In this document: positions 1-62,467 of the stretch, piece by piece
How the letters are laid out: each line of letters begins with the position of its first letter
How positions within the stretch are numbered: position 1 is the stretch's first letter
Origin: a virus
Taxonomy: Duplodnaviria > Caudoviricetes
Strand: one strand, 5' to 3'
DNA length: 62,467 bases
IMG/VR virus record: IMGVR_UViG_3300005613_000065
Location: 1-62,467 of that record
Position numbers and translations under genes: made by a program
Notes under the pieces: model-generated
The model's database searches: none
The model's input: only the letters and a program-made list of their open reading frames with translations
Told to the model about the DNA's origin: nothing

Positions 1-25
1 ACCTTTTGGATTGAGGAAAATTATT

Positions 26-262
26 ATGAAAAAACTCAAATACAAAAAACAGAATGAACATCTAGAACTCTTTGCTGATGATATTCAGAAGATTGTAGAG
101 TCCTTTGCCCGTGAAGGTTATGAGGTATCTCCAGAAGATGCCTGCTCTGCTTGGATGGAATATTCCGACGCATACTGTGCTGGGTGGTTGTGTATGGGTA
201 AAAGTGGATTGACACCAGCAATAATCGAAGAACTAATGAAGTATTTTGAGGAGGAAAACTGA
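26..262 (+). CDS. hypothetical phage protein
   Basis: ORF track 11..262; ATG at 26 follows GAGGA SD; stop overlaps next start (TGATG). Confidence 0.75.
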   Translation: MKKLKYKKQNEHLELFADDIQKIVESFAREGYEVSPEDACSAWMEYSDAYCAGWLCMGKSGLTPAIIEELMKYFEEEN

Positions 263-486
263 TGACTACGAAAACCTGGCAAGTAATGAATTCTTTGGAA
301 GAAGCATTTAGTGAAATCACTGCTTTTGGATTTATGCTGGAACAACTCCAAGAAGCAGTAAATGCTAATGATGCTCGGCAGATTGTTGACATCACAGCAG
401 CACTGAATGCTTTCTATCCAGTTTATACTAACAACTGGGATAAGAAGTTTAAGATTGCTTGGAATGAGGTGATGAATGATAAATAG
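262..486 (+). CDS. hypothetical protein, paralog of 5886..6227
   Basis: ORF track; shares VMNxLEx(A)F..IT...L...LQ.A...D.KFK.A..EV pattern with 5886..6227. Confidence 0.8.
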   Translation: MTTKTWQVMNSLEEAFSEITAFGFMLEQLQEAVNANDARQIVDITAALNAFYPVYTNNWDKKFKIAWNEVMNDK

Positions 487-575
487 TATTACCTATAGGT
501 CGCATTATAGGTAGAGAGGGAGCAGAAATGCTCCTTTTCTTGTATAAATAGTATTGCGACCTATAGAGTAGAACT
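478..575 (+). promoter_or_regulatory. HEG control module copy 1: late promoter, hairpin sRNA, terminator, late promoter, complementary leader
   Basis: GATAAATA 478-485; hairpin ACCTATA/TATAGGT 491-512; terminator GGAGCA-GAAA-TGCTCC-TTTT 519-538; TATAAATA 543-550; leader TGCGACCTATAG 555-566 is the reverse complement of 493-504. Confidence 0.75.
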
Positions 576-1175
576 ATGACTTCACAAAGTCCAAGAATAT
601 ACTTGTATAAAATAACCTTTGAAGAAGTTCCTTACTATTACTATGGGATAAAGAAGGAAAAATACTTCAATCAAGAATATTGGGGTTCTCCAAAGACAAA
701 CAAGTGGTGTTGGGAACTTTATACTCCAAAAAAGCAAATATTAGAAATATTTGATTTTAGTGATGAAGGTTGGATAGAAGCACAAGAAGTTGAAAAAAGA
801 GTAATAAAACCATTCCATAATGTTGATAAATGGTGTCTTAATGAAAATTGTGGTGGCAAAATTTCCCTTAAAGTATTAAGAGAAACTGGTAAAAAGTGTG
901 GTAAAAACGGTGGGTTAATTGGTGGAGAATTGTCATATAAAATGAAAGTGGGCATACATGCAAGAAGTAAAGAACAAAAGATTGAAGATGGAAAAAAAGG
1001 TTATAGTAATGGTCTTGCTTCTATGACAAAAGAAGAAAGGCAAAAAATAGTAGTAAAAACAAACTCTCAAAAATGGATGTGCCTTGAAACTGGGTATATT
1101 ACAACTTCTGGACCACTCACGTTATATCAAAACAAAAGGGGTATAAACACTTCTAAAAGAAAACTAATAGAATAA
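576..1175 (+). CDS. GIY-YIG (Seg-like) homing endonuclease
   Basis: N-terminal IYLY...YYYG motif, conserved E and CLNEN, G/K-rich C-terminal DNA-binding part; late promoter upstream. Confidence 0.8.
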   Translation: MTSQSPRIYLYKITFEEVPYYYYGIKKEKYFNQEYWGSPKTNKWCWELYTPKKQILEIFDFSDEGWIEAQEVEKRVIKPFHNVDKWCLNENCGGKISLKVLRETGKKCGKNGGLIGGELSYKMKVGIHARSKEQKIEDGKKGYSNGLASMTKEERQKIVVKTNSQKWMCLETGYITTSGPLTLYQNKRGINTSKRKLIE

Positions 1176-1233
1176 GGACACTTCCCAAACTGGGACAAGG
1201 GCACTTGAAAACAGGTGCCCTTTCTGGTATGAT
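1176..1233 (+). promoter_or_regulatory. sigma70-type early promoter with -35 inside a stem-loop and upstream GxCA-N10-TG motif
   Basis: TTGAAA 1205-1210, 17 nt, TATGAT 1228-1233; stem AAGGGCAC/GTGCCCTT 1197-1222; GGACA-CTTCCCAAAC-TGGGAC 1176-1196. Confidence 0.7.
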
Positions 1234-1257
1234 ACTCTCATACACACAAAAACCGAA

Positions 1258-1485
1258 ATGACCCTCTTTGAGAAAACCATTCCCAAAATGTCTTACGACA
1301 TTCAATATCCCAAAGAATGGGCAAAAGAACATTTCTCTTATGGAGAGCATAGTGATACTCTAACATACATTTCAGAAGATAGTGGAGAAACCATTTGTAG
1401 TCGTTCGTTGATTATGCTTCTTCATCAAATGAATGAACGCATTTATGAACTTGAAAGTGAAATCCGACAACTCAAAGGAGAATGA
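1258..1485 (+). CDS. hypothetical protein
   Basis: ORF track, directly after promoter. Confidence 0.75.
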   Translation: MTLFEKTIPKMSYDIQYPKEWAKEHFSYGEHSDTLTYISEDSGETICSRSLIMLLHQMNERIYELESEIRQLKGE

Positions 1486-1694
1486 AAATGACCGAACAGA
1501 AACTTATTGAACTCTGGGGAGATGGAACCCAATTTGGAATGACTGAACTTGGTGCTGGTGTAATGACTGGTGCTCTCACTAATTCCTTCCGTGAGGTTGC
1601 TGTAAAGTTTGCTCTTGTAGTTGCTGATAAAGCATATGATATTGGTTATCATATTGGAGTTGAAAGTGTAAGGTCTGGTATTCTTGGAGATTGA
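1482..1694 (+). CDS. hypothetical protein
   Basis: ORF track, AGGAG SD, ATGA overlap. Confidence 0.7.
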   Translation: MKMTEQKLIELWGDGTQFGMTELGAGVMTGALTNSFREVAVKFALVVADKAYDIGYHIGVESVRSGILGD

Positions 1695-1736
1695 CTTATG
1701 CCCACGATAAATGGAACAACTAATGAGGACTGACAA

Positions 1737-1967
1737 ATGAAACTAAATGATGAAGCACTAATTACTCTGTGGATTGTGTTTGGATTTACTCTTATTCTTT
1801 CTTTACTATGTGGTGGGTTTTATGTTAGTATTCAGAAACAAAGTTTGTATAAGCAAACTTATAACAAATCTATGGAGTGTCGTATTGCTTTCAAAGGTGG
1901 AAGTCCAACAGAAGTAAATTCTTATTGTGGTGAAATTCCTAAACTTGGAGATTTTGTAGTAAAATGA
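1737..1967 (+). CDS. hypothetical membrane protein
   Basis: ORF track; N-terminal hydrophobic helix. Confidence 0.75.
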   Translation: MKLNDEALITLWIVFGFTLILSLLCGGFYVSIQKQSLYKQTYNKSMECRIAFKGGSPTEVNSYCGEIPKLGDFVVK

Positions 1968-2164
1968 AGTTATCAGCACACGAATTAGCAGTTATTATTG
2001 ACACAATCAACCAGTCTCTAAAGGTATCAAATTGGAGTGGTTATTATACTCAAAAATCAAGGGAGAGTGTAAGGGATTTGATTTCCATGATTATGGATGA
2101 AATGAGTGTAGAAGTCATCACAGACAAACCAAACTTCACAATTGATGCTGACACAGGTATTTGA
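1964..2164 (+). CDS. hypothetical protein, probable paralog of 2465..2653
   Basis: ORF track; L.A..L.VI.DT...Y....RE.V pattern shared. Confidence 0.75.
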   Translation: MKLSAHELAVIIDTINQSLKVSNWSGYYTQKSRESVRDLISMIMDEMSVEVITDKPNFTIDADTGI

Positions 2165-2165
2165 G

Positions 2166-2465
2166 ATGACTGAAATGACTTTGATATCTGATAGTGAAGA
2201 TGTTTATAACAACTTCATAAAAATTAAAAAAGCATCAGAAGAAATTCTCCAAAAACATAAGAAATCCACAGAAAAATTTAGTGGAGAAACTTATGGTGAT
2301 TTGGATGTTGTGGATGTTTATGTATCTTATCATATGGATGGAGATATTCATTATCATATTTTGATTGAAGAGTGTTCTCCAACTGCTTATGATTTTTGTA
2401 AGTTTATGGTAGAATGTCTCAAAGACAAACTTGGGTTTTATGTGAATGTGGAGTGTGAATGGTGA
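2166..2465 (+). CDS. hypothetical protein
   Basis: ORF track 2142..2465; ATG at 2166 just after the previous stop. Confidence 0.75.
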   Translation: MTEMTLISDSEDVYNNFIKIKKASEEILQKHKKSTEKFSGETYGDLDVVDVYVSYHMDGDIHYHILIEECSPTAYDFCKFMVECLKDKLGFYVNVECEW

Positions 2466-2653
2466 TGACTAGACCAACTTTGAATGCTCTTGACCTAATG
2501 GTAATCACAGATACTTTGAGGAGAACTCTTTCTATTGCTAGATTTGAGAATGTTCTTGGTGGATATTCAAAAGAAGCAAGAGAGAATGTTTCTAATAAAG
2601 TTCAGGATATTTTGAGAACTATGGAATTATCTGTGGAGAATACTGATGACTGA
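2465..2653 (+). CDS. hypothetical protein
   Basis: ORF track 2459..2653; TGATG coupling. Confidence 0.75.
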   Translation: MTRPTLNALDLMVITDTLRRTLSIARFENVLGGYSKEARENVSNKVQDILRTMELSVENTDD

Positions 2654-2810
2654 AAATTATTATAACGATTACCCAAACGAACCTATTGGTGGTCGTAATC
2701 CTTATTATCGTTGTTCTTATTGTAAGATTAGTGACCCACAAATCAACGGACAACTAAAAAATCACGCAGAATGGTGTGAGTATCGCATAGAAATGGAGGC
2801 ACGGAAATAA
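2646..2810 (+). CDS. small hypothetical protein with CxxC...HxxxC
   Basis: read by hand: MTENYYNDYPNEPIGGRNPYYRCSYCKISDPQINGQLKNHAEWCEYRIEMEARK; fills gap, coupled at both ends. Confidence 0.7.
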   Translation: MTENYYNDYPNEPIGGRNPYYRCSYCKISDPQINGQLKNHAEWCEYRIEMEARK

Positions 2811-2992
2811 TGAAAGTTTATGATTACCGAATTGAAGAGAAACTTAATGTGGATACTATGAAACAACCTGTGTATCATTATGTTGAATACCATCCATCAT
2901 ATTGCTGTCCCAAATGTGGAGAACAAATCGGTTGGTTGGGAGGATTTTTTAACTTCTTTATTCCAAATTATCATAGGTGTGAAAATGAATAA
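2810..2992 (+). CDS. hypothetical protein with CPKC motif
   Basis: ORF track; GGAGG SD. Confidence 0.65.
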   Translation: MKVYDYRIEEKLNVDTMKQPVYHYVEYHPSYCCPKCGEQIGWLGGFFNFFIPNYHRCENE

Positions 2993-3185
2993 ACCTTATT
3001 TGCTGATTGCTGGAGACAATTATTACCCTGATGGTGATACTGGTGATTGGGTTGGGTGTTTCTCTACCTATGAGGAAGCAAAGGCACAAGTAGAACCCAG
3101 AAAAACCAACGGATATACTGTAAATGGTCGGGATTGGGGTTGTGATTGGTATGAGATTATAGACCTTCGTGAATGGACTGAATGA
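2985..3185 (+). CDS. hypothetical protein
   Basis: ORF track 2880..3185; likely start MNKPYLL at 2985. Confidence 0.7.
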   Translation: MNKPYLLIAGDNYYPDGDTGDWVGCFSTYEEAKAQVEPRKTNGYTVNGRDWGCDWYEIIDLREWTE

Positions 3186-3334
3186 TGATTGAAATGATTA
3201 AAACTCTACTTAAATTCTTATACTCAAAAGAAATAGAAGTTGCTCCTGGTGTTTTTTGGTTGGGTGGAGTATTATATGAGAACAGAAACCGACCAACGAC
3301 ACCACCACCACTTAAATTGAAGACCTCAAAATGA
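3182..3334 (+). CDS. small hypothetical protein
   Basis: read by hand; ATGA overlaps at both ends. Confidence 0.55.
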   Translation: MMIEMIKTLLKFLYSKEIEVAPGVFWLGGVLYENRNRPTTPPPLKLKTSK

Positions 3335-3483
3335 CTGAATACAACTATCCAAAATGGGAAGAGGTTTATACAAACGAACTTACTCTTCAAGCACTCTTTG
3401 AGAAACTTATTGATGTTGAAAATGGACTGAAAGATGGGATTTATGAACTTGACCAAAGAATTGAGAAGTTAGAAGAACGATGA
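3331..3483 (+). CDS. small coiled-coil hypothetical protein
   Basis: read by hand: MTEYNYPKWEEVYTNELTLQALFEKLIDVENGLKDGIYELDQRIEKLEER. Confidence 0.65.
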   Translation: MTEYNYPKWEEVYTNELTLQALFEKLIDVENGLKDGIYELDQRIEKLEER

Positions 3484-3679
3484 CTGACGAACAACTACTC
3501 AATTCACTACAAGGAACTATGGCAACGATTGGCCTGTATTCAATAAAAAAGAAGCAATTGATGAGTATCGTATAGATACGATTGAGGAACGACTTACTCG
3601 TATTGAAGATAAAATTGATTTACTCATTACTCAACTCAAAATAAAGTTTTATAAGAAAAATGATGGGACATCCAGATGA
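3480..3679 (+). pseudogene. frameshifted small ORF (or -1 frameshift gene)
   Basis: ATG 3480 frame stops at 3575; a protein-like -1 frame (EAIDEYRIDTIEERLTRIEDKIDLL...) continues from 3551 to 3679. Confidence 0.4.
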
Positions 3680-4313
3680 TATTATACTCACAAATCCCTC
3701 AAAGATGTTTGAGTATGAAAGATTAGCAAGAAATATTGATAATTGTGAGAATGTAGAGGAACTACAGATTTCACTCAAAGGTATGTTAAAGTTGTATATG
3801 AAACAACAAGAAGTAACGGCATCAGTATTAAAAGAGAAGGTGAAAGAAACCGCACAAGAACGGGGAGAACGACTTCATAAAGATGTGGAAAGAGTTGTGA
3901 AGGAGAGTGTGAAATGGTGTGAGGAAAATCCCGATAAAGACCCATTAGATTGGTTGAAACCTCAAACACCAGAAGAAATTGAGAAATCATTAAGGGAAGC
4001 ATTTAGAGAGGCACAAAAAACAGAAAAGTGGAAAGAAATTCAAAAATTGATTGATGAAGAAGATAATGATAAGAACTTCAAGAATTCTCTTGACATTATC
4101 AAAGAATGGGGAGAGAAGAATAAACCACCTACTCTAAAAGAACTCTTGTGGGAATGGTGGGAGGACATTTTTACTGTTGATAGTGATTTAGATGCTGATG
4201 CTTCTATTGATGTTCTGGTAGATAAGATTGAGGAATTTCTCCCAAAAGAACACGAAACTAACAGTCATAAATGGAATGAGTGTATTAGAACAATCAAGTC
4301 CAAGTTGAGGTAG
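3660..4313 (+). CDS. hypothetical protein; N-terminal ~55 aa resemble NblA-like helix-loop-helix
   Basis: ORF track; SKMFEYERLARNID...LKLYMKQQEV N-terminus; NblA likeness is by eye only. Confidence 0.7.
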   Translation: MMGHPDDIILTNPSKMFEYERLARNIDNCENVEELQISLKGMLKLYMKQQEVTASVLKEKVKETAQERGERLHKDVERVVKESVKWCEENPDKDPLDWLKPQTPEEIEKSLREAFREAQKTEKWKEIQKLIDEEDNDKNFKNSLDIIKEWGEKNKPPTLKELLWEWWEDIFTVDSDLDADASIDVLVDKIEEFLPKEHETNSHKWNECIRTIKSKLR

Positions 4314-4410
4314 ATAAATAATAATGCCTGTAGGTCGCATTATAGGTAGAGAGGGAGCAGAAATGCTCCTTTTCTTGTATAAATAATATTGCGACCTATA
4401 GAGTAGAACT
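4313..4410 (+). promoter_or_regulatory. HEG control module copy 2 (near-identical to 478-575)
   Basis: GATAAATA 4313-4320; hairpin GCCTGTA/TATAGGT 4326-4347; same GAAA terminator; TATAAATA 4378-4385; leader TGCGACCTATAG 4390-4401. Confidence 0.75.
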
Positions 4411-5100
4411 ATGACTTCACAAAGTCCAAGAATATACTTGTATAAAATTACCTTTGAAGAAGTTCCATATTACTATTATGGTGTAAAGAAGGAAGATTAT
4501 TATAATCAAGAGTATTGGGGTTCTCCAATAACTAATAAATGGTGTTGGGAATTTTATACACCAAAGAAGCAGATATTGGAGGTTTTTGATTATACTGATG
4601 AAGGTTGGTTGGAAGCACAAGAGGTTGAAAAAAGATTAATACAACCAGTTTTTAATACTGATAAGTGGTGTCTTAATGAAAATTATAGTGGTGTAGTTTC
4701 TTTAGAATGTCTCATAAGAGGTGGAAAAATTGCTGGAAATAAAAATAAAGAATTGAGGAGAGGAGTTTGTGGAATAACAAAAGAAGAAAGAAGTATAATA
4801 TCAAAAATAAATTATGAAAATGGTATTGGTATTGGTGGAATGGACTATGAAAAAAGAATTGAAATAGGAAAAAAAAGTGCTGCGAAAAATAAAAAGAATG
4901 GAGTTGCTATATTTGCTCTTACAAAAGAACAATTAAGTAATCAAGGTAAAAAAGGTGGAGCAAAAGCAGCAAAGATTATACACAATCAAAAGTGGATGTG
5001 TCTTGAAACTGGTTATATTTCAACTTCTGCTGGTGTTGTTTCTTATCAAAAAGGTAGAGGCATAGATACTTCACGGAATAATAGAAGAAAATTATCATAA
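4411..5100 (+). CDS. GIY-YIG (Seg-like) homing endonuclease, paralog of 576..1175
   Basis: first ~90 aa closely match 576..1175; divergent middle; shared C-terminal QKWMCLETGYI. Confidence 0.8.
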   Translation: MTSQSPRIYLYKITFEEVPYYYYGVKKEDYYNQEYWGSPITNKWCWEFYTPKKQILEVFDYTDEGWLEAQEVEKRLIQPVFNTDKWCLNENYSGVVSLECLIRGGKIAGNKNKELRRGVCGITKEERSIISKINYENGIGIGGMDYEKRIEIGKKSAAKNKKNGVAIFALTKEQLSNQGKKGGAKAAKIIHNQKWMCLETGYISTSAGVVSYQKGRGIDTSRNNRRKLS

Positions 5101-5106
5101 AAGAAC

Positions 5107-5135
5107 TTGACTTCAGGTGTCCTTTGTGGTATAAT
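5107..5135 (+). promoter_or_regulatory. sigma70-type promoter
   Basis: TTGACT-17 nt-TATAAT with extended TG. Confidence 0.75.
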
Positions 5136-5157
5136 AATTTTATAATTGAAAGAGACG

Positions 5158-5385
5158 ATGCCCGATTATAATCTACCAGATAAAGATGATGCTCCGTGGT
5201 TGGATACAACTTATGATGGTTTCAACGAAGAAGCACCGAATGGTGATTACATCAAGTCTTATCCACTTATCAATCGTGTAGAGGTGATCGGTAAGAATGG
5301 ACGAGAGTTTGTTCAATATGACTGCTCTAATGTTCAAATATCAGAACAAGACAACGGACGCACACTTAAGGTATTTTTATCGTGA
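5158..5385 (+). CDS. hypothetical protein
   Basis: ORF track 5146..5385; ATG at 5158. Confidence 0.7.
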   Translation: MPDYNLPDKDDAPWLDTTYDGFNEEAPNGDYIKSYPLINRVEVIGKNGREFVQYDCSNVQISEQDNGRTLKVFLS

Positions 5386-5444
5386 CTGAACCATTCTATC
5401 GTTTCTTTGTAGTAGATTATTTTGCAACTTGAACTAATAAAACT

Positions 5445-5633
5445 ATGGAAGAGTATCCCGATTATAAAAATCTTTTTCAATATATTGAAGATTTGACCAG
5501 ACGAATTGAAATTCTTGAAGAAGAAAATATTGCAACAACAAATGAATTGTATCGTCTTGAGAATTCATTGGAATCTCGTATTGACATTTTAGCATCAGAG
5601 TGTCATAATACTGGAAAATGCTGTAATTCCTAA
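5445..5633 (+). CDS. coiled-coil hypothetical protein
   Basis: ORF track. Confidence 0.75.
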   Translation: MEEYPDYKNLFQYIEDLTRRIEILEEENIATTNELYRLENSLESRIDILASECHNTGKCCNS

Positions 5634-5884
5634 TGACAACTAAAGCACAACAAGCAAAAGAGGAGTTTTTATATCCAACTCCTCCAATGAATCCAGATGG
5701 TGATATGAGTTTTCTGGATATTGCAATGATTAATAATCTCAATAATTTTTCTCATCACGTCTCATATCTGACCAATATGGCAATTGGTGGAAAAATAAAA
5801 TCAGAAGATGCATATCAAGAAATTAAAAAACTTTATAAGGCAATGAAAGAATCACATAAATCACTCAAAGGTTCCTGGTTTTAA
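5633..5884 (+). CDS. homolog of a small conserved cyanobacterial protein
   Basis: KEEFLYP...NL..F...VSY..N...GGK...EDAYQEIK.L.K pattern recalled from cyanobacterial hypothetical proteins. Confidence 0.75.
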   Translation: MTTKAQQAKEEFLYPTPPMNPDGDMSFLDIAMINNLNNFSHHVSYLTNMAIGGKIKSEDAYQEIKKLYKAMKESHKSLKGSWF

Positions 5885-5885
5885 T

Positions 5886-6227
5886 ATGAAATCATCAGAT
5901 TATTCTAAGAAATTATCAGTAATGAATGAACTTGAAGATGCATTTAATCAAATTACAACAATTCATTTTCTGTCTGATGCTTTACAAAAAGCAATTGATG
6001 AGGACGACGCAGCAACAATTATTGATACTACTGATGCAATTCAATCATTTCTTCCAGTTTTTCAGTCTGTTTTTAGAGATAAGTTCAAAAATGCCCGAAA
6101 AGAAGTTCTTCATCGAGAAAACATAACCAGTCCTGTTGTAAATGGTATCAAAGTTAATTCTTATATCAATTATGATGAAATTTTGAAATATCATGAGCCA
6201 AAAGATCTTCTGGCACAAGATACTTGA
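5886..6227 (+). CDS. hypothetical protein, paralog of 262..486
   Basis: ORF track; similarity by eye. Confidence 0.75.
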   Translation: MKSSDYSKKLSVMNELEDAFNQITTIHFLSDALQKAIDEDDAATIIDTTDAIQSFLPVFQSVFRDKFKNARKEVLHRENITSPVVNGIKVNSYINYDEILKYHEPKDLLAQDT

Positions 6228-6252
6228 CAAATCATATTTTATGAGTTATATT
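6224..6252 (+). promoter_or_regulatory. sigma70-type promoter
   Basis: TTGACA-17 nt-TATATT; AGGAG SD before 6276. Confidence 0.7.
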
Positions 6253-6275
6253 ATAAAAGTAAATTACAGGAGTCA

Positions 6276-6509
6276 ATGAAATACTTTTTTGTTGTCGATC
6301 ATTTTGTACCATTTCCAAGTTCAGAATATGGCGGTTTGTGGAATGTCATCGCATCTGATACTGAAGAATGTTTTGATCTCATTGTATCAGAAGATGATGA
6401 TATGTATCCTGAACATTATGGGAAACTGAGAGAGAATATTGAGAAGGCGAATAAATATCAACTAGCAGACGAACTAGAGTCTCAAGTTGTAGAGTCATTC
6501 CTTACCTAA
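6276..6509 (+). CDS. hypothetical cyanophage protein
   Basis: ORF track; PFPSSEYGG motif; SD. Confidence 0.8.
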   Translation: MKYFFVVDHFVPFPSSEYGGLWNVIASDTEECFDLIVSEDDDMYPEHYGKLRENIEKANKYQLADELESQVVESFLT

Positions 6510-6510
6510 T

Positions 6511-6660
6511 ATGGAAGAAAAAATGATCGAAAGTCTTCAAGAAAAAATTGTTATCTTGGAGACTCAAATCGAACAACAAAATAAAGAAATCTTTGAACTT
6601 CAAAATCTGATCCAGATTATCAGAGCAGATTCTCCAGATCAAAAAGAATTTGACGAATAA
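6511..6660 (+). CDS. small coiled-coil protein
   Basis: read by hand MEEKMIESLQEKIVILETQIEQQNKEIFELQ...; fills gap. Confidence 0.65.
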   Translation: MEEKMIESLQEKIVILETQIEQQNKEIFELQNLIQIIRADSPDQKEFDE

Positions 6661-6671
6661 CTAATTTTATT

Positions 6672-6947
6672 ATGAAATTTCATCATCAAGCTCCTGATGG
6701 TTTTGAATACTGGCAAGATCAGTTTTCAGAAACAATGACTCGTATTTGGATTCGCAATCTGAGACCTTTCTCATACACTAATAAACAACCGAGTTCAATT
6801 TGGGGATTTTGGGATAAAAAAAGAAAAGTATTTCTTTCTCCAATCAATTATAAAAAACCAGGAAAAGTTGTAGATATTGAAAAAACTACTGCATATTCTG
6901 CAATGCAGTTAAATCTAAATCCATTGGAATATGCATTATTCAAATGA
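6672..6947 (+). CDS. hypothetical cyanophage protein
   Basis: ORF track. Confidence 0.8.
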   Translation: MKFHHQAPDGFEYWQDQFSETMTRIWIRNLRPFSYTNKQPSSIWGFWDKKRKVFLSPINYKKPGKVVDIEKTTAYSAMQLNLNPLEYALFK

Positions 6948-7189
6948 GTTATTATGACCCCAAAATTAATGATTATGTAAAATTTAGAAATATTGAAGGA
7001 TGGGTGTATTTTAGAGATTCACAAGATCATTACATTACCATTGAAATTGGTGTCAAACCAAAACCATTTTGTGAGTACACAAAGAAAAGAATACATTTCA
7101 AAGATCATGTTTTAGTTCTTTGTTATTCTTGGAATTGGGATGAATTGATTTATGTGAAATCGAGACAATCAATTTATGATGAAACTTAG
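6944..7189 (+). CDS. hypothetical cyanophage protein
   Basis: ORF track; ATGA overlap. Confidence 0.8.
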   Translation: MSYYDPKINDYVKFRNIEGWVYFRDSQDHYITIEIGVKPKPFCEYTKKRIHFKDHVLVLCYSWNWDELIYVKSRQSIYDET

Positions 7190-7198
7190 ATATTTCAT

Positions 7199-7256
7199 GT
7201 GCCAGTTACCAAACTGTCCATAACTCCTTGACTTTACCTTCTAAATAACCTATATT
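7199..7256 (+). promoter_or_regulatory. sigma70-type promoter with upstream GxCA-N10-TGxC motif
   Basis: GTGCCA-GTTACCAAAC-TGTCCA 7199-7220; TTGACT 7228-7233, 17 nt, TATATT 7251-7256. Confidence 0.7.
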
Positions 7257-7283
7257 ATTAAGGTAGTCATTCAGGAGTTCTCA

Positions 7284-7460
7284 ATGCCTGTCACTTATCT
7301 TCCTCAAAAAGCACGTTATCGTATCACTCTGGAACTTGATGTTATGGAAGATTTTTCTCCTCATAACATTGATTGGGGAAAGGTTCTTGATATTCAAGGA
7401 TCTGAAAGTGTTGAATCTTATGTCGAAGATCTAAGCGTCCCCGATTGTTTCTTCTCCTGA
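7284..7460 (+). CDS. hypothetical cyanophage protein
   Basis: read by hand MPVTYLPQKARYRITLELDVMEDFSPHNIDWGKVLDIQGSESVESYVEDLS...; AGGAG SD. Confidence 0.75.
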   Translation: MPVTYLPQKARYRITLELDVMEDFSPHNIDWGKVLDIQGSESVESYVEDLSVPDCFFS

Positions 7461-7517
7461 AAAACTATGTGGAAGTCATAAATACTTTTTGATTATGGCT
7501 TCCATACATAAAATCCA

Positions 7518-8153
7518 ATGAAAACACTCAGTCAATTTCTCGCAGAAGCAAATTACGATCCTGAGATTATGGGTCGTTCGCAAATTAAACAGACTGGTGA
7601 AGGTGGAAGAAAAGAGCCTAAAAGGTCTGCAGATCAAAGGCGCCGACCTGGTGTAAAACCAAGAGTGAAAGCAGTTGGTGGTGGTAAGACTGCACCTGTT
7701 GGTGAATACAAAGACAGAAAAGATATTGGAACAACAAAAGCGAGAAGTGAAAGAGAACAACAACCTGAACAAGAACGTGGAAGTGCAAGAGAAAGACAAT
7801 TAGCAGCAGCAAAAGAAGAAAGAAGAAAGGCAGCACAAGCAAGAGCAGCAGCAAGAAAGGCTGGTAGTCAAACACCAACTGAAAAACCAAAAGCAAAAGA
7901 TGCTGAAAAGAAAGCATCTGAACTTCTGAAGAAAAAAACAAAGAAAACTGTCAGTCCTGATTACAAACCAGCAGTTGCGTCGGGACTCACTCGTAAGGAG
8001 AGAATGTCCCGTCAACGTAAAGGTGAAAGTTATCTTAAAGATATTATGAAACAACAAGAAACTGAAAAATATCGTAAAGAAACTGGTCAAAATCCTGATG
8101 CAAAAGGTAAGACTAAGATTTTAGGCAGAGTTCATAAACGAATGAGTTCTTAA
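7518..8153 (+). CDS. basic putative internal head protein
   Basis: N-terminus MKTLSQFLAEA resembles the T4 internal-protein capsid targeting sequence; K/R-rich; CATAAATA late promoter at 7477-7484. Confidence 0.75.
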   Translation: MKTLSQFLAEANYDPEIMGRSQIKQTGEGGRKEPKRSADQRRRPGVKPRVKAVGGGKTAPVGEYKDRKDIGTTKARSEREQQPEQERGSARERQLAAAKEERRKAAQARAAARKAGSQTPTEKPKAKDAEKKASELLKKKTKKTVSPDYKPAVASGLTRKERMSRQRKGESYLKDIMKQQETEKYRKETGQNPDAKGKTKILGRVHKRMSS

Positions 8154-8184
8154 CAGACTCAAAAGTATTGGGAGATAAAGAATC

Positions 8185-8346
8185 ATGCAATACATGAGAT
8201 TATTTGACACAACGGCAGATGCACAGACTTATCTCATAAACACTTACGGGTATTCTGTATCAGAAGCACAAATTTATCTTACAAAACATACTGTTACAGC
8301 TATTCCTTCAATTGGCGATAAGATTTGGGTTATTCTTCCCAGTTAA
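8185..8346 (+). CDS. small hypothetical protein
   Basis: read by hand MQYMRLFDTTADAQTYLINTYG...; GGAG SD; stop overlaps repeat copy 1. Confidence 0.6.
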   Translation: MQYMRLFDTTADAQTYLINTYGYSVSEAQIYLTKHTVTAIPSIGDKIWVILPS

Positions 8347-8367
8347 AGTTAGTTACCTCTTAGGGTT
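8346..8367 (+). repeat. 33-bp element copy 1 (degenerate, lacks -10 part)
   Basis: AAGTTAGTTACCTCTTAGGGTT. Confidence 0.7.
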
Positions 8368-8379
8368 GGGCGGTCATGC

Positions 8380-8447
8380 TGCGGGGGCGTAACTTGACGT
8401 AAGACCCATTTTATGGTATAAATATAATTACCCCCGCAAATAGAAGA
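8380..8447 (+). promoter_or_regulatory. promoters and leader-complementary segment before HEG-like ORF
   Basis: TGCGGGGG 8380-8387 complementary to CCCCCGCA in the leader (~8431-8438); TTGACG 8394-8399, 17 nt, TATAAATA 8417-8424. Confidence 0.55.
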
Positions 8448-8903
8448 ATGGACTGGAACTGTGAAGGTCTCAATCGTGCCTTTGAGTGTGATGGACCGTC
8501 AGTAATTACACTGACAGAAGAAGAACTTAAACCTGTGTATGATGCTCGTGTGTCATACGTCAGAGGATCTGTGTGGATTAACAACGGATCAGAACATCAT
8601 ATGGTATTTGAAGATGAAATACCTGATGGTTGGGTGCTAGGACGTATCAACGTTCAGACTGATAAAGAACAATTCAGACAACAGGGACTTAATAATAATA
8701 GTAACGCAAAGAAATATAGAATTAAGTTTAGAAACGGTGATGTGGTAGAATGTCACCAGTTATCTAAATGGGGACGTGAAAATGGTATCAAATACACAGC
8801 ACTGAAGAGTGTGGTACACAGAACCAAACATAAGAAGAATATACACTACTACAAAAAATCTTCTCCTACTTCACACATAGAAAGCATATATCTCATTAAT
8901 TAA
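8448..8903 (+). CDS. homing-endonuclease-like DNA-binding protein with no recognisable nuclease domain
   Basis: WINNG...PDGWVLGR and NAKKY.I.F.NG...L.KW.RENG segments resemble HEG C-terminal modules (compare 11747..12397 C-terminus). Confidence 0.65.
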   Translation: MDWNCEGLNRAFECDGPSVITLTEEELKPVYDARVSYVRGSVWINNGSEHHMVFEDEIPDGWVLGRINVQTDKEQFRQQGLNNNSNAKKYRIKFRNGDVVECHQLSKWGRENGIKYTALKSVVHRTKHKKNIHYYKKSSPTSHIESIYLIN

Positions 8904-8935
8904 AGTTAGTTACCTTGAAATGTCCCCTACAGTAC
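8903..8935 (+). repeat. 33-bp element copy 2
   Basis: AAGTTAGTTACCTTGAAATGTCCCCTACAGTAC. Confidence 0.85.
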
Positions 8936-8954
8936 GAGACACCCTTACGATATT

Positions 8955-9836
8955 ATGACCATGACTCACATCTCCCATCCTGAAGATCTTGTCCTGACTG
9001 GTGATCTGTCGGTTCTTGATCTTCTTTATGATACTGCACATATCTCCATGAAGATGGATGGTATGAGCCTTGTGTGGGGCACTAATCCTGCCAATGGTAA
9101 GTTCTTTGTGTGCACCAAAGCAGCATTTAATAAGAAAAAGATTCGTCTTTGTTATTCTGATGAAGATGTAAAGACTCATTTTGGTCATCAACCAGAAGTC
9201 GAAGAGATTATGAAGTCTTGTCTTCGTTATCTTCCTCGTACTGAGAACATTTATTGGGGAGATTGGCTTGGTTTTGGTGGAACTGACACGTTCAATCAAA
9301 ACACTTTGGTCTATTCTTTTCCTGAGATTATTTCTCAGAATCTTGTTATTGCACCTCATACTCAAGTGTATGTGCATGACCAAATGCATAATGCAGTTTG
9401 TGAACCGTTGATGGAAACTTTTGTTGACACTGATGATGTCAAGTGGGTCCAGCCTTCGGTGGATCGTGTTCATCAGTCCACAAATATTCCAAAAGTGAAC
9501 ACTGATGCAATTAAGTTTCTTTCTCATAAAGAAGCAGAAGTTGCTAAGGTTTCGATCAATAAACTCATTAAAGAAGGTCAAAAAGTTGATGATGCATCTT
9601 TGATTGAGATTCTGGGTTGTCCACAACTTGTAAATCTGTATCAATTTGTAACAGAAATCAAGCTTGATTTGATGGATAGTCTTATTATTACTGATTCTCC
9701 TTCTTGTTTTCTTCCGAATGGATGGGAAACAACTGGAGAAGGTTATGTCTTTCATTCTGAAAATTATGGAAGTGTGAAACTTGTTCGTCGTGAAGAGTTT
9801 GCATACGCCAACTTCAATTTCGGTTATTCGAGTTAG
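8955..9836 (+). CDS. ligase-like nucleotidyltransferase (RNA ligase-like, DUF6267-like)
   Basis: KMDG (motif I KxDG), WGDW, GEGYVF (motif IV), VKLV.R (motif V); N-terminal HISHPED. Confidence 0.7.
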   Translation: MTMTHISHPEDLVLTGDLSVLDLLYDTAHISMKMDGMSLVWGTNPANGKFFVCTKAAFNKKKIRLCYSDEDVKTHFGHQPEVEEIMKSCLRYLPRTENIYWGDWLGFGGTDTFNQNTLVYSFPEIISQNLVIAPHTQVYVHDQMHNAVCEPLMETFVDTDDVKWVQPSVDRVHQSTNIPKVNTDAIKFLSHKEAEVAKVSINKLIKEGQKVDDASLIEILGCPQLVNLYQFVTEIKLDLMDSLIITDSPSCFLPNGWETTGEGYVFHSENYGSVKLVRREEFAYANFNFGYSS

Positions 9837-9862
9837 TTACCTGCAAAGGTCTTTATCACTGT
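9830..9862 (+). repeat. 33-bp element copy 3
   Basis: GAGTTAGTTACCTGCAAAGGTCTTTATCACTGT; supplies the TAG stop of the upstream gene. Confidence 0.95.
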
Positions 9863-9875
9863 AATTACTTGATTC

Positions 9876-11054
9876 ATGATTACTCTTCGTCCTCATCAAC
9901 AACAAGCAGTCAAAGCTCTTCAGAATCATTCTATCGGTCAGTGCATCTTTCCGACTGGTGCTGGTAAGACTTTGGTTGCAATCATGGATGCTGTGTCTCG
10001 TTTTGAGTCTGACATTTCGCGGACCATTGTTGTTGTTTGTCCACGCATTCTTCTGGTCGAACAACTTTCTTCTGAGTATCTTGAGCACATCACTAATGCG
10101 CATGTGATGCATGTGCATAGTGGTGAGACCAGACATTTCAAGACCACTAAACCCGAACAAATTAAGCTTCATCATCAAGTTTGCAAAAATGCAAACGAGC
10201 ATGAGATTATCTTTACTACCTATCATTCTCTTCATCGTATTCAGGAAGCTGAGATTGATGTAGATACCATTTACTTTGATGAGGCGCATAATTCTTGTCA
10301 GAATCACTTCTATCCTGCGACTGAATATTTCAGTCAGAATGCCAATCGCAAATACTTTTTTACCGCAACTCGTAAGACCAGTGTGACACCGAAGAAACCA
10401 GGCATGAACTGGACTGAGACCTATGGTCAGGTGATTGCACGAGTGTCTGCACCTGATCTAGTTGAGAATGGATACATTCTTCCGCCTAAAGTCAAGGTGA
10501 TTGAGATGGATAAGGTGGACAAAAAGTCTCTGACTCCTCATCTTGAGAGCAATAATGTTCTTGCTTCGATTGATGAAATTGGAATCAAAAAGATTCTAGT
10601 TTGTGTCAAGACTTCGCGACAGTTGCAGAATCTGTTCATGACAGACTTTGCATATCAATTAACAGAACGTGGTTACTCTTATCTTTACATTACGGCTAAG
10701 ACTGGCGCAATTATTGATGGTCGCAAAGTGTCCCGTGAAGAGTTCTTCAACATTCTAAATGTATGGGGTAAAGACAAATCTAAAAAGTTTGTTGTACTGC
10801 ATCGGTCGATTCTCAGCGAAGGAATTAACTGTAGTGAACTTGAGGCTGTTGTGTTTCTTCGTAATATGGACGCAATTGAGCTTCTTCAAACTGTGGGTCG
10901 TGTGATTCGTGTCGGTTCAGAGAATAAAACCTATGGTTTGTTGTGTGTGCCAGTGTATTCTAATGTTGGAGTTTCGACTCAACGTTCTCTGCAGAAGTGT
11001 GTAGATATTGTGTTTGAGAAAGGTGAAATGCTTGATTCTGTTGTTCGGAGGTGA
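9876..11054 (+). CDS. SF2 DEAH helicase (ResIII/UvsW-like)
   Basis: LRPHQ, PTGAGKT Walker A, DEAH, TAT, ILSEGIN, QTVGRVIR motifs. Confidence 0.9.
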   Translation: MITLRPHQQQAVKALQNHSIGQCIFPTGAGKTLVAIMDAVSRFESDISRTIVVVCPRILLVEQLSSEYLEHITNAHVMHVHSGETRHFKTTKPEQIKLHHQVCKNANEHEIIFTTYHSLHRIQEAEIDVDTIYFDEAHNSCQNHFYPATEYFSQNANRKYFFTATRKTSVTPKKPGMNWTETYGQVIARVSAPDLVENGYILPPKVKVIEMDKVDKKSLTPHLESNNVLASIDEIGIKKILVCVKTSRQLQNLFMTDFAYQLTERGYSYLYITAKTGAIIDGRKVSREEFFNILNVWGKDKSKKFVVLHRSILSEGINCSELEAVVFLRNMDAIELLQTVGRVIRVGSENKTYGLLCVPVYSNVGVSTQRSLQKCVDIVFEKGEMLDSVVRR

Positions 11055-11057
11055 TTG

Positions 11058-11273
11058 ATGGGATTTGATTACACTAACTCTCACATTCTTAATTCACAAC
11101 CTGGCCCAATGGGATTTGTGATTGGAAATGGGGAATATGCTGCAATTCCAATGATGGGAAGTACCACTAAGCTCATGGTAATTCATAACGATCTTCAGCT
11201 TAAAGTATGTCGAAACCGCCAATCTGCCATGAGTTTTATAGATAAACATAGAAAATCAAATAAAAAAAGTTAG
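11058..11273 (+). CDS. hypothetical cyanophage protein
   Basis: ORF track; GGAGG SD; stop inside repeat. Confidence 0.75.
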   Translation: MGFDYTNSHILNSQPGPMGFVIGNGEYAAIPMMGSTTKLMVIHNDLQLKVCRNRQSAMSFIDKHRKSNKKS

Positions 11274-11299
11274 TAACCTGCAAAGGTCCTCTGTAGTGT
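11267..11299 (+). repeat. 33-bp element copy 4
   Basis: AAGTTAGTAACCTGCAAAGGTCCTCTGTAGTGT. Confidence 0.95.
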
Positions 11300-11312
11300 A
11301 ACTGTTGACTTG

Positions 11313-11483
11313 ATGATGACTTCCTTGCATATTGAACTTTACAATGATGGTGTTTGGCAATGCCCAAATACTGGGATGATGATTCCTCTGGGATCTGCAC
11401 CTTACAATGAAGAGGAAATTGCAGAGATGGAAAGGTTCAACATCGATGCACATCTTGATGACGCAATGGACTGGGACTTCTAG
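11313..11483 (+). CDS. small acidic hypothetical protein
   Basis: read by hand MMTSLHIELYNDGVWQCPNTGMMIPLGSAPYNEEEIAEMERFNIDAHLDDAMDWDF. Confidence 0.7.
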   Translation: MMTSLHIELYNDGVWQCPNTGMMIPLGSAPYNEEEIAEMERFNIDAHLDDAMDWDF

Positions 11484-11485
11484 AA

Positions 11486-11617
11486 ATGTCAAACACTCCA
11501 AACTGGCAACATCACAGCCAAAAACAAAAGAAAACGAAAGGAACTTGTAAGGGTATTCTAAGGGGGCGTAAGCAGTCTCTGAAGGCCCTGAAACTCAAGC
11601 TAAGTAGTAAGAGTTAG
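11486..11617 (+). CDS. small basic hypothetical protein
   Basis: read by hand MSNTPNWQHHSQKQKKTKGTCKGILRGRKQSLKALKLKLSSKS; stop inside repeat. Confidence 0.65.
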   Translation: MSNTPNWQHHSQKQKKTKGTCKGILRGRKQSLKALKLKLSSKS

Positions 11618-11643
11618 TTACCTGCAAAGGTCTTCATTACTGT
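11611..11643 (+). repeat. 33-bp element copy 5 (within 55-bp direct repeat 11589-11643)
   Basis: GAGTTAGTTACCTGCAAAGGTCTTCATTACTGT. Confidence 0.95.
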
Positions 11644-11651
11644 AACCAACT

Positions 11652-11746
11652 GATAAATAATAATGCTTAATCGTGGTTGTTTAAGCAAATGAAGGGGTCT
11701 TAATGATCCCTTTTTTAATAAATAATAATAACCACGATTAAAGCAG
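11652..11746 (+). promoter_or_regulatory. HEG control module copy 3 (different sequence, same architecture)
   Basis: GATAAATA 11652-11659; hairpin TGCTTAA/TTAAGCA 11664-11687; terminator GGGGTC/GATCCC+T6 11694-11716; AATAAATA 11717-11724; leader ATAACCACGATTAA 11728-11741 complementary to 11667-11680. Confidence 0.75.
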
Positions 11747-12397
11747 ATGGAATACTACACTTACGCATATTTGCGCGAAGATGGATCACCCTACTACATT
11801 GGTAAGGGTAAAGGAAATAGAGCATATAATCAGCATAAAAGAAAAGGAATAGGTTTTTTGCCAGTTCCACCAAAAGATAGAATAATCAAACTCAAGCAGA
11901 ATCTCACCGAAAAAGAAGCATTTAGACATGAAATCTATATGATTGCTGTTTTTGGTAGAAAAGATTTGGGAACAGGTATTTTAATAAATCTTACTGATGG
12001 TGGAGAAGGATCATCTGGTGCTATTCCTTGGAATATAGGTAAGAAACACTCTCAAGAAATAGTTGAGAAGATAAGAAAAAAAGCAACAGGAAGAATACTG
12101 GATGAGAATACCAAACAAAAAATGAGTAAATCTCATAAAGGCATAAAACATACAGAAGAAACAAAGAAACTAATATCACAAAAACAACTAGGGGAAAATA
12201 ATCATAATTTTCAATATGTTTGGATATTTACCTTTGAAAGTGGTGAAGTTGTCAAAACATCAAGTATGCCAAGTTGGTGTAAAAATAATGGATATGATAA
12301 AGCAGCATTGATGAGAGTGTGTAAAGGTCAAGTTGGAAGACACAAAGACATTGTGACAGTTGAGAAAGTGTCACACAACCCCTTCCAACGGGCATAA
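11747..12397 (+). CDS. GIY-YIG homing endonuclease with NUMOD3 repeats
   Basis: YTYAY...YYIGKG...[12 protein letters not shown]; [21 protein letters not shown]3-type repeats. Confidence 0.85.
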
Positions 12398-12410
12398 AAG
12401 ACCCTATAAT
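12352..12410 (+). promoter_or_regulatory. promoter with perfect palindrome TGTGACA-N10-TGTCACA
   Basis: palindrome 12352-12375; TATAAT 12405-12410; weak -35. Confidence 0.65.
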
Positions 12411-12437
12411 ACAAAGGTAATCAACGAAACGCCTCAA

Positions 12438-12845
12438 ATGAGCACCAGAAGTCGCGTAGGTCTTGAACTTGCTGACGGAAGTATCCTCTCAATCTACTCA
12501 CATTATGATGGGTATCCTGAGTGGGCGGGTCGTATTCTTCGCACCCACTATAATACCCGTGAGAAAGTTGAGGCACTTGTGGATGGTGGAGATGTAAGTT
12601 GTCTTTGGACCGATGAAGGATTTTATACTTCTGAAGGTTCAACTCAACGGGATTGTTACGGACCTCTTCATTACAACGAAAGAGGTGAAAATTGCCCTCC
12701 TCGTCTTGATGCTAACTTGATTGAGTATGTTGGTGATGGTGAAGAATATGCCTATCTTTATACTTTGAAAGGTGAATGGGTATGCTATGAACTTCACGAA
12801 ACTCCTAAAATTGTTGAAATTCCCTCTGGAGCACTCATGGCATGA
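12438..12845 (+). CDS. conserved hypothetical phage protein
   Basis: ORF track 12360..12845; start MSTRSRVG; YSHYDGYP and EYAYLY motifs. Confidence 0.8.
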   Translation: MSTRSRVGLELADGSILSIYSHYDGYPEWAGRILRTHYNTREKVEALVDGGDVSCLWTDEGFYTSEGSTQRDCYGPLHYNERGENCPPRLDANLIEYVGDGEEYAYLYTLKGEWVCYELHETPKIVEIPSGALMA

Positions 12846-12864
12846 AACTTAAGCTAAGTAGTAA

Positions 12865-12897
12865 GAGTTAGTTACCTGCAAAGGTCTTCATTACTGT
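12865..12897 (+). repeat. 33-bp element copy 6 (within 55-bp direct repeat 12843-12897)
   Basis: identical to copy 5. Confidence 0.95.
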
Positions 12898-12914
12898 GAC
12901 CCACTAATTTAATT

Positions 12915-13475
12915 ATGAAAAATCGCTCACAAATTGGCATAAAACTTAAGTCTCTTCTCATTGCAGGTATTCTCGCAATACCTGCATTTTTTTCAAATCA
13001 AGTCAAGGCAGATGAACAACATCGTTATCTTGCAAGAACTATTCGATCTGTTGGAGTTTCTGTAACTATCAACACACGAGTTCATTGTTCTCCAGGAGAA
13101 TCTGGGAGTTATTATCCTGCAGGATTTATGGTCATCTGTCAGGACAATCGCAGGCAAGATGGAGTCGAAGTCGAATGGACTGCTAATGATCTTGATACTC
13201 TGCGCCATGAAGCACATCATATGATTCAGGATTGTGCTGCTGGTGGTATTGGTGATCGTAAAATGTCTCTGATGTTTAACACTCAAGAAGAGCTTGTTAG
13301 ATTTTTATCAAATTCTGGCTACACACAACAAGAACTACAACAAATTTCTAGTCATTATCAAAAACAAGGTGTGACTGGCTATGATTTGTTGATGGAATTG
13401 GAAGCATTTGCAGTTGCTAGATCCATTCCTGCTGATATTATTGCAAACAAAATTAAGGAGTATTGTATCGAATGA
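12915..13475 (+). CDS. putative zinc metallopeptidase-like protein with signal peptide
   Basis: HEAHH (HExxH), downstream ELEAF, hydrophobic N-terminus ending VKA. Confidence 0.7.
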   Translation: MKNRSQIGIKLKSLLIAGILAIPAFFSNQVKADEQHRYLARTIRSVGVSVTINTRVHCSPGESGSYYPAGFMVICQDNRRQDGVEVEWTANDLDTLRHEAHHMIQDCAAGGIGDRKMSLMFNTQEELVRFLSNSGYTQQELQQISSHYQKQGVTGYDLLMELEAFAVARSIPADIIANKIKEYCIE

Positions 13476-13651
13476 ATCTTGACAAATTGACTCACGTTCA
13501 AAAAGAATTACTTGCAGAAGATTGTGAAGATTTTCTTTTGCATCGTAACATTCCTCTTCGTTCGCATTCGTATGATAATATCATCGAACAAGCATTGAAA
13601 GAGGGTTATCAACTCTCCAAGTTTGATCGTTTCGTAAATCTTCCAAAATGA
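13472..13651 (+). CDS. hypothetical protein
   Basis: ORF track; ATGA overlap. Confidence 0.7.
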   Translation: MNLDKLTHVQKELLAEDCEDFLLHRNIPLRSHSYDNIIEQALKEGYQLSKFDRFVNLPK

Positions 13652-13797
13652 AAGTGCTTTTTGTAATTCTAAGTTTGACATTCATCTTTGGATGGAATGC
13701 TGTTCTTGTCCGAAGAGATGCAAAGATGTTTGATGCTTACAATCAAGAATGTGCAGAACTTCCACAATCACATCCTAATTGCCGATTCGCAAAATAA
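13648..13797 (+). CDS. small membrane or secreted protein
   Basis: read by hand MKVLFVILSLTFIFGWNAVLVRRDAKMFDAYNQECAELPQSHPNCRFAK. Confidence 0.65.
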   Translation: MKVLFVILSLTFIFGWNAVLVRRDAKMFDAYNQECAELPQSHPNCRFAK

Positions 13798-13800
13798 TTT

Positions 13801-13833
13801 AAGTTAGTAACCTTCAAAAGTCCACATTATTGT
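13801..13833 (+). repeat. 33-bp element copy 7
   Basis: AAGTTAGTAACCTTCAAAAGTCCACATTATTGT. Confidence 0.85.
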
Positions 13834-13849
13834 AACTCACTAATTTATC

Positions 13850-14134
13850 ATGAAGTATTTTGAACAAGACAATTTCTTCTTGATTGAAGATATTGAAACC
13901 AATCTGAATCTCCAACGTGGTAATATTCCTTGGAGCAAAATTGCAGAATCTTCTAAGAATGGAAAGGCTTGGTTTTACAGTCTGAATCTCACTAAATCTA
14001 CCGATCCTAACTATCGACCTAAAACTCCAGCTACTTGGGTAAAAAAAGGATACGTATTTACATCTCGCAAAAGTCCAAACCTGAACACTGGTGAGCCAGG
14101 ATACTACATTTGGTGCACGAAATCACCAGAGTAA
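13850..14134 (+). CDS. hypothetical protein
   Basis: ORF track. Confidence 0.75.
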   Translation: MKYFEQDNFFLIEDIETNLNLQRGNIPWSKIAESSKNGKAWFYSLNLTKSTDPNYRPKTPATWVKKGYVFTSRKSPNLNTGEPGYYIWCTKSPE

Positions 14135-14174
14135 ATTATTACTCTATTTTGCTATTTTTATTTTATTCTAACCC

Positions 14175-14384
14175 ATGAACAATTCTTCTCAGATTCTCCG
14201 TGAAATGCAAAGTCTTCAAAAAACCTGGAGGCAGCAGAACTTTATGTTGACGAAAGAACAATCTGCAAGGTATCAAGAACTGTCTCTACTTCGCCAAGCA
14301 TTTATTTCATATTGGAAAGAGCAGGGTTTGGTATGGACTGGCCCATCTAATGTAGGTAAAGCCAAAACTGAATCTGCAGCTTGA
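14175..14384 (+). CDS. hypothetical cyanophage protein
   Basis: ORF track. Confidence 0.75.
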   Translation: MNNSSQILREMQSLQKTWRQQNFMLTKEQSARYQELSLLRQAFISYWKEQGLVWTGPSNVGKAKTESAA

Positions 14385-14403
14385 TTTTTGTTGTTTATTG
14401 AAT

Positions 14404-14730
14404 ATGATGATGCAATTTGATTCAAATCGTTCCGAAGTCTTTGAAACGGAAGGTACAGTATTTGAGTACAATCATGAACGTACAGAATACATCGCAGATG
14501 ACATTCTAGAACAATATGAAGCTCAAATGCGTAAGATGGTTGATGAGTTTAACTCGTCAAGTCGAGCAAAGAAACTATCACTTGCAGATGACATCTTTTC
14601 TCTTCATTCAGAATGGAATGTAAAAGATAATGATGAAACATTGTATCTGGTCTTTAATCATGATGATGAATGTTTCACTGATGTCAGAACTGATAATAAA
14701 CATTATGCAAATCCTTTCAAAAAAAGTTAG
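14404..14730 (+). CDS. hypothetical protein
   Basis: ORF track 14398..14730; stop inside repeat. Confidence 0.75.
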   Translation: MMMQFDSNRSEVFETEGTVFEYNHERTEYIADDILEQYEAQMRKMVDEFNSSSRAKKLSLADDIFSLHSEWNVKDNDETLYLVFNHDDECFTDVRTDNKHYANPFKKS

Positions 14731-14756
14731 TTACCTGCAAAGGTCATCTGTAGTGT
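14724..14756 (+). repeat. 33-bp element copy 8
   Basis: AAGTTAGTTACCTGCAAAGGTCATCTGTAGTGT. Confidence 0.95.
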
Positions 14757-14781
14757 GAGAAACGCAATTCACTGAAACTTG

Positions 14782-14943
14782 ATGAAGTATGACATCCGCA
14801 TCGAATACAAAGACGGAACTGTTGAAAAGTTTCAACGCAAAAGTAACATCAAGCCAATCAACTGTGTCAAACTGAACGACAAAATTGCAGAGGAAATCTT
14901 TCCCCGCGATTGGAGAGAAATTAGCTCAATTCCTGTTTATTGA
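14782..14943 (+). CDS. small hypothetical protein
   Basis: read by hand MKYDIRIEYKDGTVEKFQRKSNIKPINCVKLNDKIAEEIFPRDWREISSIPVY. Confidence 0.7.
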   Translation: MKYDIRIEYKDGTVEKFQRKSNIKPINCVKLNDKIAEEIFPRDWREISSIPVY

Positions 14944-14945
14944 TT

Positions 14946-15134
14946 ATGACTAACGGCTACACTCTCAACCGAGTTGAGTTCACTCAAGATGAAGAAACTT
15001 GCATTCTTAAGTTTCTTCGTGAAGCACAAGAATGTGGTTATCCTTCAGGCAATGAGCCTTGGTATCCAATTATTAACTCTATCATGCGAAAGTATTATGA
15101 TAGTGATGTCAAAGAAGCACAGGTGATTTGGTAA
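14946..15134 (+). CDS. hypothetical protein
   Basis: ORF track 14940..15134. Confidence 0.75.
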   Translation: MTNGYTLNRVEFTQDEETCILKFLREAQECGYPSGNEPWYPIINSIMRKYYDSDVKEAQVIW

Positions 15135-15289
15135 TGATTTACAACATTGCTAGTGATCTTGACACTCGAAGAATTGTCTGGATTTGTTCATCTTATCAGA
15201 CTGTACATTCCTCTGTGGAAGTATCAGCAATCTGTCGCAAGATGAGTCGAATTAAAGTTAGTAACCTGCAAAGGTCATCTGTAGTATGA
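15134..15289 (+). CDS. small hypothetical protein
   Basis: read by hand MIYNIASDLDTRRIVWIC...; coupled start; reads through repeat copy 9. Confidence 0.5.
   Translation: MIYNIASDLDTRRIVWICSSYQTVHSSVEVSAICRKMSRIKVSNLQRSSVV
15255..15287 (+). repeat. 33-bp element copy 9
   Basis: AAGTTAGTAACCTGCAAAGGTCATCTGTAGTAT. Confidence 0.95.
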
Positions 15290-15303
15290 GAAACGCAAAT
15301 TGT

Positions 15304-15471
15304 ATGACTGAAACTTTCACTGTTCGTTTTATCTCTGAAGAGCTTGATTCTCCAGAGTATTTTGGGCCTTTTCATTCTGAAGATGATGCCTATGATTTTG
15401 CTGATGAATCTAACATTCGTTTGAGTCTTGCCGGGATTCCTTCTTGGGTTGCATCTTATTCTGTTGTATGA
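15304..15471 (+). CDS. small acidic hypothetical protein
   Basis: ORF track 15286..15471; likely start MTETF. Confidence 0.75.
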   Translation: MTETFTVRFISEELDSPEYFGPFHSEDDAYDFADESNIRLSLAGIPSWVASYSVV

Positions 15472-15544
15472 ATCTGACATTATTTGCGGTGATTACTTTC
15501 ACCATTTGCTTTACATTTCTTTCATTCACTCTTCCTTAAATCTT

Positions 15545-15670
15545 ATGATTGAAACTTACAACTTCAGTGGTAATGTTGTCACCTTTTTAGGTTTGATTGG
15601 TGTAGTTTCTACTGGTATCATCGTGGCTACATCTTTTCGGCGTTATTTTAACTCTCCTCTACGGAAATGA
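15545..15670 (+). CDS. small membrane protein
   Basis: C-terminal part of ORF 15428..15670; one TM helix, ends RRYFNSPLRK. Confidence 0.65.
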   Translation: MIETYNFSGNVVTFLGLIGVVSTGIIVATSFRRYFNSPLRK

Positions 15671-15855
15671 AAATCACAAAGCAACAAGCATTGCTTCGGT
15701 TTCGTGATGACTTGAAAGTAGTATCTCGTTCCAATCCTGACATTCAAAACGATACGATTATGAAACGTGAAGCATGGAATGATTTTGTTGATTCTCTCAA
15801 CAAAGAAGGTTATGTAACTGATTCTCAAGCATTTAACTGGTCAAATCCTTTCTGA
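15667..15855 (+). CDS. hypothetical cyanophage protein
   Basis: ORF track. Confidence 0.8.
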   Translation: MKITKQQALLRFRDDLKVVSRSNPDIQNDTIMKREAWNDFVDSLNKEGYVTDSQAFNWSNPF

Positions 15856-15858
15856 ATT

Positions 15859-16056
15859 ATGAAACTCGAAACTCAACTTATTTGTCTTCAAGAACGTCTG
15901 CAAGATGCAGTGAATGTATGTAATGAATCTCCAAAATTGGAGGATCAAGGTTATCCTTATGCTACTGGTTACTCTCGATCTGCAATGCAAGGTGTAATTG
16001 AAGATTTGAATCGAATCATGCAACAACTCAGTGATTCTCAGGAGATTGACTTTTAA
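15859..16056 (+). CDS. hypothetical cyanophage protein
   Basis: ORF track; GYPYATGYSRS motif. Confidence 0.8.
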   Translation: MKLETQLICLQERLQDAVNVCNESPKLEDQGYPYATGYSRSAMQGVIEDLNRIMQQLSDSQEIDF

Positions 16057-16063
16057 GGTATTC

Positions 16064-16096
16064 AAGTGAGTTACCTGCAAAGGTCATCTGTAGTGT
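16064..16096 (+). repeat. 33-bp element copy 10
   Basis: AAGTGAGTTACCTGCAAAGGTCATCTGTAGTGT. Confidence 0.95.
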
Positions 16097-16119
16097 AAGA
16101 ATCAAGCAAATCAAGACAA

Positions 16120-16479
16120 ATGCAAATCGCACAAAGCAAAACTGAGTTTCTGACTGAATCATTGGTCGAGCAATTGAACGATCGTTGGTATGTTGAGAAT
16201 ATCGAATCTGAGAGTAATTATGATTACTTTGCGAAAGCATTTATCAAATCTGGTCGTAAGTATTTGAAGATTATGATTTGTGATGTAAATCGTAAGAATG
16301 CAGAATACAATGCTCGTTCGCATGGGCGAGTCTACATGTTTGTGGAGAAAGAGACTGGTTTTTGTTACAAACCCGCAAGTCTGAATGCACCTGCCAAAGG
16401 TGTGCGATTTGGGATTCATCAACTCGCCAATTATCCTGAGTTTTGTGATAAGTTTGGCAGTTTTCTTTATCTACGTTGA
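16120..16479 (+). CDS. conserved hypothetical phage protein
   Basis: GRKYLKI...FVEKETG..YKPAS..APAKGVRF family pattern. Confidence 0.85.
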   Translation: MQIAQSKTEFLTESLVEQLNDRWYVENIESESNYDYFAKAFIKSGRKYLKIMICDVNRKNAEYNARSHGRVYMFVEKETGFCYKPASLNAPAKGVRFGIHQLANYPEFCDKFGSFLYLR

Positions 16480-16555
16480 TATTTCTTTTTCGCTATTGTT
16501 ATTACACATTTCTTGGTATGTGTATTGTTATTCTAATTGAGTATTTAAAATCACA

Positions 16556-16750
16556 ATGATGTTATCTGAAGAAACAATTTGCAAAATTGCTGATGCATTA
16601 GTAAATGATGTCAGTGATTATGTTTATTCCAGTGAAGAGTATGCATCTGTCATGCGTAAATTAATTGAAGAAGCATTAGATGCAAAAATGGGAGAAATGG
16701 ATGACCAATTGCATTTTGAGTTAGGTTTAATTTTATTTGAGAAACTTTAA
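16556..16750 (+). CDS. hypothetical cyanophage protein
   Basis: ORF track. Confidence 0.75.
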   Translation: MMLSEETICKIADALVNDVSDYVYSSEEYASVMRKLIEEALDAKMGEMDDQLHFELGLILFEKL

Positions 16751-16758
16751 CGGTATTC

Positions 16759-16791
16759 AAGTGAGTTACCTGCAAAGGTCTGTAGTAGTGT
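16759..16791 (+). repeat. 33-bp element copy 11
   Basis: AAGTGAGTTACCTGCAAAGGTCTGTAGTAGTGT. Confidence 0.95.
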
Positions 16792-16812
16792 AAGAATCAA
16801 ACTTTTTCATTG

Positions 16813-16974
16813 ATGCTTTATTCAATTTTGACTTGCAAACGTGATGATCCCGAACAGAATTGGGAAGTGATCATGGGCGCACCATGTGATATGGATCGTG
16901 CGTTAATCAAACTTCAGTATTATCGTAAGAACTGGGGTGTGCAACAAAAGTATCGTGTTGCGCGTGCAAAGTAA
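16813..16974 (+). CDS. small hypothetical protein
   Basis: read by hand MLYSILTCKRDDPEQNWEVIMGAPCDMDRALIKLQYYRKNWGVQQKYRVARAK. Confidence 0.7.
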   Translation: MLYSILTCKRDDPEQNWEVIMGAPCDMDRALIKLQYYRKNWGVQQKYRVARAK

Positions 16975-16990
16975 TTCAATTTTATTCATT

Positions 16991-17170
16991 ATGACACATT
17001 CCAATCCTTATGTTGAACAACTCATTGAGATGGGTTATGATCGTGCAGATTGTGAGACTGTAGCTTCTGCAGGAATGAAGAAAACCTTTCCGCTTACAAT
17101 TCATGGAAGAGTGTATGAAACTCAAGAGCAATATGATGAAGCTCTTGCTGATTTTATCAATGGACTTTAA
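16991..17170 (+). CDS. hypothetical cyanophage protein
   Basis: ORF track 16937..17170; likely start MTHSNPY. Confidence 0.75.
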   Translation: MTHSNPYVEQLIEMGYDRADCETVASAGMKKTFPLTIHGRVYETQEQYDEALADFINGL

Positions 17171-17172
17171 TA

Positions 17173-17346
17173 ATGAATGAAACTGAAATAATTCAACAAT
17201 ATGCTCATTTGATGATTGAAGGCATGAGCAAAGAGGATATGTATGAAATTGTTTTTGAGACCATATCGCAACAATTAAGTAAGTATGATAAAGATCAGCT
17301 TATGGAAGAAATTGAACATTTTTATCCAGAACTTTTGAGCAATTAA
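17173..17346 (+). CDS. hypothetical protein, paralog of 18012..18188
   Basis: read by hand MNETEIIQQYAHLMIEGMSKEDMYEIVFETISQQLSKYDKDQLMEEIEHFYPELLSN. Confidence 0.75.
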   Translation: MNETEIIQQYAHLMIEGMSKEDMYEIVFETISQQLSKYDKDQLMEEIEHFYPELLSN

Positions 17347-17378
17347 AGTAAGTTACCTGCAAAGGTCAGTAGTATTGT
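17346..17378 (+). repeat. 33-bp element copy 12
   Basis: AAGTAAGTTACCTGCAAAGGTCAGTAGTATTGT. Confidence 0.95.
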
Positions 17379-17396
17379 AAGTTTCGCTTTTGTTTT

Positions 17397-17729
17397 ATGT
17401 TCTGCATTGAGATGACTTTCGCTGTCATGAATCCTGACTTTCAGGGTGCTTATCTTGCGATTTGTGATGATGATATTCGTACTGCTAAATTGTTTGATAC
17501 CAAGCATGAGATGTATGGTTGGATTCGTGATCAAATTGAGAATCAAGGTGTAAGTCAAGTGACTACAACTGTTCTTGGCAAAAATGGTGAAGTTGATGAT
17601 CGACTTGTTTGTGATTCTGTTCGGTATTTTGCTGATGAGAATTGTTACAAAGGCGGTATGTATGAGCCAATCTTTGGTGATAATATTCGCCAAGTTCCTT
17701 CTTACAAAGATAAGTTCTCCTGGATTTAA
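17397..17729 (+). CDS. hypothetical protein (single-gene unit between two repeats)
   Basis: ORF track. Confidence 0.8.
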   Translation: MFCIEMTFAVMNPDFQGAYLAICDDDIRTAKLFDTKHEMYGWIRDQIENQGVSQVTTTVLGKNGEVDDRLVCDSVRYFADENCYKGGMYEPIFGDNIRQVPSYKDKFSWI

Positions 17730-17760
17730 GTTAGTTACCTGCAAAGGTCTGTAGTATTGT
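17728..17760 (+). repeat. 33-bp element copy 13
   Basis: AAGTTAGTTACCTGCAAAGGTCTGTAGTATTGT. Confidence 0.95.
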
Positions 17761-17781
17761 AAGTTTCGCTTCTTAATTCTG

Positions 17782-17985
17782 ATGCCTACTGTGGATCGCC
17801 TTGAAATGCTCACGGCAAGGGAACAACTAATGGAGGACATTGATGCTATTATTGAAGGTTTTTACTTTGACAATCCAGTTCAAAACTGCTGCGGTGATGA
17901 CCGTCTCCAACTAACTGCCACTGATAGTGATGAGCTCATCCGCACACTATGTGATGCCGTCTGCAAAAACTTCCCCACTAATTGA
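17782..17985 (+). CDS. hypothetical cyanophage protein
   Basis: ORF track. Confidence 0.8.
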   Translation: MPTVDRLEMLTAREQLMEDIDAIIEGFYFDNPVQNCCGDDRLQLTATDSDELIRTLCDAVCKNFPTN

Positions 17986-18011
17986 TACAAACTCATTCTT
18001 CCTTAATTAAC

Positions 18012-18188
18012 ATGAACCGCACTGAACTACAAGAGTCCTACATTCAACAATTGATTGAAGGTATGGATTACAAAACGATGGAACGACTTGTTTATGATTC
18101 ACTGAATGATAATTTAAGTGCTTACGGTGAGGCAGAACTTATCACTGAGATTGAAGAGTATTATCCCGAACTGTTGGAGGAAAATTGA
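18012..18188 (+). CDS. hypothetical cyanophage protein
   Basis: ORF track 17982..18188; start MNRTEL. Confidence 0.8.
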   Translation: MNRTELQESYIQQLIEGMDYKTMERLVYDSLNDNLSAYGEAELITEIEEYYPELLEEN

Positions 18189-18343
18189 TGCCTTACACTG
18201 TTGAGATTACTGAAACTTATTACACCACAGTTTCTTTTGAAACTGAAGAAGAAGCAAAGGAGTTTATGAAGGAACCCAATTATGATCTGGTTGATAGTTG
18301 GGAACTTGATGATGCCAAACTGAAACTTTTGGAGGGAAACTGA
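18188..18343 (+). CDS. small acidic hypothetical protein
   Basis: read by hand MPYTVEITETYYTTVSFETEEEAKEFMKEPNYDLVDSWELDDAKLKLLEGN; coupled at both ends. Confidence 0.75.
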   Translation: MPYTVEITETYYTTVSFETEEEAKEFMKEPNYDLVDSWELDDAKLKLLEGN

Positions 18344-18591
18344 TGCCAACTGTTCAAGTTTACGGTGTCAAGTTTGACACTACAGATGATGGATTTGGTG
18401 ATCTTTCCAGGGAGGAAACTTTGAAACTGGAGAGAGACATTGAAGGTCGCATCTTTGAGATAGATTGTCACCCTGATGCTGATATTGCTGAGTTTGAGTA
18501 TGAGATTTGTGATGCCATTACTGAAGAAACTGGTTGGTGCGTGAATACTTTTAGCTATCGTCATGTTGTCATTGGAGCAAACGATAACTGA
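18343..18591 (+). CDS. acidic hypothetical protein
   Basis: ORF track; ITEETGWCV motif. Confidence 0.8.
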   Translation: MPTVQVYGVKFDTTDDGFGDLSREETLKLERDIEGRIFEIDCHPDADIAEFEYEICDAITEETGWCVNTFSYRHVVIGANDN

Positions 18592-18857
18592 TGTATTCTA
18601 ATCTCTCAAAGATTAAGCCAGCCTTCAGGACTGAGGGACAAATCACAGGGAATTGGGGTAGACCAAAGACTCGCACTCATGGTAATACTGATCTCGGATT
18701 GACTTCTAAAGATCATATCACAATCACAAAACAAAGTGATTACATTCAAAGAATGTATCAGGTTCTTGATCATACTCAAGATCCAAAGATTCGACGATTT
18801 GCTTTTAATGAAATTAAAAAGTATTTGATACAAACAAATCAATGGAAAAACACTTAA
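18591..18857 (+). CDS. hypothetical cyanophage protein
   Basis: ORF track. Confidence 0.8.
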   Translation: MYSNLSKIKPAFRTEGQITGNWGRPKTRTHGNTDLGLTSKDHITITKQSDYIQRMYQVLDHTQDPKIRRFAFNEIKKYLIQTNQWKNT

Positions 18858-18993
18858 AAGCATGGTTTTTATCTTAAAAAGCATTTAAAAAAGGCTTATT
18901 AAATGTTATTAAGCGTTTTGTAATGATTATTACTGCTTTTTAATATTGATAAGAATTCGTATCAAATAGTGATATGAATACTGATTATGATGA

Positions 18994-19083
18994 TAGAAAC
19001 CTTCTGCTTATGTGTCTAGAAACCTTCTAAATGCCTCATGTTCTTGTGATTAATGCCTTCTAAATGCCTCATGTTCTTGTGAT
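18994..19083. repeat. tandem direct repeats in AT-rich intergenic region
   Basis: CCTTCTAAATGCCTCATGTTCTTGTGAT at 19023-19050 and 19056-19083; TAGAAACCTTCT at 18994 and 19017. Confidence 0.9.
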
Positions 19084-19093
19084 CTTAGGCCGT

Positions 19094-19122
19094 ATCATAT
19101 CAGGCCTTTTCAGTATTGTCAA
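19094..19122 (-). promoter_or_regulatory. minus-strand sigma70-type promoter
   Basis: reverse complement reads TTGACA-17 nt-TATGAT. Confidence 0.7.
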
Positions 19123-19146
19123 GGGCCCCCAGATTTTTCAGAATTA

Positions 19147-19179
19147 TTGTTAGTAACCTGCAAAGGTCATTTACAGTGT
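19147..19179 (+). repeat. 33-bp element copy 14
   Basis: TTGTTAGTAACCTGCAAAGGTCATTTACAGTGT. Confidence 0.9.
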
Positions 19180-19195
19180 CACCCATTGAATCCTG

Positions 19196-19321
19196 ATGAC
19201 CTCGACACAGCAACTATTGCAATCGATTGATACATTAAAAGCAGAAGGTCATCAATCAATTAAGCTTATGCAATTGCCATCACAAGCCAAACGTAAGCGC
19301 AAGTCTGTATGGTCTCGATAA
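19196..19321 (+). CDS. small basic hypothetical protein
   Basis: read by hand MTSTQQLLQSIDTLKAEGHQSIKLMQLPSQAKRKRKSVWSR. Confidence 0.65.
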   Translation: MTSTQQLLQSIDTLKAEGHQSIKLMQLPSQAKRKRKSVWSR

Positions 19322-19414
19322 GACTCTACAGCAGGGTTTCATTATCTTTTAGGTATCATTTGTCCTTAGTATGACATTAAACTGCTTCAATGTCCTCTTT
19401 ATTCTTCTTGAATT

Positions 19415-19564
19415 ATGTCTCGCGAATTGATGATTGGTCTGCTTCGTAAGGGTCGGAATGGCAATCAGATTCTGAATATTCTGGATGCTATTGTGGTTAC
19501 TGATGATTTGGAATCGATTGAGATTCCTGCTTCTGAGCCTACTTTGGAAGAGCTTGAATTCTGA
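19415..19564 (+). CDS. small hypothetical cyanophage protein
   Basis: read by hand MSRELMIGLLRKGRNGNQILNILDAIVVTDDLESIEIPASEPTLEELEF. Confidence 0.7.
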   Translation: MSRELMIGLLRKGRNGNQILNILDAIVVTDDLESIEIPASEPTLEELEF

Positions 19565-19575
19565 TTGTTTCTAAA

Positions 19576-19820
19576 TAAATGAGTATTTGTTGAGATCTTG
19601 TAGAGCAGCACTTGAACTCTCCCATTGGGAAACAGAGGTAACAATCTGACAAAGAAGCAAGCAAATACTCATTTAATTGATTATACTCAGAGGGAGTTTA
19701 TCTTGTCTCCGGCGTAATAAAACAGAACATAAAATCAGAGTAAAAGATGATGAGAATTAAATAAAAAGCAGGACGATTCCTGATTAGAACTTTATGTCAA
19801 ATTCTAATCACTTAGGAGTC
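19576..19820 (+). ncRNA. candidate structured non-coding RNA
   Basis: no ORF; perfect 14-bp inverted repeat 19576-19589/19662-19675 plus two further stem domains; strand assumed. Confidence 0.4.
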
Positions 19821-19838
19821 ATATTTTGTTGCGTATTA

Positions 19839-19871
19839 AAGTTAGTTACCTCGAAAGGTCCCCTGTAGTGT
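19839..19871 (+). repeat. 33-bp element copy 15
   Basis: AAGTTAGTTACCTCGAAAGGTCCCCTGTAGTGT. Confidence 0.9.
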
Positions 19872-19888
19872 AATCGTTGATTCCTCTC

Positions 19889-20248
19889 ATGCGTAAGATC
19901 GAAGCTCAAATGAATTCTGCCATCACTAACAATGTGCATTGGCAATCTGCTAACACTACTGTTACCTTCGATTCGGAAACTAATGAGTCCAAAGTGTATC
20001 TGTATGGCAATCTGATCGCTGAGGTTGGCGATAACTACTTTAAGCTTTATGATGGTGATTATCAGTCTGCTACTACAAAGTCGCGACTGAATGCTATTCT
20101 GGCTACACATGGCGCACCTGGTGAGTGTGTCTTTCAGAAGAATTTGAAGTGGTTTATTCGTCTCTGGAATGGCACGGAATACTTCACTACTGAATTCCGT
20201 AATGGCATGAGGCTTGGTGCACTTCCTTGGCAACTATGCCTCGCCTGA
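19889..20248 (+). CDS. conserved hypothetical cyanophage protein
   Basis: ORF track 19877..20248; MRKIE...TTKSRLNA family pattern. Confidence 0.85.
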   Translation: MRKIEAQMNSAITNNVHWQSANTTVTFDSETNESKVYLYGNLIAEVGDNYFKLYDGDYQSATTKSRLNAILATHGAPGECVFQKNLKWFIRLWNGTEYFTTEFRNGMRLGALPWQLCLA

Positions 20249-20273
20249 TTCTTATTTTATCTCCTGATTCTTT

Positions 20274-20555
20274 ATGTACACTCAAGTTCAAACAATTCAA
20301 GCACAGTTTGACTTTATCTCTGATCTGCCTTATACTGGCTTAGCTGAAGTATGCGAAGAGTCTCAAGTCACACCTATCAGTGCTACATTGCATGAAAATA
20401 CTTCTCATGGTGTGCCTTATTTTGATATTGAATTTGTATCAATACAAGATGCAATTCGTTTCACTCGAACATACTTAGACTCGAATAATTTGAGTGAACT
20501 TTGTGATTATCTTCAGCTTGATGTGACAAAATCTGAACTGCAAGATATGCTATAG
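20274..20555 (+). CDS. hypothetical protein
   Basis: ORF track. Confidence 0.75.
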   Translation: MYTQVQTIQAQFDFISDLPYTGLAEVCEESQVTPISATLHENTSHGVPYFDIEFVSIQDAIRFTRTYLDSNNLSELCDYLQLDVTKSELQDML

Positions 20556-20571
20556 ATAATTGTTACTGACT

Positions 20572-20613
20572 GCCGAAGAGTTCTTGACAGTCTCTTCGGC
20601 TATATGGTAAAAT
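20572..20613 (+). promoter_or_regulatory. sigma70-type promoter with -35 in the loop of a 9-bp hairpin
   Basis: GCCGAAGAG/CTCTTCGGC 20572-20600; TTGACA 20584-20589, 18 nt, TAAAAT 20608-20613. Confidence 0.65.
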
Positions 20614-20844
20614 ACAGTATATCCCAAAAGCACAGTCTTATGTGTTATTTTATAACGCGCCGGGACGCGCGTAACGGCCGTGATAGAATGATCGTAATGA
20701 TCGTAAAATGATTCGAGGCCCCCCCTTGATAAAAACGCATAAGTCCCTAACCTACAAAAGTATATTCCCGAGAGAGAAATAAAAAGAGAAAAAAATTTCA
20801 GAAGAGTAGAAAAGATATATAAACCGGCGCATAAAAATAAGAAG

Positions 20845-21045
20845 ATGAAAAAAAATTCCGTAGAAAAAATTTACCACATATATCTGAAGGATGAATGTGT
20901 TTTACATAATTTAAATGAGGAAATGTTTAAGAGTCATTGGGAGATTTTAAATAATCTAGTAGGATTAATGAAAACTGATTATACATCAGAAGATTTATCT
21001 TATGAGATGTTAGAGAAAAGGTTTGAAGAATTAAAGGAGGATTAA
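20845..21045 (+). CDS. hypothetical cyanophage protein
   Basis: ORF track. Confidence 0.75.
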   Translation: MKKNSVEKIYHIYLKDECVLHNLNEEMFKSHWEILNNLVGLMKTDYTSEDLSYEMLEKRFEELKED

Positions 21046-21064
21046 AGGAGGAGAGGAGTTATTA

Positions 21065-21268
21065 ATGAAAAGCCGTGAGAGACCATATTGGAATTTTTGG
21101 AAAGTTATTATTGCTGGGTGGTTAATTCAATATCCGATAATATTTTTCAAGACAATATTTGTCATTATATTTGTAGGAGGGATAGGGTTGATGTATATGA
21201 CATCAGAGACATCAAATGAATTGACAGGGGATAAATATGAGAGTATAATGAAGACTGAAATGGAGTGA
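21065..21268 (+). CDS. hypothetical membrane protein
   Basis: ORF track; hydrophobic segments; strong SD. Confidence 0.7.
   Translation: MKSRERPYWNFWKVIIAGWLIQYPIIFFKTIFVIIFVGGIGLMYMTSETSNELTGDKYESIMKTEME
21221..21249 (+). promoter_or_regulatory. consensus sigma70 promoter with embedded late-type ATAAATA
   Basis: TTGACA-17 nt-TATAAT. Confidence 0.75.
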
Positions 21269-21277
21269 TTCTAATTC

Positions 21278-22060
21278 ATGGCTAAAGGTTTTACTATAAA
21301 GGCTGCATCACCTAAATCAAAAAAGAATGAAGGTCCTGAATGGGACTATGATGCAATTAAGGAAAGAATGCGAGGGAAGAGAATTGTCTTTTGTCTTCCA
21401 GGACGGGGATGTTCTTATACATTTTTAAAGAATTTTGTTCAATTATGTTTTGATTTGGTGCAGAATCAGATGAGTATTCAGATCAGTCAAGATTATAGTT
21501 CAATGGTTAATTTTGCAAGATGTAAATGTCTTGGTGCAAATGTTCTTCGTGGACCAGATCAAATTCCATGGGATGGAAAATTGGAATATGATTATCAATT
21601 ATGGATTGATAGTGATATTGTGTTTAATACTGAGAAGTTCTGGCAACTTTGTGATCTTGTTTTAAACGAAGAGGGAGAAGAGAAACAAATTGTTGCTGGA
21701 TGGTATAGTACAGAAGATGGTCGTACAACTTCAGTAGCTCATTGGTTAGAAGAAGATGATTTCCGTAATAATGGTGGAGTAATGAATCATGAAATGGTAG
21801 ATGGTATTTCAAAACGAAAGAAACCATTTACTGTTGATTATACTGGATTTGGATGGGTGATGATTCAGAATGGAGTTTTTGAAAATGAGGGAATGAAATA
21901 TCCATGGTTTGCACCAAAGATGCAAGTTTTTGAATCTGGTGCAGTACAAGATATGTGTGGTGAAGATGTATCATTCTGTTTAGATGCAATTGAAGCAGGT
22001 TATGAGATTTGGTGTGATCCACGAATTCGAGTGGGTCATGAAAAGATGAGAGTCATTTGA
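21278..22060 (+). CDS. GT-A fold glycosyltransferase-like protein
   Basis: WIDSD (DxD), TGFG, GEDVSFC, VGHEK motifs. Confidence 0.8.
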   Translation: MAKGFTIKAASPKSKKNEGPEWDYDAIKERMRGKRIVFCLPGRGCSYTFLKNFVQLCFDLVQNQMSIQISQDYSSMVNFARCKCLGANVLRGPDQIPWDGKLEYDYQLWIDSDIVFNTEKFWQLCDLVLNEEGEEKQIVAGWYSTEDGRTTSVAHWLEEDDFRNNGGVMNHEMVDGISKRKKPFTVDYTGFGWVMIQNGVFENEGMKYPWFAPKMQVFESGAVQDMCGEDVSFCLDAIEAGYEIWCDPRIRVGHEKMRVI

Positions 22061-22066
22061 TTTTTC

Positions 22067-22105
22067 AAAAGAGGGGTTGACACCCCTTTTTTTATTGTTT
22101 ATACT
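22067..22105 (+). promoter_or_regulatory. combined terminator hairpin and sigma70 promoter
   Basis: GAGGGG-TTGACA-CCCCTTTTTTT hairpin; TTGACA 22077-22082, 17 nt, TATACT 22100-22105. Confidence 0.7.
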
Positions 22106-22127
22106 ATCAAGGTTCAAACAACAGATC

Positions 22128-22415
22128 ATGGAAACCTTTCGACCAATTAACACTTGTGATAAATGTGATTATACATGGCATCCAAGAGGTAAAAATCGAT
22201 CATTGAAATGTCCAAGTTGTGGAAGTCAAAATGTTTATCTCATTCGTTGGTCTCATTATTGGAAACGAATTGGTTTTGGATTATGTGCAAGTCTTTTGAG
22301 TTTTGGTCTCATCACAATAAATCATAAAGATTTAAAACTTCTTGGTGTTTTTGGGATACTCGGAAGTTCTTATGTTGTTTGGAAATCAATTGGTACAAAA
22401 AGAGAGTATGTGTAA
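22128..22415 (+). CDS. Zn-ribbon membrane protein
   Basis: CDKC...CPSC plus two hydrophobic helices; ATG at 22128 after promoter. Confidence 0.7.
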   Translation: METFRPINTCDKCDYTWHPRGKNRSLKCPSCGSQNVYLIRWSHYWKRIGFGLCASLLSFGLITINHKDLKLLGVFGILGSSYVVWKSIGTKREYV

Positions 22416-22561
22416 TGGCTAAATTTAAAAAATCACTGAGTGGTTCAGGTCTTATTGAATCTCATCCCAAATCTACTCGACAGGGTTCAGGGAAGCATAC
22501 AAAATATTCTGCAACGAGCAGAAATAAAGCAAAAAAACCTTATCGAGGTCAAGGTCGTTAA
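22415..22561 (+). CDS. small basic conserved phage protein
   Basis: MAKFKKS...KPYRGQGR C-terminal motif. Confidence 0.8.
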   Translation: MAKFKKSLSGSGLIESHPKSTRQGSGKHTKYSATSRNKAKKPYRGQGR

Positions 22562-23158
22562 ATGTCTTACAAACTCACAGTTTTTGATGAATGGTCTTCA
22601 ATTCATACTGAAGATTTGTGGGTTTATAATAAATTACAATTAAGTCAGGTCTTAGGTTATACTTGTGGTCCAGCTGGACTGGAAGTTCCTCGACCTGACT
22701 TTTATATTATTCGACCTTGTATGAATTTTATGGGAATGGGCCGATACTCTAAAATTCAGTATATGAAATACTCTACAGAACATTTACATCCAGGTGAATT
22801 CTGGTGTGAAATCTTTCAAGGTGAACATCTCTCCATTGATTATTATCAGGGTACTCCAGAACTTATTGTCAGGGGGTTGAGAGACTCTTTAGAACCTCTA
22901 TATAAATGGTCAAGATGGGAGAAGGTAGATACTCCTATTTTATTTCCAGATATCTTAAAGGGATTAGAAGAAAAATACGATTGGATTAATTGTGAATTTA
23001 TAGATCAGAAATTAATTGAGGTACATTTTAGAAGAAATCCAGATTTTAGATTTGATAATGAATCAATCATACCAATATGGGATGATCAAGAAATACCAGA
23101 AGGAAACTATATACAAGAGAAAGATTATAAAAGAAAAGGATTTATTGTAGATGGATAA
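22562..23158 (+). CDS. ATP-grasp-like hypothetical protein
   Basis: YIIRPCMNFMGMG, FWCEIFQGEH, INCEF...LIEVHFR pattern. Confidence 0.7.
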   Translation: MSYKLTVFDEWSSIHTEDLWVYNKLQLSQVLGYTCGPAGLEVPRPDFYIIRPCMNFMGMGRYSKIQYMKYSTEHLHPGEFWCEIFQGEHLSIDYYQGTPELIVRGLRDSLEPLYKWSRWEKVDTPILFPDILKGLEEKYDWINCEFIDQKLIEVHFRRNPDFRFDNESIIPIWDDQEIPEGNYIQEKDYKRKGFIVDG

Positions 23159-23306
23159 TCAATTTTTAAGAGAGATTAATCACGATCTTAGAACACCAAA
23201 GAATCAAAAGAAATTAAATGAAGATGGTTTCTTTGAATCTACTGATGAAGAATGTTGTTCAAATGATTGTGATTGTAAAAAGAATCAAATTACATTGACT
23301 GAATAA
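23151..23306 (+). CDS. small hypothetical protein
   Basis: read by hand MDNQFLREINHDLRTPKNQKKLNEDGFFE... Confidence 0.65.
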   Translation: MDNQFLREINHDLRTPKNQKKLNEDGFFESTDEECCSNDCDCKKNQITLTE

Positions 23307-23323
23307 AATCTATGAATTAGTCG

Positions 23324-23331
23324 AATAAATA
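23324..23331 (+). promoter_or_regulatory. T4-type late promoter
   Basis: AATAAATA upstream of gp25. Confidence 0.65.
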
Positions 23332-23356
23332 ACTCAGAATTGTTGTAGACAATTAA

Positions 23357-23758
23357 GTGCCGGTACAAAGAGTCAGTCAAGGTTTTAAGGATGTTAGTGC
23401 TACATTTCAAATCAACCCATTAAATTATGATTTAATTGTGTTGAGAAATGAGAATGCTATAGCTCGTTCAATTCGCAATTTAGTTTTTACAGTTCCAGGT
23501 GAAAAGCCTTTTGAACCAACTATTGGATCAAGAGTATCCTCTTTATTGTTTGAGAACTTTGACTCTTTAACTTCTGCTGCTATTCGTGTTGAAATTGAAA
23601 ATACGATTAATAGTTATGAACCAAGAGTTGACTTAAGGAATGTCATTGTCGAACCTGATTTCGATAATAATGAATTTAATGTTCAAATCATATATGACAT
23701 TATTGGTATCGATGTTCCTACACAACAATTATCTTTCGCATTACAACCCACTAGGTAA
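23357..23758 (+). CDS. g25: baseplate wedge subunit gp25
   Basis: SIRNLV.T.PGEKPF.P..GS, YEPRV motifs; synteny. Confidence 0.9.
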   Translation: MPVQRVSQGFKDVSATFQINPLNYDLIVLRNENAIARSIRNLVFTVPGEKPFEPTIGSRVSSLLFENFDSLTSAAIRVEIENTINSYEPRVDLRNVIVEPDFDNNEFNVQIIYDIIGIDVPTQQLSFALQPTR

Positions 23759-25792
23759 ATGCCTTTAGTCAATTTTAGCAACTTAGATTTTGATCAGATT
23801 AAGACATCCATTAAGGACTATCTTCGAGCAAATTCAAATTTTACAGATTATGATTTTGAAGGATCAAATCTAAGTACAATTATCGATACGTTAGCTTATA
23901 ATACGTATATCACTTCATATAATGCCAATATGGTATCAAATGAAGTATTCATTGATAGTGCGACATTAAGAGAAAACGTAGTTTCTCTTGCGAGAAATAT
24001 TGGATATGTACCAAGATCTAGAAAGGCTGCAGTAGCTCAAGTATCTTTTTCAGTTGATGTCTCAAATACCACAGCAGTAGCTGTGACACTTAAGGCTGGT
24101 GCTGTTTTAACATCAAGATCAACAGGAGTGAATAAGACAAGAAATTTTATATTTTCAATTTTAAATGATATTACTGTTCCAGTAAATTCAACAGGATCGG
24201 CCAATTTTACCAACATTAATGTATATGAAGGAACTTATATTAAACAAACTTTTACAGTCGATGGTAGTAATTCTCAACAAAAATTTATATTACCAAACTC
24301 AGGAATTGATACAGATTTAATTTCAGTTATCGTAAAAGATACACAAAATTCGACTGTATCAAGAAAGTTTGAAATGTTCCATAGTTTATTTGATGTTGTA
24401 AATTCAACAAGAGCATATTTCATTCAAGAAATTGATCAGGAAAGATATGAACTTTTATTTGGAGATGGTGTATTTGGTGTCAAATTAGAAGATCAAAACT
24501 TCCTTGAGGCAAGTTATATTACAAGTCATGGTGAAGAAGCAAATGGTATAAACAATTTTACTTTTATTGGAACACTACGAGAAAATAATGGTGATGCAAT
24601 AAGTTCTGGAATATCTAATATTGCAACAGATACTGTTTCTAATGGTGGAAAGTCAATAGAATCAATTGATTCTATTCGCAAATATGCTCCACAGATTTAT
24701 GCATCTCAAAATAGAGCTGTGACATCTTCTGATTATGAAGCATTAATTCCACAAATTTATCCTGAAGCGGAATCTGTTTCAGCATTTGGAGGGGAAGATT
24801 TGACACCACCACTATATGGAAAAGTTTTTATCAGTATCAAGCCATATAATGGTGTATTTTTGTCTAGTGCAATTAAACAAAATTTACAGCAACAAATGAA
24901 ACGTTACTCAGTTGCTGGTATCAAACCTGAAATTGTTGACTTAAAATATCTTTATGTTGAACCTAATTGTAGTGTTTACTACAATAGTAATCTTGCACCA
25001 TCATCAACTTTTGTGCAAAATATTGTAACTCAAAATATTACTAGATATTCCGATTCATCAGAGTTGAATAGATTTGGTGCAAGATTTAAGTATTCTAAAT
25101 TTCAAAAAATTATTGATGATAGCCATGAATCAATTACTTCTAATATTACAGCAGTTGATATGAGAAGAGATTTGGTTTCCCAATTAAATACTTTTGCAGA
25201 GTATGAAATATGTTTTGGCAATCAATTCTATATTAAGAATCATGGCCATGGTGCAGTATTTAATGGAACACTAGTTGGTTATAATATTAAATCTTCTGGA
25301 TTTGTAGTAAGTGGTATTAGTGGAACCGTATATCTTGGAGATAGACCTGGTGCTGATTTAAAAACAGGAACGGTCTTTTTATTCAAACTTAATTCTCCAA
25401 CTGAACCAGTTATTGTTAAACAAAATGTAGGTGTAATTGATTATGTAAAAGGTGAAATCAGATTAAATCCTATAAATGTTATCTCGACATTAGTAAGTCG
25501 TGGTACTCCACTAATAGAAGTATCTGCTACTCCATACTCAAATGACGTAATAGGTCTTCAGGATCTTTATATCCAACTGGATGTAAATAATACGATAGTT
25601 AATGTCATTACTGATAATATTTCTTCAGGAAATGATGTGTCTGGAACAAATTATATTGTTTCTTCAAGTTATGGTTCAAATGTTTTAGTCAGAGGAACAC
25701 CCGTAACATCTATTATAAGTAGTTCAACAACAGAAAGTACAAATACAAATACAACAAGTATGAGTACTTCTTCACAAACGTCTTATTCATAA
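23759..25792 (+). CDS. g6: baseplate wedge protein gp6
   Basis: LDFDQIK...FTDYDFEGSNLS...LAYNT, QNRAVT..DYE. Confidence 0.95.
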   Translation: MPLVNFSNLDFDQIKTSIKDYLRANSNFTDYDFEGSNLSTIIDTLAYNTYITSYNANMVSNEVFIDSATLRENVVSLARNIGYVPRSRKAAVAQVSFSVDVSNTTAVAVTLKAGAVLTSRSTGVNKTRNFIFSILNDITVPVNSTGSANFTNINVYEGTYIKQTFTVDGSNSQQKFILPNSGIDTDLISVIVKDTQNSTVSRKFEMFHSLFDVVNSTRAYFIQEIDQERYELLFGDGVFGVKLEDQNFLEASYITSHGEEANGINNFTFIGTLRENNGDAISSGISNIATDTVSNGGKSIESIDSIRKYAPQIYASQNRAVTSSDYEALIPQIYPEAESVSAFGGEDLTPPLYGKVFISIKPYNGVFLSSAIKQNLQQQMKRYSVAGIKPEIVDLKYLYVEPNCSVYYNSNLAPSSTFVQNIVTQNITRYSDSSELNRFGARFKYSKFQKIIDDSHESITSNITAVDMRRDLVSQLNTFAEYEICFGNQFYIKNHGHGAVFNGTLVGYNIKSSGFVVSGISGTVYLGDRPGADLKTGTVFLFKLNSPTEPVIVKQNVGVIDYVKGEIRLNPINVISTLVSRGTPLIEVSATPYSNDVIGLQDLYIQLDVNNTIVNVITDNISSGNDVSGTNYIVSSSYGSNVLVRGTPVTSIISSSTTESTNTNTTSMSTSSQTSYS

Positions 25793-25799
25793 GAAGTCA

Positions 25800-28700
25800 A
25801 TGACAGTAGATAGAGTTAAATTTCAAGAGATTGTTTCTAGTCAACTCCCACGATACGTTCGTGAAGATTATCCTCTTTTACCAGAATTTTTAGAACAATA
25901 TTACATATCACAAGAATATCAAAGTGGACCAATTGATATTATTAATAATATTGATCAATATGTAAAAGTTGATGAATTATATAATCTGGTAAGTTCTACA
26001 ACACTATCATCTGATTTGAACTATACTTCAACAACTATTGATGTTGATTCGACTGAAGGATTTAACGATAATAATGGATTGATACAAATTGATGATGAGA
26101 TTATATTTTATAAATCAAAAACTCCCACATCTTTTGTAAATTGTTCTAGGGGATTCAGTGGAATTACTACTTATATTACATCTGGTTCACCAGATCAATT
26201 AACTTTTTCTACATCTGAAATAGATGCACACAGTTCTGGATCTACTGTACATAATTTAAATATTCTTTTTCTTCAACAATTTTTTAAGAAACTTAAAAGA
26301 CAAGTTATTCCTGGATTTACGGAAAGAAATTTATATTCTGGACTAGATCAAAGAAATTTTATTTTCAATTCAGATTCTTTTTACAAATCAAAAGGAACAA
26401 ATCAATCTTTTGAGATACTTTTTAGAGCATTATATGGTGAGGATGTTGAGATTATTAAACCTTCTCAGTATCTTTTTACTCCATCAAATGCCGACTATAA
26501 AGTAACAAAAGATTATGTTGTCGAAAGATATTCTGGCGATCCTTTAGAATTGAAAGATTTAACTATTTTTCAACCTTTGACTGGGGCAAGGGGTTCAGTC
26601 ACAAATGTTCAACAAATACCATATGAAAATTATCAGTATTATCAAATAAGTGTTGACTCTGGTTATTCAAGAGACACTGATGTAACTGGTTCAATTTATG
26701 GTGAATTCAAACCAAACCCTCTTACAAAAATTCTTAATAATGTATCTGTTGGAGCAACAGTTATTGATGTTGATTCAACGATTGGTTTTCCTGAATATGG
26801 AAATTTGCAAACATATGATATTGATAATCAAATAGTTGGTATTGCATATAGTGGTAAAACATCCAATCAATTTTTTAATGTGGATGGTGTAATTACTGAA
26901 ATCTCTAAAAAAACGAATATATCCTTAGATTCTTATTCTTATGCTTATGTTGGAATTGACACTTCTCAACAAATACGAGTTAAGTTTACATCTACGTTAA
27001 AAGATTTTGTACAAAATAAACCGAATTATTATTATCTAAGAGATGATACTGTAAAAATAAAGTCTTTGGGATATGAAGTATCAGGTAAAAAATATAATAA
27101 TTACGTTTTAAATATCAAGACAAAATGGAAAGTTGCTGAGTTAGAAGTAGTAGATATCAATGCATTTTCTTATCAGTTTATTTTTTATGAGAAACATTTC
27201 TTACAAGAAGGTTACTCAGTTCTGATTGAAAATTTTGATGGATCTTATTCGATACCTGGAACTGTTGTAAGAATTGTTTCAGACACTGAAGTTATTATTA
27301 ATTTCACTCAGAGTATTAGATTACCTGAAGAATATTATATTGAAAATCAACTTTTGAGAGGTAATTCATTAAAGTATTCATATCTCAATAACTATATTGG
27401 AAACGTACAAAATACTTATGCAAAGTTTAACGGAGATTTATTAGTTGCTTCAAACTCAATTCCAAACTACTATAATTTACAAATAAATCCTTATAGTAAA
27501 AAAATTACTTTTAGTACTTCTCTAATAAGTACTGACACTTTAACTTTACCCGTAAATCCATCTAGTATACCAGATCATGGGTTTTATACTGGTGATTCAA
27601 TATATTTTGAATCAAATGGTAATGGATTTGAAGGTATTCCATCTGGATCGTATTTTGTTTATAGAGTAAATGAGAAAAGCATAAAACTTTCTAGAAGTAA
27701 AGCAGATCTGTTTAAAAAAATATATTTAATTTTTAACGGTTCTGTAATTGACGCATCAATTTCATATCTTGAATTCTACAAAAAAAATATTGAACCTCAA
27801 GGAATATACAGAAAAATAACAAGTCCAGTAAATCAAAGTAAAAATAACATCACAGAAGCTGGATATACTGGTATATTTGTAAATGGTGTAGAACTCTGTA
27901 ACTATAAGTCACAGAACAGTGTGTACTATGGAAATATTGTTGACTTTACTATAACAAGTGGTGGTGAAGGTTATGATATTATTAATCCACCTGTTTTAAA
28001 TATAAATGATGATATTGGTGTTGGAGCAACAGGTAATTGTAATGTAAGGGGTGATTTAAAACGACTTGATGTTATTGATGGTGGATTAGGATATTATGCA
28101 CCTCCAACAATAACAATTGCTGGAGGAAATGGAACTGGGGCTTCAGCTGAAGCAAGAATGATTTCCATAGTTCATGAAAATTCTTTTATTGCAAATTCTC
28201 CATTACAGGTTAACTTAACAACGGATGAAATTATTTTTACTGATGATCATAAATTCTCAGATGGTGAAAGTGTAATATATGAACCTAGAAGTACAAAGGT
28301 CATAACAGGTCTTACTACAGAGAGTCAATATTTTATTCAAGTAACTGGTCAAAATTCAGTCAAATTACATACAACGTCTAGTGATGCTATAGCAGGTATC
28401 AATACAGTTGATATCACAGAATATGGAGAAGGAACTCAATATTTTGTCGCATCAAAATTAAAACAGGTAGTGTCTTCTGTTGTTATTACAAATCCTGGTA
28501 TTAATTACGAAAATAAAAAGAGAACTATTCCAAGTGTTGGCGTTAATACTGCATCAAATAGAGTAGAAATTAAAAGTCACGGATATCAGTCAAAAGAAAT
28601 TGTAAGATATTATGAGGGTACTCCTAAAGTTTCAGAACTTAGGGAGGATAAAGATTATTATGTAGTAAAAGTAAATGATAATGAGTTTTCATTGACAGAG

Positions 28701-31700
28701 GTTGGAATTGGAACCATTTCAAGAGATTATTATTATGATAATGGTATTATTATTAATTTTTCAAATCCTGGATTAGGTTCATTCAACTATCCACCAATTA
28801 CGGTTACTGTTGAAGGTGCTGCAGCATCTTATGATAAAACTTTTGTTGAAGACTTTCAAGAACTTTTTATCATTGAATCTCCAATTGTTGAAAACATAAT
28901 TACTCCTAGTAATATACTTGCCTGGACTGATACTGTAGCAGAAATAGAAACTCCATGTAGCATTTATACTTTAATAAGTGATGGATCAAATTGGTTGATT
29001 AGTGAGTATCCTTTTATCGGTAATATACTATTATATGATGCTAAAGTTCAACCAATATTCAGAGGATCGATTGAATCTATAGATCTTACAAATGGTGGTG
29101 TTGGTTATGGATCTTCAGATATCATAGATTTTGTAAGACAACCAGAAGTTACATTTGAATCTGGAACTGGAGCTAAACTGACTCCAATTATAAACAATGG
29201 TAAAATTGTAGATGTTATTGTAAATATTCCAGGAAGTGGATATAATTCACCTCCAGATTTAAATATTATCAGTGATACTGGAGACTATGCAATTCTTGTT
29301 CCGATTATATCAAATGGACAAATTGAAAGAGTTGTTGTTTCAAAAGGTGGTGTAGGATACGAGGCAGGAAAAACGACTATAGACGTAATTCCTGCTGGTT
29401 CAGCAGCAAGAGTTAATACAAATATTAATTCATGGAATGTCAATCTTTTTGAAAGAAATTATAATAATATTTTAGATGATGATGGATTTATACAGGAAAA
29501 TATATCAAATGAAAATTTACAATACTCTTCACTATATTTACCAAGAGCTCTGAGAAAATCATTGAATTCAGTAAATGGTTTTGACAAAGATAATATAAAG
29601 TATGGTAGTTTCGATTTAACAATAAATTCTAATGAAGAGGAAATAGATAACTTATACCACTCTCCTATTGTAGGGTGGGCATATGATGGTAATCCAATTT
29701 ATGGACCATATGGATTTAGTAATATAGATGGTACTGGTTCTATAAAGAGGATGGAAAGTGGTTATAAATTAAGGACCACATCAATTAATAGACCTTCATA
29801 TGACGCATTTCCAAATGGTTTCTTTGTTGATGACTATATTTTTACTGGTAATGGTGATCTTGACATTTATAATGGAAGATTTTGTGTGACACCAGATTTC
29901 CCAAATGGTGTTTATGCATATTTTTGTACAATTTCAGAAAATATTGATTCTTCTGGGCCTTTTAATAAATTTAGAAGACCAATTTTTCCTTATGTGATAG
30001 GAAATAGTTATAAATCTAATCCTATTGAGTTTAACTTCAGATCAATATCCAATCAGACTGATTTTGATATTGAGTCTGATGGTTGGTTGAGAAATACCAC
30101 ATATTACTCCACTAACGGTGGAAATCGTGAGTATGACTATATTTTCAACTCAAATAAAATAAGACAACAATCATTAGATGTAACTTCTACTACAAAAGGG
30201 TCTATAGATTCTCTTACAATATTAGATTCTGGTAAAAATTATAAAGTAAATGATAAAGTAATATTTGATACTACAGGAACTGAAGGAAGAAATGTCAACT
30301 GGAAGGTATCTAAAGTAAAAGGAAAACCTGTAGATAATGTAAGTCTTGCCACAACTTTCTTTGATGAGGTTGAATTTACATCATCAACAATAAACACCAG
30401 ATTTGTTGGTTTAACTTCTCAACCACATAATTTTCTGATAAACGATACGGTTTTTATTGACAGTCTTTCTTTTGATTTTAAAAATTTCTCTGGTTCTTAT
30501 AATATTGGAGTTAGTAGTTCAAGATGGTATACATCTCTTGGAATTCCTACTGATACAGTAACTGGTATTGTTACTTTCATCTATGTTTCTGGGTTATTAA
30601 ATCCAAGTACAATTTCTTCTAATGATATTGTAAGAATTGAAGGAGAAAAATTTAAAGTATTGAATATTGACACTAATTCAAATAGACTTAGAGTTATCAG
30701 AGGATATGATAATACTTTATCTGTTGCTCATTCTGCAGGAACTCTTGTCAGAGATGATCCTAGAAAAATAATATTTACTGCGGCTTCTATATCAACAACA
30801 AAATATCTTCCAACAAATAAAGAATATTATTTTGCACCTAATGAATCACTTGGTATTGGAACAAATTCCGTAGGATCTGCAACTACAATTACTTTTTCAA
30901 ATCCTGGAGTTGGTATAACACAAATTATTTTAGATCAACAACAAGTTTATTTTCCAGATCACGATTTGGAATTAAACACTCCGATGATATATTATACTAA
31001 TGGAGGTACTTCTATTCAGTGTTGGAGTGGTGTTACAAGTACATCAATTTTTAGTCTTGAATCTGAAAGAAATATTTTTGCAGTTCCAATATCAAAGGAT
31101 ATTATTGGAATTGCAACAGTAAGAGTTGGTATTGATAGTATTTCAGGAAATTATGTTGGTGTTGGAAGTCAGACTGGTGGATTATTATATTTTACAAACT
31201 CTGTAGGTCTTGGAAGTTATCATAGTTTTAAAACTAATAAGTTATCAGTATTAAAAGGAAGAGTTTCTAAAAATGTAGTTACTGTTTCTACTGCTCAGAC
31301 TCATGGCCTTAAGAGGGGTGACAGAATTACAATGGATCTAAATCCAAAAAATACTATTAAAATTGATGTTTTATATAATGATTATAATAGAAGAATTGTA
31401 TTTGATCCAGACACTGTTGAACCTACAGGAATCAACACGTTTTTAAATACTTTTACTGTACCATCTAATAAGTATAGATTAGGCGATAAAATCATATACA
31501 CATCAAACGACCCTTCTCAAAATTTAGATGATAATGGACTTTATTATGTTTATCCACAAGAAAATGATAAGATTAAATTAGTTAAAAATGTTTCTGAGTT
31601 AAGAAAACAAAATCCGAAATTTATTAATGTAGGATCTGCAACTACAGGAACCATTTCCAGAATAAACCCTGAAGTTAGAATTCAAAAAAATCAAAACATA

Positions 31701-34700
31701 AGATTTAATTTATCAGATTCTTCATTATCATTTGTAAGTTCTGGATTAAGATATTCTGCATTTGATATGTTCATATATTCTGATTCTGAATATATGAACA
31801 AATTCTGGATAGCAAATGAATCTGAATCATTTGAAGTTACAAAATCGGGTGTTATAGGTGTAGATACTAATGCATATTTAAATCTTTATGTAAGTGAAAA
31901 TATTCCAAATAACTTGAAGTATAACTTTGAGCTTGACAATGTTGATATTATAACTCCAGTTAAGGAAAGAATTCTTATTGATAATACTGTCTTTAATAAT
32001 AACCAATTGAATGTTATTAAAAATAAATTTGATGGTGATTTTAGTGTTGTCGGTGTAAGTTCTTTAACATTTGATTATAATATACCATTTAATAGAGATA
32101 CCGTAACCTCATATGGTTCAACAAACTCCGTAATATCTTATGATACAACTTCAAGAACTGCATTTGGTCCAATATCTAAACTTTATCCTCTTAATAAAGG
32201 AATTGGATATAAATCTCTTCCAGGATTTACATCAGTAAGAAGTAATACAGGAACTGGTGCTCTTATACAACCTAATAGTACTACTATTGGAAGTATAATA
32301 AATTGGAAATTTAACTATATTGGTTTTGGATATCCATCAGATAAGACTCTGAATGCCGTTGCAAATTTACCAGAAATATTGAAGATTGATCCTCTTGTAT
32401 CCTTTGAATCTATAGGAATTAATTCTTCAGGTGTTAACTATAGTACTGCACCTGATCTTGTTGTTGTTGATGGAGTAACTAATAAACAAATAACAGATGT
32501 AGATTTAACATATGAACTTGAAGATAACGAAGTAACAATACTTCAAAATACAATTTCTTTGAATAACGTACCTCCATCTATTATTCCTATTAATAATTCA
32601 AGTAATTATGGAATCAGTTCTGTAACCTATTCACCATCAAATAAAGTAGTACGTCTTACTTTATCAAAACAATTTAGTGACGAAAAAGATTGGCCATTCA
32701 AGATTGGTGAATCTATTATCGTAGAAAATATTGCGATTGGATTTGGAACTGATGGAAAAGGTTATAACTCTGAAAATTACGAATATGCACTTTTTGAAGT
32801 TATTGGACTTGATAGTCAATTAGGTGGAGCTGGTGCATATGTCGAATATAGTCTTTCTGATTATCTTGAAAATGGTGAGTATCCAGGTAATGTAACTTCT
32901 GTTTATGCAGCAACAATTACTCCTCAATCATTTTTCCCAATTTTTGAATCAAAGTTAAAAATATCAAACTTCTTAAGTGGCGAAAAAGTTTTCACTGATA
33001 ATTCGGTTGGAGTTGTGGAAAGATGGGATCCTGTGAGTGAATACTTATTTGTAACTACACAAGATGATCTAAAAATTGGAGATATTATTCAATCAGAGAC
33101 ATCCCAAATTAAATCAACTATTAGTTCAAAAATTGATTTTGACTCAATTATCGAATTGGGAGTAGGAGCAACATTTATTGATGGTTGGCAAACAAATTCT
33201 GGATTTTTGAACGATAATCTACAAGTTCTTCCAAATAATGAATATTATCAAAATTTCTCATACTCTCTGAAATCAAGAGTTGATTATGATACTTGGAATG
33301 ATCCAGTAAGTGCATTAAATCACACTGCTGGATTTGAAAAATTTGCAGATCTTGTCATCGATAATGATGCGGTAGGTATTGTTTCTGCTGTTGATATTGA
33401 TGTTGAAACAGTTATTGATCTTATAGGTGAAGGTAGTCTTAGTTGTTTCCCAGATTTTGATGATGCTACTGAAACTACTCTTAGAATAGGTAGTGGAAAA
33501 ATAGTTTCTAACGAAATTATTTTTGAAAATCGTATTCTGGTTGATTATTTCGAATCAAGAGGGAACAGAGTATTAGATATTGATGATTTTAGTGATCAAT
33601 TTAACAGTAACGCAAGAAGTACTTCATATTCAATTGTTGACTTTTTTGATGATAAGTTTACTTTCAATAAAATCTTTACTCTTGTACAAGATACTGAATT
33701 AAGAGATAGAAAACAATTTAGTATTGTTTCTGTTCTTCAAAATAAAGATCTTGGTTACATAAACCAATATGGTGTTTTGGATACGATTACTCCTTTAGGT
33801 TATTTTGATTATATTGATGCGGGGGATCAATGGGGTCTTGCATTTTATCCAAATCTTTTTGAATATAATAATTATCAAATTTCATACTTTACATTTAGTG
33901 GATTAGATAATGTAGTAGGTATTAATTCTACAAATCTTGGAGATGTTGTACAAATATCTACAGCTAGTACAAACGTATCTGTGGGTACAACTACAAATAT
34001 TGTATCTATTTCTTCTACTTATAGGGCAGCAAAACTTTTAGTTCAACTTGAGGATCAAGATAATAATTATTTTGGTAATGAGTTAAATATTTTAAATACT
34101 GGATCTACTGTTAATATACTTCAATATGGTGATATTGATAGTAATATTGGTATTACAAGTTTTTCTGGATTTGGAACTTATTTTGCATATTTAGATGGTG
34201 GTCAAATTAAAGTTGATATAATTCCAACTGTAGGTACAGCTGTTACTGCAAATACTAGTGTGGTTGCAATTAGTACTTCTGGTTCAACAGGAGTATCGAC
34301 GACAAATCTTGTTGTTACAAACCTATCATCATATTCTGTAGCTATAGCTTCTTCTTCATCTCCAGTTGCAGAAATAGTTGCATCATATTCCGATCCCTTC
34401 TCTTGTGAATATTATATTGTTTCTGTTGAGGACATTACAAATAATGAATATGAATTATTTGAAATTAATGTACTTAATAATGATTCAAATCAATCATATG
34501 TTGAATTTGCTAAAATTAATACATCATCTGGTCTTGGTACAGTAGGAGTTTCTACAAGTGGAACAGAAACAAACTTAATTTATACTCCAATACCAAATAT
34601 TGATGTTGAAATTAGAGCATTTGGCATTTCTCTTAAAAATTATAATAATATTGTTGGTATTTCATCTATTGATTTAAATAACAATATTTTATTTTCTGAA

Positions 34701-37700
34701 TATGGAACTTATACTGGAACAGAGTTTGATAAGAAAACTGCATTTAAACTGAATCATAATAGTCTTCCAATATTTGAAAGAACATTTGAGGGAAATAGTT
34801 CATCTGTTGTAAACATTAACAACAATCAAGTAATTCTTGATGATCATTATTTTGTAACTGGTGAAAAAGTCACTTATAATTATGAAAATTCCTCTCAATC
34901 AACAGCTAATGCAATTGGTATTGTGACAACATCAGTATTAGGAATATCAACAGACAAATTACCATCTACTCTTTATATTGTTAAGTATAGTAATAGAAGT
35001 GTAGGTTTTGCAAAAAGTGCTGCAGATGCATTATTACCAACTCCAATTACTTTAGATATTACAAATCTTGGTATTGGTACATTCCATCAGATTGTATCGA
35101 CAAATCAAAATGCAAGAGCTCTCTTAGCAATTGATAATATGGTACAAGCACCTGTTACACAGGTAAAAATTGATACTCAATTAGATCAGAATATAATATT
35201 TGATGTTGATTTTACAGTAACTGGTATTTCATCATTTAAGTCAAATGATCTCATACAGATTGATGACGAAATTATGCTGATTCAAAATATTGGAGTTGGA
35301 GCTACAAATAAATTTAAAGTCTTAAGGGCTCAGTTAGGAACAGAAGTTGCATCTCATAATATTGGAACTTCTGTAAATCTTCTTGGTGGTAATTATAATA
35401 TTGTAGATAATACTGTACATTTTGCTTCCGCACCATATGGTGCTACTCCAATTGGAACAACAACTGGAAGTCCAGATGAAAGAGATTGGTCTGGTATTAC
35501 AACCTATTCTTCTTTTCAAGGAAGAACTTTTATGAGAAGTGGAATTCAAAATGACACTGTTGATACTTATAGTACAAATTATACTTTTGATAATATACAA
35601 AGTCAATTTGATGGTCAAAAGAAAGTATTCACTGTTACTTCTGAAGGTAATAATATTACTGGATTTGCAACAAATCAAGCTATTGTCCTAAATTCTAATA
35701 TTCTTCAGGAACCTCAAGGTGCTCAATCATCAGTAGGAGATTATAGTTTCCTTGAAGTTGCTGGTGTCACAAGTATTACCTATCTTGGTGATAGTGTTTC
35801 ATCTGAAGATGATCCAAATAGAGCTACAATACCTAGAGGTGGATCTATTATATCAGTTGGTTCAACTCCTGGTTTTGGTTATCAACCATTAGTCTCTGCT
35901 GGTGCATCAGTATTTGTTTCAGCAGCAGGAACTATTACATCAATAAGTATTGGAAATAGTGGTTCTGGGTATAGGACAGGAATACATACAGTAAATGTTG
36001 GTATTATTACTTCTACAACAGGAATAGCCACAGTAACAAATATTGGTGTTGCTAATGTAAGTGGAGGTATTGTAACAAGTATTACATTAACTGGTTTTGG
36101 AACTGAGTTAGATGAAAATAATCCTCCAACTGTTGTTATCGATGCTCCACTTCCATACTCTGGAATTCCTCTTGTTTATAGTTCTGATTCACCAGCTGGT
36201 GTTGGTACTGGAGCAAAAGTTGATATTCTTGTTGGACAAGGATCAAGTGTCGTAAATTTTGAGATAGTAAGTCCAGGATTCGGATATAAAGAGGGTGAAA
36301 TACTCCGACTTTCTATAGGAGGGACTACTGGTATTCAAACAGACATAAGTCTTCCATATTCTGAGTTTCAACTTTCTGTTTCTGAAGTTTATAGAGATAC
36401 ATTTAATGGATTTACAATAGGTGAACTTGATGTGTTTGATAGTTTAGATGAACTATTTGATGGAGAAAGAACCAGATTTCCATTAACAATTGCAGATGAA
36501 CAGTATGCTATTGAATCTCCTAAAGGATCGAATATTAATATAGTACAAACACTAATTGTTACTATTAATGATATTCTTCAAATTCCTGGAGAGGCTTATA
36601 GATTTACTGGTGGAAGTATAATTGAATTTGCCGATCCTCCAAAAGAGGGTGATACTTCTAAGATTATTTTCTATAAAGGAACACCTGATGTTGATGTTGT
36701 ATTAGTAGATATACTTGAAACTGTAAAAGTTGGTGATACTCTCCAATTAAAAAATAATTCTTCAAAAGGTCAATCTTTTGGATTATACCAGGATCCCAGA
36801 ACTGTCATAGGAATTACAACTCTAGATACTGTAAAAACTTTAGCATATGAAGGTCCAGGTATTACTACAAATCAAAGTTTAGTTAGACCTGTAGAGTGGT
36901 GTAAACAAAGAAATGATATAGTAATAAATGGTGATTTTGTAACTAAAGATAGAGTTGAATATGAACCAATCATATATCCAGTTTCATACTTAACAAGTTA
37001 TGTTGGTATTACGAGTTCTTATGTATATGTTGATACTGTAAGACCACTTTTTGATTCTGCAAATGAAACATCTCTTCTTGATTATCAAGATAGAGTTACG
37101 ATCACTGATCAGGGTGAAATAGATCCAGCCACAGCAATTGCAGTTGTAAATAATGGTTCTGTTTCATATTTTAGTATGACAAATGTTGGTGCTGGTTATT
37201 CAAGACTTACAAATCCAACAGTTTCAATTTCAAAACCTGATGATCCTTCTGGAATAACTGCTACTGCTATGGCAATTGTAGTTGGTGATAGAGTTGCATC
37301 CTTACAAATTGCAAATCCAGGTTCTGGTTATATACAATCTCCTCAAGTTCTTATTGAAGTTCCAAATGTAAGAAAAGAGCAAATTGGTGTTTCTTCTTAT
37401 TATGGTGATCAAGGTGTAATAGTAGGTTATGCATTTTCTTCTGGTGGTCTTACAACACTTGAACTTCATATTCCTGAAGATTCATATATGAGAGATCCTA
37501 ATATTGCTGGTATTGCAGTAACTTTAAGTGCTTTGAATTCTGGAGACATATTTGTTGTCAACAAATCTAATTTTGGTATTTTCGAAAGTGATAATTTTGA
37601 CAATATATATCAAGTCACTAATGCATATAATATTACAAAAGATCTCAGTAGTGTAGGTTTAGGGACTACTACTATAAGAAGAGTTGAATTTGTACAGTCT

Positions 37701-37967
37701 GGAATTGGATCGACCAATTTCTCATCAACTAGTATTTTCTTTGATTCAAGTATTACTACTTGGGATGACCAGGCAGGAGCTTATTCTGGATTAGGATCTT
37801 TCTTTAATGAAAGAATATATGGTGAATACACTTGGGGTAAAATAGAATTTGTCAATAGAGATGTATCAAATTCTTTAGTATTTTATCCTGAAAATTATCC
37901 AAATTTATCTTCGGCTCCACTTGTATCTAGATTTAGGCCATTAAGGTTTAATAACTACACTCTATAA
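25800..37967 (+). CDS. g7: baseplate wedge initiator gp7 (cyanophage-type, 4055 aa)
   Basis: follows gp6; FYKSKGT, HSPIVGWAYDGNPIYGPYG (YHYH-like), YYQNFSYSLKS..H.AGF motifs; repeated G.GY domains. Confidence 0.85.
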   Translation: MTVDRVKFQEIVSSQLPRYVREDYPLLPEFLEQYYISQEYQSGPIDIINNIDQYVKVDELYNLVSSTTLSSDLNYTSTTIDVDSTEGFNDNNGLIQIDDEIIFYKSKTPTSFVNCSRGFSGITTYITSGSPDQLTFSTSEIDAHSSGSTVHNLNILFLQQFFKKLKRQVIPGFTERNLYSGLDQRNFIFNSDSFYKSKGTNQSFEILFRALYGEDVEIIKPSQYLFTPSNADYKVTKDYVVERYSGDPLELKDLTIFQPLTGARGSVTNVQQIPYENYQYYQISVDSGYSRDTDVTGSIYGEFKPNPLTKILNNVSVGATVIDVDSTIGFPEYGNLQTYDIDNQIVGIAYSGKTSNQFFNVDGVITEISKKTNISLDSYSYAYVGIDTSQQIRVKFTSTLKDFVQNKPNYYYLRDDTVKIKSLGYEVSGKKYNNYVLNIKTKWKVAELEVVDINAFSYQFIFYEKHFLQEGYSVLIENFDGSYSIPGTVVRIVSDTEVIINFTQSIRLPEEYYIENQLLRGNSLKYSYLNNYIGNVQNTYAKFNGDLLVASNSIPNYYNLQINPYSKKITFSTSLISTDTLTLPVNPSSIPDHGFYTGDSIYFESNGNGFEGIPSGSYFVYRVNEKSIKLSRSKADLFKKIYLIFNGSVIDASISYLEFYKKNIEPQGIYRKITSPVNQSKNNITEAGYTGIFVNGVELCNYKSQNSVYYGNIVDFTITSGGEGYDIINPPVLNINDDIGVGATGNCNVRGDLKRLDVIDGGLGYYAPPTITIAGGNGTGASAEARMISIVHENSFIANSPLQVNLTTDEIIFTDDHKFSDGESVIYEPRSTKVITGLTTESQYFIQVTGQNSVKLHTTSSDAIAGINTVDITEYGEGTQYFVASKLKQVVSSVVITNPGINYENKKRTIPSVGVNTASNRVEIKSHGYQSKEIVRYYEGTPKVSELREDKDYYVVKVNDNEFSLTEVGIGTISRDYYYDNGIIINFSNPGLGSFNYPPITVTVEGAAASYDKTFVEDFQELFIIESPIVENIITPSNILAWTDTVAEIETPCSIYTLISDGSNWLISEYPFIGNILLYDAKVQPIFRGSIESIDLTNGGVGYGSSDIIDFVRQPEVTFESGTGAKLTPIINNGKIVDVIVNIPGSGYNSPPDLNIISDTGDYAILVPIISNGQIERVVVSKGGVGYEAGKTTIDVIPAGSAARVNTNINSWNVNLFERNYNNILDDDGFIQENISNENLQYSSLYLPRALRKSLNSVNGFDKDNIKYGSFDLTINSNEEEIDNLYHSPIVGWAYDGNPIYGPYGFSNIDGTGSIKRMESGYKLRTTSINRPSYDAFPNGFFVDDYIFTGNGDLDIYNGRFCVTPDFPNGVYAYFCTISENIDSSGPFNKFRRPIFPYVIGNSYKSNPIEFNFRSISNQTDFDIESDGWLRNTTYYSTNGGNREYDYIFNSNKIRQQSLDVTSTTKGSIDSLTILDSGKNYKVNDKVIFDTTGTEGRNVNWKVSKVKGKPVDNVSLATTFFDEVEFTSSTINTRFVGLTSQPHNFLINDTVFIDSLSFDFKNFSGSYNIGVSSSRWYTSLGIPTDTVTGIVTFIYVSGLLNPSTISSNDIVRIEGEKFKVLNIDTNSNRLRVIRGYDNTLSVAHSAGTLVRDDPRKIIFTAASISTTKYLPTNKEYYFAPNESLGIGTNSVGSATTITFSNPGVGITQIILDQQQVYFPDHDLELNTPMIYYTNGGTSIQCWSGVTSTSIFSLESERNIFAVPISKDIIGIATVRVGIDSISGNYVGVGSQTGGLLYFTNSVGLGSYHSFKTNKLSVLKGRVSKNVVTVSTAQTHGLKRGDRITMDLNPKNTIKIDVLYNDYNRRIVFDPDTVEPTGINTFLNTFTVPSNKYRLGDKIIYTSNDPSQNLDDNGLYYVYPQENDKIKLVKNVSELRKQNPKFINVGSATTGTISRINPEVRIQKNQNIRFNLSDSSLSFVSSGLRYSAFDMFIYSDSEYMNKFWIANESESFEVTKSGVIGVDTNAYLNLYVSENIPNNLKYNFELDNVDIITPVKERILIDNTVFNNNQLNVIKNKFDGDFSVVGVSSLTFDYNIPFNRDTVTSYGSTNSVISYDTTSRTAFGPISKLYPLNKGIGYKSLPGFTSVRSNTGTGALIQPNSTTIGSIINWKFNYIGFGYPSDKTLNAVANLPEILKIDPLVSFESIGINSSGVNYSTAPDLVVVDGVTNKQITDVDLTYELEDNEVTILQNTISLNNVPPSIIPINNSSNYGISSVTYSPSNKVVRLTLSKQFSDEKDWPFKIGESIIVENIAIGFGTDGKGYNSENYEYALFEVIGLDSQLGGAGAYVEYSLSDYLENGEYPGNVTSVYAATITPQSFFPIFESKLKISNFLSGEKVFTDNSVGVVERWDPVSEYLFVTTQDDLKIGDIIQSETSQIKSTISSKIDFDSIIELGVGATFIDGWQTNSGFLNDNLQVLPNNEYYQNFSYSLKSRVDYDTWNDPVSALNHTAGFEKFADLVIDNDAVGIVSAVDIDVETVIDLIGEGSLSCFPDFDDATETTLRIGSGKIVSNEIIFENRILVDYFESRGNRVLDIDDFSDQFNSNARSTSYSIVDFFDDKFTFNKIFTLVQDTELRDRKQFSIVSVLQNKDLGYINQYGVLDTITPLGYFDYIDAGDQWGLAFYPNLFEYNNYQISYFTFSGLDNVVGINSTNLGDVVQISTASTNVSVGTTTNIVSISSTYRAAKLLVQLEDQDNNYFGNELNILNTGSTVNILQYGDIDSNIGITSFSGFGTYFAYLDGGQIKVDIIPTVGTAVTANTSVVAISTSGSTGVSTTNLVVTNLSSYSVAIASSSSPVAEIVASYSDPFSCEYYIVSVEDITNNEYELFEINVLNNDSNQSYVEFAKINTSSGLGTVGVSTSGTETNLIYTPIPNIDVEIRAFGISLKNYNNIVGISSIDLNNNILFSEYGTYTGTEFDKKTAFKLNHNSLPIFERTFEGNSSSVVNINNNQVILDDHYFVTGEKVTYNYENSSQSTANAIGIVTTSVLGISTDKLPSTLYIVKYSNRSVGFAKSAADALLPTPITLDITNLGIGTFHQIVSTNQNARALLAIDNMVQAPVTQVKIDTQLDQNIIFDVDFTVTGISSFKSNDLIQIDDEIMLIQNIGVGATNKFKVLRAQLGTEVASHNIGTSVNLLGGNYNIVDNTVHFASAPYGATPIGTTTGSPDERDWSGITTYSSFQGRTFMRSGIQNDTVDTYSTNYTFDNIQSQFDGQKKVFTVTSEGNNITGFATNQAIVLNSNILQEPQGAQSSVGDYSFLEVAGVTSITYLGDSVSSEDDPNRATIPRGGSIISVGSTPGFGYQPLVSAGASVFVSAAGTITSISIGNSGSGYRTGIHTVNVGIITSTTGIATVTNIGVANVSGGIVTSITLTGFGTELDENNPPTVVIDAPLPYSGIPLVYSSDSPAGVGTGAKVDILVGQGSSVVNFEIVSPGFGYKEGEILRLSIGGTTGIQTDISLPYSEFQLSVSEVYRDTFNGFTIGELDVFDSLDELFDGERTRFPLTIADEQYAIESPKGSNINIVQTLIVTINDILQIPGEAYRFTGGSIIEFADPPKEGDTSKIIFYKGTPDVDVVLVDILETVKVGDTLQLKNNSSKGQSFGLYQDPRTVIGITTLDTVKTLAYEGPGITTNQSLVRPVEWCKQRNDIVINGDFVTKDRVEYEPIIYPVSYLTSYVGITSSYVYVDTVRPLFDSANETSLLDYQDRVTITDQGEIDPATAIAVVNNGSVSYFSMTNVGAGYSRLTNPTVSISKPDDPSGITATAMAIVVGDRVASLQIANPGSGYIQSPQVLIEVPNVRKEQIGVSSYYGDQGVIVGYAFSSGGLTTLELHIPEDSYMRDPNIAGIAVTLSALNSGDIFVVNKSNFGIFESDNFDNIYQVTNAYNITKDLSSVGLGTTTIRRVEFVQSGIGSTNFSSTSIFFDSSITTWDDQAGAYSGLGSFFNERIYGEYTWGKIEFVNRDVSNSLVFYPENYPNLSSAPLVSRFRPLRFNNYTL

Positions 37968-38003
37968 AAATAAATAAAACATAGCAAAGGACTTTTATAA
38001 AAG

Positions 38004-39323
38004 ATGGCATACCAAGGTATTAACACTGGTACTTCTCCTAATAGTGGAACAGGTGATTCACTTATTGTTGGTGGTCAAAAAATTAATAGTAATTTTTTAG
38101 AAATTTATAATGTAATTGGTGATGGGTCCGATTTGTTTGTTGGTATTGTTACTCAAATATCTGCGGGAACAAACGTAAGTATTTCTACAGCATATGGTGC
38201 TGTTCAAATTTCTGCTCCTACACCATCTAATATATCTGCTACAAATCTCAATATTACTGGTATTACTACCTTAGGTTCATCCAATGGTATTGGAACAGTC
38301 ACTATTGGAACTGGTAGTACTGCACTTTATGTTGATGGAAATGCAAGAATCGTAGGTGTTTTAACTGTAGGGTCAACATCAATTGTTCTTGATGGTGATA
38401 GTAATCTTGTAAATGTTGGAAGTGCTGTGACCATTGATGGTCAAAATAGTATATTTTATATGGGTGATTCTATTACATTAAATGCTACAACTGGAATCAT
38501 CACTGCAAATTCACTTATAATTGGTAATAATGAGTTTACTGGTACGGGAAATACATTCAATACACTTACTGTAACGGGAATCTCAACTCTTACTGGAGAT
38601 GTAAGTTGTGGATCTTCTATTTTGATTGGTGATGATAAAAAAATTATTTTAGGAGATAATGATGAATTTGATCTTTATCATAATGACTCGGATGGCAATA
38701 TAATTAGAGATAAAATTGGTAACTTAAATATTTTGAGTGATAGTATTAACTTTAAGAGTGGAGCAGGAACAACTGAAGTTTTACTCACAAATACAAACAA
38801 TGAATATAACGTAGAACTTTATTATAATGGTACAAAAAGACTTGATACAAGACCTGCTGGTGTTAGAGTTACTGGAAATCTGAATGTAACTGGAGTTTCT
38901 ACTTTAGGTATTATAACAGGAGCAACTTATTACGGTAATGGTTCTAATTTATCACTTACTGGTGCCGATGGCTCTGGTTTAACTGGAGTTATTACTTCTC
39001 TTACTGGACAAGATGGCTCTGGTTTAACTGGGATTACGACATTAATATCTGCGGGTGATAATATCACTATCAATACAAATTCAGGTATTACAACTATTTC
39101 TGGAATTTCCACTCAACATATAAATTCTGATTCACTGGTTGTATCTGGTATTTCAACTTTAGGAGTTGTAACTTCATCGTCTCAGACAACTACTGGAATA
39201 GTTACCGCCTTAGGTGGTTTTATTAGTGGAGTTTCAACTTCAGCAGTTCAGATTACATTTTCGGGAAATATTCTTACTTTCACTGTTGTTGGTGTTGGTT
39301 CAACTAACCTTATACTTTCCTGA
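38004..39323 (+). CDS. virion structural/fibre protein with gp9/gp10-like N-terminus
   Basis: GT.PN.GTGDSL..GG.KINSNF; GITTLG-rich beta repeats; AATAAATA 37969-37976. Confidence 0.75.
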   Translation: MAYQGINTGTSPNSGTGDSLIVGGQKINSNFLEIYNVIGDGSDLFVGIVTQISAGTNVSISTAYGAVQISAPTPSNISATNLNITGITTLGSSNGIGTVTIGTGSTALYVDGNARIVGVLTVGSTSIVLDGDSNLVNVGSAVTIDGQNSIFYMGDSITLNATTGIITANSLIIGNNEFTGTGNTFNTLTVTGISTLTGDVSCGSSILIGDDKKIILGDNDEFDLYHNDSDGNIIRDKIGNLNILSDSINFKSGAGTTEVLLTNTNNEYNVELYYNGTKRLDTRPAGVRVTGNLNVTGVSTLGIITGATYYGNGSNLSLTGADGSGLTGVITSLTGQDGSGLTGITTLISAGDNITINTNSGITTISGISTQHINSDSLVVSGISTLGVVTSSSQTTTGIVTALGGFISGVSTSAVQITFSGNILTFTVVGVGSTNLILS

Positions 39324-39348
39324 TAAATAAAAAGAAAGTCCTATAAAA

Positions 39349-40908
39349 ATGGCAGCGATAATTACTGATCAACTTCGTATATTAAATGCTAAGAATTTTG
39401 TTGGATCTGTTCAAGATTCATCAAATTCATATTATGCATGGATTGGTTTACCAGATTCTAAAGAGTTTCAAAGTAATTGGGATTCAGATCCTCCCGCACC
39501 AAAAGATAATTTAGATGATTCCAATTATTATTGGGACACTATGATTGCTTTGAAAAAAATTAATTCGGGAGATGTAAGTCAGGTCATAAGAAAAGTTACT
39601 TGGCAATCAGGAACCACATATGATATGTGGAGAAATGATATTGATAGAGATAATCCTTCACTTCCTTCTGGAGCATTTGATATCTATGATTCAAATTTTT
39701 ATGTAATGAATAGTGAATATAAAGTTTATATCTGTCTTTATAATAATGCAAATCCAGAAAATAGTTTTAGAGGTGGTCCATCTTTAGATGAACCAAATTT
39801 CACTGATTTAGAACCTAGAGAAGCAGGAAGTAGTGGTGATGGTTATATTTGGAAGTATTTGTATACTATAAAACCAAATCGAATTATTAAATTTGATTCT
39901 ACAAATTATATTCCTGTACCATCAGATTGGGAAACTAATTCCTCTTATAGTGCGGTTAGAGAAAATGCCTCTACAAGTGGACAAATAAAAATCGTTACTA
40001 TTAGAAATAGAGGTGTTGGTATTGGAACAGCAAATGTAACTTATACTAGAGTTCCTATTTTAGGTGATGGTAGAGGTGCTGAGGCAACAGTTGTAATCAA
40101 TAATGATGCGAAAGTAGAATCAGTAACTATCTCAAGAGGGGGAAATGGTTATTCTTTTGGTACTTTAGATTTGAAAACTGGAGGTGTACCTTCTGGTACT
40201 ATTGATCCAGTTTTTGATGTTATTATTCCTCCTCCAGGAGGTCATGGTGCAGATATTTATAGGGAACTTGGAGCATATAACGTTTTATCATATGCAAGAT
40301 TTGAAAATGATACACAAAATCCAGATTTTATTACTGGAAATCAATTTTCTCAGGTTGGAATTGTAAAAAATCCATCAAATTATGGATCATCTTCAAATCT
40401 TACGAGAGATAAAGCAAGTGCGGTTTATGCTCTTAAATTAACTGGTACTGGATATAGTGAGGCTTCATTCACGGCAGACTCTTTTATAACTCAAACTGTT
40501 GGTTTGGGTTCAACAGCTGTAGGCAAAGTTGTTTCGTATGATCCACAAACAGGTATTCTTAAGTATTGGCAAGATAGACGTACTGCAGGATTTAATACAG
40601 ATGGGACAAAGAATACGTCTCCAACTTATGGGTTTAGTCAGTTAAAGTTTACTGTAGATCCTACTTTTGGAGGAAGTGTGAGTATTGTACCAACAACTGG
40701 AAACACATTAAATATAGATGTAAGTTTTTCTGGTGTTTCTACCACAATAAATAGTAGGACATATTATTTGGGTCAAGAATTCACAAAAGGTATTTCTAAC
40801 CCAGAAACACAAAAATATTCTGGTGACATCATATATGTTGATAATAGACCTTCTGTCACTAGATCTTCTTCACAAAAAGAAGATATTAAAGTCATCTTGC
40901 AATTTTAA
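39349..40908 (+). CDS. g8: baseplate wedge protein gp8
   Basis: AIITDQLRILNA, YKVYICL.N, DGYIWKYLYTI, SGDIIYVDNR; GATAAATA 39322-39329. Confidence 0.9.
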   Translation: MAAIITDQLRILNAKNFVGSVQDSSNSYYAWIGLPDSKEFQSNWDSDPPAPKDNLDDSNYYWDTMIALKKINSGDVSQVIRKVTWQSGTTYDMWRNDIDRDNPSLPSGAFDIYDSNFYVMNSEYKVYICLYNNANPENSFRGGPSLDEPNFTDLEPREAGSSGDGYIWKYLYTIKPNRIIKFDSTNYIPVPSDWETNSSYSAVRENASTSGQIKIVTIRNRGVGIGTANVTYTRVPILGDGRGAEATVVINNDAKVESVTISRGGNGYSFGTLDLKTGGVPSGTIDPVFDVIIPPPGGHGADIYRELGAYNVLSYARFENDTQNPDFITGNQFSQVGIVKNPSNYGSSSNLTRDKASAVYALKLTGTGYSEASFTADSFITQTVGLGSTAVGKVVSYDPQTGILKYWQDRRTAGFNTDGTKNTSPTYGFSQLKFTVDPTFGGSVSIVPTTGNTLNIDVSFSGVSTTINSRTYYLGQEFTKGISNPETQKYSGDIIYVDNRPSVTRSSSQKEDIKVILQF

Positions 40909-40913
40909 AAGAT

Positions 40914-43900
40914 ATGCCACAGGAAACTAATCTCAACGTTGCACCTTACTTTGATGATTTTGATCCGCAACAAAATTATTACAAAGTTTTATTTAAACCT
41001 GGATTTCCTGTTCAGGCAAGAGAATTAACAGGATTACAATCCATACTTCAAAATCAAATTGAAGATATGGGTAGTCATTTCTTTAAAGAAGGTGCAAAAG
41101 TTATTCCTGGAGATCTTACATATATACAAAATTTTTATTGTATTCAGATTGAACCTGAATTTTTAGGAGTTCCAGTAGGAATTTATCTTGATCAACTTGT
41201 TGGCACTTTAATTACGGGACAGACATCTGGCGTTACAGCAAAAGTTGTAACTTATATTACAAATGAAGAATCTGAGAGAGGAGTATATACACTTTATTTG
41301 AACTACGAGAATTCAAGTTCAAATGATGATGAAATAAGTACATTTTTAAGTGGGGAAATATTACTTACAAATACAAATATAACTTATGCATCTACTTTTA
41401 TCTCATCTGGTGAAGGTTTTGCAACAACAATTCCTCAAAATGCCCCAGCAATAGGTTCCTCTTTTAATATCTCTCAAGGAATTTACTTTTTAAGAGGTTA
41501 TTTTGTTGATGTCACAACTCAAACACTCATTCTTGATCAATATTCAAATAATCCATCCTATAGAGTAGGACTTGATGTTATAGAGGAGATTATTTCATCG
41601 GATGTTGATCCTTCTCTTAATGATAATGCACGAGGATTCAATAATTTTACTGCTCCAGGTGCAGATAGATTAAAAATAACTCCAATTTTATCAAAAAAAC
41701 CAGTAGGAAGTTTTGATGAAGCCAATTTTGTTCAACTTGCTGAAGTAAATAATGGAACTTTAAGAGCCGTTAATACAAATACTGATTATAATTTTATTGG
41801 AGATGAATTTGCTAGAAGAACTTATGATGAATCTGGTCATTACTATGTAAAAGAATTTGTAACAACTGTTAAAAATAGTTTAAATGATGGCGAAGGAAAT
41901 CGTGGGTTATTTACAAAAGATCAGGTTACAAGTCAAGGCAATACTCCCTCTGATAGTTTAGGTATATATAAAATTTCTCCAGGTAAGGCATATGTTAAGG
42001 GATATGAAGTAGAAACCATATCTCCCACACTATTGGATTTTAAAAAACCAAGAACTGTCAAAAATATAAAAAATCAAGCTGTTAATTTTGGTTTTGGACC
42101 AACATTGAGTGTTAATAGAGTTTATGGTTCACCAACTATCGGAATCAACACTACAAATACTCTAAGTCTTAGAAGTAAAAGAGTGGGTTCGGATCAAGAA
42201 GTAGCACCTGGAAAGGAAGTTGGAATAGCAAGAATTTATGATTTTGCTCTTGAATCTGGATCTTATGATACTAATTTTCCCAATTTAAATGTTTGGGATT
42301 TATCATTGTTTGATGTACAAACTTATACTGATATTTCTTTAAATGAACCAGTTACATTAAATACATCGGTTTATATTAAAGGAGAATATAGTGGTGCTAC
42401 TGGTTATTTAAAATCTTCTGTTTCTGCAGGAACAGCTTTAACTGCTTATGGTGTAAATGGGGACTTTTTTAGAGGTGAAAGACTTATTTTTAATGGAGTT
42501 CTTGATGACTCAAGATTTGTAACGGGTTCTAAAAACTATTCTATTTCTGATGTTAAGTCTGTTTTTGGTATTGTAGGAAGTGCTACAACCTTCACTGCTG
42601 ATACAATTCAATCTCCAACATATAATATTGGAAATGCATCAGTATCACCTCAAGTAGCTAATTCTTCCAGAATTTCAATTCCAGTAAATCCTGGTTTTTC
42701 ATTCGTCGGTATTGTTACTGTAGGTAATCTTGTCAGGTTCTCAAGATCATCTCTTGACACAACAACATTTGCAAGAGTTACTGGAGTAGGTAGAACAAAC
42801 TTTACGGTAACAGGAATTACTACTGTGAGTGGTGTAGTTGATGGAGGTCTTCCATCGACTACTGAAAGTATATCTAATTTACAAGTAATTAGTACAAGAA
42901 TTCAGAGTAATGTTGGATCTGGTAATATTACCAGTAATGAATCTCTTTACAGTGCATTTCCAAAGAAAAATATTGCTTCGGTAAATCTCACCAATTCTGA
43001 ATTGGTTATTAGAAGACAGTTTACTACTAACATTACTAATGGATCTACTCCTGCAATTAGTGCAAGTGATAATGAAGTATTCTTACCATTTGATGAAGAA
43101 AGATATACATTGATAAGATCAGATGGAACTACAGAAGTATTAACGGAAGATAAGTTTAGTCTTACAAATGGTTCAACAACCCTTCAAATTAATGGATTGG
43201 GATCAAATGATACTAATTCAAAACTTATCACTACACTAAGAAAAAGTAATATTAAATCAAAAGTAAAATTAAAATCCGTTTCTAACAGTATTATTATTGA
43301 TAAATCAAATATTTCAGCTTCTGGGATTGGAAGTACAACTTTAAATGATGGTTTGATTTATGGAAACTATCCATTTGGTACAAGAGTGCAGGATGAAATT
43401 ATATCACTTAATACACCAGATGTAATTAAAATTTATGGTATATTTGAATCTAATGACATAACTGATCCAGTATGTCCAAGTATGACCACTTCTCAGATGG
43501 ATGGCATTACAAAAACCACCAATGATTTAATTGTTGGAGAGACATTAACTGGTCAAGTTTCTGGAGCTAAAGCTGTTTATTTGGAAAAAATAGACGATGG
43601 TGGTATTAATTATGTTTATTTAAATAATGTTACTTTCCAAAATGGAGAGATTGTTTCTTTTGAAAAATCTAATGTTAATGCAATTGTTGCAGATGTAAGT
43701 CTTGGTTCTAAAAATATAACAAAGAATTTTAAATTTTCAAATGGACAAAAAGGTGGTTTTTATGATTATTCAAGAATATTAAGAAAGGGAAGTGTTGGCA
43801 TTCCTTCAAGAAAACTAAGAGTTTATTATTCTACTGCAAATTATTCTACATCAGATGAAGGTGATATTACTACAACCAATTCTTACGTGAATTTCAATTA

Positions 43901-46900
43901 CGGGAAAGAAATATCAACTGTAGATGGACATAGAAATACCGATTTAATTGATGCAAGACCAAGAGTTGTTGATTATCAAGTAGTTGAGGGTACAAGATCT
44001 CCTTTTGAGTTTGATGGTAGAAGTTTTGCCGATTCTTCAGATGGTAATCAACAAAGTTCAAAACATATTATTGCATCTGATGAATCAATATCACTTGGAT
44101 ATCAATATTATCTTCCTAGAGCTGATAGAATCTATATTGACAAAGACGGTTCATTTAGTATTGTATACGGTACTCCAGATGATCAACCAAGACTCCCTGA
44201 TAGTATCAGTGGGTCAATGAATATTGCAAATGTATTCTTACCTGCATATTTGTATAATACTTCGGATGCAAAAATAAATTTTGTAGAGCATAAACGATAT
44301 CAGATGACTGATATTGCAAAACTTGAGCAAAGAATTAAAAATCTTGAGTACTATACCTCTTTAAATCAACTTGAACAGAATACTTTAAATCTTTTCGTTG
44401 AGGATGCTGATGGAAATAACAGATTTAAGTCTGGTATTTTTGTGGATAATTTTACAAGTCTTGAACCTCAGGATACTACAATTGGTATCAGAAATAGTGT
44501 AGATACAAGAAATGGTATTTTAAGACCTTCTCACTATACAACAGCATTAAATCTTCAACTTGGGACAACAGCAATTAGTGGAATTGGAACAACTTCTAAT
44601 TCTAATCAAGATTCTCAATTTGTTCCAGTTGTTGGATCAAATGTAAGAAAAACTGGTAGAGTTTTAACACTTGATTATGTTGATGAAGTATGGTTAAATC
44701 AACCTTATGCAACAAGAATTGAAAATGTAACTCCGTTTTTGGTTCAATTCTGGGAAGGTAACATCAAGTTAACTCCAGAAGTCGATGTTTGGATTGATGT
44801 TAATAGATTAGAACTTAATAATGTGATGATGGAAGGATCTTTTCAAGGAGTTGCTCAAGCACTAGGTGCTGAAGTATCTACTACAGAGGACGGATCAAGG
44901 GTTGGAGTAAGTCCCGTAATTTGGAATTCTTGGGAAACTGTAGGAGTAAATGTAGATTTATCTTTATCAAATCAACAAGAATTTTTACAAGGAGCTTCAG
45001 ACACAATATCAAATGGTGTAGTTGATAATCTTTTACGTGGTGCTGATATCGGTATTAATCAAATTGTTGATGCAAGTGATTCAATTGTTAATAATATTAC
45101 TGCAACAGGAGGTACAACTCTAGATCAACAAAGAACAGGTACTCAATTCAATGTAAATGAAGTTATTGAAACTGAATCTTTAGGAGATAGAGTTGTTAGA
45201 AGAGATATTATCAACTTTATGAGATCTCGTAATATTGAAGTTACTGCTACAAGATTTAAACCATTTACTAGAGTATATTCATTCTTTGATGAAGTTGATG
45301 TAAATAAATTTGTTACACCTAAATTAATTGAAATACAAATGATTCACGGATCATTTATTGTAGGTGAAAATATTAGAGGTAGAATGAATAATGGTGGGTC
45401 TCAAAATACAAGTTCAGCAGCAGTTCCATCAATAGATTTTAGAGTTGCAAATCTTAATCATAAGTATGGTCCATACAATAATCCTACAGATTTTTATGAC
45501 AGTAATCCTTACAACAGAGATACAAATATAGCATCAGTATATTCAGAGTCTTCATCATTACTTAATGTAGATACTTTTAGTCTTTCTTCTGAAGATTTTC
45601 CACAGTATAGTGGATATATTTCTACAGGAATGATTTTGACTGGTAGTAGTAGTGGTGCTCAAGCAAGAGTTATTAATGTCAGATTAATTACTGATAGAGT
45701 TGGTACTCTACAGGCATGTTTTAGAGTTCCTGATGGCTCAAATACATCTAACCCAGTATTTGAAACGGGAAGATCTAGATTTAGATTAACCAATAGTTCA
45801 ATTAATAGTACAATTGTTGGTTCTACAACTACAGCAGGTGAAACAACATTTTATTCTCAAGGTGATGTTGATACAACTCAAGAACGAACTCTTTCTGTCA
45901 GAAATGCTGTTGTTTCAAGAAGAGACGTAAGTCAAACTAGACAAATTGGTGATACCGTAACATCAAATAGTGTTTCTATTGAAAGTGGATTTGATGTTGT
46001 AACTAATATTGAACAAGATATTACAAACATTACTCAAGAATTCATCACAAATGAATTCATCACAAATGAATTTATTACCAATGAATTTGTTACTAATGTA
46101 ACTGAGGTAACAGAAGTAACTAACGTAAGGAATGTAACAGAAGTAACAAACGTTACAAACGTTACAAATATAACCCAAGTTAATCAAGATGATAGAAGAG
46201 ATCCTCTTGCACAAACATTTTATGTTGATTATCAAACTGGGGTGTTTGTAACAAAAGTAAATATCTATTTCCAATCAAAGGATGAGAATATTCCAGTTCT
46301 TTTTGAATTAAGAGAAGTAAATCTTGGTACTCCAACTGAGAAGGTTCTTCCTTTTTCTAGAGTAAGTATTGATCCAAAAAATATTACTGTAAGTGAGGAT
46401 GGTTCTTTAGCTACAACTGTGAATTTAGAATCTCCTGTATATCTAAATGGGAATACAGAATATGCAATAGTACTTCTTTCTCAGTCTACAGAATATAGAG
46501 TGTGGATTAGTAGACTTGGGGAGGCAGACGTGAGATCATCGCAACAAGAAGCAGGACAAATACTTGTCACTGAACAACCTCTTCTTGGTTCCCTGTTTAA
46601 GTCTCAAAATGCGTCTGTTTGGACTCCAAGTCAGTATGAAGATCTTAAGTTTGATATTTTAATTGCAAACTTCAAACAAACTGGAGCAGTACAATTCTTT
46701 AATCCAGATCTTCCAAGCTCTCTTGCTAAAATTGATCCAAATGGCATTTCTATAAATTCAAGAAAAATAACAATCGGAATTGGTACTACTGTACAAGATG
46801 TCGGATTGGTAGTTGGTAATACTGTTAAACAATTGAGTAATGGTGCCAATGGAACACTTGTAGCATTTGCTGGTTCTGTAACATCTGATTTGACAATTAC

Positions 46901-48677
46901 AAATGCTGGAGTTGGTTACACACCATCATCCTCAAACTTGACATATACTGGTATTGCGTTAACTTCGGTTACTGGAAATGGTATTAATGCTACTGCTGAT
47001 ATTACGATTTCAAGTGGAGTAGCCGTTGCTGCTACAGTAAGAAGTGGAGGAAGTGGGTATTCTATTGGTGATGTTCTTACACCAATTTCTATTGGTTCAG
47101 AAAATCTTGGTTCTGGAATGCAACTTTCAGTAAATCAAATACTTGGTAATAATACTTTAGTACTAGAAAATGTTCAGGGTAACTTTACCACAAATTCTAG
47201 TTATCCACTTTATTATGAAAATACCTCTGGTATCACTACAGAATTAAATTATTCAGTTGGAGGTGATGTAGTTGTATTGTCACCAATAACAGTTAATAAT
47301 CCTGGAAATTATATTAAAGTATTCCAGAGAAATCACGGAATGTATTCTAATGTGAATCGTGTATCAATTAGAGATATAAGAAGTGATATAGTCCCATATA
47401 CTCTTGCTCAAGAATATACTTTTGATTCAACGTCATTTATTACTATTGATGGTTTAGTAACTGAATTTGAAACATTTGAAAACATTGGAGTAGGTGGAAC
47501 AAATCCAGGTTATATAAAAATTGGTGAGGAAATTATTAGTTACACTGGGACAAGTGGAAGAGCATTAACAGGAATTGTAAGAGGAATTGATAATACCGTA
47601 ATTTCCACACATGTTCAGGGAGAATTAGTATACAAATATGAACTTGATGGTGTTTCTTTGAGAAGAATCAATAGAGATCATCAGTTAGCTGATGTGGTAG
47701 ATAGTGAATTAAGTGAGAATCCAATAGGTCTTGATTACTATTACTTAAAAATTTCCATGAGTTCAAATGGAGCAAATAGAGCTCCAGGTAATTCTGAAGG
47801 ATTCCCTCCATTATACTTTAATATTAAGACAGTTGCTGGTGGACCTGACGTTACTGGTACATATAATTTACCATATTCATTAATTACTCCAAAAGTAACA
47901 ACTATTACTCCATTAGGTACAAACCTAATTTCTCAGGTTAGAACAATATCTGCCACTAGTATTTCTGGAAATCAACAATCATTTGTAGATGAAGGTTATA
48001 AACAAATAACACTTTTTGATAAAAACTACTTTGAAACTCAAAGAATGGTTGCTTCTCCTCTTAATGAGTCCGTTTTACTTGATTCTCAAACATATCCAGG
48101 TCAAAAGTCATTTACAATGTTGTTTAGTTTAATATCCACTAACACTAGATTGAGTCCTGTTATTGACTTGGACAATGCTTCAGTTGTTTTTACTTCAAAT
48201 CGTGTAAATAATCCAATTACAAATTATGCGACTGATTTTAGAGTTAATAGTGTAGATCAAGATCCTAATAGGTTCATCTATGTTTCTAAAAATGTCATTC
48301 TTGAAAATCCTGCAACTTCTTTACAGGTTATTTTAGATGCATATGTATCAAATTATAATGATATAAGAGTGTTTTATGCATTAAATCAAGACACAAAACC
48401 TGAAGAGACTATTTTTATTCCATTCCCAGGTTATTCAAATGTTGGTTCTAATGGTTCTGTATTAAACATATCCAATAATAATGGAACATCAGATAAAAAA
48501 GTACCTAAAATTGACTCATATCAACCAGAACCTTCCGTAAATCTTTATAAAGAATACAAATTCACGATTGATGATGTTGTTTCTTTTAATTCATTTAGAA
48601 TTAAAGTCGTTGGTACGTCTACAGATCAATCAAATCCACCATTAATTAGAAATCTAAGAGTATTATCTTTTGCATAA
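40914..48677 (+). CDS. VrlC-like virion structural protein (DUF4815-type)
   Basis: MPQETNLNVAPYFDDF...VQARELT.LQSILQNQI, APGADRLKI, RDPLAQTF. Confidence 0.85.
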   Translation: MPQETNLNVAPYFDDFDPQQNYYKVLFKPGFPVQARELTGLQSILQNQIEDMGSHFFKEGAKVIPGDLTYIQNFYCIQIEPEFLGVPVGIYLDQLVGTLITGQTSGVTAKVVTYITNEESERGVYTLYLNYENSSSNDDEISTFLSGEILLTNTNITYASTFISSGEGFATTIPQNAPAIGSSFNISQGIYFLRGYFVDVTTQTLILDQYSNNPSYRVGLDVIEEIISSDVDPSLNDNARGFNNFTAPGADRLKITPILSKKPVGSFDEANFVQLAEVNNGTLRAVNTNTDYNFIGDEFARRTYDESGHYYVKEFVTTVKNSLNDGEGNRGLFTKDQVTSQGNTPSDSLGIYKISPGKAYVKGYEVETISPTLLDFKKPRTVKNIKNQAVNFGFGPTLSVNRVYGSPTIGINTTNTLSLRSKRVGSDQEVAPGKEVGIARIYDFALESGSYDTNFPNLNVWDLSLFDVQTYTDISLNEPVTLNTSVYIKGEYSGATGYLKSSVSAGTALTAYGVNGDFFRGERLIFNGVLDDSRFVTGSKNYSISDVKSVFGIVGSATTFTADTIQSPTYNIGNASVSPQVANSSRISIPVNPGFSFVGIVTVGNLVRFSRSSLDTTTFARVTGVGRTNFTVTGITTVSGVVDGGLPSTTESISNLQVISTRIQSNVGSGNITSNESLYSAFPKKNIASVNLTNSELVIRRQFTTNITNGSTPAISASDNEVFLPFDEERYTLIRSDGTTEVLTEDKFSLTNGSTTLQINGLGSNDTNSKLITTLRKSNIKSKVKLKSVSNSIIIDKSNISASGIGSTTLNDGLIYGNYPFGTRVQDEIISLNTPDVIKIYGIFESNDITDPVCPSMTTSQMDGITKTTNDLIVGETLTGQVSGAKAVYLEKIDDGGINYVYLNNVTFQNGEIVSFEKSNVNAIVADVSLGSKNITKNFKFSNGQKGGFYDYSRILRKGSVGIPSRKLRVYYSTANYSTSDEGDITTTNSYVNFNYGKEISTVDGHRNTDLIDARPRVVDYQVVEGTRSPFEFDGRSFADSSDGNQQSSKHIIASDESISLGYQYYLPRADRIYIDKDGSFSIVYGTPDDQPRLPDSISGSMNIANVFLPAYLYNTSDAKINFVEHKRYQMTDIAKLEQRIKNLEYYTSLNQLEQNTLNLFVEDADGNNRFKSGIFVDNFTSLEPQDTTIGIRNSVDTRNGILRPSHYTTALNLQLGTTAISGIGTTSNSNQDSQFVPVVGSNVRKTGRVLTLDYVDEVWLNQPYATRIENVTPFLVQFWEGNIKLTPEVDVWIDVNRLELNNVMMEGSFQGVAQALGAEVSTTEDGSRVGVSPVIWNSWETVGVNVDLSLSNQQEFLQGASDTISNGVVDNLLRGADIGINQIVDASDSIVNNITATGGTTLDQQRTGTQFNVNEVIETESLGDRVVRRDIINFMRSRNIEVTATRFKPFTRVYSFFDEVDVNKFVTPKLIEIQMIHGSFIVGENIRGRMNNGGSQNTSSAAVPSIDFRVANLNHKYGPYNNPTDFYDSNPYNRDTNIASVYSESSSLLNVDTFSLSSEDFPQYSGYISTGMILTGSSSGAQARVINVRLITDRVGTLQACFRVPDGSNTSNPVFETGRSRFRLTNSSINSTIVGSTTTAGETTFYSQGDVDTTQERTLSVRNAVVSRRDVSQTRQIGDTVTSNSVSIESGFDVVTNIEQDITNITQEFITNEFITNEFITNEFVTNVTEVTEVTNVRNVTEVTNVTNVTNITQVNQDDRRDPLAQTFYVDYQTGVFVTKVNIYFQSKDENIPVLFELREVNLGTPTEKVLPFSRVSIDPKNITVSEDGSLATTVNLESPVYLNGNTEYAIVLLSQSTEYRVWISRLGEADVRSSQQEAGQILVTEQPLLGSLFKSQNASVWTPSQYEDLKFDILIANFKQTGAVQFFNPDLPSSLAKIDPNGISINSRKITIGIGTTVQDVGLVVGNTVKQLSNGANGTLVAFAGSVTSDLTITNAGVGYTPSSSNLTYTGIALTSVTGNGINATADITISSGVAVAATVRSGGSGYSIGDVLTPISIGSENLGSGMQLSVNQILGNNTLVLENVQGNFTTNSSYPLYYENTSGITTELNYSVGGDVVVLSPITVNNPGNYIKVFQRNHGMYSNVNRVSIRDIRSDIVPYTLAQEYTFDSTSFITIDGLVTEFETFENIGVGGTNPGYIKIGEEIISYTGTSGRALTGIVRGIDNTVISTHVQGELVYKYELDGVSLRRINRDHQLADVVDSELSENPIGLDYYYLKISMSSNGANRAPGNSEGFPPLYFNIKTVAGGPDVTGTYNLPYSLITPKVTTITPLGTNLISQVRTISATSISGNQQSFVDEGYKQITLFDKNYFETQRMVASPLNESVLLDSQTYPGQKSFTMLFSLISTNTRLSPVIDLDNASVVFTSNRVNNPITNYATDFRVNSVDQDPNRFIYVSKNVILENPATSLQVILDAYVSNYNDIRVFYALNQDTKPEETIFIPFPGYSNVGSNGSVLNISNNNGTSDKKVPKIDSYQPEPSVNLYKEYKFTIDDVVSFNSFRIKVVGTSTDQSNPPLIRNLRVLSFA
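46038..46175 (+). repeat. coding tandem repeats (EFITN x4, then TEV/TNV)
   Basis: GAATTCATCACAAAT at 46038 and 46053, variants at 46068 and 46083, then 9-nt units. Confidence 0.85.
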
Positions 48678-48678
48678 A

Positions 48679-48921
48679 ATGAATAATTATATTCCAGTTG
48701 AAGGAATGGACGGTCATTTTAGAGATAGAAGGACTGGTGCCATTATCAATAAAAATAACCAAGAATATCGATCATATGTAAAAAAGAGAGAAAAGTTATC
48801 TGAAGAGAGGAAGAAAATAAACTCTCTTCAGGGTGAAGTCTCTTCACTAAAAAATGATGTGGATGATATTAAATCTATGTTAGTTGGGATTACGGACTTA
48901 TTAAAGCAAGACCATAAATAG
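48679..48921 (+). CDS. conserved hypothetical protein upstream of gp13
   Basis: VEG....RD..TGAIIN, coiled coil; synteny. Confidence 0.8.
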   Translation: MNNYIPVEGMDGHFRDRRTGAIINKNNQEYRSYVKKREKLSEERKKINSLQGEVSSLKNDVDDIKSMLVGITDLLKQDHK

Positions 48922-48946
48922 AGGTATAGATAGGATCTTAATATAA

Positions 48947-49810
48947 ATGGCTCAGCCAACTACACGTCAAGAACTTATTGACTATTGTTTAAGGCAATTG
49001 GGAGCTCCTGTATTGGAGATAAACGTTGCTGAAGAACAAATACAAGATCTTGTTGATGATGCCATTCAGTTTTTTCAAGAAAGACATTTTGATGGTGTAG
49101 CACAAGTATATCTTAAGTATAAAGTGACACAGGAAGATGTTGATAGAGGAAAGGCAAGACCACCTGGAGCTCCCTCTGCAGGAGGATCTGTTGGTATTGC
49201 ATCAACATCGGTAACTACAAATATTGTAGGTAATTCCACCACATTCACTTATTACGAAAATAGTAATTATTTACAAATACCTCCTTCAATTATAGGTATT
49301 AATAAAGTATTTCAATATGATGATGCTCAATCTGTGAGTAGTGCTAATATGTTCAGTTTTAAATATCAATTGTTTTTGAATGATATCTATTATTGGGGAA
49401 ATACAGATATATTGTCATATTCAATGGCAATGAGTTATCTGGAAACTCTTAATTTTCTTCTTAATACGCACAAACAAATTAGATTTAATCAAAGACAAGA
49501 TCGAATGTATCTTGATGTTGATTGGAGTCAACTAAGAGTTGGAGAATTTTTAATTATTGATTGTTGGAGAGCAATGGATCCAAATGATTACCCAAGAGTG
49601 TGGAACGATTCTTTTCTTAAACCTTATTTAACTGCTTTGATTAAAAGACAATGGGGACAAAATCTTATTAAATTTCAAGGAGTAAAACTTCCAGGTGGGA
49701 TTGAGTTTAATGGAAGACAACTTTATGATGATGCACAAACAGAACTTGATAAGATTCAGGAGAGAATGTTAAGTACATATGAAATTCCACCTCTTGATCT
49801 TATCGGGTGA
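48947..49810 (+). CDS. g13: neck protein gp13
   Basis: YCLRQLGAPVLEINV, KRQWGQNLIKFQGVKLPGG; CATAAATA 48913-48920. Confidence 0.95.
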   Translation: MAQPTTRQELIDYCLRQLGAPVLEINVAEEQIQDLVDDAIQFFQERHFDGVAQVYLKYKVTQEDVDRGKARPPGAPSAGGSVGIASTSVTTNIVGNSTTFTYYENSNYLQIPPSIIGINKVFQYDDAQSVSSANMFSFKYQLFLNDIYYWGNTDILSYSMAMSYLETLNFLLNTHKQIRFNQRQDRMYLDVDWSQLRVGEFLIIDCWRAMDPNDYPRVWNDSFLKPYLTALIKRQWGQNLIKFQGVKLPGGIEFNGRQLYDDAQTELDKIQERMLSTYEIPPLDLIG

Positions 49811-49816
49811 CATGTT

Positions 49817-51208
49817 ATGCTCAATCCATTTTTTCTTAACGGTAGTAAAACTGAACAAAATTTAATCCAAAGTCTTGTCAACGAACAGTTGATGATGTAT
49901 GGAGTAGAAGTATACTACTTACCAAGAAGATATGTTACTACTAATACTGTTATAAAAGAAGTTATACAATCAAATTTTTCGAATGCATATCCAATTGAAG
50001 CTTATGTAGATAATTATGAGGGGTATGTAGGTCAAGGGACATTATTATCAAAATTTGGAATTGAGAATAGAGATGATCTTCAATTAATAATTTCAAAAGA
50101 AAGGTTTGAATCTTATATTTCACCACTAATTAGAGATCTTCCTGATATACAACTTTCTACAAGACCAAAAGAGGGGGATTTAATTTATTTTCCTCTTGGT
50201 GATAGATTATTTGAAATTAAATTTGTAGAACATGAGCAACCTTTCTATCAGCTTAGACAAACATATGTTTATGAATTAAAATGCGAACTCTTTAGATATG
50301 AAGATGAAGTCATTAATACTGGGGTTGATGAGATTGATGATGAAATAGAACAAATTGGTTATATACAAACACTTTCTTTAATTGGAGTGGGCAGAACAGC
50401 TGTAGGAATAGCAAGTATTTGTTCTTCTGGAGCAGTAAATAGAATTTATCTATCAAATATGGGTAAAAACTATTCTAGTACTCCTACAGTAGGATTTTCT
50501 TCTGCGCCAATTGGTAATATTACAGCAACTGGAATAGCTTCTGTTACTTATGAATATCCAGGTTGTGTTGGAGTTACTGGTAGAGTATCTACTATTAATA
50601 TTATTAATGCTGGTTGTGGATATACAGTAACTCCATGGATTACTGTACAAGGTGGTGGTGGAAGTGGATTTGCAGCAACTACAGGTATTTCGACAAATGG
50701 TTCAATTCAATCAATAACTGTTATTGATGGTGGTTCTGGTTATACTAGACCCCCAAGTGTTTCCATTGCCGGGACATCATCAAGACAGGCAGTTGGTGTT
50801 GCAACAATTAATTCTACTGGTGTCGTTACAGCAATTTACATTTTAGATGGTGGAGATGGTTATGACATAGAACCAGTTGTAACCATCTCCCCTCCAACAG
50901 TATCAGATCCTTCTGTTTCTATTGGGGGGACTTTCATTTTTAATGAAATTGTGACAGGATCAACAACTGAAACTCAAGCAAGAGTAAAAGAATGGAATGG
51001 AGTTACTAATACTATGGAGATTGGAGTAATTTCTGGTAACTTTATATCAGGAGAATATGTAATAGGTTCTGAATCTGGAGCAAAATATGTAATTGGAGAT
51101 GTAAATATAAATGATATTGTATCACCATATACTGATAATGATACAATAGAAATTGAAGCGGATCAAATTATAGATTTTTCACAAACTAATCCATTTGGTA
51201 TGCCTTGA
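49817..51208 (+). CDS. g14: neck protein gp14
   Basis: MLNPFF...YYLPR, RPKEGDLIYFP, FEIKFVEHEQPFYQL, NPFG. Confidence 0.95.
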   Translation: MLNPFFLNGSKTEQNLIQSLVNEQLMMYGVEVYYLPRRYVTTNTVIKEVIQSNFSNAYPIEAYVDNYEGYVGQGTLLSKFGIENRDDLQLIISKERFESYISPLIRDLPDIQLSTRPKEGDLIYFPLGDRLFEIKFVEHEQPFYQLRQTYVYELKCELFRYEDEVINTGVDEIDDEIEQIGYIQTLSLIGVGRTAVGIASICSSGAVNRIYLSNMGKNYSSTPTVGFSSAPIGNITATGIASVTYEYPGCVGVTGRVSTINIINAGCGYTVTPWITVQGGGGSGFAATTGISTNGSIQSITVIDGGSGYTRPPSVSIAGTSSRQAVGVATINSTGVVTAIYILDGGDGYDIEPVVTISPPTVSDPSVSIGGTFIFNEIVTGSTTETQARVKEWNGVTNTMEIGVISGNFISGEYVIGSESGAKYVIGDVNINDIVSPYTDNDTIEIEADQIIDFSQTNPFGMP

Positions 51209-51247
51209 TTATAATTCTGTTAAATAGAAGTATATGTCTTTAAAATA

Positions 51248-52246
51248 ATGTTTGAGTATTTTTACAACGAGATTTTCAGATCTGTTATTATTGGATTTGG
51301 TTCCCTTTTTAATGGTATACAGATTAGGAAAAAAGATTCTGATGATAACACTTTTAGTATCATCGAAGTTCCTCTTGCATATGGACCTACTCAAAAATTT
51401 CTTGCAAGATTACAGCAAAATCCTGATTTAAATCATCCCACTCAAATGACTCTTCCTAGAATGTCATTTGAGTTTATAGATCTGACTTATGATCCTACAA
51501 GAAAATCTACTCAAACACAACAATTAGTATTGACAAATCAAGACGGTACTGAAGAAAGAAAAACATATTTACCTGTTCCATATAACATGACATTTACTCT
51601 TTCAATTTATACAAAATTGAATGATGATATGTTACAAATTATGGAACAAATAGTTCCATACTTTCAACCAGCATATACACTTCCTGTGAAATTTTTAGGA
51701 CAATTTCAGGAAACAATGAATGTTCCTATTCAACTTGATAATATTCAAATGAGTGATGAATATGAAGGAAATTTTGATACCAGAAGGGCTTTACTATATA
51801 CTCTAACATTTACAGCAAAAACATTTGTCTTTGGTCCTCTTAGAGATATATCTAAAGATATTGTTAAGAAAGTTACTGTTGGTTATATTGCTGGAAGTAA
51901 ATCTGGGAGCTATCAAAGAGATCTTACTTATCAAGTTACTCCTAGAGCAACTAAAGATTATGATGGTGTTGTTGCGACGCTTCTTTCAGAGAATGTTGAT
52001 ATGGTAGAAAATATAATTGAAGTTGATGATTCTACTTCAATTTCACCAAAGACCTACATTTACATTGATCAGGAAGAAATGTATGTTGAATCCATAAGTG
52101 GAAATAAACTTGTTGTAAAGAGAGCACAAGATAATACCACTTTACAAAATCATGTTCTTGGATCTAAAGTTTATACTATTACTCAAACAGATAATAATTC
52201 AATAGAATTAGGAGACGATTTTGGATTTGATGGAACTGTTTTTTGA
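51248..52246 (+). CDS. g15: tail sheath stabiliser/terminator gp15
   Basis: FGSLFN, VPLAYGPTQKFLARL, LPRMSFE, PYFQP. Confidence 0.95.
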   Translation: MFEYFYNEIFRSVIIGFGSLFNGIQIRKKDSDDNTFSIIEVPLAYGPTQKFLARLQQNPDLNHPTQMTLPRMSFEFIDLTYDPTRKSTQTQQLVLTNQDGTEERKTYLPVPYNMTFTLSIYTKLNDDMLQIMEQIVPYFQPAYTLPVKFLGQFQETMNVPIQLDNIQMSDEYEGNFDTRRALLYTLTFTAKTFVFGPLRDISKDIVKKVTVGYIAGSKSGSYQRDLTYQVTPRATKDYDGVVATLLSENVDMVENIIEVDDSTSISPKTYIYIDQEEMYVESISGNKLVVKRAQDNTTLQNHVLGSKVYTITQTDNNSIELGDDFGFDGTVF

Positions 52247-52255
52247 GGTTAAGGT

Positions 52256-52693
52256 ATGGATAAGTATGATAAACTCAACCAAACATTCGATGTAGATCCG
52301 ATTGAAGTAAAAGAAGAGAAAACAACTGAAATAGAAAAAGTTGAAGATCAAATAGAAAAATTTAAAAATTACACGGAAGATATTCGTAAAGATTATGAAT
52401 ATACTAGGGGTAATTTATATTCTATTATTGAAAAAGGTCAAGAAGCTATTAATGGTATTTTAGAACTTGCTCAAGAAAGTGAAATGCCTAGAGCATATGA
52501 AGTAGCCGGTCAATTAATTAAAAATGTATCTGATGCAACAGATAAATTAATGGATCTTCAGAAAAAACTTAAGAATATTAATAAAGAAGAAGATAAAAAA
52601 GGTCCAACTACAGTTAATAATGCACTTTTTGTTGGTTCTACAGCAGATTTACAAAAAATGTTGAAGAATGTAAGTAAAGATATAAATACTTAA
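52256..52693 (+). CDS. g16: terminase small subunit gp16
   Basis: DYEYTRGNL, PRAYEVAGQL, NNALFVGSTADLQKML. Confidence 0.95.
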   Translation: MDKYDKLNQTFDVDPIEVKEEKTTEIEKVEDQIEKFKNYTEDIRKDYEYTRGNLYSIIEKGQEAINGILELAQESEMPRAYEVAGQLIKNVSDATDKLMDLQKKLKNINKEEDKKGPTTVNNALFVGSTADLQKMLKNVSKDINT

Positions 52694-52702
52694 AAAAATA
52701 AA

Positions 52703-53038
52703 ATGACCGCTAAATCAGTAAATATACAAATTGATAGGGGTACAGATTTTTCTCATAGTTTTGTTATGAAAAATACAGATCAAACTATTATTGATTTAAC
52801 TGGATATACTGCTGTATCAAAAATTAGAAAATATCCTGATGATTCTCTTAGTGTTCAAAGTTTCAATGTAGGTATCTCTTCAACTACAGGAACTATTACT
52901 CTTTCAATGGGTTCTACTTTGACAAGTATTTTAGAGTCTGGAAGAAATTATTATGATATTTTAGTCATTACTACATCAAATTTAACTTCAAAGGTTTTTG
53001 AGGGGACTGTTATGGTAAACACAACTATATCTGTATAA
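52703..53038 (+). CDS. small virion-associated protein
   Basis: I.IDRGTDF...DLTGYT..S.IRK...GRNYYD; TATAAATA 52681-52688. Confidence 0.75.
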   Translation: MTAKSVNIQIDRGTDFSHSFVMKNTDQTIIDLTGYTAVSKIRKYPDDSLSVQSFNVGISSTTGTITLSMGSTLTSILESGRNYYDILVITTSNLTSKVFEGTVMVNTTISV

Positions 53039-53039
53039 A

Positions 53040-53345
53040 ATGGATAATTTAGGGGATTTTTTCTCTATTGTTAAAGAGGAAAAGAAAAAAGAAGAAGAAA
53101 AAAAGAAAGAATTGATAGGAGAAGTGTCTCTTGGAGACTTCTTCACGGTTTTAAATGAAGAAAAAAAGAGATCGAGAGAAATTGAGGAGGAAAAAGAAGA
53201 AAAAGTTAATGAATTGTTGAAAGATGTAAAAATTTTTGAGTCTTTTTTGTTTTCAGAGAATACAAATATTGAAAATAAATCTTTTTGGTATGGTCTTGTT
53301 CCTAATGAAAACGCCGTTATTGCAAATTCTGTTACTATTACATAA
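53040..53345 (+). CDS. hypothetical E/K-rich protein
   Basis: ORF track; LGDFF occurs twice. Confidence 0.65.
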   Translation: MDNLGDFFSIVKEEKKKEEEKKKELIGEVSLGDFFTVLNEEKKRSREIEEEKEEKVNELLKDVKIFESFLFSENTNIENKSFWYGLVPNENAVIANSVTIT

Positions 53346-53379
53346 TAAATAAATATAAAAGAAGGTTTTTTCCATCAAA

Positions 53380-55161
53380 ATGAATGAGGATCTCCGAGAT
53401 TGGTTTGGTAAAGGTGAAAAAGGTGGTGTGGGTGGTGGCGGATGGGATCGTTACAGCACTAAAGGTGAAAGAATTGGTAAGTGTGCCCGTGAGCCTGGTG
53501 AACTAAAACCTAAGTGTCTCTCAAAAGAGAAAGCAGCAAATATGTCTAAGGATGAAATTGCTGCAGCTGTGAGAAGAAAAAGAAAAAAAGATCCTATAGC
53601 AGATCGTCCAGGTAAAGGAGGAAAACCTAAGATGGTTTCTAATAAAATTAAGGAAGAAATGGAAGAAATTAGATATTGTCCTATGTGTAAAAAGAGAGAA
53701 AAAAGAAGTGAATGTTCTTATGGACCTAAAATGTGGGATTCAGTAACCGTACCATCATCAAATTCAACAATGCAAGAAGCAAAAAAACAGCCAGATCATG
53801 AACACTCAATGATTCGTTCTGAACTTGAGACAATTAGAAAGGCGGTAACTCGTCTTAAGTCAAAAATGAAAGGTGAAGGAAATGTAGAAGCTTGGGTACA
53901 ATCCAAAATTACTAAGGCTGCTGATTACATTGATTCTGCAGCAGATTATATTGAAAGTGGAGAACATAATGTTCATGGCTCTATGGATGAAGAAAAAGAT
54001 CCATGTTGGAAAGGATATAAACAAGTAGGAATGAAGAGGAAGAAAGGGAAAAACGTTCCAAATTGTGTTCCAGAAGAATATAATCTTTCCGAATCACATT
54101 TTAAGGTTGGTGATGAGGTTATCTGTAAAAAGAGTGGAATGGAAGGTGAGATTATTAAAGTTGATCCTGAAGAAAAAGGTAAGTATTACACCGTAAAACG
54201 TGAAGACGGAAAGAAAATGAAGTACGCTCCTGATGAACTCAAGCTTGAAGATGAAGGTGAAGAAGAGAAGGGAATGAAGGAAGTAAAAAATGGTGGGGTA
54301 AGTAGGAAATCAGAAACTAAGTTTCATAAAAAGTTGGATACTCTTGTTCATAAAACTTTTGGTAAGAGGTTAGGAGAACAAAAAGAAGATTTAAGTCCGA
54401 TTGTAGCAAAAGTCTTAGATAAGCATTTTGCTACAGAAGAACTTCAAACTTTTGAAGAAGAAAATAAACCAACAAATCCAAAACTTTGGTCAAGAGCAAA
54501 ATCTCTTGCTAAGAAAAAGTTTGATGTTTATCCTTCAGCTTATGCAAATGGTTGGGCTGCTAAATGGTATAAATCAAAAGGAGGTAAGTGGAAAACTTCT
54601 GAGGAAGTAGAAACTCAAGAAGTAAGTGAAGCAACTAGAATTCCATCTCAAAATGGAAATATCTATATGGTTGCTTTTTCTTGGAGAGGAAAGATGATGT
54701 ATATCAAGGTTTTCTTTCCAGAACCTAGAAGGCCAAATAGAAAACAAGTTGAAGAAACTATTAATAAAGTTTATCCTGGAGCAATGATTAGATCTTACGA
54801 TATGACCATAGTCAATCAGGGTGATTCATACCTGAATGCTGGTTCATATGAAGGAGGATCGGGAGCTGGAAAAAAGACTAATGTTTACGCAGTATTTGAT
54901 GAAGACTGGCAAAAGGTAAATCGTAAAGATAAGACTGATGGATTAAGTCAAAAGGCAGTAAATGCATATCGTCGTGAAAATCCAGGTTCTAAGTTACAAA
55001 CTGCAGTAACTGAGAAAAATCCAAAAGGAAAAAGAGCAGATCGTCGTAAATCATTTTGCCGACGTATGTCTGGGATGAAGTCAAAACTTACTTCTGCAAA
55101 AACTGCAAGAGATCCAGATTCAAGAATCAATAAAGCACTTCGTCGTTGGAACTGCAACTAA
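53380..55161 (+). CDS. modular basic protein, putative processed internal head polyprotein
   Basis: basic modules (EDLRDWF, PCWKGYKQVG, YPSAYANGW, RRKSFCRRM...ALRRWNC) separated by hydrophobic-X-E linkers. Confidence 0.75.
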   Translation: MNEDLRDWFGKGEKGGVGGGGWDRYSTKGERIGKCAREPGELKPKCLSKEKAANMSKDEIAAAVRRKRKKDPIADRPGKGGKPKMVSNKIKEEMEEIRYCPMCKKREKRSECSYGPKMWDSVTVPSSNSTMQEAKKQPDHEHSMIRSELETIRKAVTRLKSKMKGEGNVEAWVQSKITKAADYIDSAADYIESGEHNVHGSMDEEKDPCWKGYKQVGMKRKKGKNVPNCVPEEYNLSESHFKVGDEVICKKSGMEGEIIKVDPEEKGKYYTVKREDGKKMKYAPDELKLEDEGEEEKGMKEVKNGGVSRKSETKFHKKLDTLVHKTFGKRLGEQKEDLSPIVAKVLDKHFATEELQTFEEENKPTNPKLWSRAKSLAKKKFDVYPSAYANGWAAKWYKSKGGKWKTSEEVETQEVSEATRIPSQNGNIYMVAFSWRGKMMYIKVFFPEPRRPNRKQVEETINKVYPGAMIRSYDMTIVNQGDSYLNAGSYEGGSGAGKKTNVYAVFDEDWQKVNRKDKTDGLSQKAVNAYRRENPGSKLQTAVTEKNPKGKRADRRKSFCRRMSGMKSKLTSAKTARDPDSRINKALRRWNCN

Positions 55162-55475
55162 TGAAATCCTTCAAACAATTTTTATCGGAAAGTGTCACAA
55201 TTCAAGGCGATTTTAACGGAACTTTGAATGTAAATGGAAGTACTCCAGAACCACAACAAGTTGGTGAAAATTATGTGGCAGATGTAATGTGGAATGGGCA
55301 ATTATATAGAATGGAATTGACATCAGAAGGAATACCATCAACAAGAAGACTTTCTGAGCAACTTCAAGGAGAATATCCTGGAGCAATCGTTCATAACATT
55401 TATCCTGTACAGGAAAGGACATTAAATATAACAGGAACAAAAAGATATCATCCTGGAAAATTAGAGTGGATTTGA
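55161..55475 (+). CDS. putative internal head protein
   Basis: start MKSFKQFLSES resembles the capsid targeting sequence; TAATG coupling. Confidence 0.75.
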   Translation: MKSFKQFLSESVTIQGDFNGTLNVNGSTPEPQQVGENYVADVMWNGQLYRMELTSEGIPSTRRLSEQLQGEYPGAIVHNIYPVQERTLNITGTKRYHPGKLEWI

Positions 55476-55479
55476 TTTT

Positions 55480-56844
55480 ATGGCACAGTGGAATAAAAAT
55501 ACACAAGATTATCTAAACCAAGAAAGAACACTTCATGAAGTCTTTATGTGTGCCGATAGATATGGCAACATAGGAGATTGTGGAGTATCTACAGGTATAA
55601 GTGCTGGTGGATATGATGCTTTTGGACGGTCAAGAACATCAGAACCATTTACCCTTGCAGACTATTCTCACCAGTATGGATTGAATGAAGAGATTCTAAT
55701 TAAAAAAGTTGGATCTGGTTCAACAGTAGAATATCTCCGAAACAAAGCAGCTGCATCTCTTGTAGTTGGCACTGGTTCTACTGATTATACGATACATCAA
55801 TCTAGAATGTATCATCACTATATGCCAGGCAAATCTCAGTTTGCTCTTTCCAGTTTCAACTTTAATGATGTAAGAGAGAATACTGTTAAGAGAACTGGAT
55901 ACTTTGATGATAGAAATGGAGTATTTGTTCAGCAAGAAGGTGATGGGACAGTTTCTCTTGTGAGGAGGGATTATGTTTCTGGTATTGCATCAGATACTGT
56001 TGTTAATCAATCAAGTTGGAGTTTAGATCCAATGAATGGTGTTGGTATTTCCAGCATCAGTCTTGATTTTACAAAGACTCAATTATTTGCAACCGATTTT
56101 CAATGGTTAGGTGTTGGCAGAATTCGTTGTGGATTTGTGGTTGGTGGAAGCCTTGTATATTGCCATGAATTCAATCATTCCAATATTGAAGAAAATGTTT
56201 ATTGGAGCCAACCTTCACTTCCGATTCGTTGTGAAGTAAGAAATACTGATACTGCTGTTGGTGTCACATCAATGCAGCAGATTTGTTCTACTGTATTGAG
56301 TGAAGGTGGATATGAAGAAAGTGGATTTGAATTCTCTCATGGGGTAACAACTGCAATTTCTCTTCCTGGTTCTAATAGTGCTCCAAATCACATTAAGTGT
56401 GTAATGGCAATTCGTGCCAAACCAACTGTAAATGGATATCCAAATAGAACAACAATTCGTATTTCAGATTTAGAACTTCTTTCTACTTCTGCACCTTGTA
56501 AGTTTGATGTTTATAGAATGCCAGACAGTTCAAATATCACAGGAGGAACTTGGGTAGATTTTGATGATGATTATTCTGGTGTACAGTACAATATCAGTGT
56601 TGGCACTAACTTCAATCTAACAAATGCATATTCAAAATCTACTGGATATGTGACAGGAAATAACCCATCAGGTAAGCAAGCATCGGGTAATATTAACCTT
56701 AGTCCTTCATCTGCAAAGAAATCATATCTTGCACAAAACATAGATAGTGATGATAGTAATATTTTTGCAGTAGTTGTTCAAAACTTAACTACAAATACCG
56801 CAAACGAAATTTATGTTGCTATGCAATGGAGAGAAACTCGATAG
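55480..56844 (+). CDS. virion structural protein
   Basis: DAFGRSRTSEP, YMPGKSQ, DFQWLGVGRIRCGF motifs; position in late module. Confidence 0.75.
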   Translation: MAQWNKNTQDYLNQERTLHEVFMCADRYGNIGDCGVSTGISAGGYDAFGRSRTSEPFTLADYSHQYGLNEEILIKKVGSGSTVEYLRNKAAASLVVGTGSTDYTIHQSRMYHHYMPGKSQFALSSFNFNDVRENTVKRTGYFDDRNGVFVQQEGDGTVSLVRRDYVSGIASDTVVNQSSWSLDPMNGVGISSISLDFTKTQLFATDFQWLGVGRIRCGFVVGGSLVYCHEFNHSNIEENVYWSQPSLPIRCEVRNTDTAVGVTSMQQICSTVLSEGGYEESGFEFSHGVTTAISLPGSNSAPNHIKCVMAIRAKPTVNGYPNRTTIRISDLELLSTSAPCKFDVYRMPDSSNITGGTWVDFDDDYSGVQYNISVGTNFNLTNAYSKSTGYVTGNNPSGKQASGNINLSPSSAKKSYLAQNIDSDDSNIFAVVVQNLTTNTANEIYVAMQWRETR

Positions 56845-56851
56845 GTAACTT

Positions 56852-58498
56852 ATGGTTGATAATGTATATCTTGGTAATCCGAATCTAAAAAAAGCAAATA
56901 CTGCTATTGAGTTTACTCAAGAACAAATTCTTGAGTTTATGAAATGCAAGGAAGACCCAGTTTACTTTGCTAACAATTATATTAAGATTGTTTCTCTTGA
57001 TGAGGGTCTGACTCAGTTTCATCCATATCATTTTCAAGAAAAGTTAATCAATAACTTTCACGATAACAGATTTAATATCTGTAAGATGCCACGACAGACT
57101 GGTAAATCTACTACAGTCGTATCTTACCTTTTGCACTATGCTGTCTTTAATGACAGTGTAAACATTGGTATTCTGGCAAACAAAGCAGCAACCGCAAGAG
57201 AACTTCTTGGAAGGTTACAAACTGCATATGAGAACTTACCAAAATGGATGCAACAGGGTATCATATCATGGAACAAAGGATCTCTGGAGTTAGAAAATGG
57301 CAGTAAGATATTGGCAGCTTCTACGTCTGCGAGTGCTGTCCGAGGTATGTCATTCAACATCCTCTTTCTCGACGAGTTCGCATTCGTCCCGAATCACGTT
57401 GCTGACTCGTTCTTTGCATCTGTTTATCCTACTATTACTTCTGGTAAAAACACCAAAGTAATTATTGTATCTACTCCACACGGTATGAATCACTTCTACC
57501 GTATGTGGCATGATGCGGAGAAGGGAAAGAATGAATATGTCCCAACTGATGTTCATTGGTCAGAAGTTCCTGGAAGAGATGAGGAGTGGAAAGAAACCAC
57601 TATTGCCAACACTTCAGAACAACAGTTTAAAGTTGAGTTTGAATGTGAGTTCTTAGGATCTGTTGATACACTGATTGCTCCTAGTAAATTAAGGACGATG
57701 GTATATGATAATCCACTGCAAAGAAATGCTGGATTAGATGTATATGAACCATCAAAGGATAAACATGATTATGTAATGACAGTTGACGTTGCTAGAGGAG
57801 TTGGAGAAGATTATTCTGCATTTGTAGTTGTAGATATTACTGAGTTTCCTCATAGAGTTGTAGCAAAGTATAGAAATAACGACATCAAACCAATGTTGTT
57901 CCCTAACATCATTTACGAAGTGGCAAAGAATTACAATAGTGCATTTATTTTATGTGAGGTAAATGATATTGGAGATCAAGTTGCAAGTATTCTTCAATAT
58001 GATCTTGAATATCAGAATCTGTTGATGTGTTCTATGAGAGGTAGAGCAGGACAGATTGTTGGTCAAGGATTCTCTGGTAAAAAAACACAATTGGGTGTTA
58101 AGATGTCCAAGACAGTAAAGAAAGTTGGATCTCTCAACCTCAAAACCCTAATTGAAGAAGATAAGTTAATCTTCAATGACTATGAGATTATCTCAGAACT
58201 GACAACCTTTATTTCAAAGCACAACTCATTTGAGGCAGAAGAGGGTTGTAATGATGACTTGGCAATGTGTCTTGTCATCTATGCCTGGTTAGTCCAGATG
58301 GACTATTTCAAAGAATTGACTGATCAGGATGTTCGTAAGAGATTATACGAAGAACAAAAGAACCAGATTGAGCAAGATATGGCTCCCTTTGGTTTCTTAA
58401 ATGATGGATTAAGTGATGATAGTTTTGTTGATAGTGAGGGTGATAGATGGTTTACCGATGAGTATGGAGATAGATCTTACATGTGGGACTACCGTTAA
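56852..58498 (+). CDS. g17: terminase large subunit gp17
   Basis: YLGNPNLK, PRQTGKST Walker A, LFLDEFAF Walker B, VDVARG nuclease, DDLAM. Confidence 0.97.
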   Translation: MVDNVYLGNPNLKKANTAIEFTQEQILEFMKCKEDPVYFANNYIKIVSLDEGLTQFHPYHFQEKLINNFHDNRFNICKMPRQTGKSTTVVSYLLHYAVFNDSVNIGILANKAATARELLGRLQTAYENLPKWMQQGIISWNKGSLELENGSKILAASTSASAVRGMSFNILFLDEFAFVPNHVADSFFASVYPTITSGKNTKVIIVSTPHGMNHFYRMWHDAEKGKNEYVPTDVHWSEVPGRDEEWKETTIANTSEQQFKVEFECEFLGSVDTLIAPSKLRTMVYDNPLQRNAGLDVYEPSKDKHDYVMTVDVARGVGEDYSAFVVVDITEFPHRVVAKYRNNDIKPMLFPNIIYEVAKNYNSAFILCEVNDIGDQVASILQYDLEYQNLLMCSMRGRAGQIVGQGFSGKKTQLGVKMSKTVKKVGSLNLKTLIEEDKLIFNDYEIISELTTFISKHNSFEAEEGCNDDLAMCLVIYAWLVQMDYFKELTDQDVRKRLYEEQKNQIEQDMAPFGFLNDGLSDDSFVDSEGDRWFTDEYGDRSYMWDYR

Positions 58499-58701
58499 TG
58501 GACGAAGATCAACCAATAAAGTTAGATATATCTCTTTGTTTTCAAATTGAAGATGTTAAAATGCAATATGCTGCTATGGAAAAATATATGGAAGATATGG
58601 ATAAAGTGAGTTGGGAGTATCGTCATGCAGACAAAATAAAAACAGAATTATATCGAGTTATAGCTCATCACAAATTTCATCATGAAAAGGAAGGAGAATG
58701 A
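58498..58701 (+). CDS. hypothetical protein
   Basis: ORF track 58483..58701; coupled ATG at 58498. Confidence 0.65.
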   Translation: MDEDQPIKLDISLCFQIEDVKMQYAAMEKYMEDMDKVSWEYRHADKIKTELYRVIAHHKFHHEKEGE

Positions 58702-58929
58702 ATGGATTTAGATGGTCAGATAAAACTTGGACACCTTTTGCTACAAGACAGAAAGTGTAGAGTTTGTGGCGAAACAAAATATCTAGTTGAAGAGTTTTAC
58801 AGAACCAGAAAAGATAGGGGTCCAGTAGCATCTTCATATTCATATGAATGTAAAGAGTGTACAATAACAAGAGTTGCAAACAAAATGACAAACAGAGTTT
58901 TGGGTAAGTGGGAATATCCAGATTGGTAG
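58702..58929 (+). CDS. small Zn-finger protein
   Basis: CRVC...FYRTRK...SYECKEC; SD AGGAG. Confidence 0.8.
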   Translation: MDLDGQIKLGHLLLQDRKCRVCGETKYLVEEFYRTRKDRGPVASSYSYECKECTITRVANKMTNRVLGKWEYPDW

Positions 58930-59007
58930 TTCACGGCGTGTTTCCCCTGCGAAACTATGGTTTTTAATAAATATTTTCAGATAAACTGAGACTCGGAGAA
59001 CAAAAAC

Positions 59008-61215
59008 ATGGCGACTCCTCAATTATCTCCAGGCGTATTAGTCAGGGAGGTTGACCTAACAGTAGGAAGAGCTGATAATGTACTAGACAACATTGGTGCG
59101 ATCGCTGGACCTTTCAAGATCGGACCAATTGACGATCCAATTGACATTTCTACAGAACAAGAACTTATCGATACATTCGGTAAGCCCCTGTCAACTGACT
59201 CACAGTATGAGTACTGGATGAGTGCATCATCTTTCCTTTCTTATGGGGGAGTTCTGAAGGTTATTAGAACTGATGACACCCAACTCAATAATGCAAATGC
59301 AGGTGTTGGAATTGCATCAACAACCTCACTGAAGATTACCAACTATGATGACTATGTTGGTTTCCATACTTCAGACAATAGTTTTACATATGCTGCTAAG
59401 AACCCTGGAACCTGGGGTAATGGACTGAAAGTTTGCACAATTGACGACTTTGCTGATCAAAGAGTCGGTATTGCAACAACTGGTCTTGCTGATGCTGGTG
59501 CAACAATCGGATTTGGTGTAACCGCATCACTTGACAATGCAGTCATTCCTGGATCAGGAACGACTACTGGATTCACTGGATTCCTGAAAGGCATCATCGT
59601 TGGAATGGCAACTGATGTAACTGGTGGAAATAGCACGATTGATGTTAAGGTTGTTTCTCGTGTAGAAACTGTTGGTGGTGGATCTACCGAAACTAAGATC
59701 ACTTATCAAGAAGGTTCTAACACAAGAGCATTTGGTACTGGTACAGAGATTCACTTCGTTAATAATTCTGGTATTAACAGCACTGGACTTAACGGTACTA
59801 CTTTCACTCCAGCAACTGCAGTTGACTGGTATGAGGAGCAAACTCTGGGTCTGACTAATGCAACTACTTATTGGAAAGCAATTGCACCAAGACCTACATC
59901 TAATGTTTATGTAACCGATAGAAACGGTATAAATGATGGACTTCATGTTGTAGTTGTTGATGACACAGGTTCCATTACTGGAATCAAGGGCAACATTCTT
60001 GAGAAGCACGTCAACCTGTCCAAGGCAGGAGATGCAATCTCTAATGTAAATGCACCTCAGAGAATCTACTACAAGGATTACCTTGCTGATTTCTCTGCTA
60101 ACATCTATGCTGGTTATAATCCTTCCCAAGCATATGATGCAGCACACAACACAACTCCAAGAGCAACTGGATTCTCAACCGACTTCACCGCAATTACAAC
60201 TGCAGATGGACTCTGGGGACAATCTGCTCAAGATGTAACATTTGCTGGTATTGGTAATGTAACTTACACACTCGGTGGTGGTGTTGATTATTCCGCAACT
60301 GGTGGAATGAAGGCAGAACTTTCCAACCTGATCACTTCATACGGACTCTTCTCTAATAAAGATGAAATTGAAGTTGATTATCTGATCATGGGTCCTGGTT
60401 GTGCAACTGAAGCAGAATCGCAAGCAAAAGCAAACTACTTAATTTCTGTTGCTAATGATAGAAAGGACTGCATGGCAGTCGTTGGACCTCACAGAGGAAA
60501 TCTGGTTAACATCACTAACACGAATACTCAGACAGAAAATCTGATCAACTACTTCAGTTCACTGTCCTCCTCGTCTTATGCAACATTTGACAGTGGATAT
60601 AAGTACACCTACGACAGATTCAATAACGAGTTCCGTTATGTTCCAACAAATGCTGATGTTGCTGGTCTCATGACTCGCACAGCAATCGTTGCATATCCTT
60701 GGTTCTCACCTGCTGGACAACAGAGAGGTGTTATTAACAATGCAGTTAAGTTGGCATACAACCCCAACAAAGCACAAAGAGATCGTCTCTATCCTGCAAG
60801 AATTAACTCCTTTGTCACCACACCTGGTATCGGAACACTTCTCTTCGGTGATAAGACTGCACTCGGATATGCTTCTGCGTTTGACAGAATCAACGTTCGT
60901 CGTTTGTTCCTTACCATCGAACAAGCACTGGAAAGAGCAGCACAAGCTCAACTCTTTGAACTCAACGATGAGTTAACCAGAGCTAACTTCAGAAACATCG
61001 TTGAACCTTATCTTCGTGACATTCAATCGAAGAGAGGACTTTATGGATTCATGGTTGTTTGTGATAGCACGAACAACACTCCTGATATCATCGATAATAA
61101 TGAGTTTAGGGCAGACATCTTCCTGAAGCCTGCTAAGTCGATTAACTATGTAACACTCACCTTCGTTGCTACCCGTACTGGTGTTAGCTTTGAAGAAGTA
61201 GTTGGCAGAGTTTGA
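59008..61215 (+). CDS. g18: tail sheath protein gp18
   Basis: SPGVLVREVDLT, PWFSPAG, FDRINVRRLF, KPAKSINY; AATAAATA 58966-58973. Confidence 0.97.
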   Translation: MATPQLSPGVLVREVDLTVGRADNVLDNIGAIAGPFKIGPIDDPIDISTEQELIDTFGKPLSTDSQYEYWMSASSFLSYGGVLKVIRTDDTQLNNANAGVGIASTTSLKITNYDDYVGFHTSDNSFTYAAKNPGTWGNGLKVCTIDDFADQRVGIATTGLADAGATIGFGVTASLDNAVIPGSGTTTGFTGFLKGIIVGMATDVTGGNSTIDVKVVSRVETVGGGSTETKITYQEGSNTRAFGTGTEIHFVNNSGINSTGLNGTTFTPATAVDWYEEQTLGLTNATTYWKAIAPRPTSNVYVTDRNGINDGLHVVVVDDTGSITGIKGNILEKHVNLSKAGDAISNVNAPQRIYYKDYLADFSANIYAGYNPSQAYDAAHNTTPRATGFSTDFTAITTADGLWGQSAQDVTFAGIGNVTYTLGGGVDYSATGGMKAELSNLITSYGLFSNKDEIEVDYLIMGPGCATEAESQAKANYLISVANDRKDCMAVVGPHRGNLVNITNTNTQTENLINYFSSLSSSSYATFDSGYKYTYDRFNNEFRYVPTNADVAGLMTRTAIVAYPWFSPAGQQRGVINNAVKLAYNPNKAQRDRLYPARINSFVTTPGIGTLLFGDKTALGYASAFDRINVRRLFLTIEQALERAAQAQLFELNDELTRANFRNIVEPYLRDIQSKRGLYGFMVVCDSTNNTPDIIDNNEFRADIFLKPAKSINYVTLTFVATRTGVSFEEVVGRV

Positions 61216-61250
61216 TAGCATTATCTAAATACCAAAAGGAGGATTAAAAA

Positions 61251-61820
61251 ATGCCACACTCTATCGAGAAAATTAAATCAACTCTTGTTGGGGGCGGTGC
61301 TCGCCCCAATCTATTCCAGGTAGACTTAACTTCTTTCCCTGGATCGGGTGATACAAACTACGATTCTGATAGTTTTTCTGTTCTCTGTAAGGCAGCACAG
61401 TTGCCTGCTTCTAACGTAGCATCAATTGATGTTCCATTCAGAGGCAGAATCTTCAAAGTTGCTGGAGACAGAACCTTTGATACTTGGACCGTTACAGTCA
61501 TCAACGATAACGACTTCGTTATTCGCACTGCAATGGAACGTTGGATGCAAGAGATTGCACAATATGCTGATGGATCTGGTTTGCTTGACCCAGCAGATTA
61601 TCAAGTTGATGCTGTTGTCAAACAGTTCAAGAGAAAAACATCTGCTACCAATGATGTAAGAGGTGATGGTCTTGAGACTGCTAAGAAGTACAAGTTCTAC
61701 GGAATCTTCCCAACGAACGTTGCTGCTATTGACCTGTCTTACGACACATCTGACACCATTGAAGAATTTACAGTTGAATTCCAAGTTCAATACTGGTCCC
61801 CAGATAACACTGCTGACTGA
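61251..61820 (+). CDS. g19: tail tube protein gp19
   Basis: GGGARPNLF, FRGR..KVAGDRTF..W, IEEFTVEFQVQYW; TCTAAATA 61224-61231. Confidence 0.97.
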   Translation: MPHSIEKIKSTLVGGGARPNLFQVDLTSFPGSGDTNYDSDSFSVLCKAAQLPASNVASIDVPFRGRIFKVAGDRTFDTWTVTVINDNDFVIRTAMERWMQEIAQYADGSGLLDPADYQVDAVVKQFKRKTSATNDVRGDGLETAKKYKFYGIFPTNVAAIDLSYDTSDTIEEFTVEFQVQYWSPDNTAD

Positions 61821-61856
61821 TCCATAAATAGATCAGACTTAAGTTAGTTTATAATA

Positions 61857-62467
61857 ATGTCTAAGTTATTTGGGTTCTCTATTGAGGACACAGAACCACT
61901 ATCTCCAAGTGCCGTCAGTCCCGTTCCTCCTAATAATGAGGACGGGAATGACCACTATATGAGTAGTGGTTTTTTTGGTTCTTATGTAGATATTGAAGGT
62001 GTATATCGCACCGAATTTGATCTCATTAAAAGATATCGTGAAATGGCACTTCATCCCGAAGCGGATAGTGCCATTGAAGATATTGTAAATGAAGCAATCG
62101 TATCAGATTCTAATGATAGTCCTGTTGAGATTGAACTTTCAAATCTCAATGCTAGTGATGGTATCAAAAATATAATTCGTAAAGAGTTCAAATACATTCT
62201 CGATCTTCTTGATTTTGATAAGAAGGCACACGAAATTTATAGAAATTGGTATATTGATGGTCGCATTTACTATCATAAAGTTATTGATTTAAAGAATCCT
62301 GAAGCAGGTATCCAGGAACTTCGTTATATTGACGCAATGAAAATGCGTTATGTTAGACAGCAGAAAAAATCAAAGAATGATGTTTCTGCTATCACAAAAA
62401 TAAGAAGTGATAATCCTATGGATTATGACTTCCCTGAGATTGAAGAGTTTTTCATCTATAATCCTAA
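61857..62467 (+). CDS. g20: portal protein gp20 (5' part, runs off window)
   Basis: read by hand MSKLFGFSIED...LIKRYREMALHPEADSAIEDIVNEAIV...RNWYIDGRIYYHKVID; CATAAATA 61823-61830. Confidence 0.95.
   Translation, partial: MSKLFGFSIEDTEPLSPSAVSPVPPNNEDGNDHYMSSGFFGSYVDIEGVYRTEFDLIKRYREMALHPEADSAIEDIVNEAIVSDSNDSPVEIELSNLNASDGIKNIIRKEFKYILDLLDFDKKAHEIYRNWYIDGRIYYHKVIDLKNPEAGIQELRYIDAMKMRYVRQQKKSKNDVSAITKIRSDNPMDYDFPEIEEFFIYNP

Follow-up and report, generated by a model that had tools for sequence, protein, structure and literature searches.

A mobile cassette with two late-promoter motifs and a covarying arm-leader duplex precedes nuclease genes of T4-like cyanophages and may specify a short antisense RNA

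A phage has to put up with homing endonucleases and TnpB, both of them selfish nucleases. To our knowledge, the way in which their dose is limited has been worked out for only a handful of T4 genes, and in each case cis hairpins or autorepression are responsible. The DNA analysed here (the window, 62,467 nt) is a 62-kb fragment of a T4-like cyanophage in which a free-standing endonuclease gene begins at position 576. Immediately upstream of this gene are two late-promoter-like motifs, here named P1 and P2, with a hairpin, here H1, and a terminator-like hairpin between them, and part of H1 is complementary to the leader of the predicted endonuclease mRNA. This arrangement raises the question of whether the upstream unit specifies a short RNA of its own that represses the nuclease, as an earlier note made from the sequence had proposed, or serves only as a part of the longer transcripts that run into the gene. 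All of the elements named in that note were found at 478-575, a region referred to below as cassette 1, and together with the upstream ORF they are as follows.

262-486, + strand: upstream ORF, 74 aa; its stop codon, TAG at 484-486, falls within P1
478-485, + strand: P1, late-promoter-like GATAAATA, overlapping TAG 484-486 of ORF 262-486; the S-PM2 consensus is NATAAATA
491-512, + strand: hairpin H1, with arms ACCTATA (491-497) and TATAGGT (506-512) around GGTCGCAT, from folding
489-504, + strand: H1 anti-leader of cassette 1; H1 starts at the predicted +1 of P1
513-541, + strand: terminator-like hairpin, with core GGGAGCA-GAAA-UGCUCC at 518-534 and then UUUUCUU; absent from the list of a simple terminator scan
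543-550, + strand: P2, canonical late promoter TATAAATA, with its predicted +1 near 556
555-575, + strand: endonuclease mRNA leader, which is complementary to 489-504 at 555-566 and 568-571

H1 had been described as 7 bp with an 8-nt loop, which folding corrected to 8 bp (491-498/505-512) and a 6-nt loop, GUCGCA. The complementarity to the leader was as described: TGCGACCTATAG at 555-566 is the exact reverse complement of 493-504 and ends 9 nt upstream of the ATG at 576, and the pairing does extend over a 1-nt bulge, as 568-571 pairs with 489-492 beyond the bulged A567. When both partners are in one continuous RNA, 573-577 also pairs with 483-487 in the fold, so that the A and U of the AUG are included. 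The RNA from 470 to 600 folds at -50.9 kcal/mol, compared with -22.3 +/- 3.3 kcal/mol for 200 dinucleotide shuffles (z -8.55), none of which was as good; the structure of cassette 1 exceeds chance. A 12-nt direct repeat, ATAAATAGTATT, begins at position 2 of both the P1 and the P2 motif, and the two units therefore start alike before continuing into mutually complementary sequence. When 300-5300 was scanned against Rfam, only chance-level snoRNA-type matches, judged by E-value, were returned.

Further along the window, two more cassettes were found, each followed by an endonuclease gene. The features that concern the three genes and the two additional cassettes are as follows.

576-1175, + strand: type A endonuclease gene, free-standing, 199 aa, with a divergent GIY-YIG-like N-terminus and the shared C-terminal domain
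1199-1233, + strand: terminator hairpin after gene 576-1175, overlapping a sigma-70-like promoter, TTGAAA-17-TATGAT with TG
4313-4410, + strand: cassette 2 (P1 4313-4320, H1 4326-4347, terminator 4348-4376, P2 4378-4385, leader 4390-4410)
4411-5100, + strand: paralogous type A endonuclease gene, 229 aa; 64% amino-acid identity to the 576-1175 product
about 11652-11749, + strand: cassette 3, with different arms (P1 11652-11659, H1 11665-11686, terminator ~11691-11716)
11717-11724 and 11730-11746, + strand: P2 AATAAATA and leader of cassette 3, from the covariance model
11747-12397, + strand: canonical GIY-YIG-type endonuclease gene with NUMOD3 motifs, 216 aa

Positions 1228-1694 are 97% identical to S-PM2, which has no endonuclease gene at the site matching 576-1175 and retains the downstream terminator and promoter module there. 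The hairpin at 1199-1233 is conserved in S-SRM01 as well as in S-PM2. Two contigs of a relative that lacks the gene match 399-475 and diverge at 476 into a different gene, which puts the left boundary of the insert 2 nt upstream of P1. Cassette 2 is near-identical to cassette 1, with one A-to-G change in the arm that turns an A-U pair into G·U. The paralog that had been noticed in the window was confirmed at 4411-5079, and its leader is the same as that of copy 1, making cross-silencing of the two genes possible. Cassette 3 was matched by the covariance model described below at 35.3 bits (E 2.4e-4).

Neither of the type A proteins had a match in Pfam, and a PDB profile search with the type A protein also returned none. 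Its AlphaFold2 model has a mean pLDDT of 59, with an unfolded N-terminus in which residues 1-58 are below 50, and there was no match to the model in PDB at E <= 0.001 when Foldseek was used. A comparison with hhalign aligned type A with the canonical GIY-YIG/NUMOD3 genes over 214 columns (probability 99.7%, E 4e-26), the Y-rich N-terminal RIYLYKITFEEVPYYYYG falling on the GIY...YIG motif of the canonical type. PHROG 314, 'homing endonuclease', matched type A weakly (E 1e-4). The C-terminal part of type A (112-199) also matches HNH and type B genes, and NUMOD3 matches in Pfam were found in those relatives. The distribution of type A is free-standing, sporadic and multi-copy, with two genes in the window and none at the matching S-PM2 site. 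On the profile-profile match, the weak PHROG match and this distribution, we regard type A as a homing-endonuclease-like protein.

The cassette is widespread, with three copies in the window and 60 distinct copies among the sequences searched. The order of its parts is constant: P1, as N[A/C]TAAATA; a 5-nt spacer; H1 with the anti-leader; a GC-rich tetraloop hairpin and U-run; P2, as TATAAATA; a leader complementary to H1; and the AUG. Homologous genes in S-SRM01 and B3 are preceded by the same layout, with arm sequences that are wholly different yet complementary. A protein-anchored search of viral contigs yielded 52 loci, and 44 sites that include the N-terminus of the gene were examined (40 of the 52 loci, S-SRM01, B3 and the two window copies). 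The NNTAAATA motif was present at the P1 position in 43 of these 44 sites and was missing only from L045, where the gene is decaying. With four exact duplicates dropped from the 43, there were 39 distinct protein-anchored cassettes. A covariance model was built from a gapless subgroup of 19 sequences, and searching with it, a check suggested in the earlier note, recovered all of the protein-anchored cassettes together with new ones before other genes, including cassette 3 of the window. The set of 60 came from a grammar scan, in which a hit had to have the NNTAAATA motif twice, a middle part that folds, and a duplex of <= -15 kcal/mol. As duplex and fold were both criteria for entry into this set, the pairing values obtained from it are to some extent circular, and the existence of the pairing is judged here on the 39 protein-anchored cassettes. 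The isolates that matched in the phage collection were S-SRM01 (six cassettes), B3 (three) and B23, and no others.

RNAalifold, run on a MAFFT alignment of all 39 cassettes, returned only 7 pairs, as indels shift the subgroups out of register. The gapless subgroup and an alignment-free comparison of cognate and non-cognate energies were used in its place. Cognate arm-leader duplexes have a mean of -23.8 kcal/mol, compared with -11.5 +/- 4.3 kcal/mol for non-cognate ones, and the cognate partner was best or near best in 39/39 cassettes. In the 19-sequence subgroup, a 15-bp helix is 97.2% paired and includes 7 pairs that have changed on both sides; when the partner was slid by 1-3 columns as a control, pairing fell to 36-52%. 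Of six whole-structure measures, five had values that none of 500 shuffles attained; for the sixth, further pair types, 19/500 did so. These two comparisons bear out the original claim of complementarity between anti-leader and leader, which is real, conserved and covarying.

Duplex length ranges over 14-21 bp in the 60 cassettes, with a mean of 16.9 bp; the pairing begins at the 5th nt following P2 in 34/60 and stops 5-6 nt upstream of the AUG in 44/60. G·U accounts for 62 of the 1011 pairs, and the nine 1x1 mismatches are UU, GA, AA and GG, with no A·C. A constraint on the DNA or on the minus strand would lack this asymmetry, which therefore places the constraint at the level of RNA, on the + strand. 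We conclude from these comparisons that selection maintains the arm-leader pairing, in RNA of the + strand. In the 19-sequence subgroup, the cores of arm and leader have 0.83-0.98 bits per column, equal to free spacer, and the terminator and the rest of H1 have 0.10-0.15 bits per column. Judged by this pattern, the cassette is a variable address on a frozen scaffold, as expected of a specificity determinant.

The genes found after the 60 cassettes are type A (39), canonical GIY-YIG/NUMOD3 (10), a second GIY-like type (7), HNH (3) and, in one case, TnpB (Pfam OrfB_IS605, E 4e-29). On this distribution the cassette is a generic, mobile module that serves four homing-endonuclease N-terminal types and one TnpB. 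To call the putative RNA the endonuclease's own, as had been done, was too narrow, since the module precedes several nuclease families. One 136-kb contig includes nine cassette-led nuclease genes with eight different addresses. The cassette of L056 is a natural chimera, in which the arm does not match its own leader; that leader was also unmatched by the other cassette on the same contig, which represents 6% of a genome.

The suggestion that the upstream motif is a late promoter holds at the level of the motif, as P1 fits the late-promoter core of this phage group and belongs to the cassette. The late-promoter consensus of S-PM2 and cyanophages is NATAAATA, as given in the text of PMC2984593. 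P1 is [A/C]TAAATA in 60/60 cassettes; the grammar scan demanded the TAAATA part and left position 2 of the 8-mer free, and this position is A in 47, C in 13 and never G or T. P2 is TATAAATA in 57/60. The window has 20 copies of ATAAATA on its + strand and a single copy on the - strand, compared with 32.3 +/- 5.5 expected from dinucleotide shuffles for the two strands combined. Among the 14 NATAAATA sites of the window that lie outside cassettes, the first base is free, and the start of an ORF of at least 50 aa lies 14-40 nt downstream of 10 of them. In a complete 236-kb relative, ATAAATA was found 60 times in sense and 6 times in antisense orientation (78 and 65 predicted from composition), and CTAAATA 27 and 5 times (41 and 43 predicted). 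The corresponding sense and antisense counts for control motifs were 21 and 25 for GTAAATA, 42 and 31 for TTAAATA, and 19 and 39 for ATAAATG. As ATAAATA and CTAAATA have been purged from the non-coding strand, they are probably active wherever they are placed, and a P1 that has been retained is meaningful. As a point against P1, 13/60 P1 sites are the CTAAATA variant, the promoter activity of which we infer from the strand bias. The stop codon of the upstream ORF lies within the P1 8-mer in 31/55 cassettes (TAA, or TA plus the next base), and a stop-codon role is possibly another reason for the conservation of P1. Derivation of P1 from the insertion target was also considered; it seems doubtful, as one gene-less allele departs from the window 2 nt ahead of P1 and all of the genomic contexts looked at include P1.

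For both P1 and P2, we take the +1 to be the 6th nt after the promoter 8-mer, as in T4. P1 is followed by a 5-nt AT-rich spacer, and so is P2. The stem of H1 opens exactly at the predicted +1 of P1 in 57/60 cassettes and at the second nt of the predicted P1 RNA in the other three. When the RNA between P1 and P2 was folded, H1 and a GC-rich hairpin with a GAAA- or UUCG-type loop, followed by a U-run that abuts P2, were obtained in 39/39 protein-anchored cassettes. None of the cassette hairpins was listed by the simple terminator scan, a result that counts against them as terminators; it probably arises because the A-tract pairs with the U-tract and the tail rule of the scan then fails. The 60 cassettes include 27 distinct complementary outer H1 stems; H1 itself is, by this pattern, kept by compensation, and a cis-only lock does not need it.

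Of the anti-leader nucleotides of each cassette, a mean of 9.1 are in the H1 loop and a mean of 5.2 in the H1 5' strand. Arm positions that are contested by H1 and the leader can pair with the leader in 19/19 sequences and with the H1 3' strand in 11/19. Both the locking of part of the anti-leader in the stem and this precedence of the leader count against a separate RNA that acts in trans. The loop had been proposed as a toehold on the mRNA, and cofolding is in line with this: the opening of H1 is still favourable, at a net -13.4 +/- 2.5 kcal/mol for cognate partners compared with -2.4 kcal/mol for non-cognate ones. These values are from the short RNA cofolded with 70 nt of mRNA, in which 59/60 cognate pairs were below -5 kcal/mol and 350 non-cognate pairs gave -2.4 +/- 2.5 kcal/mol.

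Among the public RNA runs searched, only two shared a small part of the sequence, and in both the matches were contigs of relatives, without starts, ends or strand. The search found no transcriptome of any cassette-carrying isolate, and promoters and terminators are not mentioned in the S-SRM01 genome paper. In the literature searched, which included S-SRM01 and the text of PMC2677866, no sRNA of the same type was found, and a search on Syn9 start sites returned no papers.

From the observed anatomy, covariation, strand and energetics of the cassette, we infer promoter and terminator activity, the existence of a short RNA and repression by it, in the following way. The cassette would be the 5' control unit of a free-standing homing-endonuclease gene and would work by RNA-RNA pairing. 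Late in infection P1 and P2, both predicted to be of the late class, would fire. P1 would produce an RNA of ~50-60 nt made up of H1, the 5' strand and loop of which are the anti-leader, and the intrinsic terminator, with nothing else. P2, ~65 nt downstream of P1, would produce the endonuclease mRNA, with its first 15-20 nt exactly complementary to the anti-leader. The H1 loop, which offers ~9 free complementary nt (6 in cassette 1), would touch the unstructured 5' end of the mRNA, H1 would open, and the resulting duplex of 14-21 bp, ending 5-6 nt upstream of the AUG, would keep the 30S subunit off. A block of translation initiation is the most likely consequence of the pairing. The short RNA would damp translation of a potentially harmful nuclease and could act on any copy that shares the leader, here both the gene at 576 and that at 4411. 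Read-through RNA that continues past the terminator, whether from P1 or from upstream genes, would carry both partners and lock itself in cis.

We tentatively favour this reading, a separate short RNA acting in trans with the cis lock as a built-in backup, and put it close to, if short of, an even chance. An upstream promoter, H1 at its +1, an internal terminator and variable complementary arms together fit a separate RNA of ~50 nt, and we lean towards that RNA as no other reading would explain the retained promoter motif and its spacing together with H1, the terminator and an address that varies so strongly.

A serious possibility, though one that we lean against, is that the cassette is only a cis lock of the T4 type. 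The 5' arm would then have the sole task of masking the leader and the ribosome-binding region when transcripts enter from upstream and leak past the terminator, and the late mRNA from P2, which would start within the structure, would be open; P1 would have been kept as a stop codon, a recombination handle or a harmless promoter, and H1 would park the arm until the leader is made. The earlier note overlooked that the same complementarity forms a classical cis lock on 60/60 read-through RNAs, which is the published reading for related hairpins. At least 10 arm-leader bp are present in the minimum-energy fold of each of these 60 RNAs (from the P1 +1 to AUG+30), and the zone from -13 to +3 is 62% paired in read-through RNA compared with 39% in P2 transcripts. 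The helix in the window extends to the A and U of the AUG, P2 lies between arm and leader in every cassette, and the TAA of P1 terminates the upstream ORF in 31/55. Such locks are presented in the text of PMC2988022 as demonstrated for I-TevI and described for I-TevII/III, segB and Aeh1 mobE, and the text of PMC2677866 proposes them for TATAAATA-bearing hairpins before cyanophage-like endonuclease genes. However, a lock that acts only in cis leaves unexplained why P1, as [A/C]TAAATA, is kept in genomes that purge the motif, why the 5-nt spacing to H1 is fixed, and why H1 stems are compensated. The strong-looking internal terminator would also remove most of the RNAs that are to be locked, and the arm cores evolve as fast as unconstrained spacer, which is unusual for a purely structural stem when compared with the terminator.

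It is unlikely that the duplex, formed in trans or in cis, is a processing or stability signal that sets, and perhaps raises, the half-life of the mRNA through an RNase III cut or protection of the 5' end from RNase E. In favour of such a role, the duplex is long (14-21 bp) and covers the extreme 5' end of the putative mRNA, its first position in 34/60 being the 5th nt after P2, and antisense protection from RNase E in cyanophage infection is the subject announced in the title of PMC3113571; however, the end of the duplex 5-6 nt before the AUG in 44/60 suits occlusion of the ribosome site. A role in the DNA for the inverted repeat around P2, as an operator for autorepression by the endonuclease or as a cruciform or recombination site for mobility, is very improbable, for although I-TevI binds an operator that overlaps its own late promoter (in the text of PMC2988022) and cassettes have been shuffled between genes, with 6 leader types common to different nuclease types, the 62 G·U pairs without A·C mismatches point to the + strand RNA, and identical arms precede GIY-YIG-like, HNH and type D genes, so that the arms do not track protein specificity and, with the G·U pattern, are rejected as a protein operator.

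The cassette is a compact, portable module of ~100 nt found before at least five kinds of nuclease gene, in which a specificity segment of 14-21 bp varies freely and complementarity is retained. Under the favoured reading, each selfish nuclease gene of T4-like freshwater cyanophages would be accompanied by a programmable antisense unit from one family: a late RNA of ~50 nt from its own promoter and terminator, with a hypervariable address that co-evolves with the mRNA 5' end. This would give sets of RNA-mRNA pairs within a genome (up to nine cassettes with eight addresses), like type I antitoxins or plasmid incompatibility determinants, for homing endonucleases and a TnpB. We offer this wider proposal as possible, and with some reservation. 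As the cassette is present in three cultured phages (S-SRM01, B3 and B23), the choice between trans and cis action can be tested directly.

Among known systems, the T4-type lock (I-TevI, I-TevII, I-TevIII, segB and Aeh1 mobE; soc, e, 39, 25 and 26) resembles the cassette in having a late promoter inside a stable hairpin. According to the text of PMC2988022, the 3' arm of that hairpin covers the ribosome-binding region, longer transcripts are silent, and the late transcripts are without the 5' arm. The cyanophage cassette differs in having an intrinsic-terminator-like hairpin within the loop, and its 5' arm forms a hairpin of its own, which is conserved and begins where transcription from another late-promoter motif, further upstream, is predicted to start. 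It differs also in that the arms are hypervariable and covarying and the whole unit is mobile among several nuclease families. Dassa et al. 2009 reported hairpins in the 5' UTRs of 15/16 free-standing GIY-YIG and Vsr-like endonuclease genes at cyanophage-like metagenomic loci, ten of them with TATAAATA, and read them as cis translational locks, as set out in the text of PMC2677866. From that text, these hairpins are likely identical with the present cassette; the word 'terminator' is absent from it, as are an upstream promoter and a separate RNA. A conserved upstream promoter, H1 at the predicted +1 of P1, an internal terminator and arms that are hypervariable yet complementary were not found in the literature searched.

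In type I toxin-antitoxin systems, an antisense antitoxin RNA blocks the ribosome site of a toxic gene. The putative cassette RNA would be like these antitoxins, and like sar of phage P22 and OOP of lambda (both listed in PMC12197685), in its short stem-loop and terminator, in a loop complementary to the initiation region and in a potentially harmful target. Unlike them, it would be encoded on the same strand as its target and in tandem upstream of it rather than opposite, and both RNAs of the cassette are predicted to be made simultaneously, from promoters of one class. CfrI of S-PM2, described in the text of PMC2984593, is likewise a non-coding RNA of a cyanophage and is associated with the homing-endonuclease gene F-CphI; however, CfrI has ~225 nt and is encoded on the opposite strand, where it overlaps both psbA and F-CphI, whereas the cassette unit is in tandem on the same strand. 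If the separate RNA exists, no antisense regulator encoded in tandem and on the same strand would have been described for homing endonucleases before it, and the cassettes would form a natural set of many distinct RNA-mRNA pairs. If the pairing acts in cis only, the cassette would be the best-documented covarying lock of the T4 type outside T-even phages, and could readily be used to mark mobile nuclease genes in annotation.

Contigs of a close relative in run X2 track the gene upstream of the cassette over window 399-475, and then enter a different gene via an ATGA overlap. These contigs represent an allele that lacks the endonuclease cassette. When the 55 cassettes with an upstream ORF were compared, the stop codon of that ORF was found inside the 8-mer of P1, the first late-promoter-like motif, in 31, at offset +2 or +6. 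Thus, for two of the three frames, the mobile cassette itself provides the preceding gene with its stop codon.

The cassette is also found ahead of a gene of another kind. In one relative, it lies just upstream of a 399-aa TnpB gene (L068:307-1503, minus strand of the locus) that has OrfB_IS605 (Pfam, E 4e-29), Cas12f1-like TNB and HTH_OrfB_IS605 domains, and the order of promoter, hairpin, terminator, promoter and leader is the same as elsewhere. Use of the module is therefore not confined to classical homing endonucleases.

The address, the variable anti-leader/leader segment, is diverse even within one phage. In the 136 kb phage contig G004, nine nuclease genes, which fall into four types, each stand behind a cassette (L059, L064, L069 and L073-L078). 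Eight different addresses occur among these cassettes: one address is common to two cassettes, and two addresses are distinguished only by a single compensated base pair. In the cassette of an HNH gene at L056:304-408 (= L067), the leader and the 5' arm, which is the anti-leader side, belong to different address types. This cassette is a natural chimera, and so is unable to pair. Its leader is also unmatched by the second cassette in the same 13-kb contig.

The non-coding strand is nearly devoid of ATAAATA and CTAAATA, with one copy of each in the window, and six and five, respectively, in the complete 236 kb relative G002 (L081-L092). As control heptamers show no such depletion on this strand, the scarcity is a sign that stray late promoters are strongly purged. 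The same pattern suggests CTAAATA as a second functional core for this group of phages. Immediately 5' of P2, the second late promoter, the promoter region is tandemly duplicated over a short length in several cassettes (L020:1373-1503, L009, L021, L022, L024, L025, L029, L038 and L039), which gives one or two additional near-copies, TATAAAC(T)NT(T).

The type A protein, encoded by two of the window's endonuclease genes (576..1175 and 4411..5100) and their relatives, matches over its C-terminal 77 residues S-PM2 p178 (L006:1590-2219; 43% identity, E 3e-9). In S-PM2, the p178 ORF is immediately 3' of the gene for the F-CphI homing endonuclease, in the interval from psbA to psbD, and also neighbours the annotated CfrI RNA. 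Downstream of both window type A genes lies a sigma-70-like promoter whose -10 is extended:

Window 1199-1233: TTGAAA-17-TATGAT, 3' of the first type A gene
Window 5107-5135: TTGACT-17-TATAAT, 3' of the second type A gene

The first overlaps a terminator hairpin, and is kept in S-SRM01 and also in S-PM2, which does not have the type A gene. It is similar to the promoter-early stem-loop modules that have been proposed as gene shufflers of T4-type phages.

Follow-up and report, generated by a model that had tools for sequence, protein, structure and literature searches.

A rigid 38-base repeat heading gene units in a T4-like cyanomyovirus and its relatives: a probable promoter of first-expressed genes

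The window (the whole stretch of 62,467 nucleotides analysed here) derives from a T4-like cyanomyovirus contig and contains, between tail-fibre and baseplate genes, a block of small genes to which no function has been assigned. A 38-base repeat divides this block; 14 complete copies and a truncated fifteenth lie between positions 8346 and 19876, all on the + strand. In the gene map every copy is intergenic, lies on the coding strand and heads a gene unit of one to five ORFs, as a sequence-only reading of this DNA had described. Element positions are numbered from the first A of AAGTTAGT, and the copies with their associated features are as follows.

8346..8359, + strand: truncated copy, matching over its 5' 14 nt alone
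8394-8424: different upstream region after the truncated copy, TTGACG-17-TATAAATA, serving ORF 8448-8903
8903..8940, + strand: divergent copy (TTGAAATGTC core), heads the DUF6267 gene 8955-9836
9830..9867, + strand: copy, heads the helicase unit 9876-11273; upstream TAG stop inside the element
11267..11304, + strand: copy, heads a 2-ORF unit
11611..11648, + strand: copy, left member of the 66-nt direct repeat (11589-11654) flanking a homing-endonuclease unit
12865..12902, + strand: copy, right member of the 66-nt direct repeat (12843-12908)
13801..13838, + strand: copy with AAAAGTC core
14724..14761, + strand: copy
15255..15292, + strand: copy; upstream ORF 15128-15289, as called, would extend across it
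16064..16101, + strand: copy, heads the DUF7717 gene 16120-16479
16759..16796, + strand: copy
17346..17383, + strand: copy
17728..17765, + strand: copy, heads a 5-ORF unit
19147..19184, + strand: copy with a 290-nt ORF-free gap upstream
19839..19876, + strand: last copy, heads the Kyano_Gp96-family gene 19889-20248

The 22-mer proposed in the sequence-only reading, searched with up to 3 mismatches, recovered 14 of the 15 starts listed there, all on the + strand (8903-19860), against a chance expectation of 0.00 in 100 shuffles. The remaining start, 8346, gave a partial nhmmer match (E=0.095) limited to AAGTTAGTTACCTC and divergent beyond it, so that the count of fifteen stands for 14 full copies, with 8346 being truncated. 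RB11-B carries the sequence that lies downstream of this truncated copy, without the half-element. Scanning of the whole window on both strands with a PWM and nhmmer yielded no further copies, in agreement with the earlier statements that the element has a single orientation and occurs nowhere else in the window. The stop codon of the upstream ORF overlaps eight copies (8346, 8903, 9830, 11267, 11611, 14724, 17346 and 17728) and the upstream ORF ends 3-8 nt before three more (13801, 16064 and 16759), the same eight and three as noted from the sequence. An ATG follows 13-25 nt past element position 33 in 14 of the 15 window copies, and 13 of these ATGs begin an ORF of 30 aa or more, which matches the thirteen start codons reported earlier; the ATG behind copy 11611 opens only 9 codons, the real gene start being at 11747.

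The 3' part of the element resembles a -10 hexamer. At positions 26-31 the family has TATAGT and the window copies TGTAGT or ATTACT, which bears out the TAnnnT-like hexamer seen before, although the register is ambiguous between 26-31 and 28-33 (TAGTGT). Among related sites, strong conservation extends to positions outside the search pattern (T28 0.96, A29 0.92, C25 0.90, T26 0.81), and a CA about 6 bases past TATAGT is retained as well (A38 0.75, preceded by C37 0.66). GTTAST occupies the -35 position of the element, and a TTGACA-like -35 is absent from the window copies and the family profile alike, as had been claimed. A scan with the sigma-70 consensus found no + strand match above 10/12 at any copy; the four 11-12/12 sigma-70-like + strand promoters in 6000-23000 (6224, 20584, 21221 and 22077) all lie outside the array. 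In 461 of 563 related sites the first ATG falls 10-30 nt past position 33, most often at 13-17 nt, and a G-poor, A/C-rich stretch lies downstream of the element. The reported scarcity of Shine-Dalgarno (SD) sequences holds across the family: SD-like motifs occur at 5 of 484 sites, and precede 30 of 456 first genes versus 126 of 628 internal genes. The dyad ACCT-N4-AGGT, described as internal to the element, occurs in 12 of the window's 14 full copies but is not a family feature: among the 563 related sites only 24% have a G at position 19. RNA folds of six copies were in all six cases no better than those of shuffles (z -1.33 to +0.52) and had no structure in common, the element had no match in Rfam, and no terminator-like site was found at any copy.

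A scan of related cyanophages, suggested together with the initial description, showed that the element is widespread. In five Synechococcus phage isolates it stands at the head of gene units in the corresponding small-ORF region; it is also found in at least 117 IMG/VR stretches, and amounts in the related collection to 569 copies on 123 loci, with no locus having copies on both strands. The window and its relatives hold a compact and very rigid early-region element in hundreds of natural copies. The genomes of RB11-B, RN05-S, S-B05 and S-B43 (about 210 kb) each contain the pattern 9-15 times and the reversed-pattern control 0-1 times. These copies cluster in small-ORF regions, which form a single block in both RB11-B and RN05-S and two blocks in both S-B05 and S-B43. 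One recurring mismatched match per genome lies outside the clusters in three of these four genomes. Among 185,579 prokaryote species, cyanobacterium-titled records gave no strict-pattern match, and six single matches were obtained elsewhere; the element is not a host motif.

A large share of the Synechococcus and Prochlorococcus cells in the sea is lost to T4-like cyanophages, and to our knowledge it is not settled how their infection starts without sigma-70-type early promoters, MotA and AsiA. The sequence-only reading considered the element a non-canonical promoter, a gene-capture site, or both. Judged from sequence features, the promoter part of this proposal has the better support and the capture part holds only partly: the repeat is most likely the special, non-sigma-70 promoter that this virus group uses for its first-expressed genes, and most likely serves occasionally as a crossover point for gene swapping too. 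A standard sigma-70 (SigA) promoter was considered and rejected, as only the TAnnnT -10 part fits and a TTGACA-like -35 at a spacing of 16-18 bp is missing. The element would drive the small genes between the tail-fibre and baseplate genes, presumed from synteny and general background to be early genes. The hexamer at 26-31 or 28-33 would act as the -10, and transcription would start at the conserved C37-A38, leaving a leader of only about 9-13 nt, free of an SD sequence, before the ATG. With this start, GTTAST would be placed at -35 to -30, ACCT at -28 to -25 and AAAnGTC at -22 to -16, and the invariant block may stand in for a -35, being read by something other than the standard sigma-70 -35 contact. 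Since there is no terminator at the copies, transcripts from successive copies would nest. Moreover, identical direct repeats of about 40 bp in a recombination-proficient phage can be expected to recombine occasionally, adding or removing whole units; we read such events as a by-product rather than as the work of a dedicated cassette machine.

A novel element is said, in the work of Doron et al. 2016, to control early genes and to be conserved among T4-like cyanophages (Syn9, P-TIM40), whose middle genes reportedly have host-like promoters. The compact element is probably the form which that element takes in the present clade. Both are non-sigma-70, would belong to one temporal class in T4-like cyanophages and coexist with host-like promoters of another class, the near-perfect sigma-70 promoters of the window being found only outside the array. 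The published element is said to be abundant and conserved, and the window element is likewise widespread in isolates and metagenomes and not host-like. The element region is syntenic with Syn9 gp55-gp93, and the element stands in front of orthologues of the Syn9 helicase, gp73 and gp90; the orthologues of these three genes in SynMITS9220M01 are preceded by the compact element, and in Syn9 itself by its own repeated upstream motif, which partially resembles the compact element with a different spacing. Syn9, S-RIM2 and Bellamy have an extended layout, in which a GTGCCAGTTG...AAGTGTCCAC block is followed by about 25-30 nt, often with a GC hairpin plus a run of T, and next by ..TACTATAAGAGTC.. 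and the ATG, whereas in the window clade the block abuts the -10-like hexamer. With a similar block lying about 30 nt further from the hexamer, the extended form may work differently or be a separate family. The nhmmer profiles of the compact element did not detect the motif of Syn9, S-RIM2 and Bellamy, and the link between the two layouts rests on synteny and a common GTCCACTAT stretch.

Several known systems share part of this design. In T4 middle promoters a MotA box replaces the -35, and sigma is appropriated by MotA together with AsiA. The window element likewise combines a normal -10 with a conserved non-sigma-70 block around -30, but its block is longer (-35 to -16) and its genes are presumed early, to be expressed before any phage protein unless one is injected. 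Furthermore, T4-like cyanophages, which have early, middle and late gene classes, are reported to lack motA and asiA. The likeness proposed from the sequence was to PeSLs, the promoter-early stem-loop cassettes of RB49, phi1, T4 and KVP40-type phages (Arbiol et al. 2010, PMC2839356; Comeau et al. 2014, PMC4122927). The comparison holds for the general arrangement: both are repeated intergenic elements in the hyperplastic small-ORF region of a T4-type phage and presumed early promoters, begin at the upstream stop codon, finish near the next ATG, and sometimes flank unit indels whose relative has a single copy. It does not hold for the structure, since the window element lacks a sigma-70 -35 (having only the -10-like hexamer), a stem-loop or terminator and an SD sequence, is shorter (about 38 bp against about 100 bp) and is far more rigid in sequence, and since most indels are not element-to-element. 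Cyanophages are unmentioned in the available portions of both papers. Intergenic repeats carrying promoters are also reported for the halovirus HF2 (PMC8707807); these too are short repeated viral sequences that proved to be promoters, but they belong to an archaeal virus with unrelated sequence and transcription machinery.

The tight spacing to the ATG, most often 13-17 nt, would also fit a role at the RNA level, with the element acting in long early mRNAs as a processing site, an SD-independent translation-initiation signal or a regulator-binding site. The near absence of SD motifs behind the element and the G-poor, A/C-rich stretch downstream point the same way, and as no terminators separate the units, read-through RNA would contain the element. 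We nevertheless regard this role as unlikely, because no conserved RNA structure or Rfam match was found, the best conserved 3' positions match a -10 of the TAnnnT type that is followed after about 6-7 nt by a CA, and the internal genes of the units do without the element. More improbable still is a dedicated cassette system, in which the repeat would be a recombinase-recognised site of the integron kind or, as has been proposed for PeSLs, the main vehicle of gene capture. In related contigs, homology does break more often at element junctions (258 of 378) than at other gene junctions (226 of 492; odds ratio 2.5, from counts that are not phylogenetically independent), and HSPs pile up at the element edges, with starts at positions -5 to +4 (162 of 509) and ends at +35 to +44 (77 of 562). 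Plain junctions are, however, frequent breakpoints too, and element junctions are borders of transcription units, where insertions are tolerated. Two copies flank only 5 of 84 clean indels, the other genome then having a single copy, whereas 39 touch no element and 35 touch one at the right edge only, 74 of the 84 in all. The expectation that gene content would break at the element, and the gene-capture claim behind it, are supported only in part: the enrichment favours them and most of the indels do not. The homing-endonuclease unit of the window, which lies between the two copies contained in the 66-nt repeat and is absent from the relative L023, would suit a cassette, but where RB11-B and RN05-S differ by indels, these represent either inserted homing endonucleases or insertions to one side of an element, none being element-to-element. 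The diversity of neighbours is similar at element and non-element junctions (0.56 vs 0.51, p=0.63). As to excised mini-circles joined at the element, a mark of PeSLs, the Logan contigs offered only joints with sides of 20-24 nt. A site of the integron attC type was rejected: there is no hairpin of that kind, the 4-bp dyad is not conserved, and a scan of 20 array proteins turned up no recombinase. These data quantify how far such promoter repeats contribute to gene shuffling, and the contribution of the element is real but minor.

The promoter reading may be refined by two variants of the element, described here as new, which hardly ever occur together in one genome. Position 7 carries either G or C, and each of the 47 contigs having 6 or more copies (413 in total) keeps to one of the two throughout, the purity being 1.00 versus 0.67 after shuffling; positions 3 and 9 reach 0.93 and 0.90, and the remaining variable positions differ little from their shuffled values. 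Among the 87 contigs with two or more copies, G alone is found in 57, C alone in 27 and both in 3. These unmixed variants offer a direct handle on finding what reads the element. One possibility, which we put forward tentatively and which is compatible with a promoter, is that a lineage-specific factor binds the invariant 5' block and that phage lineages have switched between two specificities. Such a factor, encoded by the phage and perhaps delivered with the virion, or else a particular host sigma, would recruit or retarget host RNA polymerase to the early genes, or shut these genes off. Carried further, and just as speculatively, the element could form the cis-acting half of a so far unrecognised specificity system for early transcription. 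A factor brought or chosen by the phage would read the invariant -35 to -16 block, and lineages would have switched repeatedly between the incompatible versions TTAGTW and TTACTC. As all of the dozen or so promoters of a genome would have to match, imported genes would have to be refitted with the resident 5' half, which may occur via crossovers inside the element; promoter specificity and cassette exchange would then be coupled. Against a specificity factor, a Pfam search of 20 array proteins gave no DNA-binding or sigma domain and hence no candidate, and a crossover inside the element core that keeps the resident 5' block would also produce uniformity. In favour of it are the uniformity itself, the lack of strict-pattern matches in cyanobacterium-titled records, the location of positions 3, 7 and 9 within the putative -35 to -29 region and the finding of 16 gene families behind both the G and the C type. 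A helicase tree, which is only a quick tree, requires 5 switches of type, of which supported branches force at least 4; even so, in 52 of 53 cases the element belonging to the helicase agrees in type with the remaining copies of its array.

A repeated element in the early region had been described, in a sequence-only reading, as present in fifteen same-strand copies. A 22-mer search allowing up to three mismatches returned 14 of them, all on the plus strand between 8903 and 19860, against a chance expectation of 0.00 from 100 dinucleotide-preserving shuffles, while the fifteenth (8346; copies are named by start coordinate) proved partial, sharing the first 14 nt before diverging and giving a partial nhmmer match (E=0.095). 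PWM and nhmmer scans of all 62,467 nt of the window on both strands revealed nothing further, as had been stated. The ORF map also bore out the described placement of the copies: the upstream stop codon overlaps eight of them and lies 3–8 nt before three more, an ATG follows 13–25 nt past element position 33 in 14 of the 15 (with an ORF of at least 30 aa in 13), and the units, i.e., the ORFs between successive copies, comprise 1–5 ORFs.

The window covers part of a T4-like cyanomyovirus genome, and its right half matches Synechococcus phage terminase, sheath, neck, and baseplate genes. The 8–20 kb part is about 75% identical to the small-ORF region of Synechococcus phages RB11-B, RN05-S, S-B05, and S-B43. 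Many small ORFs of the array (the region with the copies) belong to no family; the array genes with a family are the following:

DUF6267 gene
DEAD/ResIII helicase gene
11747-12397, GIY-YIG/NUMOD3 homing-endonuclease gene, within a repeat-flanked unit
DUF7717 gene
Kyano_Gp96-family gene

Conservation of the helicase extends to 420 phage records, of which almost all are from cyanophages. Pfam and PHROGs searches detected no DNA-binding, sigma, or recombinase domain among 20 array proteins, and Rfam and tRNA scans of the array region gave no match.

Several local features of this region were recorded separately. The ORF at 8448-8903, after the shortened copy 8346, matches an HNH endonuclease weakly in PHROGs and has its own upstream region at 8394-8424 (TTGACG-17-TATAAATA), in which TATAAATA, placed behind a host-like -35 (TTGACG), resembles the T4-type late-promoter octamer. 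The same stretch precedes the homologue of this ORF in RB11-B, and RN05-S is without the gene. A 290-nt stretch inside the array (18858-19146) has no plus-strand ORF of at least 30 aa and no Rfam or tRNA match; it has, as judged by eye, an approximately 40-nt tandem duplication (..CCTTCTAAATGCCTCATGTTCTTGTGAT.. twice) and a minus-strand sigma-70-like promoter at 19122-19094 (11/12, with a TG extension). Just after copy 12865, a strong terminator-like hairpin (12962-12993; 10 pairs, then 7 T) sits 50 nt within the called ORF 12915-13475; either this ORF has been miscalled or the hairpin is an attenuator. Upstream of the array, 478-856 and 4313-4691 form a 379-nt internal repeat, 87.6% identical.

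The proposal that the element is a non-canonical promoter is the best-supported reading of its sequence features, and we consider it probable that the element functions in this way. The consensus of 563 sites is A-W-T-A followed by AAGTTA(G/C)TnACCT(c)(c)AAA(t)GTCCnC-TATAGT-(G/A)T-AA-n-C-A. Conservation extends to positions not fixed by the search pattern, namely A0 (0.96), C25 (0.90), T26 (0.81), T28 (0.96), A29 (0.92), G30 (0.78), C37 (0.66), and A38 (0.75), and the conserved 3' positions look like a -10 hexamer (26-31 or 28-33) with a putative CA start about 6–7 nt further on. If +1 is A38, GTTAST would fall at -35 to -30 and ACCT..AAAnGTC at -28 to -16, and TTGACA would thus be absent, in agreement with the earlier claim that there is no TTGACA-like -35. 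The first ATG is found 10–30 nt past position 33 in 461 of the 563 sites (mode 13–17), hence the leader would be about 9–13 nt long. Such leaders mostly have no SD, as had been noticed: SD-like tetramers were seen in 5 of 484 leaders and, by gene calls, before 30 of 456 first genes versus 126 of 628 internal genes. The internal dyad that had also been pointed out is a local feature but not a family-wide one, as 24% of sites have G at position 19, whereas the partner base C12 is invariant. RNA folds of six window copies were no better than those of shuffled sequences and had no common structure, and no terminator-like site was found at any of the element copies. The four plus-strand sigma-70-like sites scoring 11–12/12 within 6000-23000 (6224, 20584, 21221, and 22077) are all outside the array; known host sites such as NtcA, the Pho box, and LexA do not appear to match the invariant positions of the element. 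Contig ends near elements occur in DNA runs too (3 DNA and 1 RNA run, Logan contigs), and the joints near elements in these contigs, with sides of only 20–24 nt, were not trusted.

The element belongs to a phage-borne family. RB11-B and RN05-S carry 12 and 13 copies, respectively, in the syntenic region. A degenerate pattern, ACCTNNAAANGTC-N8-TRT with at most one mismatch, scanned through five records (four complete genomes, each about 210 kb, and a 50-kb IMG/VR contig), yielded 9–15 matches per record (0–1 for a reversed-pattern control). These cluster in small-ORF regions: RB11-B and RN05-S each show a single block, S-B05 and S-B43 each two. The exception, in three of the four genomes, is a recurring match with a mismatch, one per genome. 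In four of the five records all matches share one strand; S-B05 has 3 forward and 12 reverse matches in separate parts of the record. A stricter pattern was found in at least 117 stretches of IMG/VR, and nhmmer (E<1e-3) over 144 loci detected 569 copies on 123 of them, none of which had copies on both strands. The stricter pattern gave six single matches in one genome per species of 185,579 prokaryote species, none in a cyanobacterium-titled record, which argues that the element, in its present form, is not a host promoter motif. The common variant is present in the isolates RB11-B, RN05-S, S-B05, and S-B43, and a one-base-shifted version of it in SynMITS9220M01 (11 copies). Querying phage records by BLAST with a 33-nt copy from the window gave no cyanophage match, because the TGC..GG variant of the window is rare among isolates; an exact 16-mer scan of IMG/VR gave mainly lone, uninformative matches, with the exception of one related contig (L023).

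The array shares synteny with Syn9 gp55-gp93, where small ORFs are followed by helicase gp75, further small ORFs, and then baseplate gp25. The syntenic region of Syn9, S-RIM2, and Bellamy carries a different, extended upstream arrangement, also repeated, in which the block GTG(C/A)CAGTTG-N4-5-AAG(T/G)TG(T/G)CCAC(TATCG) is followed by about 25–30 nt, often including a GC hairpin plus a T run, then by ..(GGTGCCA)TACTATAAGAGTCAAAGG.., and then by ATG. The whole Syn9 genome contains four composite patterns of this kind on the plus strand, all in 46.3-51.3 kb, and one place on the opposite strand, likely by chance. The frequent position of the GC-rich hairpin and T run between the block and the -10-like hexamer in Syn9 (L002/L003, 46.3-53.1 kb), S-RIM2 (L146), and Bellamy (L145) embeds a terminator in the presumed promoter, as in some subclasses of PeSL, the promoter-early stem-loop cassettes of T4-type phages. 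The extended block resembles the compact element of the window (RB11-B ..AAATGTCCACTATAGTGT; S-RIM2 ..GAAGTGTCCACTATCGCTT; one Syn9 copy ACCTGCCTAAGTGTCCAC), and the helicase, gp73, and gp90 orthologues have the compact element upstream in SynMITS9220M01 and the extended one in Syn9. However, nhmmer profiles built from compact copies found no match in Syn9, S-RIM2, or Bellamy, so homology of the compact and extended elements, judged from these resemblances, is likely but unproven.

Work of 2016 by Doron and colleagues on Syn9 and P-TIM40 is said to have described a novel regulatory element controlling early genes, and host-like promoters for middle genes, both reportedly conserved among T4-like cyanophages. 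A printed cyanomyovirus early motif was not found in a full-text literature search. According to published accounts, T4-like cyanophages have three temporal classes and lack motA and asiA. The element is most likely a compact, clade-specific variant of the known cyanomyovirus early-gene regulatory elements. Its identification as a PeSL was rejected on composition. A terminator-promoter composite far nearer to PeSL than the studied element lies outside the array at 22067-22105; its GC hairpin, which comes with a T run, carries TTGACA in the loop, and TATACT is found 17 nt further downstream (11/12).

Recombination and gene capture had been suggested as a further or alternative function, and this holds in part, as a side effect, but not as a dedicated cassette system. 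We oriented 102 loci with at least two copies, called plus-strand ORFs, and compared the loci by all-versus-all blastn (at least 80% identity and 200 bp, different contigs). After collapsing per locus, 246 of 509 left HSP ends (162 at positions -5 to +4) and 189 of 562 right ends (77 at +35 to +44) fell in the element zone. Scoring a junction within the arrays as a breakpoint if broken for one or more partners, we found breaks at 258 of 378 junctions with an element and at 226 of 492 plain ones (odds ratio 2.5, from phylogenetically non-independent counts); breakpoints thus do concentrate at the element, as predicted, but plain junctions break too. The 84 distinct clean indels comprise 5 flanked by two copies, 35 with an element at the right edge only, 5 at the left only, and 39 with none. 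The five two-copy indels have a 29–53 nt overlap in the other genome, as in L111, where copies 9247 and 9844 correspond to a single copy at 3051 in L132. Within the window, the unit 11655-12842 (the homing endonuclease and a 135-aa ORF) lies between 66-nt direct repeats (11589-11654 and 12843-12908, 94% identical) that each span the upstream ORF's final 22 nt together with the element, copies 11611 and 12865 respectively; this unit is absent from L023, which has one element copy there and whose alignments to the array are the longest and closest of all contigs compared (about 87–92% identity). Speaking against a dedicated system, RB11-B and RN05-S differ by homing-endonuclease insertions, or by sequence inserted or replaced on a single side of an element. 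Nor does neighbour diversity support one: at family level it did not differ between the 7 families followed by an element and the 38 that are not (0.56 vs 0.51, p=0.63). Copies may sometimes serve as homology patches, like any 40-bp repeat in a T4-type phage; in our reading, unit borders are also favoured mosaic borders, and the element is unnecessary for gene turnover. In the 17800-18343 region, contigs from a DNA run (X1) and an RNA-library run (X7) jump back from 18197 to 17800 (side 47), and an X1 contig omits 17979-18338 (side 84); these forms are population variants in gene content, not at elements.

The most interesting lead is the within-genome uniformity of two element variants, and we know of no description of such strict uniformity. 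Identity among the copies of one genome (0.78–0.80) exceeds that between orthologous copies in the window and RB11-B (0.70). At position 7, 63% of copies have G (G-type) and the remainder C (C-type), and this base is uniform in all 47 contigs with at least six copies (413 copies), which gives a purity of 1.00 versus 0.67±0.01 after shuffling among contigs. Positions 3 and 9 reach 0.93 and 0.90, and the other variable positions are near the shuffled values. Both types occur in front of 16 gene families. On the helicase tree (a quick IQ-TREE of 57 rows), type requires 5 changes, with supported branches forcing at least 4, compared with a shuffled mean of 17.6, and the helicase's own element agrees in type with the rest of the array in 52 of 53 cases. 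This agreement across the array indicates that the 5' block (inferred -35 to -29) changes in concert across the genome. Such concerted change fits selection for one specificity that a putative lineage-specific factor would read; it also fits gene-exchange crossovers inside the element core that keep the resident 5' half. Among 87 contigs with at least two copies, 57 carry only the G-type, 27 only the C-type, and 3 a mixture. One mixed array (L077) has a lone C-type copy (798) before the helicase among five G-type copies, its first 36 bases equalling RB11-B's copy, and another (L041) has one G-type copy (2685) among three C-type ones; both copies look like recent whole-unit imports across types.

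Follow-up and report, generated by a model that had tools for sequence, protein, structure and literature searches.

Why should a free-standing homing endonuclease gene (HEG) be preceded by two late-promoter motifs, with a hairpin and an apparent terminator between them? The question is raised by positions 11652-11746 of the window, the whole 62,467-base stretch of DNA analysed here, which is a contig of a T4-like cyanomyovirus. T4-like cyanophages often carry free-standing nucleases: there are three in this 62-kb contig, and S-SRM01 has at least six that bear the module described below. Such nucleases can potentially harm their carrier, and a portable cassette that silences its own nuclease would explain their spread and persistence across GIY-YIG, HNH and even TnpB families. 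We lean slightly towards the view that the module is a self-contained expression-control cassette, which moves with free-standing mobile-nuclease genes in T4-like cyanophages and acts both in cis and in trans.

Anatomy of the module at 11652-11746

The layout that a first-pass annotation had proposed for this locus (promoter, hairpin, terminator, promoter, leader) agreed exactly, base for base and position for position, with the plus-strand sequence. The module opens with P1 (11652-11659), a late-promoter motif GATAAATA of the NATAAATA type, followed by the spacer ATAAT (11660-11664). In T4 late promoters the +1 lies 6 nt after TATAAATA, and it is from this rule that we infer both transcription starts, P1 and P2. 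Initiation at P1 would yield a small transcript of about 52 nt (11665-11716; 53 nt in the fold test), reaching from the P1 +1 to the end of a T-run. It would begin with a hairpin, H1 (11665-11686), composed of GCTTAA (11665-11670), the loop TCGTGGTTGT (11671-11680) and TTAAGC (11681-11686). The 5' arm and loop of H1 (11665-11680) are complementary to the HEG leader, and we refer to them as the anti-leader. Further downstream, sequence and fold agree on an intrinsic-terminator-like hairpin of 9 bp followed by six T (11691-11716), with GGGGTC at 11694-11699, GATCCC at 11705-11710 and the T-run at 11711-11716. P2 (AATAAATA, 11717-11724) and a second ATAAT spacer (11725-11729) lead into the predicted 17-nt 5' UTR of the HEG late mRNA (11730-11746), whose nt 1-15 are the leader, the pairing partner of the anti-leader; the HEG ATG is at 11747.

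The pairing itself is as the annotation had described it, with 14 bp, one of them G-U, between the leader (11728-11741) and 11667-11680, extendable across a 1-nt bulge: past the bulged A at 11742, G11743 and C11744 pair with C11666 and G11665, so that the complementarity spans 11728-11744. The cognate duplex has a predicted energy of -19.2 kcal/mol. Anti-leader and target leader lie on the same strand, 50 nt apart.

Three modules and three nuclease genes in the window

The window holds exactly three modules, each directly 5' of a HEG on the plus strand. A covariance model built from related modules (R1), run over both strands of the whole window, matched these three (E from 1e-11 to 8e-10) and nothing further up to E = 1, and a model of the small-RNA unit alone (R2) matched 11652-11717 with E = 6e-9. 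Module 1 (478-575; R1 E = 2.7e-11) has the same architecture as the module at 11652, here module 3, and has its recognition sequence in common with module 2 (4313-4410; R1 E = 1.1e-11). From module 1 to module 2 an A becomes G, and G-U pairs preserve both pairings. The spacing match claimed for the three modules holds, with the ATAAATA motifs of P1 and P2 65 nt apart in each (479/544, 4314/4379 and 11653/11718).

The gene behind module 3 (11747-12397) encodes a free-standing HEG of 216 aa with a GIY-YIG-like N-terminus and a NUMOD3 domain (Pfam NUMOD3, E = 1.8e-12; PHROG 314 "homing endonuclease", E = 7e-19), and its ORF follows the module directly, as in the hairpin-regulated HEGs of T4-type phages. 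The HEG-like gene behind module 1 (576-1175, 199 aa; PHROG 314, E = 1e-4) is a paralogue of that behind module 2 (4411-5100, 229 aa), the two proteins being 54% identical. The 4411 family has no Pfam match, and its homologues in S-SRM01 and B23 have the same module directly upstream. A profile search with the 4411 HEG against PDB sequences gave 0 matches at E <= 1, and its AlphaFold model was too poor for a fold search (pLDDT 52, pTM 0.26, N-terminal domain below 50). By eye, we noticed a GIY-x11-YYG spacing in this family. The 11747 HEG had been called unrelated to the others; BLASTP indeed finds no similarity between it and the 4411 HEG (E = 0.96), but true unrelatedness may be doubtful, since the 576 and 11747 proteins both match PHROG 314.

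The modules sit among small, early-looking genes of the same strand. Of the window's 21 copies of ATAAATA, 20 are on the plus strand and most lie just upstream of ORFs; as a word it is not over-represented (21 versus 32 +/- 5 in shuffles). P1 shares its N-ATAAATA form with the promoters of the phage's structural genes, and no Shine-Dalgarno sequence is recognisable in the phage's late leaders.

Database searches point to a candidate new RNA family. Rfam 15, which contains no such family, gave 0 matches in the window at gathering thresholds; within 11600-11800 (E <= 10) the highest score was 15.5 bits, where the cutoff is 64. No match came from a megablast search of GenBank phages with 11000-13000, and blastn of module 2 found S-SRM01 plus two chance 25-mers in Coprococcus phages and nothing else.

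Distribution among phages and metagenomic loci

The module is a general companion of HEGs. Among 120 IMG/VR loci chosen solely by HEG protein similarity, 108 viral contigs carry it in full (107 found by a motif script, and L072 added by the covariance model). Across five phage genomes, together about 1.0 Mb, R1 matched 18 sites, and every one runs up to the ATG that opens an ORF; in S-SRM01 this holds for 6 of 6. The genes behind these 18 belong to the NUMOD3/GIY-YIG, HNH/endoVII-like, PHROG 655 HEG and HNH_3/NUMOD4 groups, with one TnpB; those under the module encode nucleases of 146 to at least 385 aa. One of the 18 ORFs (L131) has no family or significant similarity match, and a link between it and HEGs would come from its termini as read by eye. 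Together with the 3 of 3 in the window, these counts bear out the proposal of a general design with a covarying recognition sequence.

A variant class, found in 6 of the 120 loci and in phage Sf-CH5, has neither P1 nor a clear terminator but retains the anti-leader:leader pairing, and the small-RNA unit is therefore dispensable; L089 and S-CREM2 have no canonical P1. Small-RNA units lacking a nuclease gene are not common, judging from R2: its 16 matches in the five genomes were all already-known full modules, with no orphan unit there or in the window, and its 98 matches in the loci included one decayed remnant without a nuclease gene (L004:480-540). The module can thus mark mobile-nuclease cassettes in viral metagenomes, and it corrects wrong start codons and product names in GenBank records.

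Covariation of anti-leader and leader

The recognition sequence is highly diverse, with 50 distinct leader 10-mers among 89 unique modules, and yet the complementarity is kept. The mean duplex energy is -20.8 +/- 2.1 kcal/mol when leader and anti-leader are cognate and -9.1 +/- 3.9 when they are not, and the observed cognate mean was reached in 0 of 2000 permutations, a count that overstates independence, as do the other permutation counts, because the modules share ancestry. In the window, cross-duplexes between module 3 and modules 1 and 2 reach -5 to -8.5 kcal/mol versus -19 to -21 for the cognate pairs, so the pairs are computationally orthogonal, as had been suggested. The further suggestion of one pair per HEG family failed: the family of the 11747 HEG alone has many leader classes, and one class (GCGACC...) precedes both HEG families.

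On the model alignment, 87.7% of anti-leader:leader cells are paired, compared with 68.9% when shuffled and 42-67% when the partner is slid, and the covariation score of 0.534 (versus 0.209) was reached in 0 of 500 shuffles. Both-sided changes occur in 7 of 7 pairs of the outer helix. Conserved, covarying complementarity to the initiation region of the target is what one would expect of an antisense or trans-acting small RNA. When pairs were scored blind to mismatch type, there were 1072 Watson-Crick pairs, 34 G-U, 0 A-C and 9 others; because G-U is tolerated and A-C is absent, the comparison points to selection on the plus-strand RNA rather than on DNA. Modules that differ in recognition sequence have terminator-P2 segments in common. 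A raw MAFFT alignment with RNAalifold recovered only 4 terminator pairs, because indels shift the variable region out of register, and was replaced by alignment-free tests and covariance-model alignments.

Promoter motifs, terminator-like hairpin and predicted transcript boundaries

NATAAATA is the form described for cyanomyovirus late promoters in the available text of one report (PMC2984593). P2 reads TATAAATA in 84 and AATAAATA in 5 of the 89 unique modules, and around the start P1 and P2 are alike, with a T just before it and G as the commonest first base. P1 marks the left edge of module homology: upstream of it the information content falls to 0.0-0.3 bit per position, and contigs from other samples diverge exactly at 11654. 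Contigs of four public runs were compared, three of them from RNA libraries, a kind of library that may also contain DNA. By this sequence criterion, P1 belongs to the cassette.

The boundaries of the predicted transcripts coincide closely with those of the complementarity. P1 lies at a fixed 5 nt from the first paired base in 108 of the 120 HEG-selected loci. The complementarity begins at the predicted P2 +1 in 89 of 89 modules, running 0, 1, 2 or 3 nt further in 12, 51, 20 and 6 of them, and its other end falls on nt 1-3 of the predicted P1 transcript. The complementary strand is upstream of P2 in all 89, and the predicted P2 transcript lacks it. The predicted UTR is 17-25 nt long in every unique module; the helix covers nt 1-15 of the 17-nt UTR in module 3 and ends 3-12 nt before the AUG across the family.

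All 89 P1-bearing unique modules combine P1 with a 3' hairpin (-11 to -23.5 kcal/mol), and in the families the terminator helix is 95.5% paired on the model alignment, with both-sided changes in 7 of 7 pairs. A simple terminator scan listed 0 of the 3 module terminators in the window, presumably as its greedy stem extension absorbs the T-run. Judged by sequence, then, a promoter and a terminator of its own frame a short predicted transcript, as in a small-RNA gene. Class II hairpins had upstream sigma-70-like promoters in 2 of 4 unique sequences, about the chance rate of the scan.

Folding of the predicted RNAs

The fold energy is -18.9 kcal/mol (z = -5.1) for the predicted 53-nt RNA and -33.0 kcal/mol (z = -6.3) for the read-through form of module 3, with 0 of 200 shuffles as stable in either case. 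The read-through RNA folds into a long-range helix (-33 to -44 kcal/mol, z = -6.3 to -8.1). The P2 leader with the early coding region is not significantly structured on its own (-7.4 kcal/mol, z = -0.6), and duplex formation in trans would bring a net gain, including the cost of opening H1, of -13.0 +/- 2.1 kcal/mol (below -5 in 89 of 89).

The evidence for H1 as a local hairpin is mixed. Of the 89 unique modules, 87 have a stem that begins at nt 1-2, and stems average 5.9 bp with the cognate partner versus 5.0 with permuted partners (0 of 5000 permutations reach the observed value). Measured as an ungapped stem, however, its mean of 6.0 bp versus 4.7 in shuffles is reached by 32% of shuffles, only 56% of its cells are paired on the model alignment, which supports it weakly, and the loop "toehold" is 0 nt in 24 of the 89 minimum-energy folds.

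A proposal for how the module works

We can offer a proposal for the action of the cassette, which probably keeps the nuclease scarce. The 14-16 nt anti-leader would pair with the first ~15 nt of the nuclease's late mRNA, begun at P2, whose short predicted 5' UTR (17-25 nt) has no recognisable Shine-Dalgarno sequence. Pairing would cover most of this UTR and block 30S binding, so that the nuclease would be translated only from unpaired P2 transcripts. Repression is a step that we infer, because the paired stretch stops 3-12 nt short of the AUG and no Shine-Dalgarno sequence can be recognised within it; nevertheless, we are confident that the anti-leader:leader pairing is selected and represses translation. 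The anti-leader could reach its target by two routes. It is likely to act in cis, on any transcript that arrives from further upstream and continues past the terminator, which is the established mechanism for T-even HEGs. It may also be made as a separate small RNA. Such a late RNA is to be expected because the anti-leader is framed by P1, which would start it at the first base of H1, and by a terminator, and we think it rather likely that a discrete RNA is made from the P1 unit. The exact and conserved placement of P1, together with the terminator, would yield a late RNA of its own, about 50 nt long and potentially active in trans. If stable, it would pair with P2 mRNA and throttle late HEG synthesis; for this action on the cognate mRNA we judge the chances to be a little better than even. 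P1 and P2 would both be late promoters, and what would be gained by producing a repressor along with its target is not immediately clear.

The most serious competitor dispenses with the small RNA. On this account the anti-leader would fold back on the leader only in upstream-initiated transcripts that pass the terminator, P1 would be inactive, weak or incidental, and P2 transcripts, having no 5' strand, would be translated late. There is experimental precedent in the T-even HEGs, as far as the available reports go (PMC2988022, PMC3014915), and the same reading was given to metagenomic HEG hairpins with TATAAATA, present in 15 of 16 UTRs, in the accessible text of PMC2677866. The stability of the long-range helix in read-through RNA and the persistence of the pairing in the variant class that lacks P1 or terminator are in keeping with it, and read-through RNA is to be expected given the small, early-looking neighbours on the same strand. 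However, it leaves no role for P1, whose distance from the first paired base is fixed in 108 of 120 loci and with which the mobile unit begins on its left side. The T-even late promoter is placed to exclude the 5' strand, whereas P1 is placed to include exactly all of it, and a terminator between the two strands would remove most substrates for folding in cis. We regard an exclusively cis-acting element as possible but doubtful.

Other accounts fare worse. Polymerases started at P1 might pause and terminate on the T-run and occlude P2, with the complementarity mattering only in cis; the T-run does end 0-3 nt before the P2 octamer in most modules of the alignments, but about 17 of the 89 unique modules have 10-30 extra nt between T-run and P2 (P1-P2 spacing 76-95 nt), so this abutment is not conserved, and the exact start of the P1 transcript at the anti-leader would go unexplained. 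Such interference is improbable. That the small RNA is a positive factor, protecting the HEG mRNA from 5'-end-dependent decay or opening an inhibitory structure, is more improbable still: although the duplex takes in the very 5' end of the mRNA, the P2 leader and early coding region, not significantly structured on their own, offer nothing to open, and a duplex over most of a 17-25 nt UTR normally hinders initiation. A DNA-level element, whose inverted repeat and doubled promoter would be used for recombination, for shuffling cassettes or for recognition by an endonuclease and not for RNA pairing, would suit a mobile cassette with a sharp left border and terminator-P2 segments common to modules with different recognition sequences. 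The counts of 34 G-U against 0 A-C speak against it, though, since neither duplex DNA nor a cruciform would prefer G-T to A-C, and the recognition sequence varies freely while the pairing is kept; we find this account scarcely credible. A type I toxin-antitoxin system does not fit the regulated genes either, as these encode nucleases and no small hydrophobic toxic peptide.

Returning to the combined cis and trans reading, we also entertain, as a long shot, a bolder form of it. The P1 unit would be a true trans-acting late sRNA with a fast-diversifying "address" of 14-16 nt (at least 50 specificities occur in 89 modules), shaped by conflict between nuclease and genome, and every nuclease would be held down by a private RNA and by no other. 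If a genome lost the nuclease but kept the RNA, it could then silence the same nuclease arriving from a co-infecting phage, a form of RNA-based immunity to homing. If action in trans is real, these loci would offer dozens of short RNA/5'-UTR pairs, orthogonal to one another and independent of a Shine-Dalgarno sequence, with possible use as regulatory parts for cyanobacteria, and they could be tested in three cultured phage-host systems.

Comparison with known systems

In IS10, the loop of a small stable hairpin RNA, RNA-OUT, pairs with the extreme 5' end of the transposase mRNA (RNA-IN), blocking ribosome binding and limiting transposase as copy number rises. The cassette resembles it in setting a hairpin loop against the 5' end of the mRNA for a selfish element's enzyme. 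RNA-OUT comes from the strand opposite its target, which it overlaps, whereas the regulator here lies upstream on the same strand; both this arrangement and the balance of 34 G-U to 0 A-C pairs differ from opposite-strand antisense of the RNA-OUT type. With a same-strand regulator, the complementarity must be maintained by covariation.

Two phage RNAs invite comparison, as far as the available descriptions go. StxS is a small RNA produced by early termination of a phage late transcript (PMC7547250). Like it, the cassette has a phage late promoter followed by a close terminator, giving a short RNA (predicted here) with a regulatory role; StxS is a by-product of antitermination with host targets, whereas the target of the cassette would be the leader of the adjacent gene. 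CfrI of cyanophage S-PM2 is an antisense RNA of about 225 nt across a HEG and psbA (PMC2984593, PMC12197685). It too is a non-coding RNA (again, only predicted for the cassette) linked to a HEG in a T4-like cyanophage, but as described it has no promoter-hairpin-terminator-promoter module.

The element has probably been seen before, either itself or as a sister element. In "fractured genes" from ocean metagenomes, Dassa et al. 2009 (PMC2677866) described TATAAATA-containing hairpins ahead of free-standing endonucleases; in the text available, these hairpins precede several nuclease families, are attributed to phages and are read purely as cis translational hairpins. The word "terminator" occurs 0 times in the main text of that paper, and its accessible parts make no mention of a second promoter upstream or of a small RNA.

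The closest characterised relatives are the hairpin-regulated HEGs of T4-type phages, namely I-TevI, I-TevII, I-TevIII, T4 segB and Aeh1 mobE, along with T4 gene e (PMC2988022, PMC3014915). As in these systems, to the extent that the available accounts describe them, the nuclease gene directly follows a late promoter, and only longer transcripts include the upstream strand that can pair with the initiation region; the apparent aim is that a selfish nuclease should be expressed from its own late transcripts and otherwise stay silent. The cassette departs from them in that its helix is long-range, enclosing an intrinsic terminator and the promoter itself, and covers the 5' end of a Shine-Dalgarno-less UTR rather than the Shine-Dalgarno sequence and AUG. 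Moreover, its inhibitory strand also forms a local hairpin and has a second late promoter exactly at its 5' end. Silencing of read-through transcripts in cis was thus already known in T-even phages, and what the cassette adds is a precisely placed P1 and a terminator.

Anatomy of the proposed control cassette

The 62,467-bp viral contig has a G+C content of 34%, carries nearly all of its long ORFs on the + strand and encodes T4-type products (baseplate wedge, head closure, tail sheath stabilizer, large terminase and tail sheath proteins), with a tail sheath protein that shares 72-73% identity with its counterparts in Synechococcus phages Bellamy and S-SM2; on these grounds we read it as a T4-like cyanomyovirus. 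Two giant ORFs lie among its structural genes, at 25800-37967 (+; 4055 aa) and 40914-48677 (+; 2587 aa). The word ATAAATA occurs 21 times in the window, 20 times on the + strand and mostly immediately 5' of ORFs, a distribution that fits the late promoter reported for cyanomyoviruses as NATAAATA (PMC2984593).

The first-pass annotation had described 11652-11746 as a small-RNA unit followed by a complementary leader, and each element that it listed is found where it was placed. On the + strand, a putative late promoter, P1 (GATAAATA, 11652-11659), and a 5-nt spacer are followed by hairpin H1 (11665-11686), a terminator hairpin with T6 (11691-11716), a second putative late promoter, P2 (AATAAATA, 11717-11724), another 5-nt spacer and a leader that starts at 11730, with the ATG of a homing endonuclease (HEG) ORF containing NUMOD3 at 11747. 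Pairing between the leader and the anti-leader, which consists of the loop of H1 and its 5' arm, spans 14 bp including one G-U, and two further pairs follow beyond a bulged A, as had been proposed. Both the predicted small RNA (z = -5.1) and the read-through RNA (z = -6.3) fold far better than shuffles. The likeness to the modules at 478 and 4313 also holds, with the same plan and the same promoter-to-promoter spacing of 65 nt; relative to the module at 478, the one at 4313 has an A-to-G change, yielding a G-U that preserves local and long-range pairing alike.

Spread before nuclease genes

Viral contigs were selected solely by two HEG proteins as queries, giving 120 loci: the 11747 protein contributed the best 80 of its 228 confirmed loci, the 4411 protein 40/40. 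A motif script found TAAATA 55-100 nt 5' of a second TAAATA, itself 21-50 nt before the HEG start, at 107 loci, and a covariance model detected the module at one more (L072). Two loci are truncated at the contig end, one (L089) lacks P1, six hold a variant that keeps the complementarity but has neither P1 nor a clear terminator, and in three neither motif script nor covariance model found a module. Full modules occur in the cultured phages S-SRM01, B23 and the marine S-B68; P1 is degenerate in S-CREM2, Sf-CH5 has the variant form, and S-N03 and ACG-2014f have no module.

A covariance model of the full module, trained on 89 unique modules, has no match in the window beyond the three known sites. 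Among the loci it adds eight modules absent from its building set, with HNH-type ORFs downstream at L006 and L112, GIY-YIG-type ORFs at L039, L058 and L072, ORFs truncated by the locus end at L050 and L019, and a 14-codon remnant at L004. In a set of five phage sequences, whole genomes or large contigs, 18/18 matches end at an ORF start codon. The six in S-SRM01 precede three NUMOD3 proteins, one HNH/endoVII-like protein, one homologue of the 4411 gene and one PHROG 655 homing endonuclease; B23 has three, large contig G001 five (one before an HNH_3/NUMOD4 gene), and G002 and G003 two each. Enrichment upstream of HEGs, which had been set beforehand as the test, is thus essentially complete (window 3/3, genomes 18/18 before an ORF, loci 108/120).

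One G003 module (G003:C1:34452-34569) lies directly 5' of a gene on the minus strand (G003:C1:33300-34700) for a TnpB of at least 385 aa with OrfB_IS605 (E = 4e-29), Cas12f1-like TNB and HTH_OrfB_IS605 domains, so that, judged by predicted domains, the cassette is not confined to classical homing endonucleases. A G001 module precedes an ORF (L131) with no family match and no significant similarity match, whose C-terminus resembles the 4411 family by eye only.

Across three otherwise dissimilar nuclease families, the C-terminal ~30 residues look alike (a W..E.G.. pattern) and may be a shared DNA-binding module; for window 12159-12191 against the C-termini of L131 and the 4411 family, BLASTP gives an E of just 0.11. 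Separately, NUMOD3 homing endonucleases of S-SRM01, B23 and Sf-CH5 are labelled "translation initiation factor 2" in GenBank, and the S-SRM01 CDS starts of QPX48040 and QPX48262 fall inside the module, 5' of the module-predicted ATG. The sites with annotation problems are L124 3492-4193 and 14716-15474, L126 467-1168, L123 401-1024 and L136 295-717.

Covariation, strand and addresses

Alignment-free tests compared anti-leader nt 1-24 with the leader in the 89 unique modules. Cognate duplexes average -20.8 +/- 2.1 kcal/mol against -9.1 +/- 3.9 for all non-cognate combinations, the own leader is the best partner for 62/89 RNAs, and none of 2000 permutations reached the observed mean. In the model alignment, which is biased towards the model, 87.7% of cells are paired (68.9% in column shuffles, 42-67% with the partner slid) and the covariation score is 0.534 versus 0.209, reached by 0/500 shuffles. 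Changes on both sides occur in 7/7 pairs of the outer helix and 8/9 of the terminator; in the inner helix, which indels displace, pairing reaches only 62%. The sequences are related and the covariation counts are non-independent events, and despite this the specificities are many (50 distinct leader 10-mers).

Complementarity kept at the level of DNA is ruled out. A mismatch-blind strand test gave 1072 Watson-Crick pairs, 34 G-U, no A-C and 9 others; since neutral transitions should yield G-U and A-C equally, the constraint is on + strand RNA.

Within genomes, the proposal that the pairs are orthogonal mostly stands, with cognate duplexes at -18 to -24 kcal/mol and others mostly at -2 to -14; it fails for the window's modules at 478 and 4313, which have one recognition sequence, or address. 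That each HEG family has one address did not hold up: many occur inside one family, and similar ones recur across families.

Transcript starts were taken as the sixth base past each promoter octamer, on our assumption that the T4 late-promoter rule applies to P1 and P2; a conserved T just 5' of the start and G as the commonest first base support this at both promoters. With starts so placed, leader nt 1 is where complementarity begins in 89/89 modules, and it extends 0, 1, 2 or 3 bases further in 12, 51, 20 and 6; in the anti-leader its limit is at nt 1-3 of the predicted P1 transcript. The predicted 5' UTR is 17-25 nt long, and no Shine-Dalgarno sequence was seen in this phage's late leaders; thus a 14-16 bp duplex, ending 3-12 nt before the AUG, would cover most of the ribosome landing site.

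Variants, inserts and remnants

In the variant architecture (L024, L025, L058, L068, L070, L073 and L136 of phage Sf-CH5), the anti-leader sits in the loop of another hairpin with no preceding TAAATA and no clear T-run, and leader pairing continues right to the ATG. A sigma-70-like promoter precedes 2/4 unique variant hairpins, near the chance rate; in L024, TTGACA ~17 nt before the P2 octamer could form an overlapping early/late promoter. About 17/89 unique modules (L018, L035, L037, L085, L095, L097, L099-L101, L105, L109, L114 and others; alignment A1 columns 89-110) carry a 10-30 nt insert between T-run and P2, in which a degenerate word resembling a promoter (TATTATAAAC...) is repeated once or twice. 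Sigma-70-like matches at 1205-1233 and 5107-5135 (+), 30 and 7 nt past the stops of the first two HEGs, agree at 10/12 and 11/12 positions, are both TG-extended and are among the better ones in the first 14 kb; the scan overall is not above chance (56 found versus 48.8 +/- 5.7). It looks as if the cassette might restore early transcription of downstream genes after its own terminator.

A genome that kept the RNA after losing the nuclease could silence an incoming nuclease, an "immunity" that we consider very unlikely; the finding of no intact orphan unit among 16 matches to a model of the small-RNA unit in five genomes, nor in the window, weighs against it. One decayed remnant (L004 480-540) has P1, the hairpin and half a terminator without P2 or leader, before an ORF whose start, read by eye, is dam-like (DNA adenine methylase). 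At L004 3216-3324 an intact module precedes a GIY-YIG-like stub of only 14 codons. We read these sites as two traces of decay.

Proposed cis or trans control, and comparison with known systems

Pairing within the read-through RNA is a familiar arrangement. For T4 I-TevI, I-TevII, I-TevIII and segB and Aeh1 mobE, RNAs that start at promoters further upstream are described as folding to sequester the initiation region, and a late promoter within the structure yields translatable RNA (PMC2988022, PMC3014915). Such cis action is highly likely here too. It does not cover three features: P1, the terminator and the local anti-leader hairpin. P1 has the form N-ATAAATA of this phage's structural-gene promoters, is placed so that its predicted transcript starts at the first paired base, and marks where conservation starts on the left (upstream of it, information is 0.0-0.3 bit per position), with contigs of other samples diverging exactly at 11654. 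A terminator with a conserved T-run lies between the two complementary strands and occurs together with P1 in 89/89 P1-bearing unique modules; the variant class lacks both. H1 is short and just modestly above shuffles, and its 3' arm varies along with its 5' arm (a mean of 5.9 bp for cognate stems versus 5.0 with permuted partners, the observed value being reached by 0/5000 permutations). After the cost of opening H1, a trans duplex would net -13.0 +/- 2.1 kcal/mol, with a gain above 5 kcal/mol in 89/89 modules. On these features and energetics we prefer a model with two modes, action in cis on the read-through RNA and action in trans through a putative small RNA made from P1. That P1 yields a discrete RNA is likely; that this RNA would act in trans on its cognate mRNA we hold only slightly more probable than the opposite. 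The putative trans unit is dispensable, as the variant class and two modules lacking a canonical P1 (L089, S-CREM2) show.

Passages of Dassa et al. 2009 (PMC2677866) describe hairpins before metagenomic phage endonucleases, in 15/16 UTRs; ten hairpins have TATAAATA, with two mutually complementary motifs, and the authors interpreted them as cis control. This is probably the same or a sister element, and the cis component is therefore not new. In full-text searches of the literature on HEG control in cyanophages and T4-like phages, we found neither a promoter-hairpin-terminator-promoter module nor a small RNA for HEG control. CfrI is the sole sRNA linked to an HEG in the relevant passages of a 2025 phage sRNA review (PMC12197685), and the S-SRM01 genome paper mentions promoters nowhere.

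As an RNA control element for mobile nucleases, the cassette is genuine, occurs widely and covaries strongly; its putative small-RNA component is plausible and directly testable in cultured cyanophages. The cassette varies in a new way on the hairpin control already known for T-even HEGs. The late promoters of T-even HEGs leave out the inhibitory strand; P1 of the cassette takes in exactly all of it.
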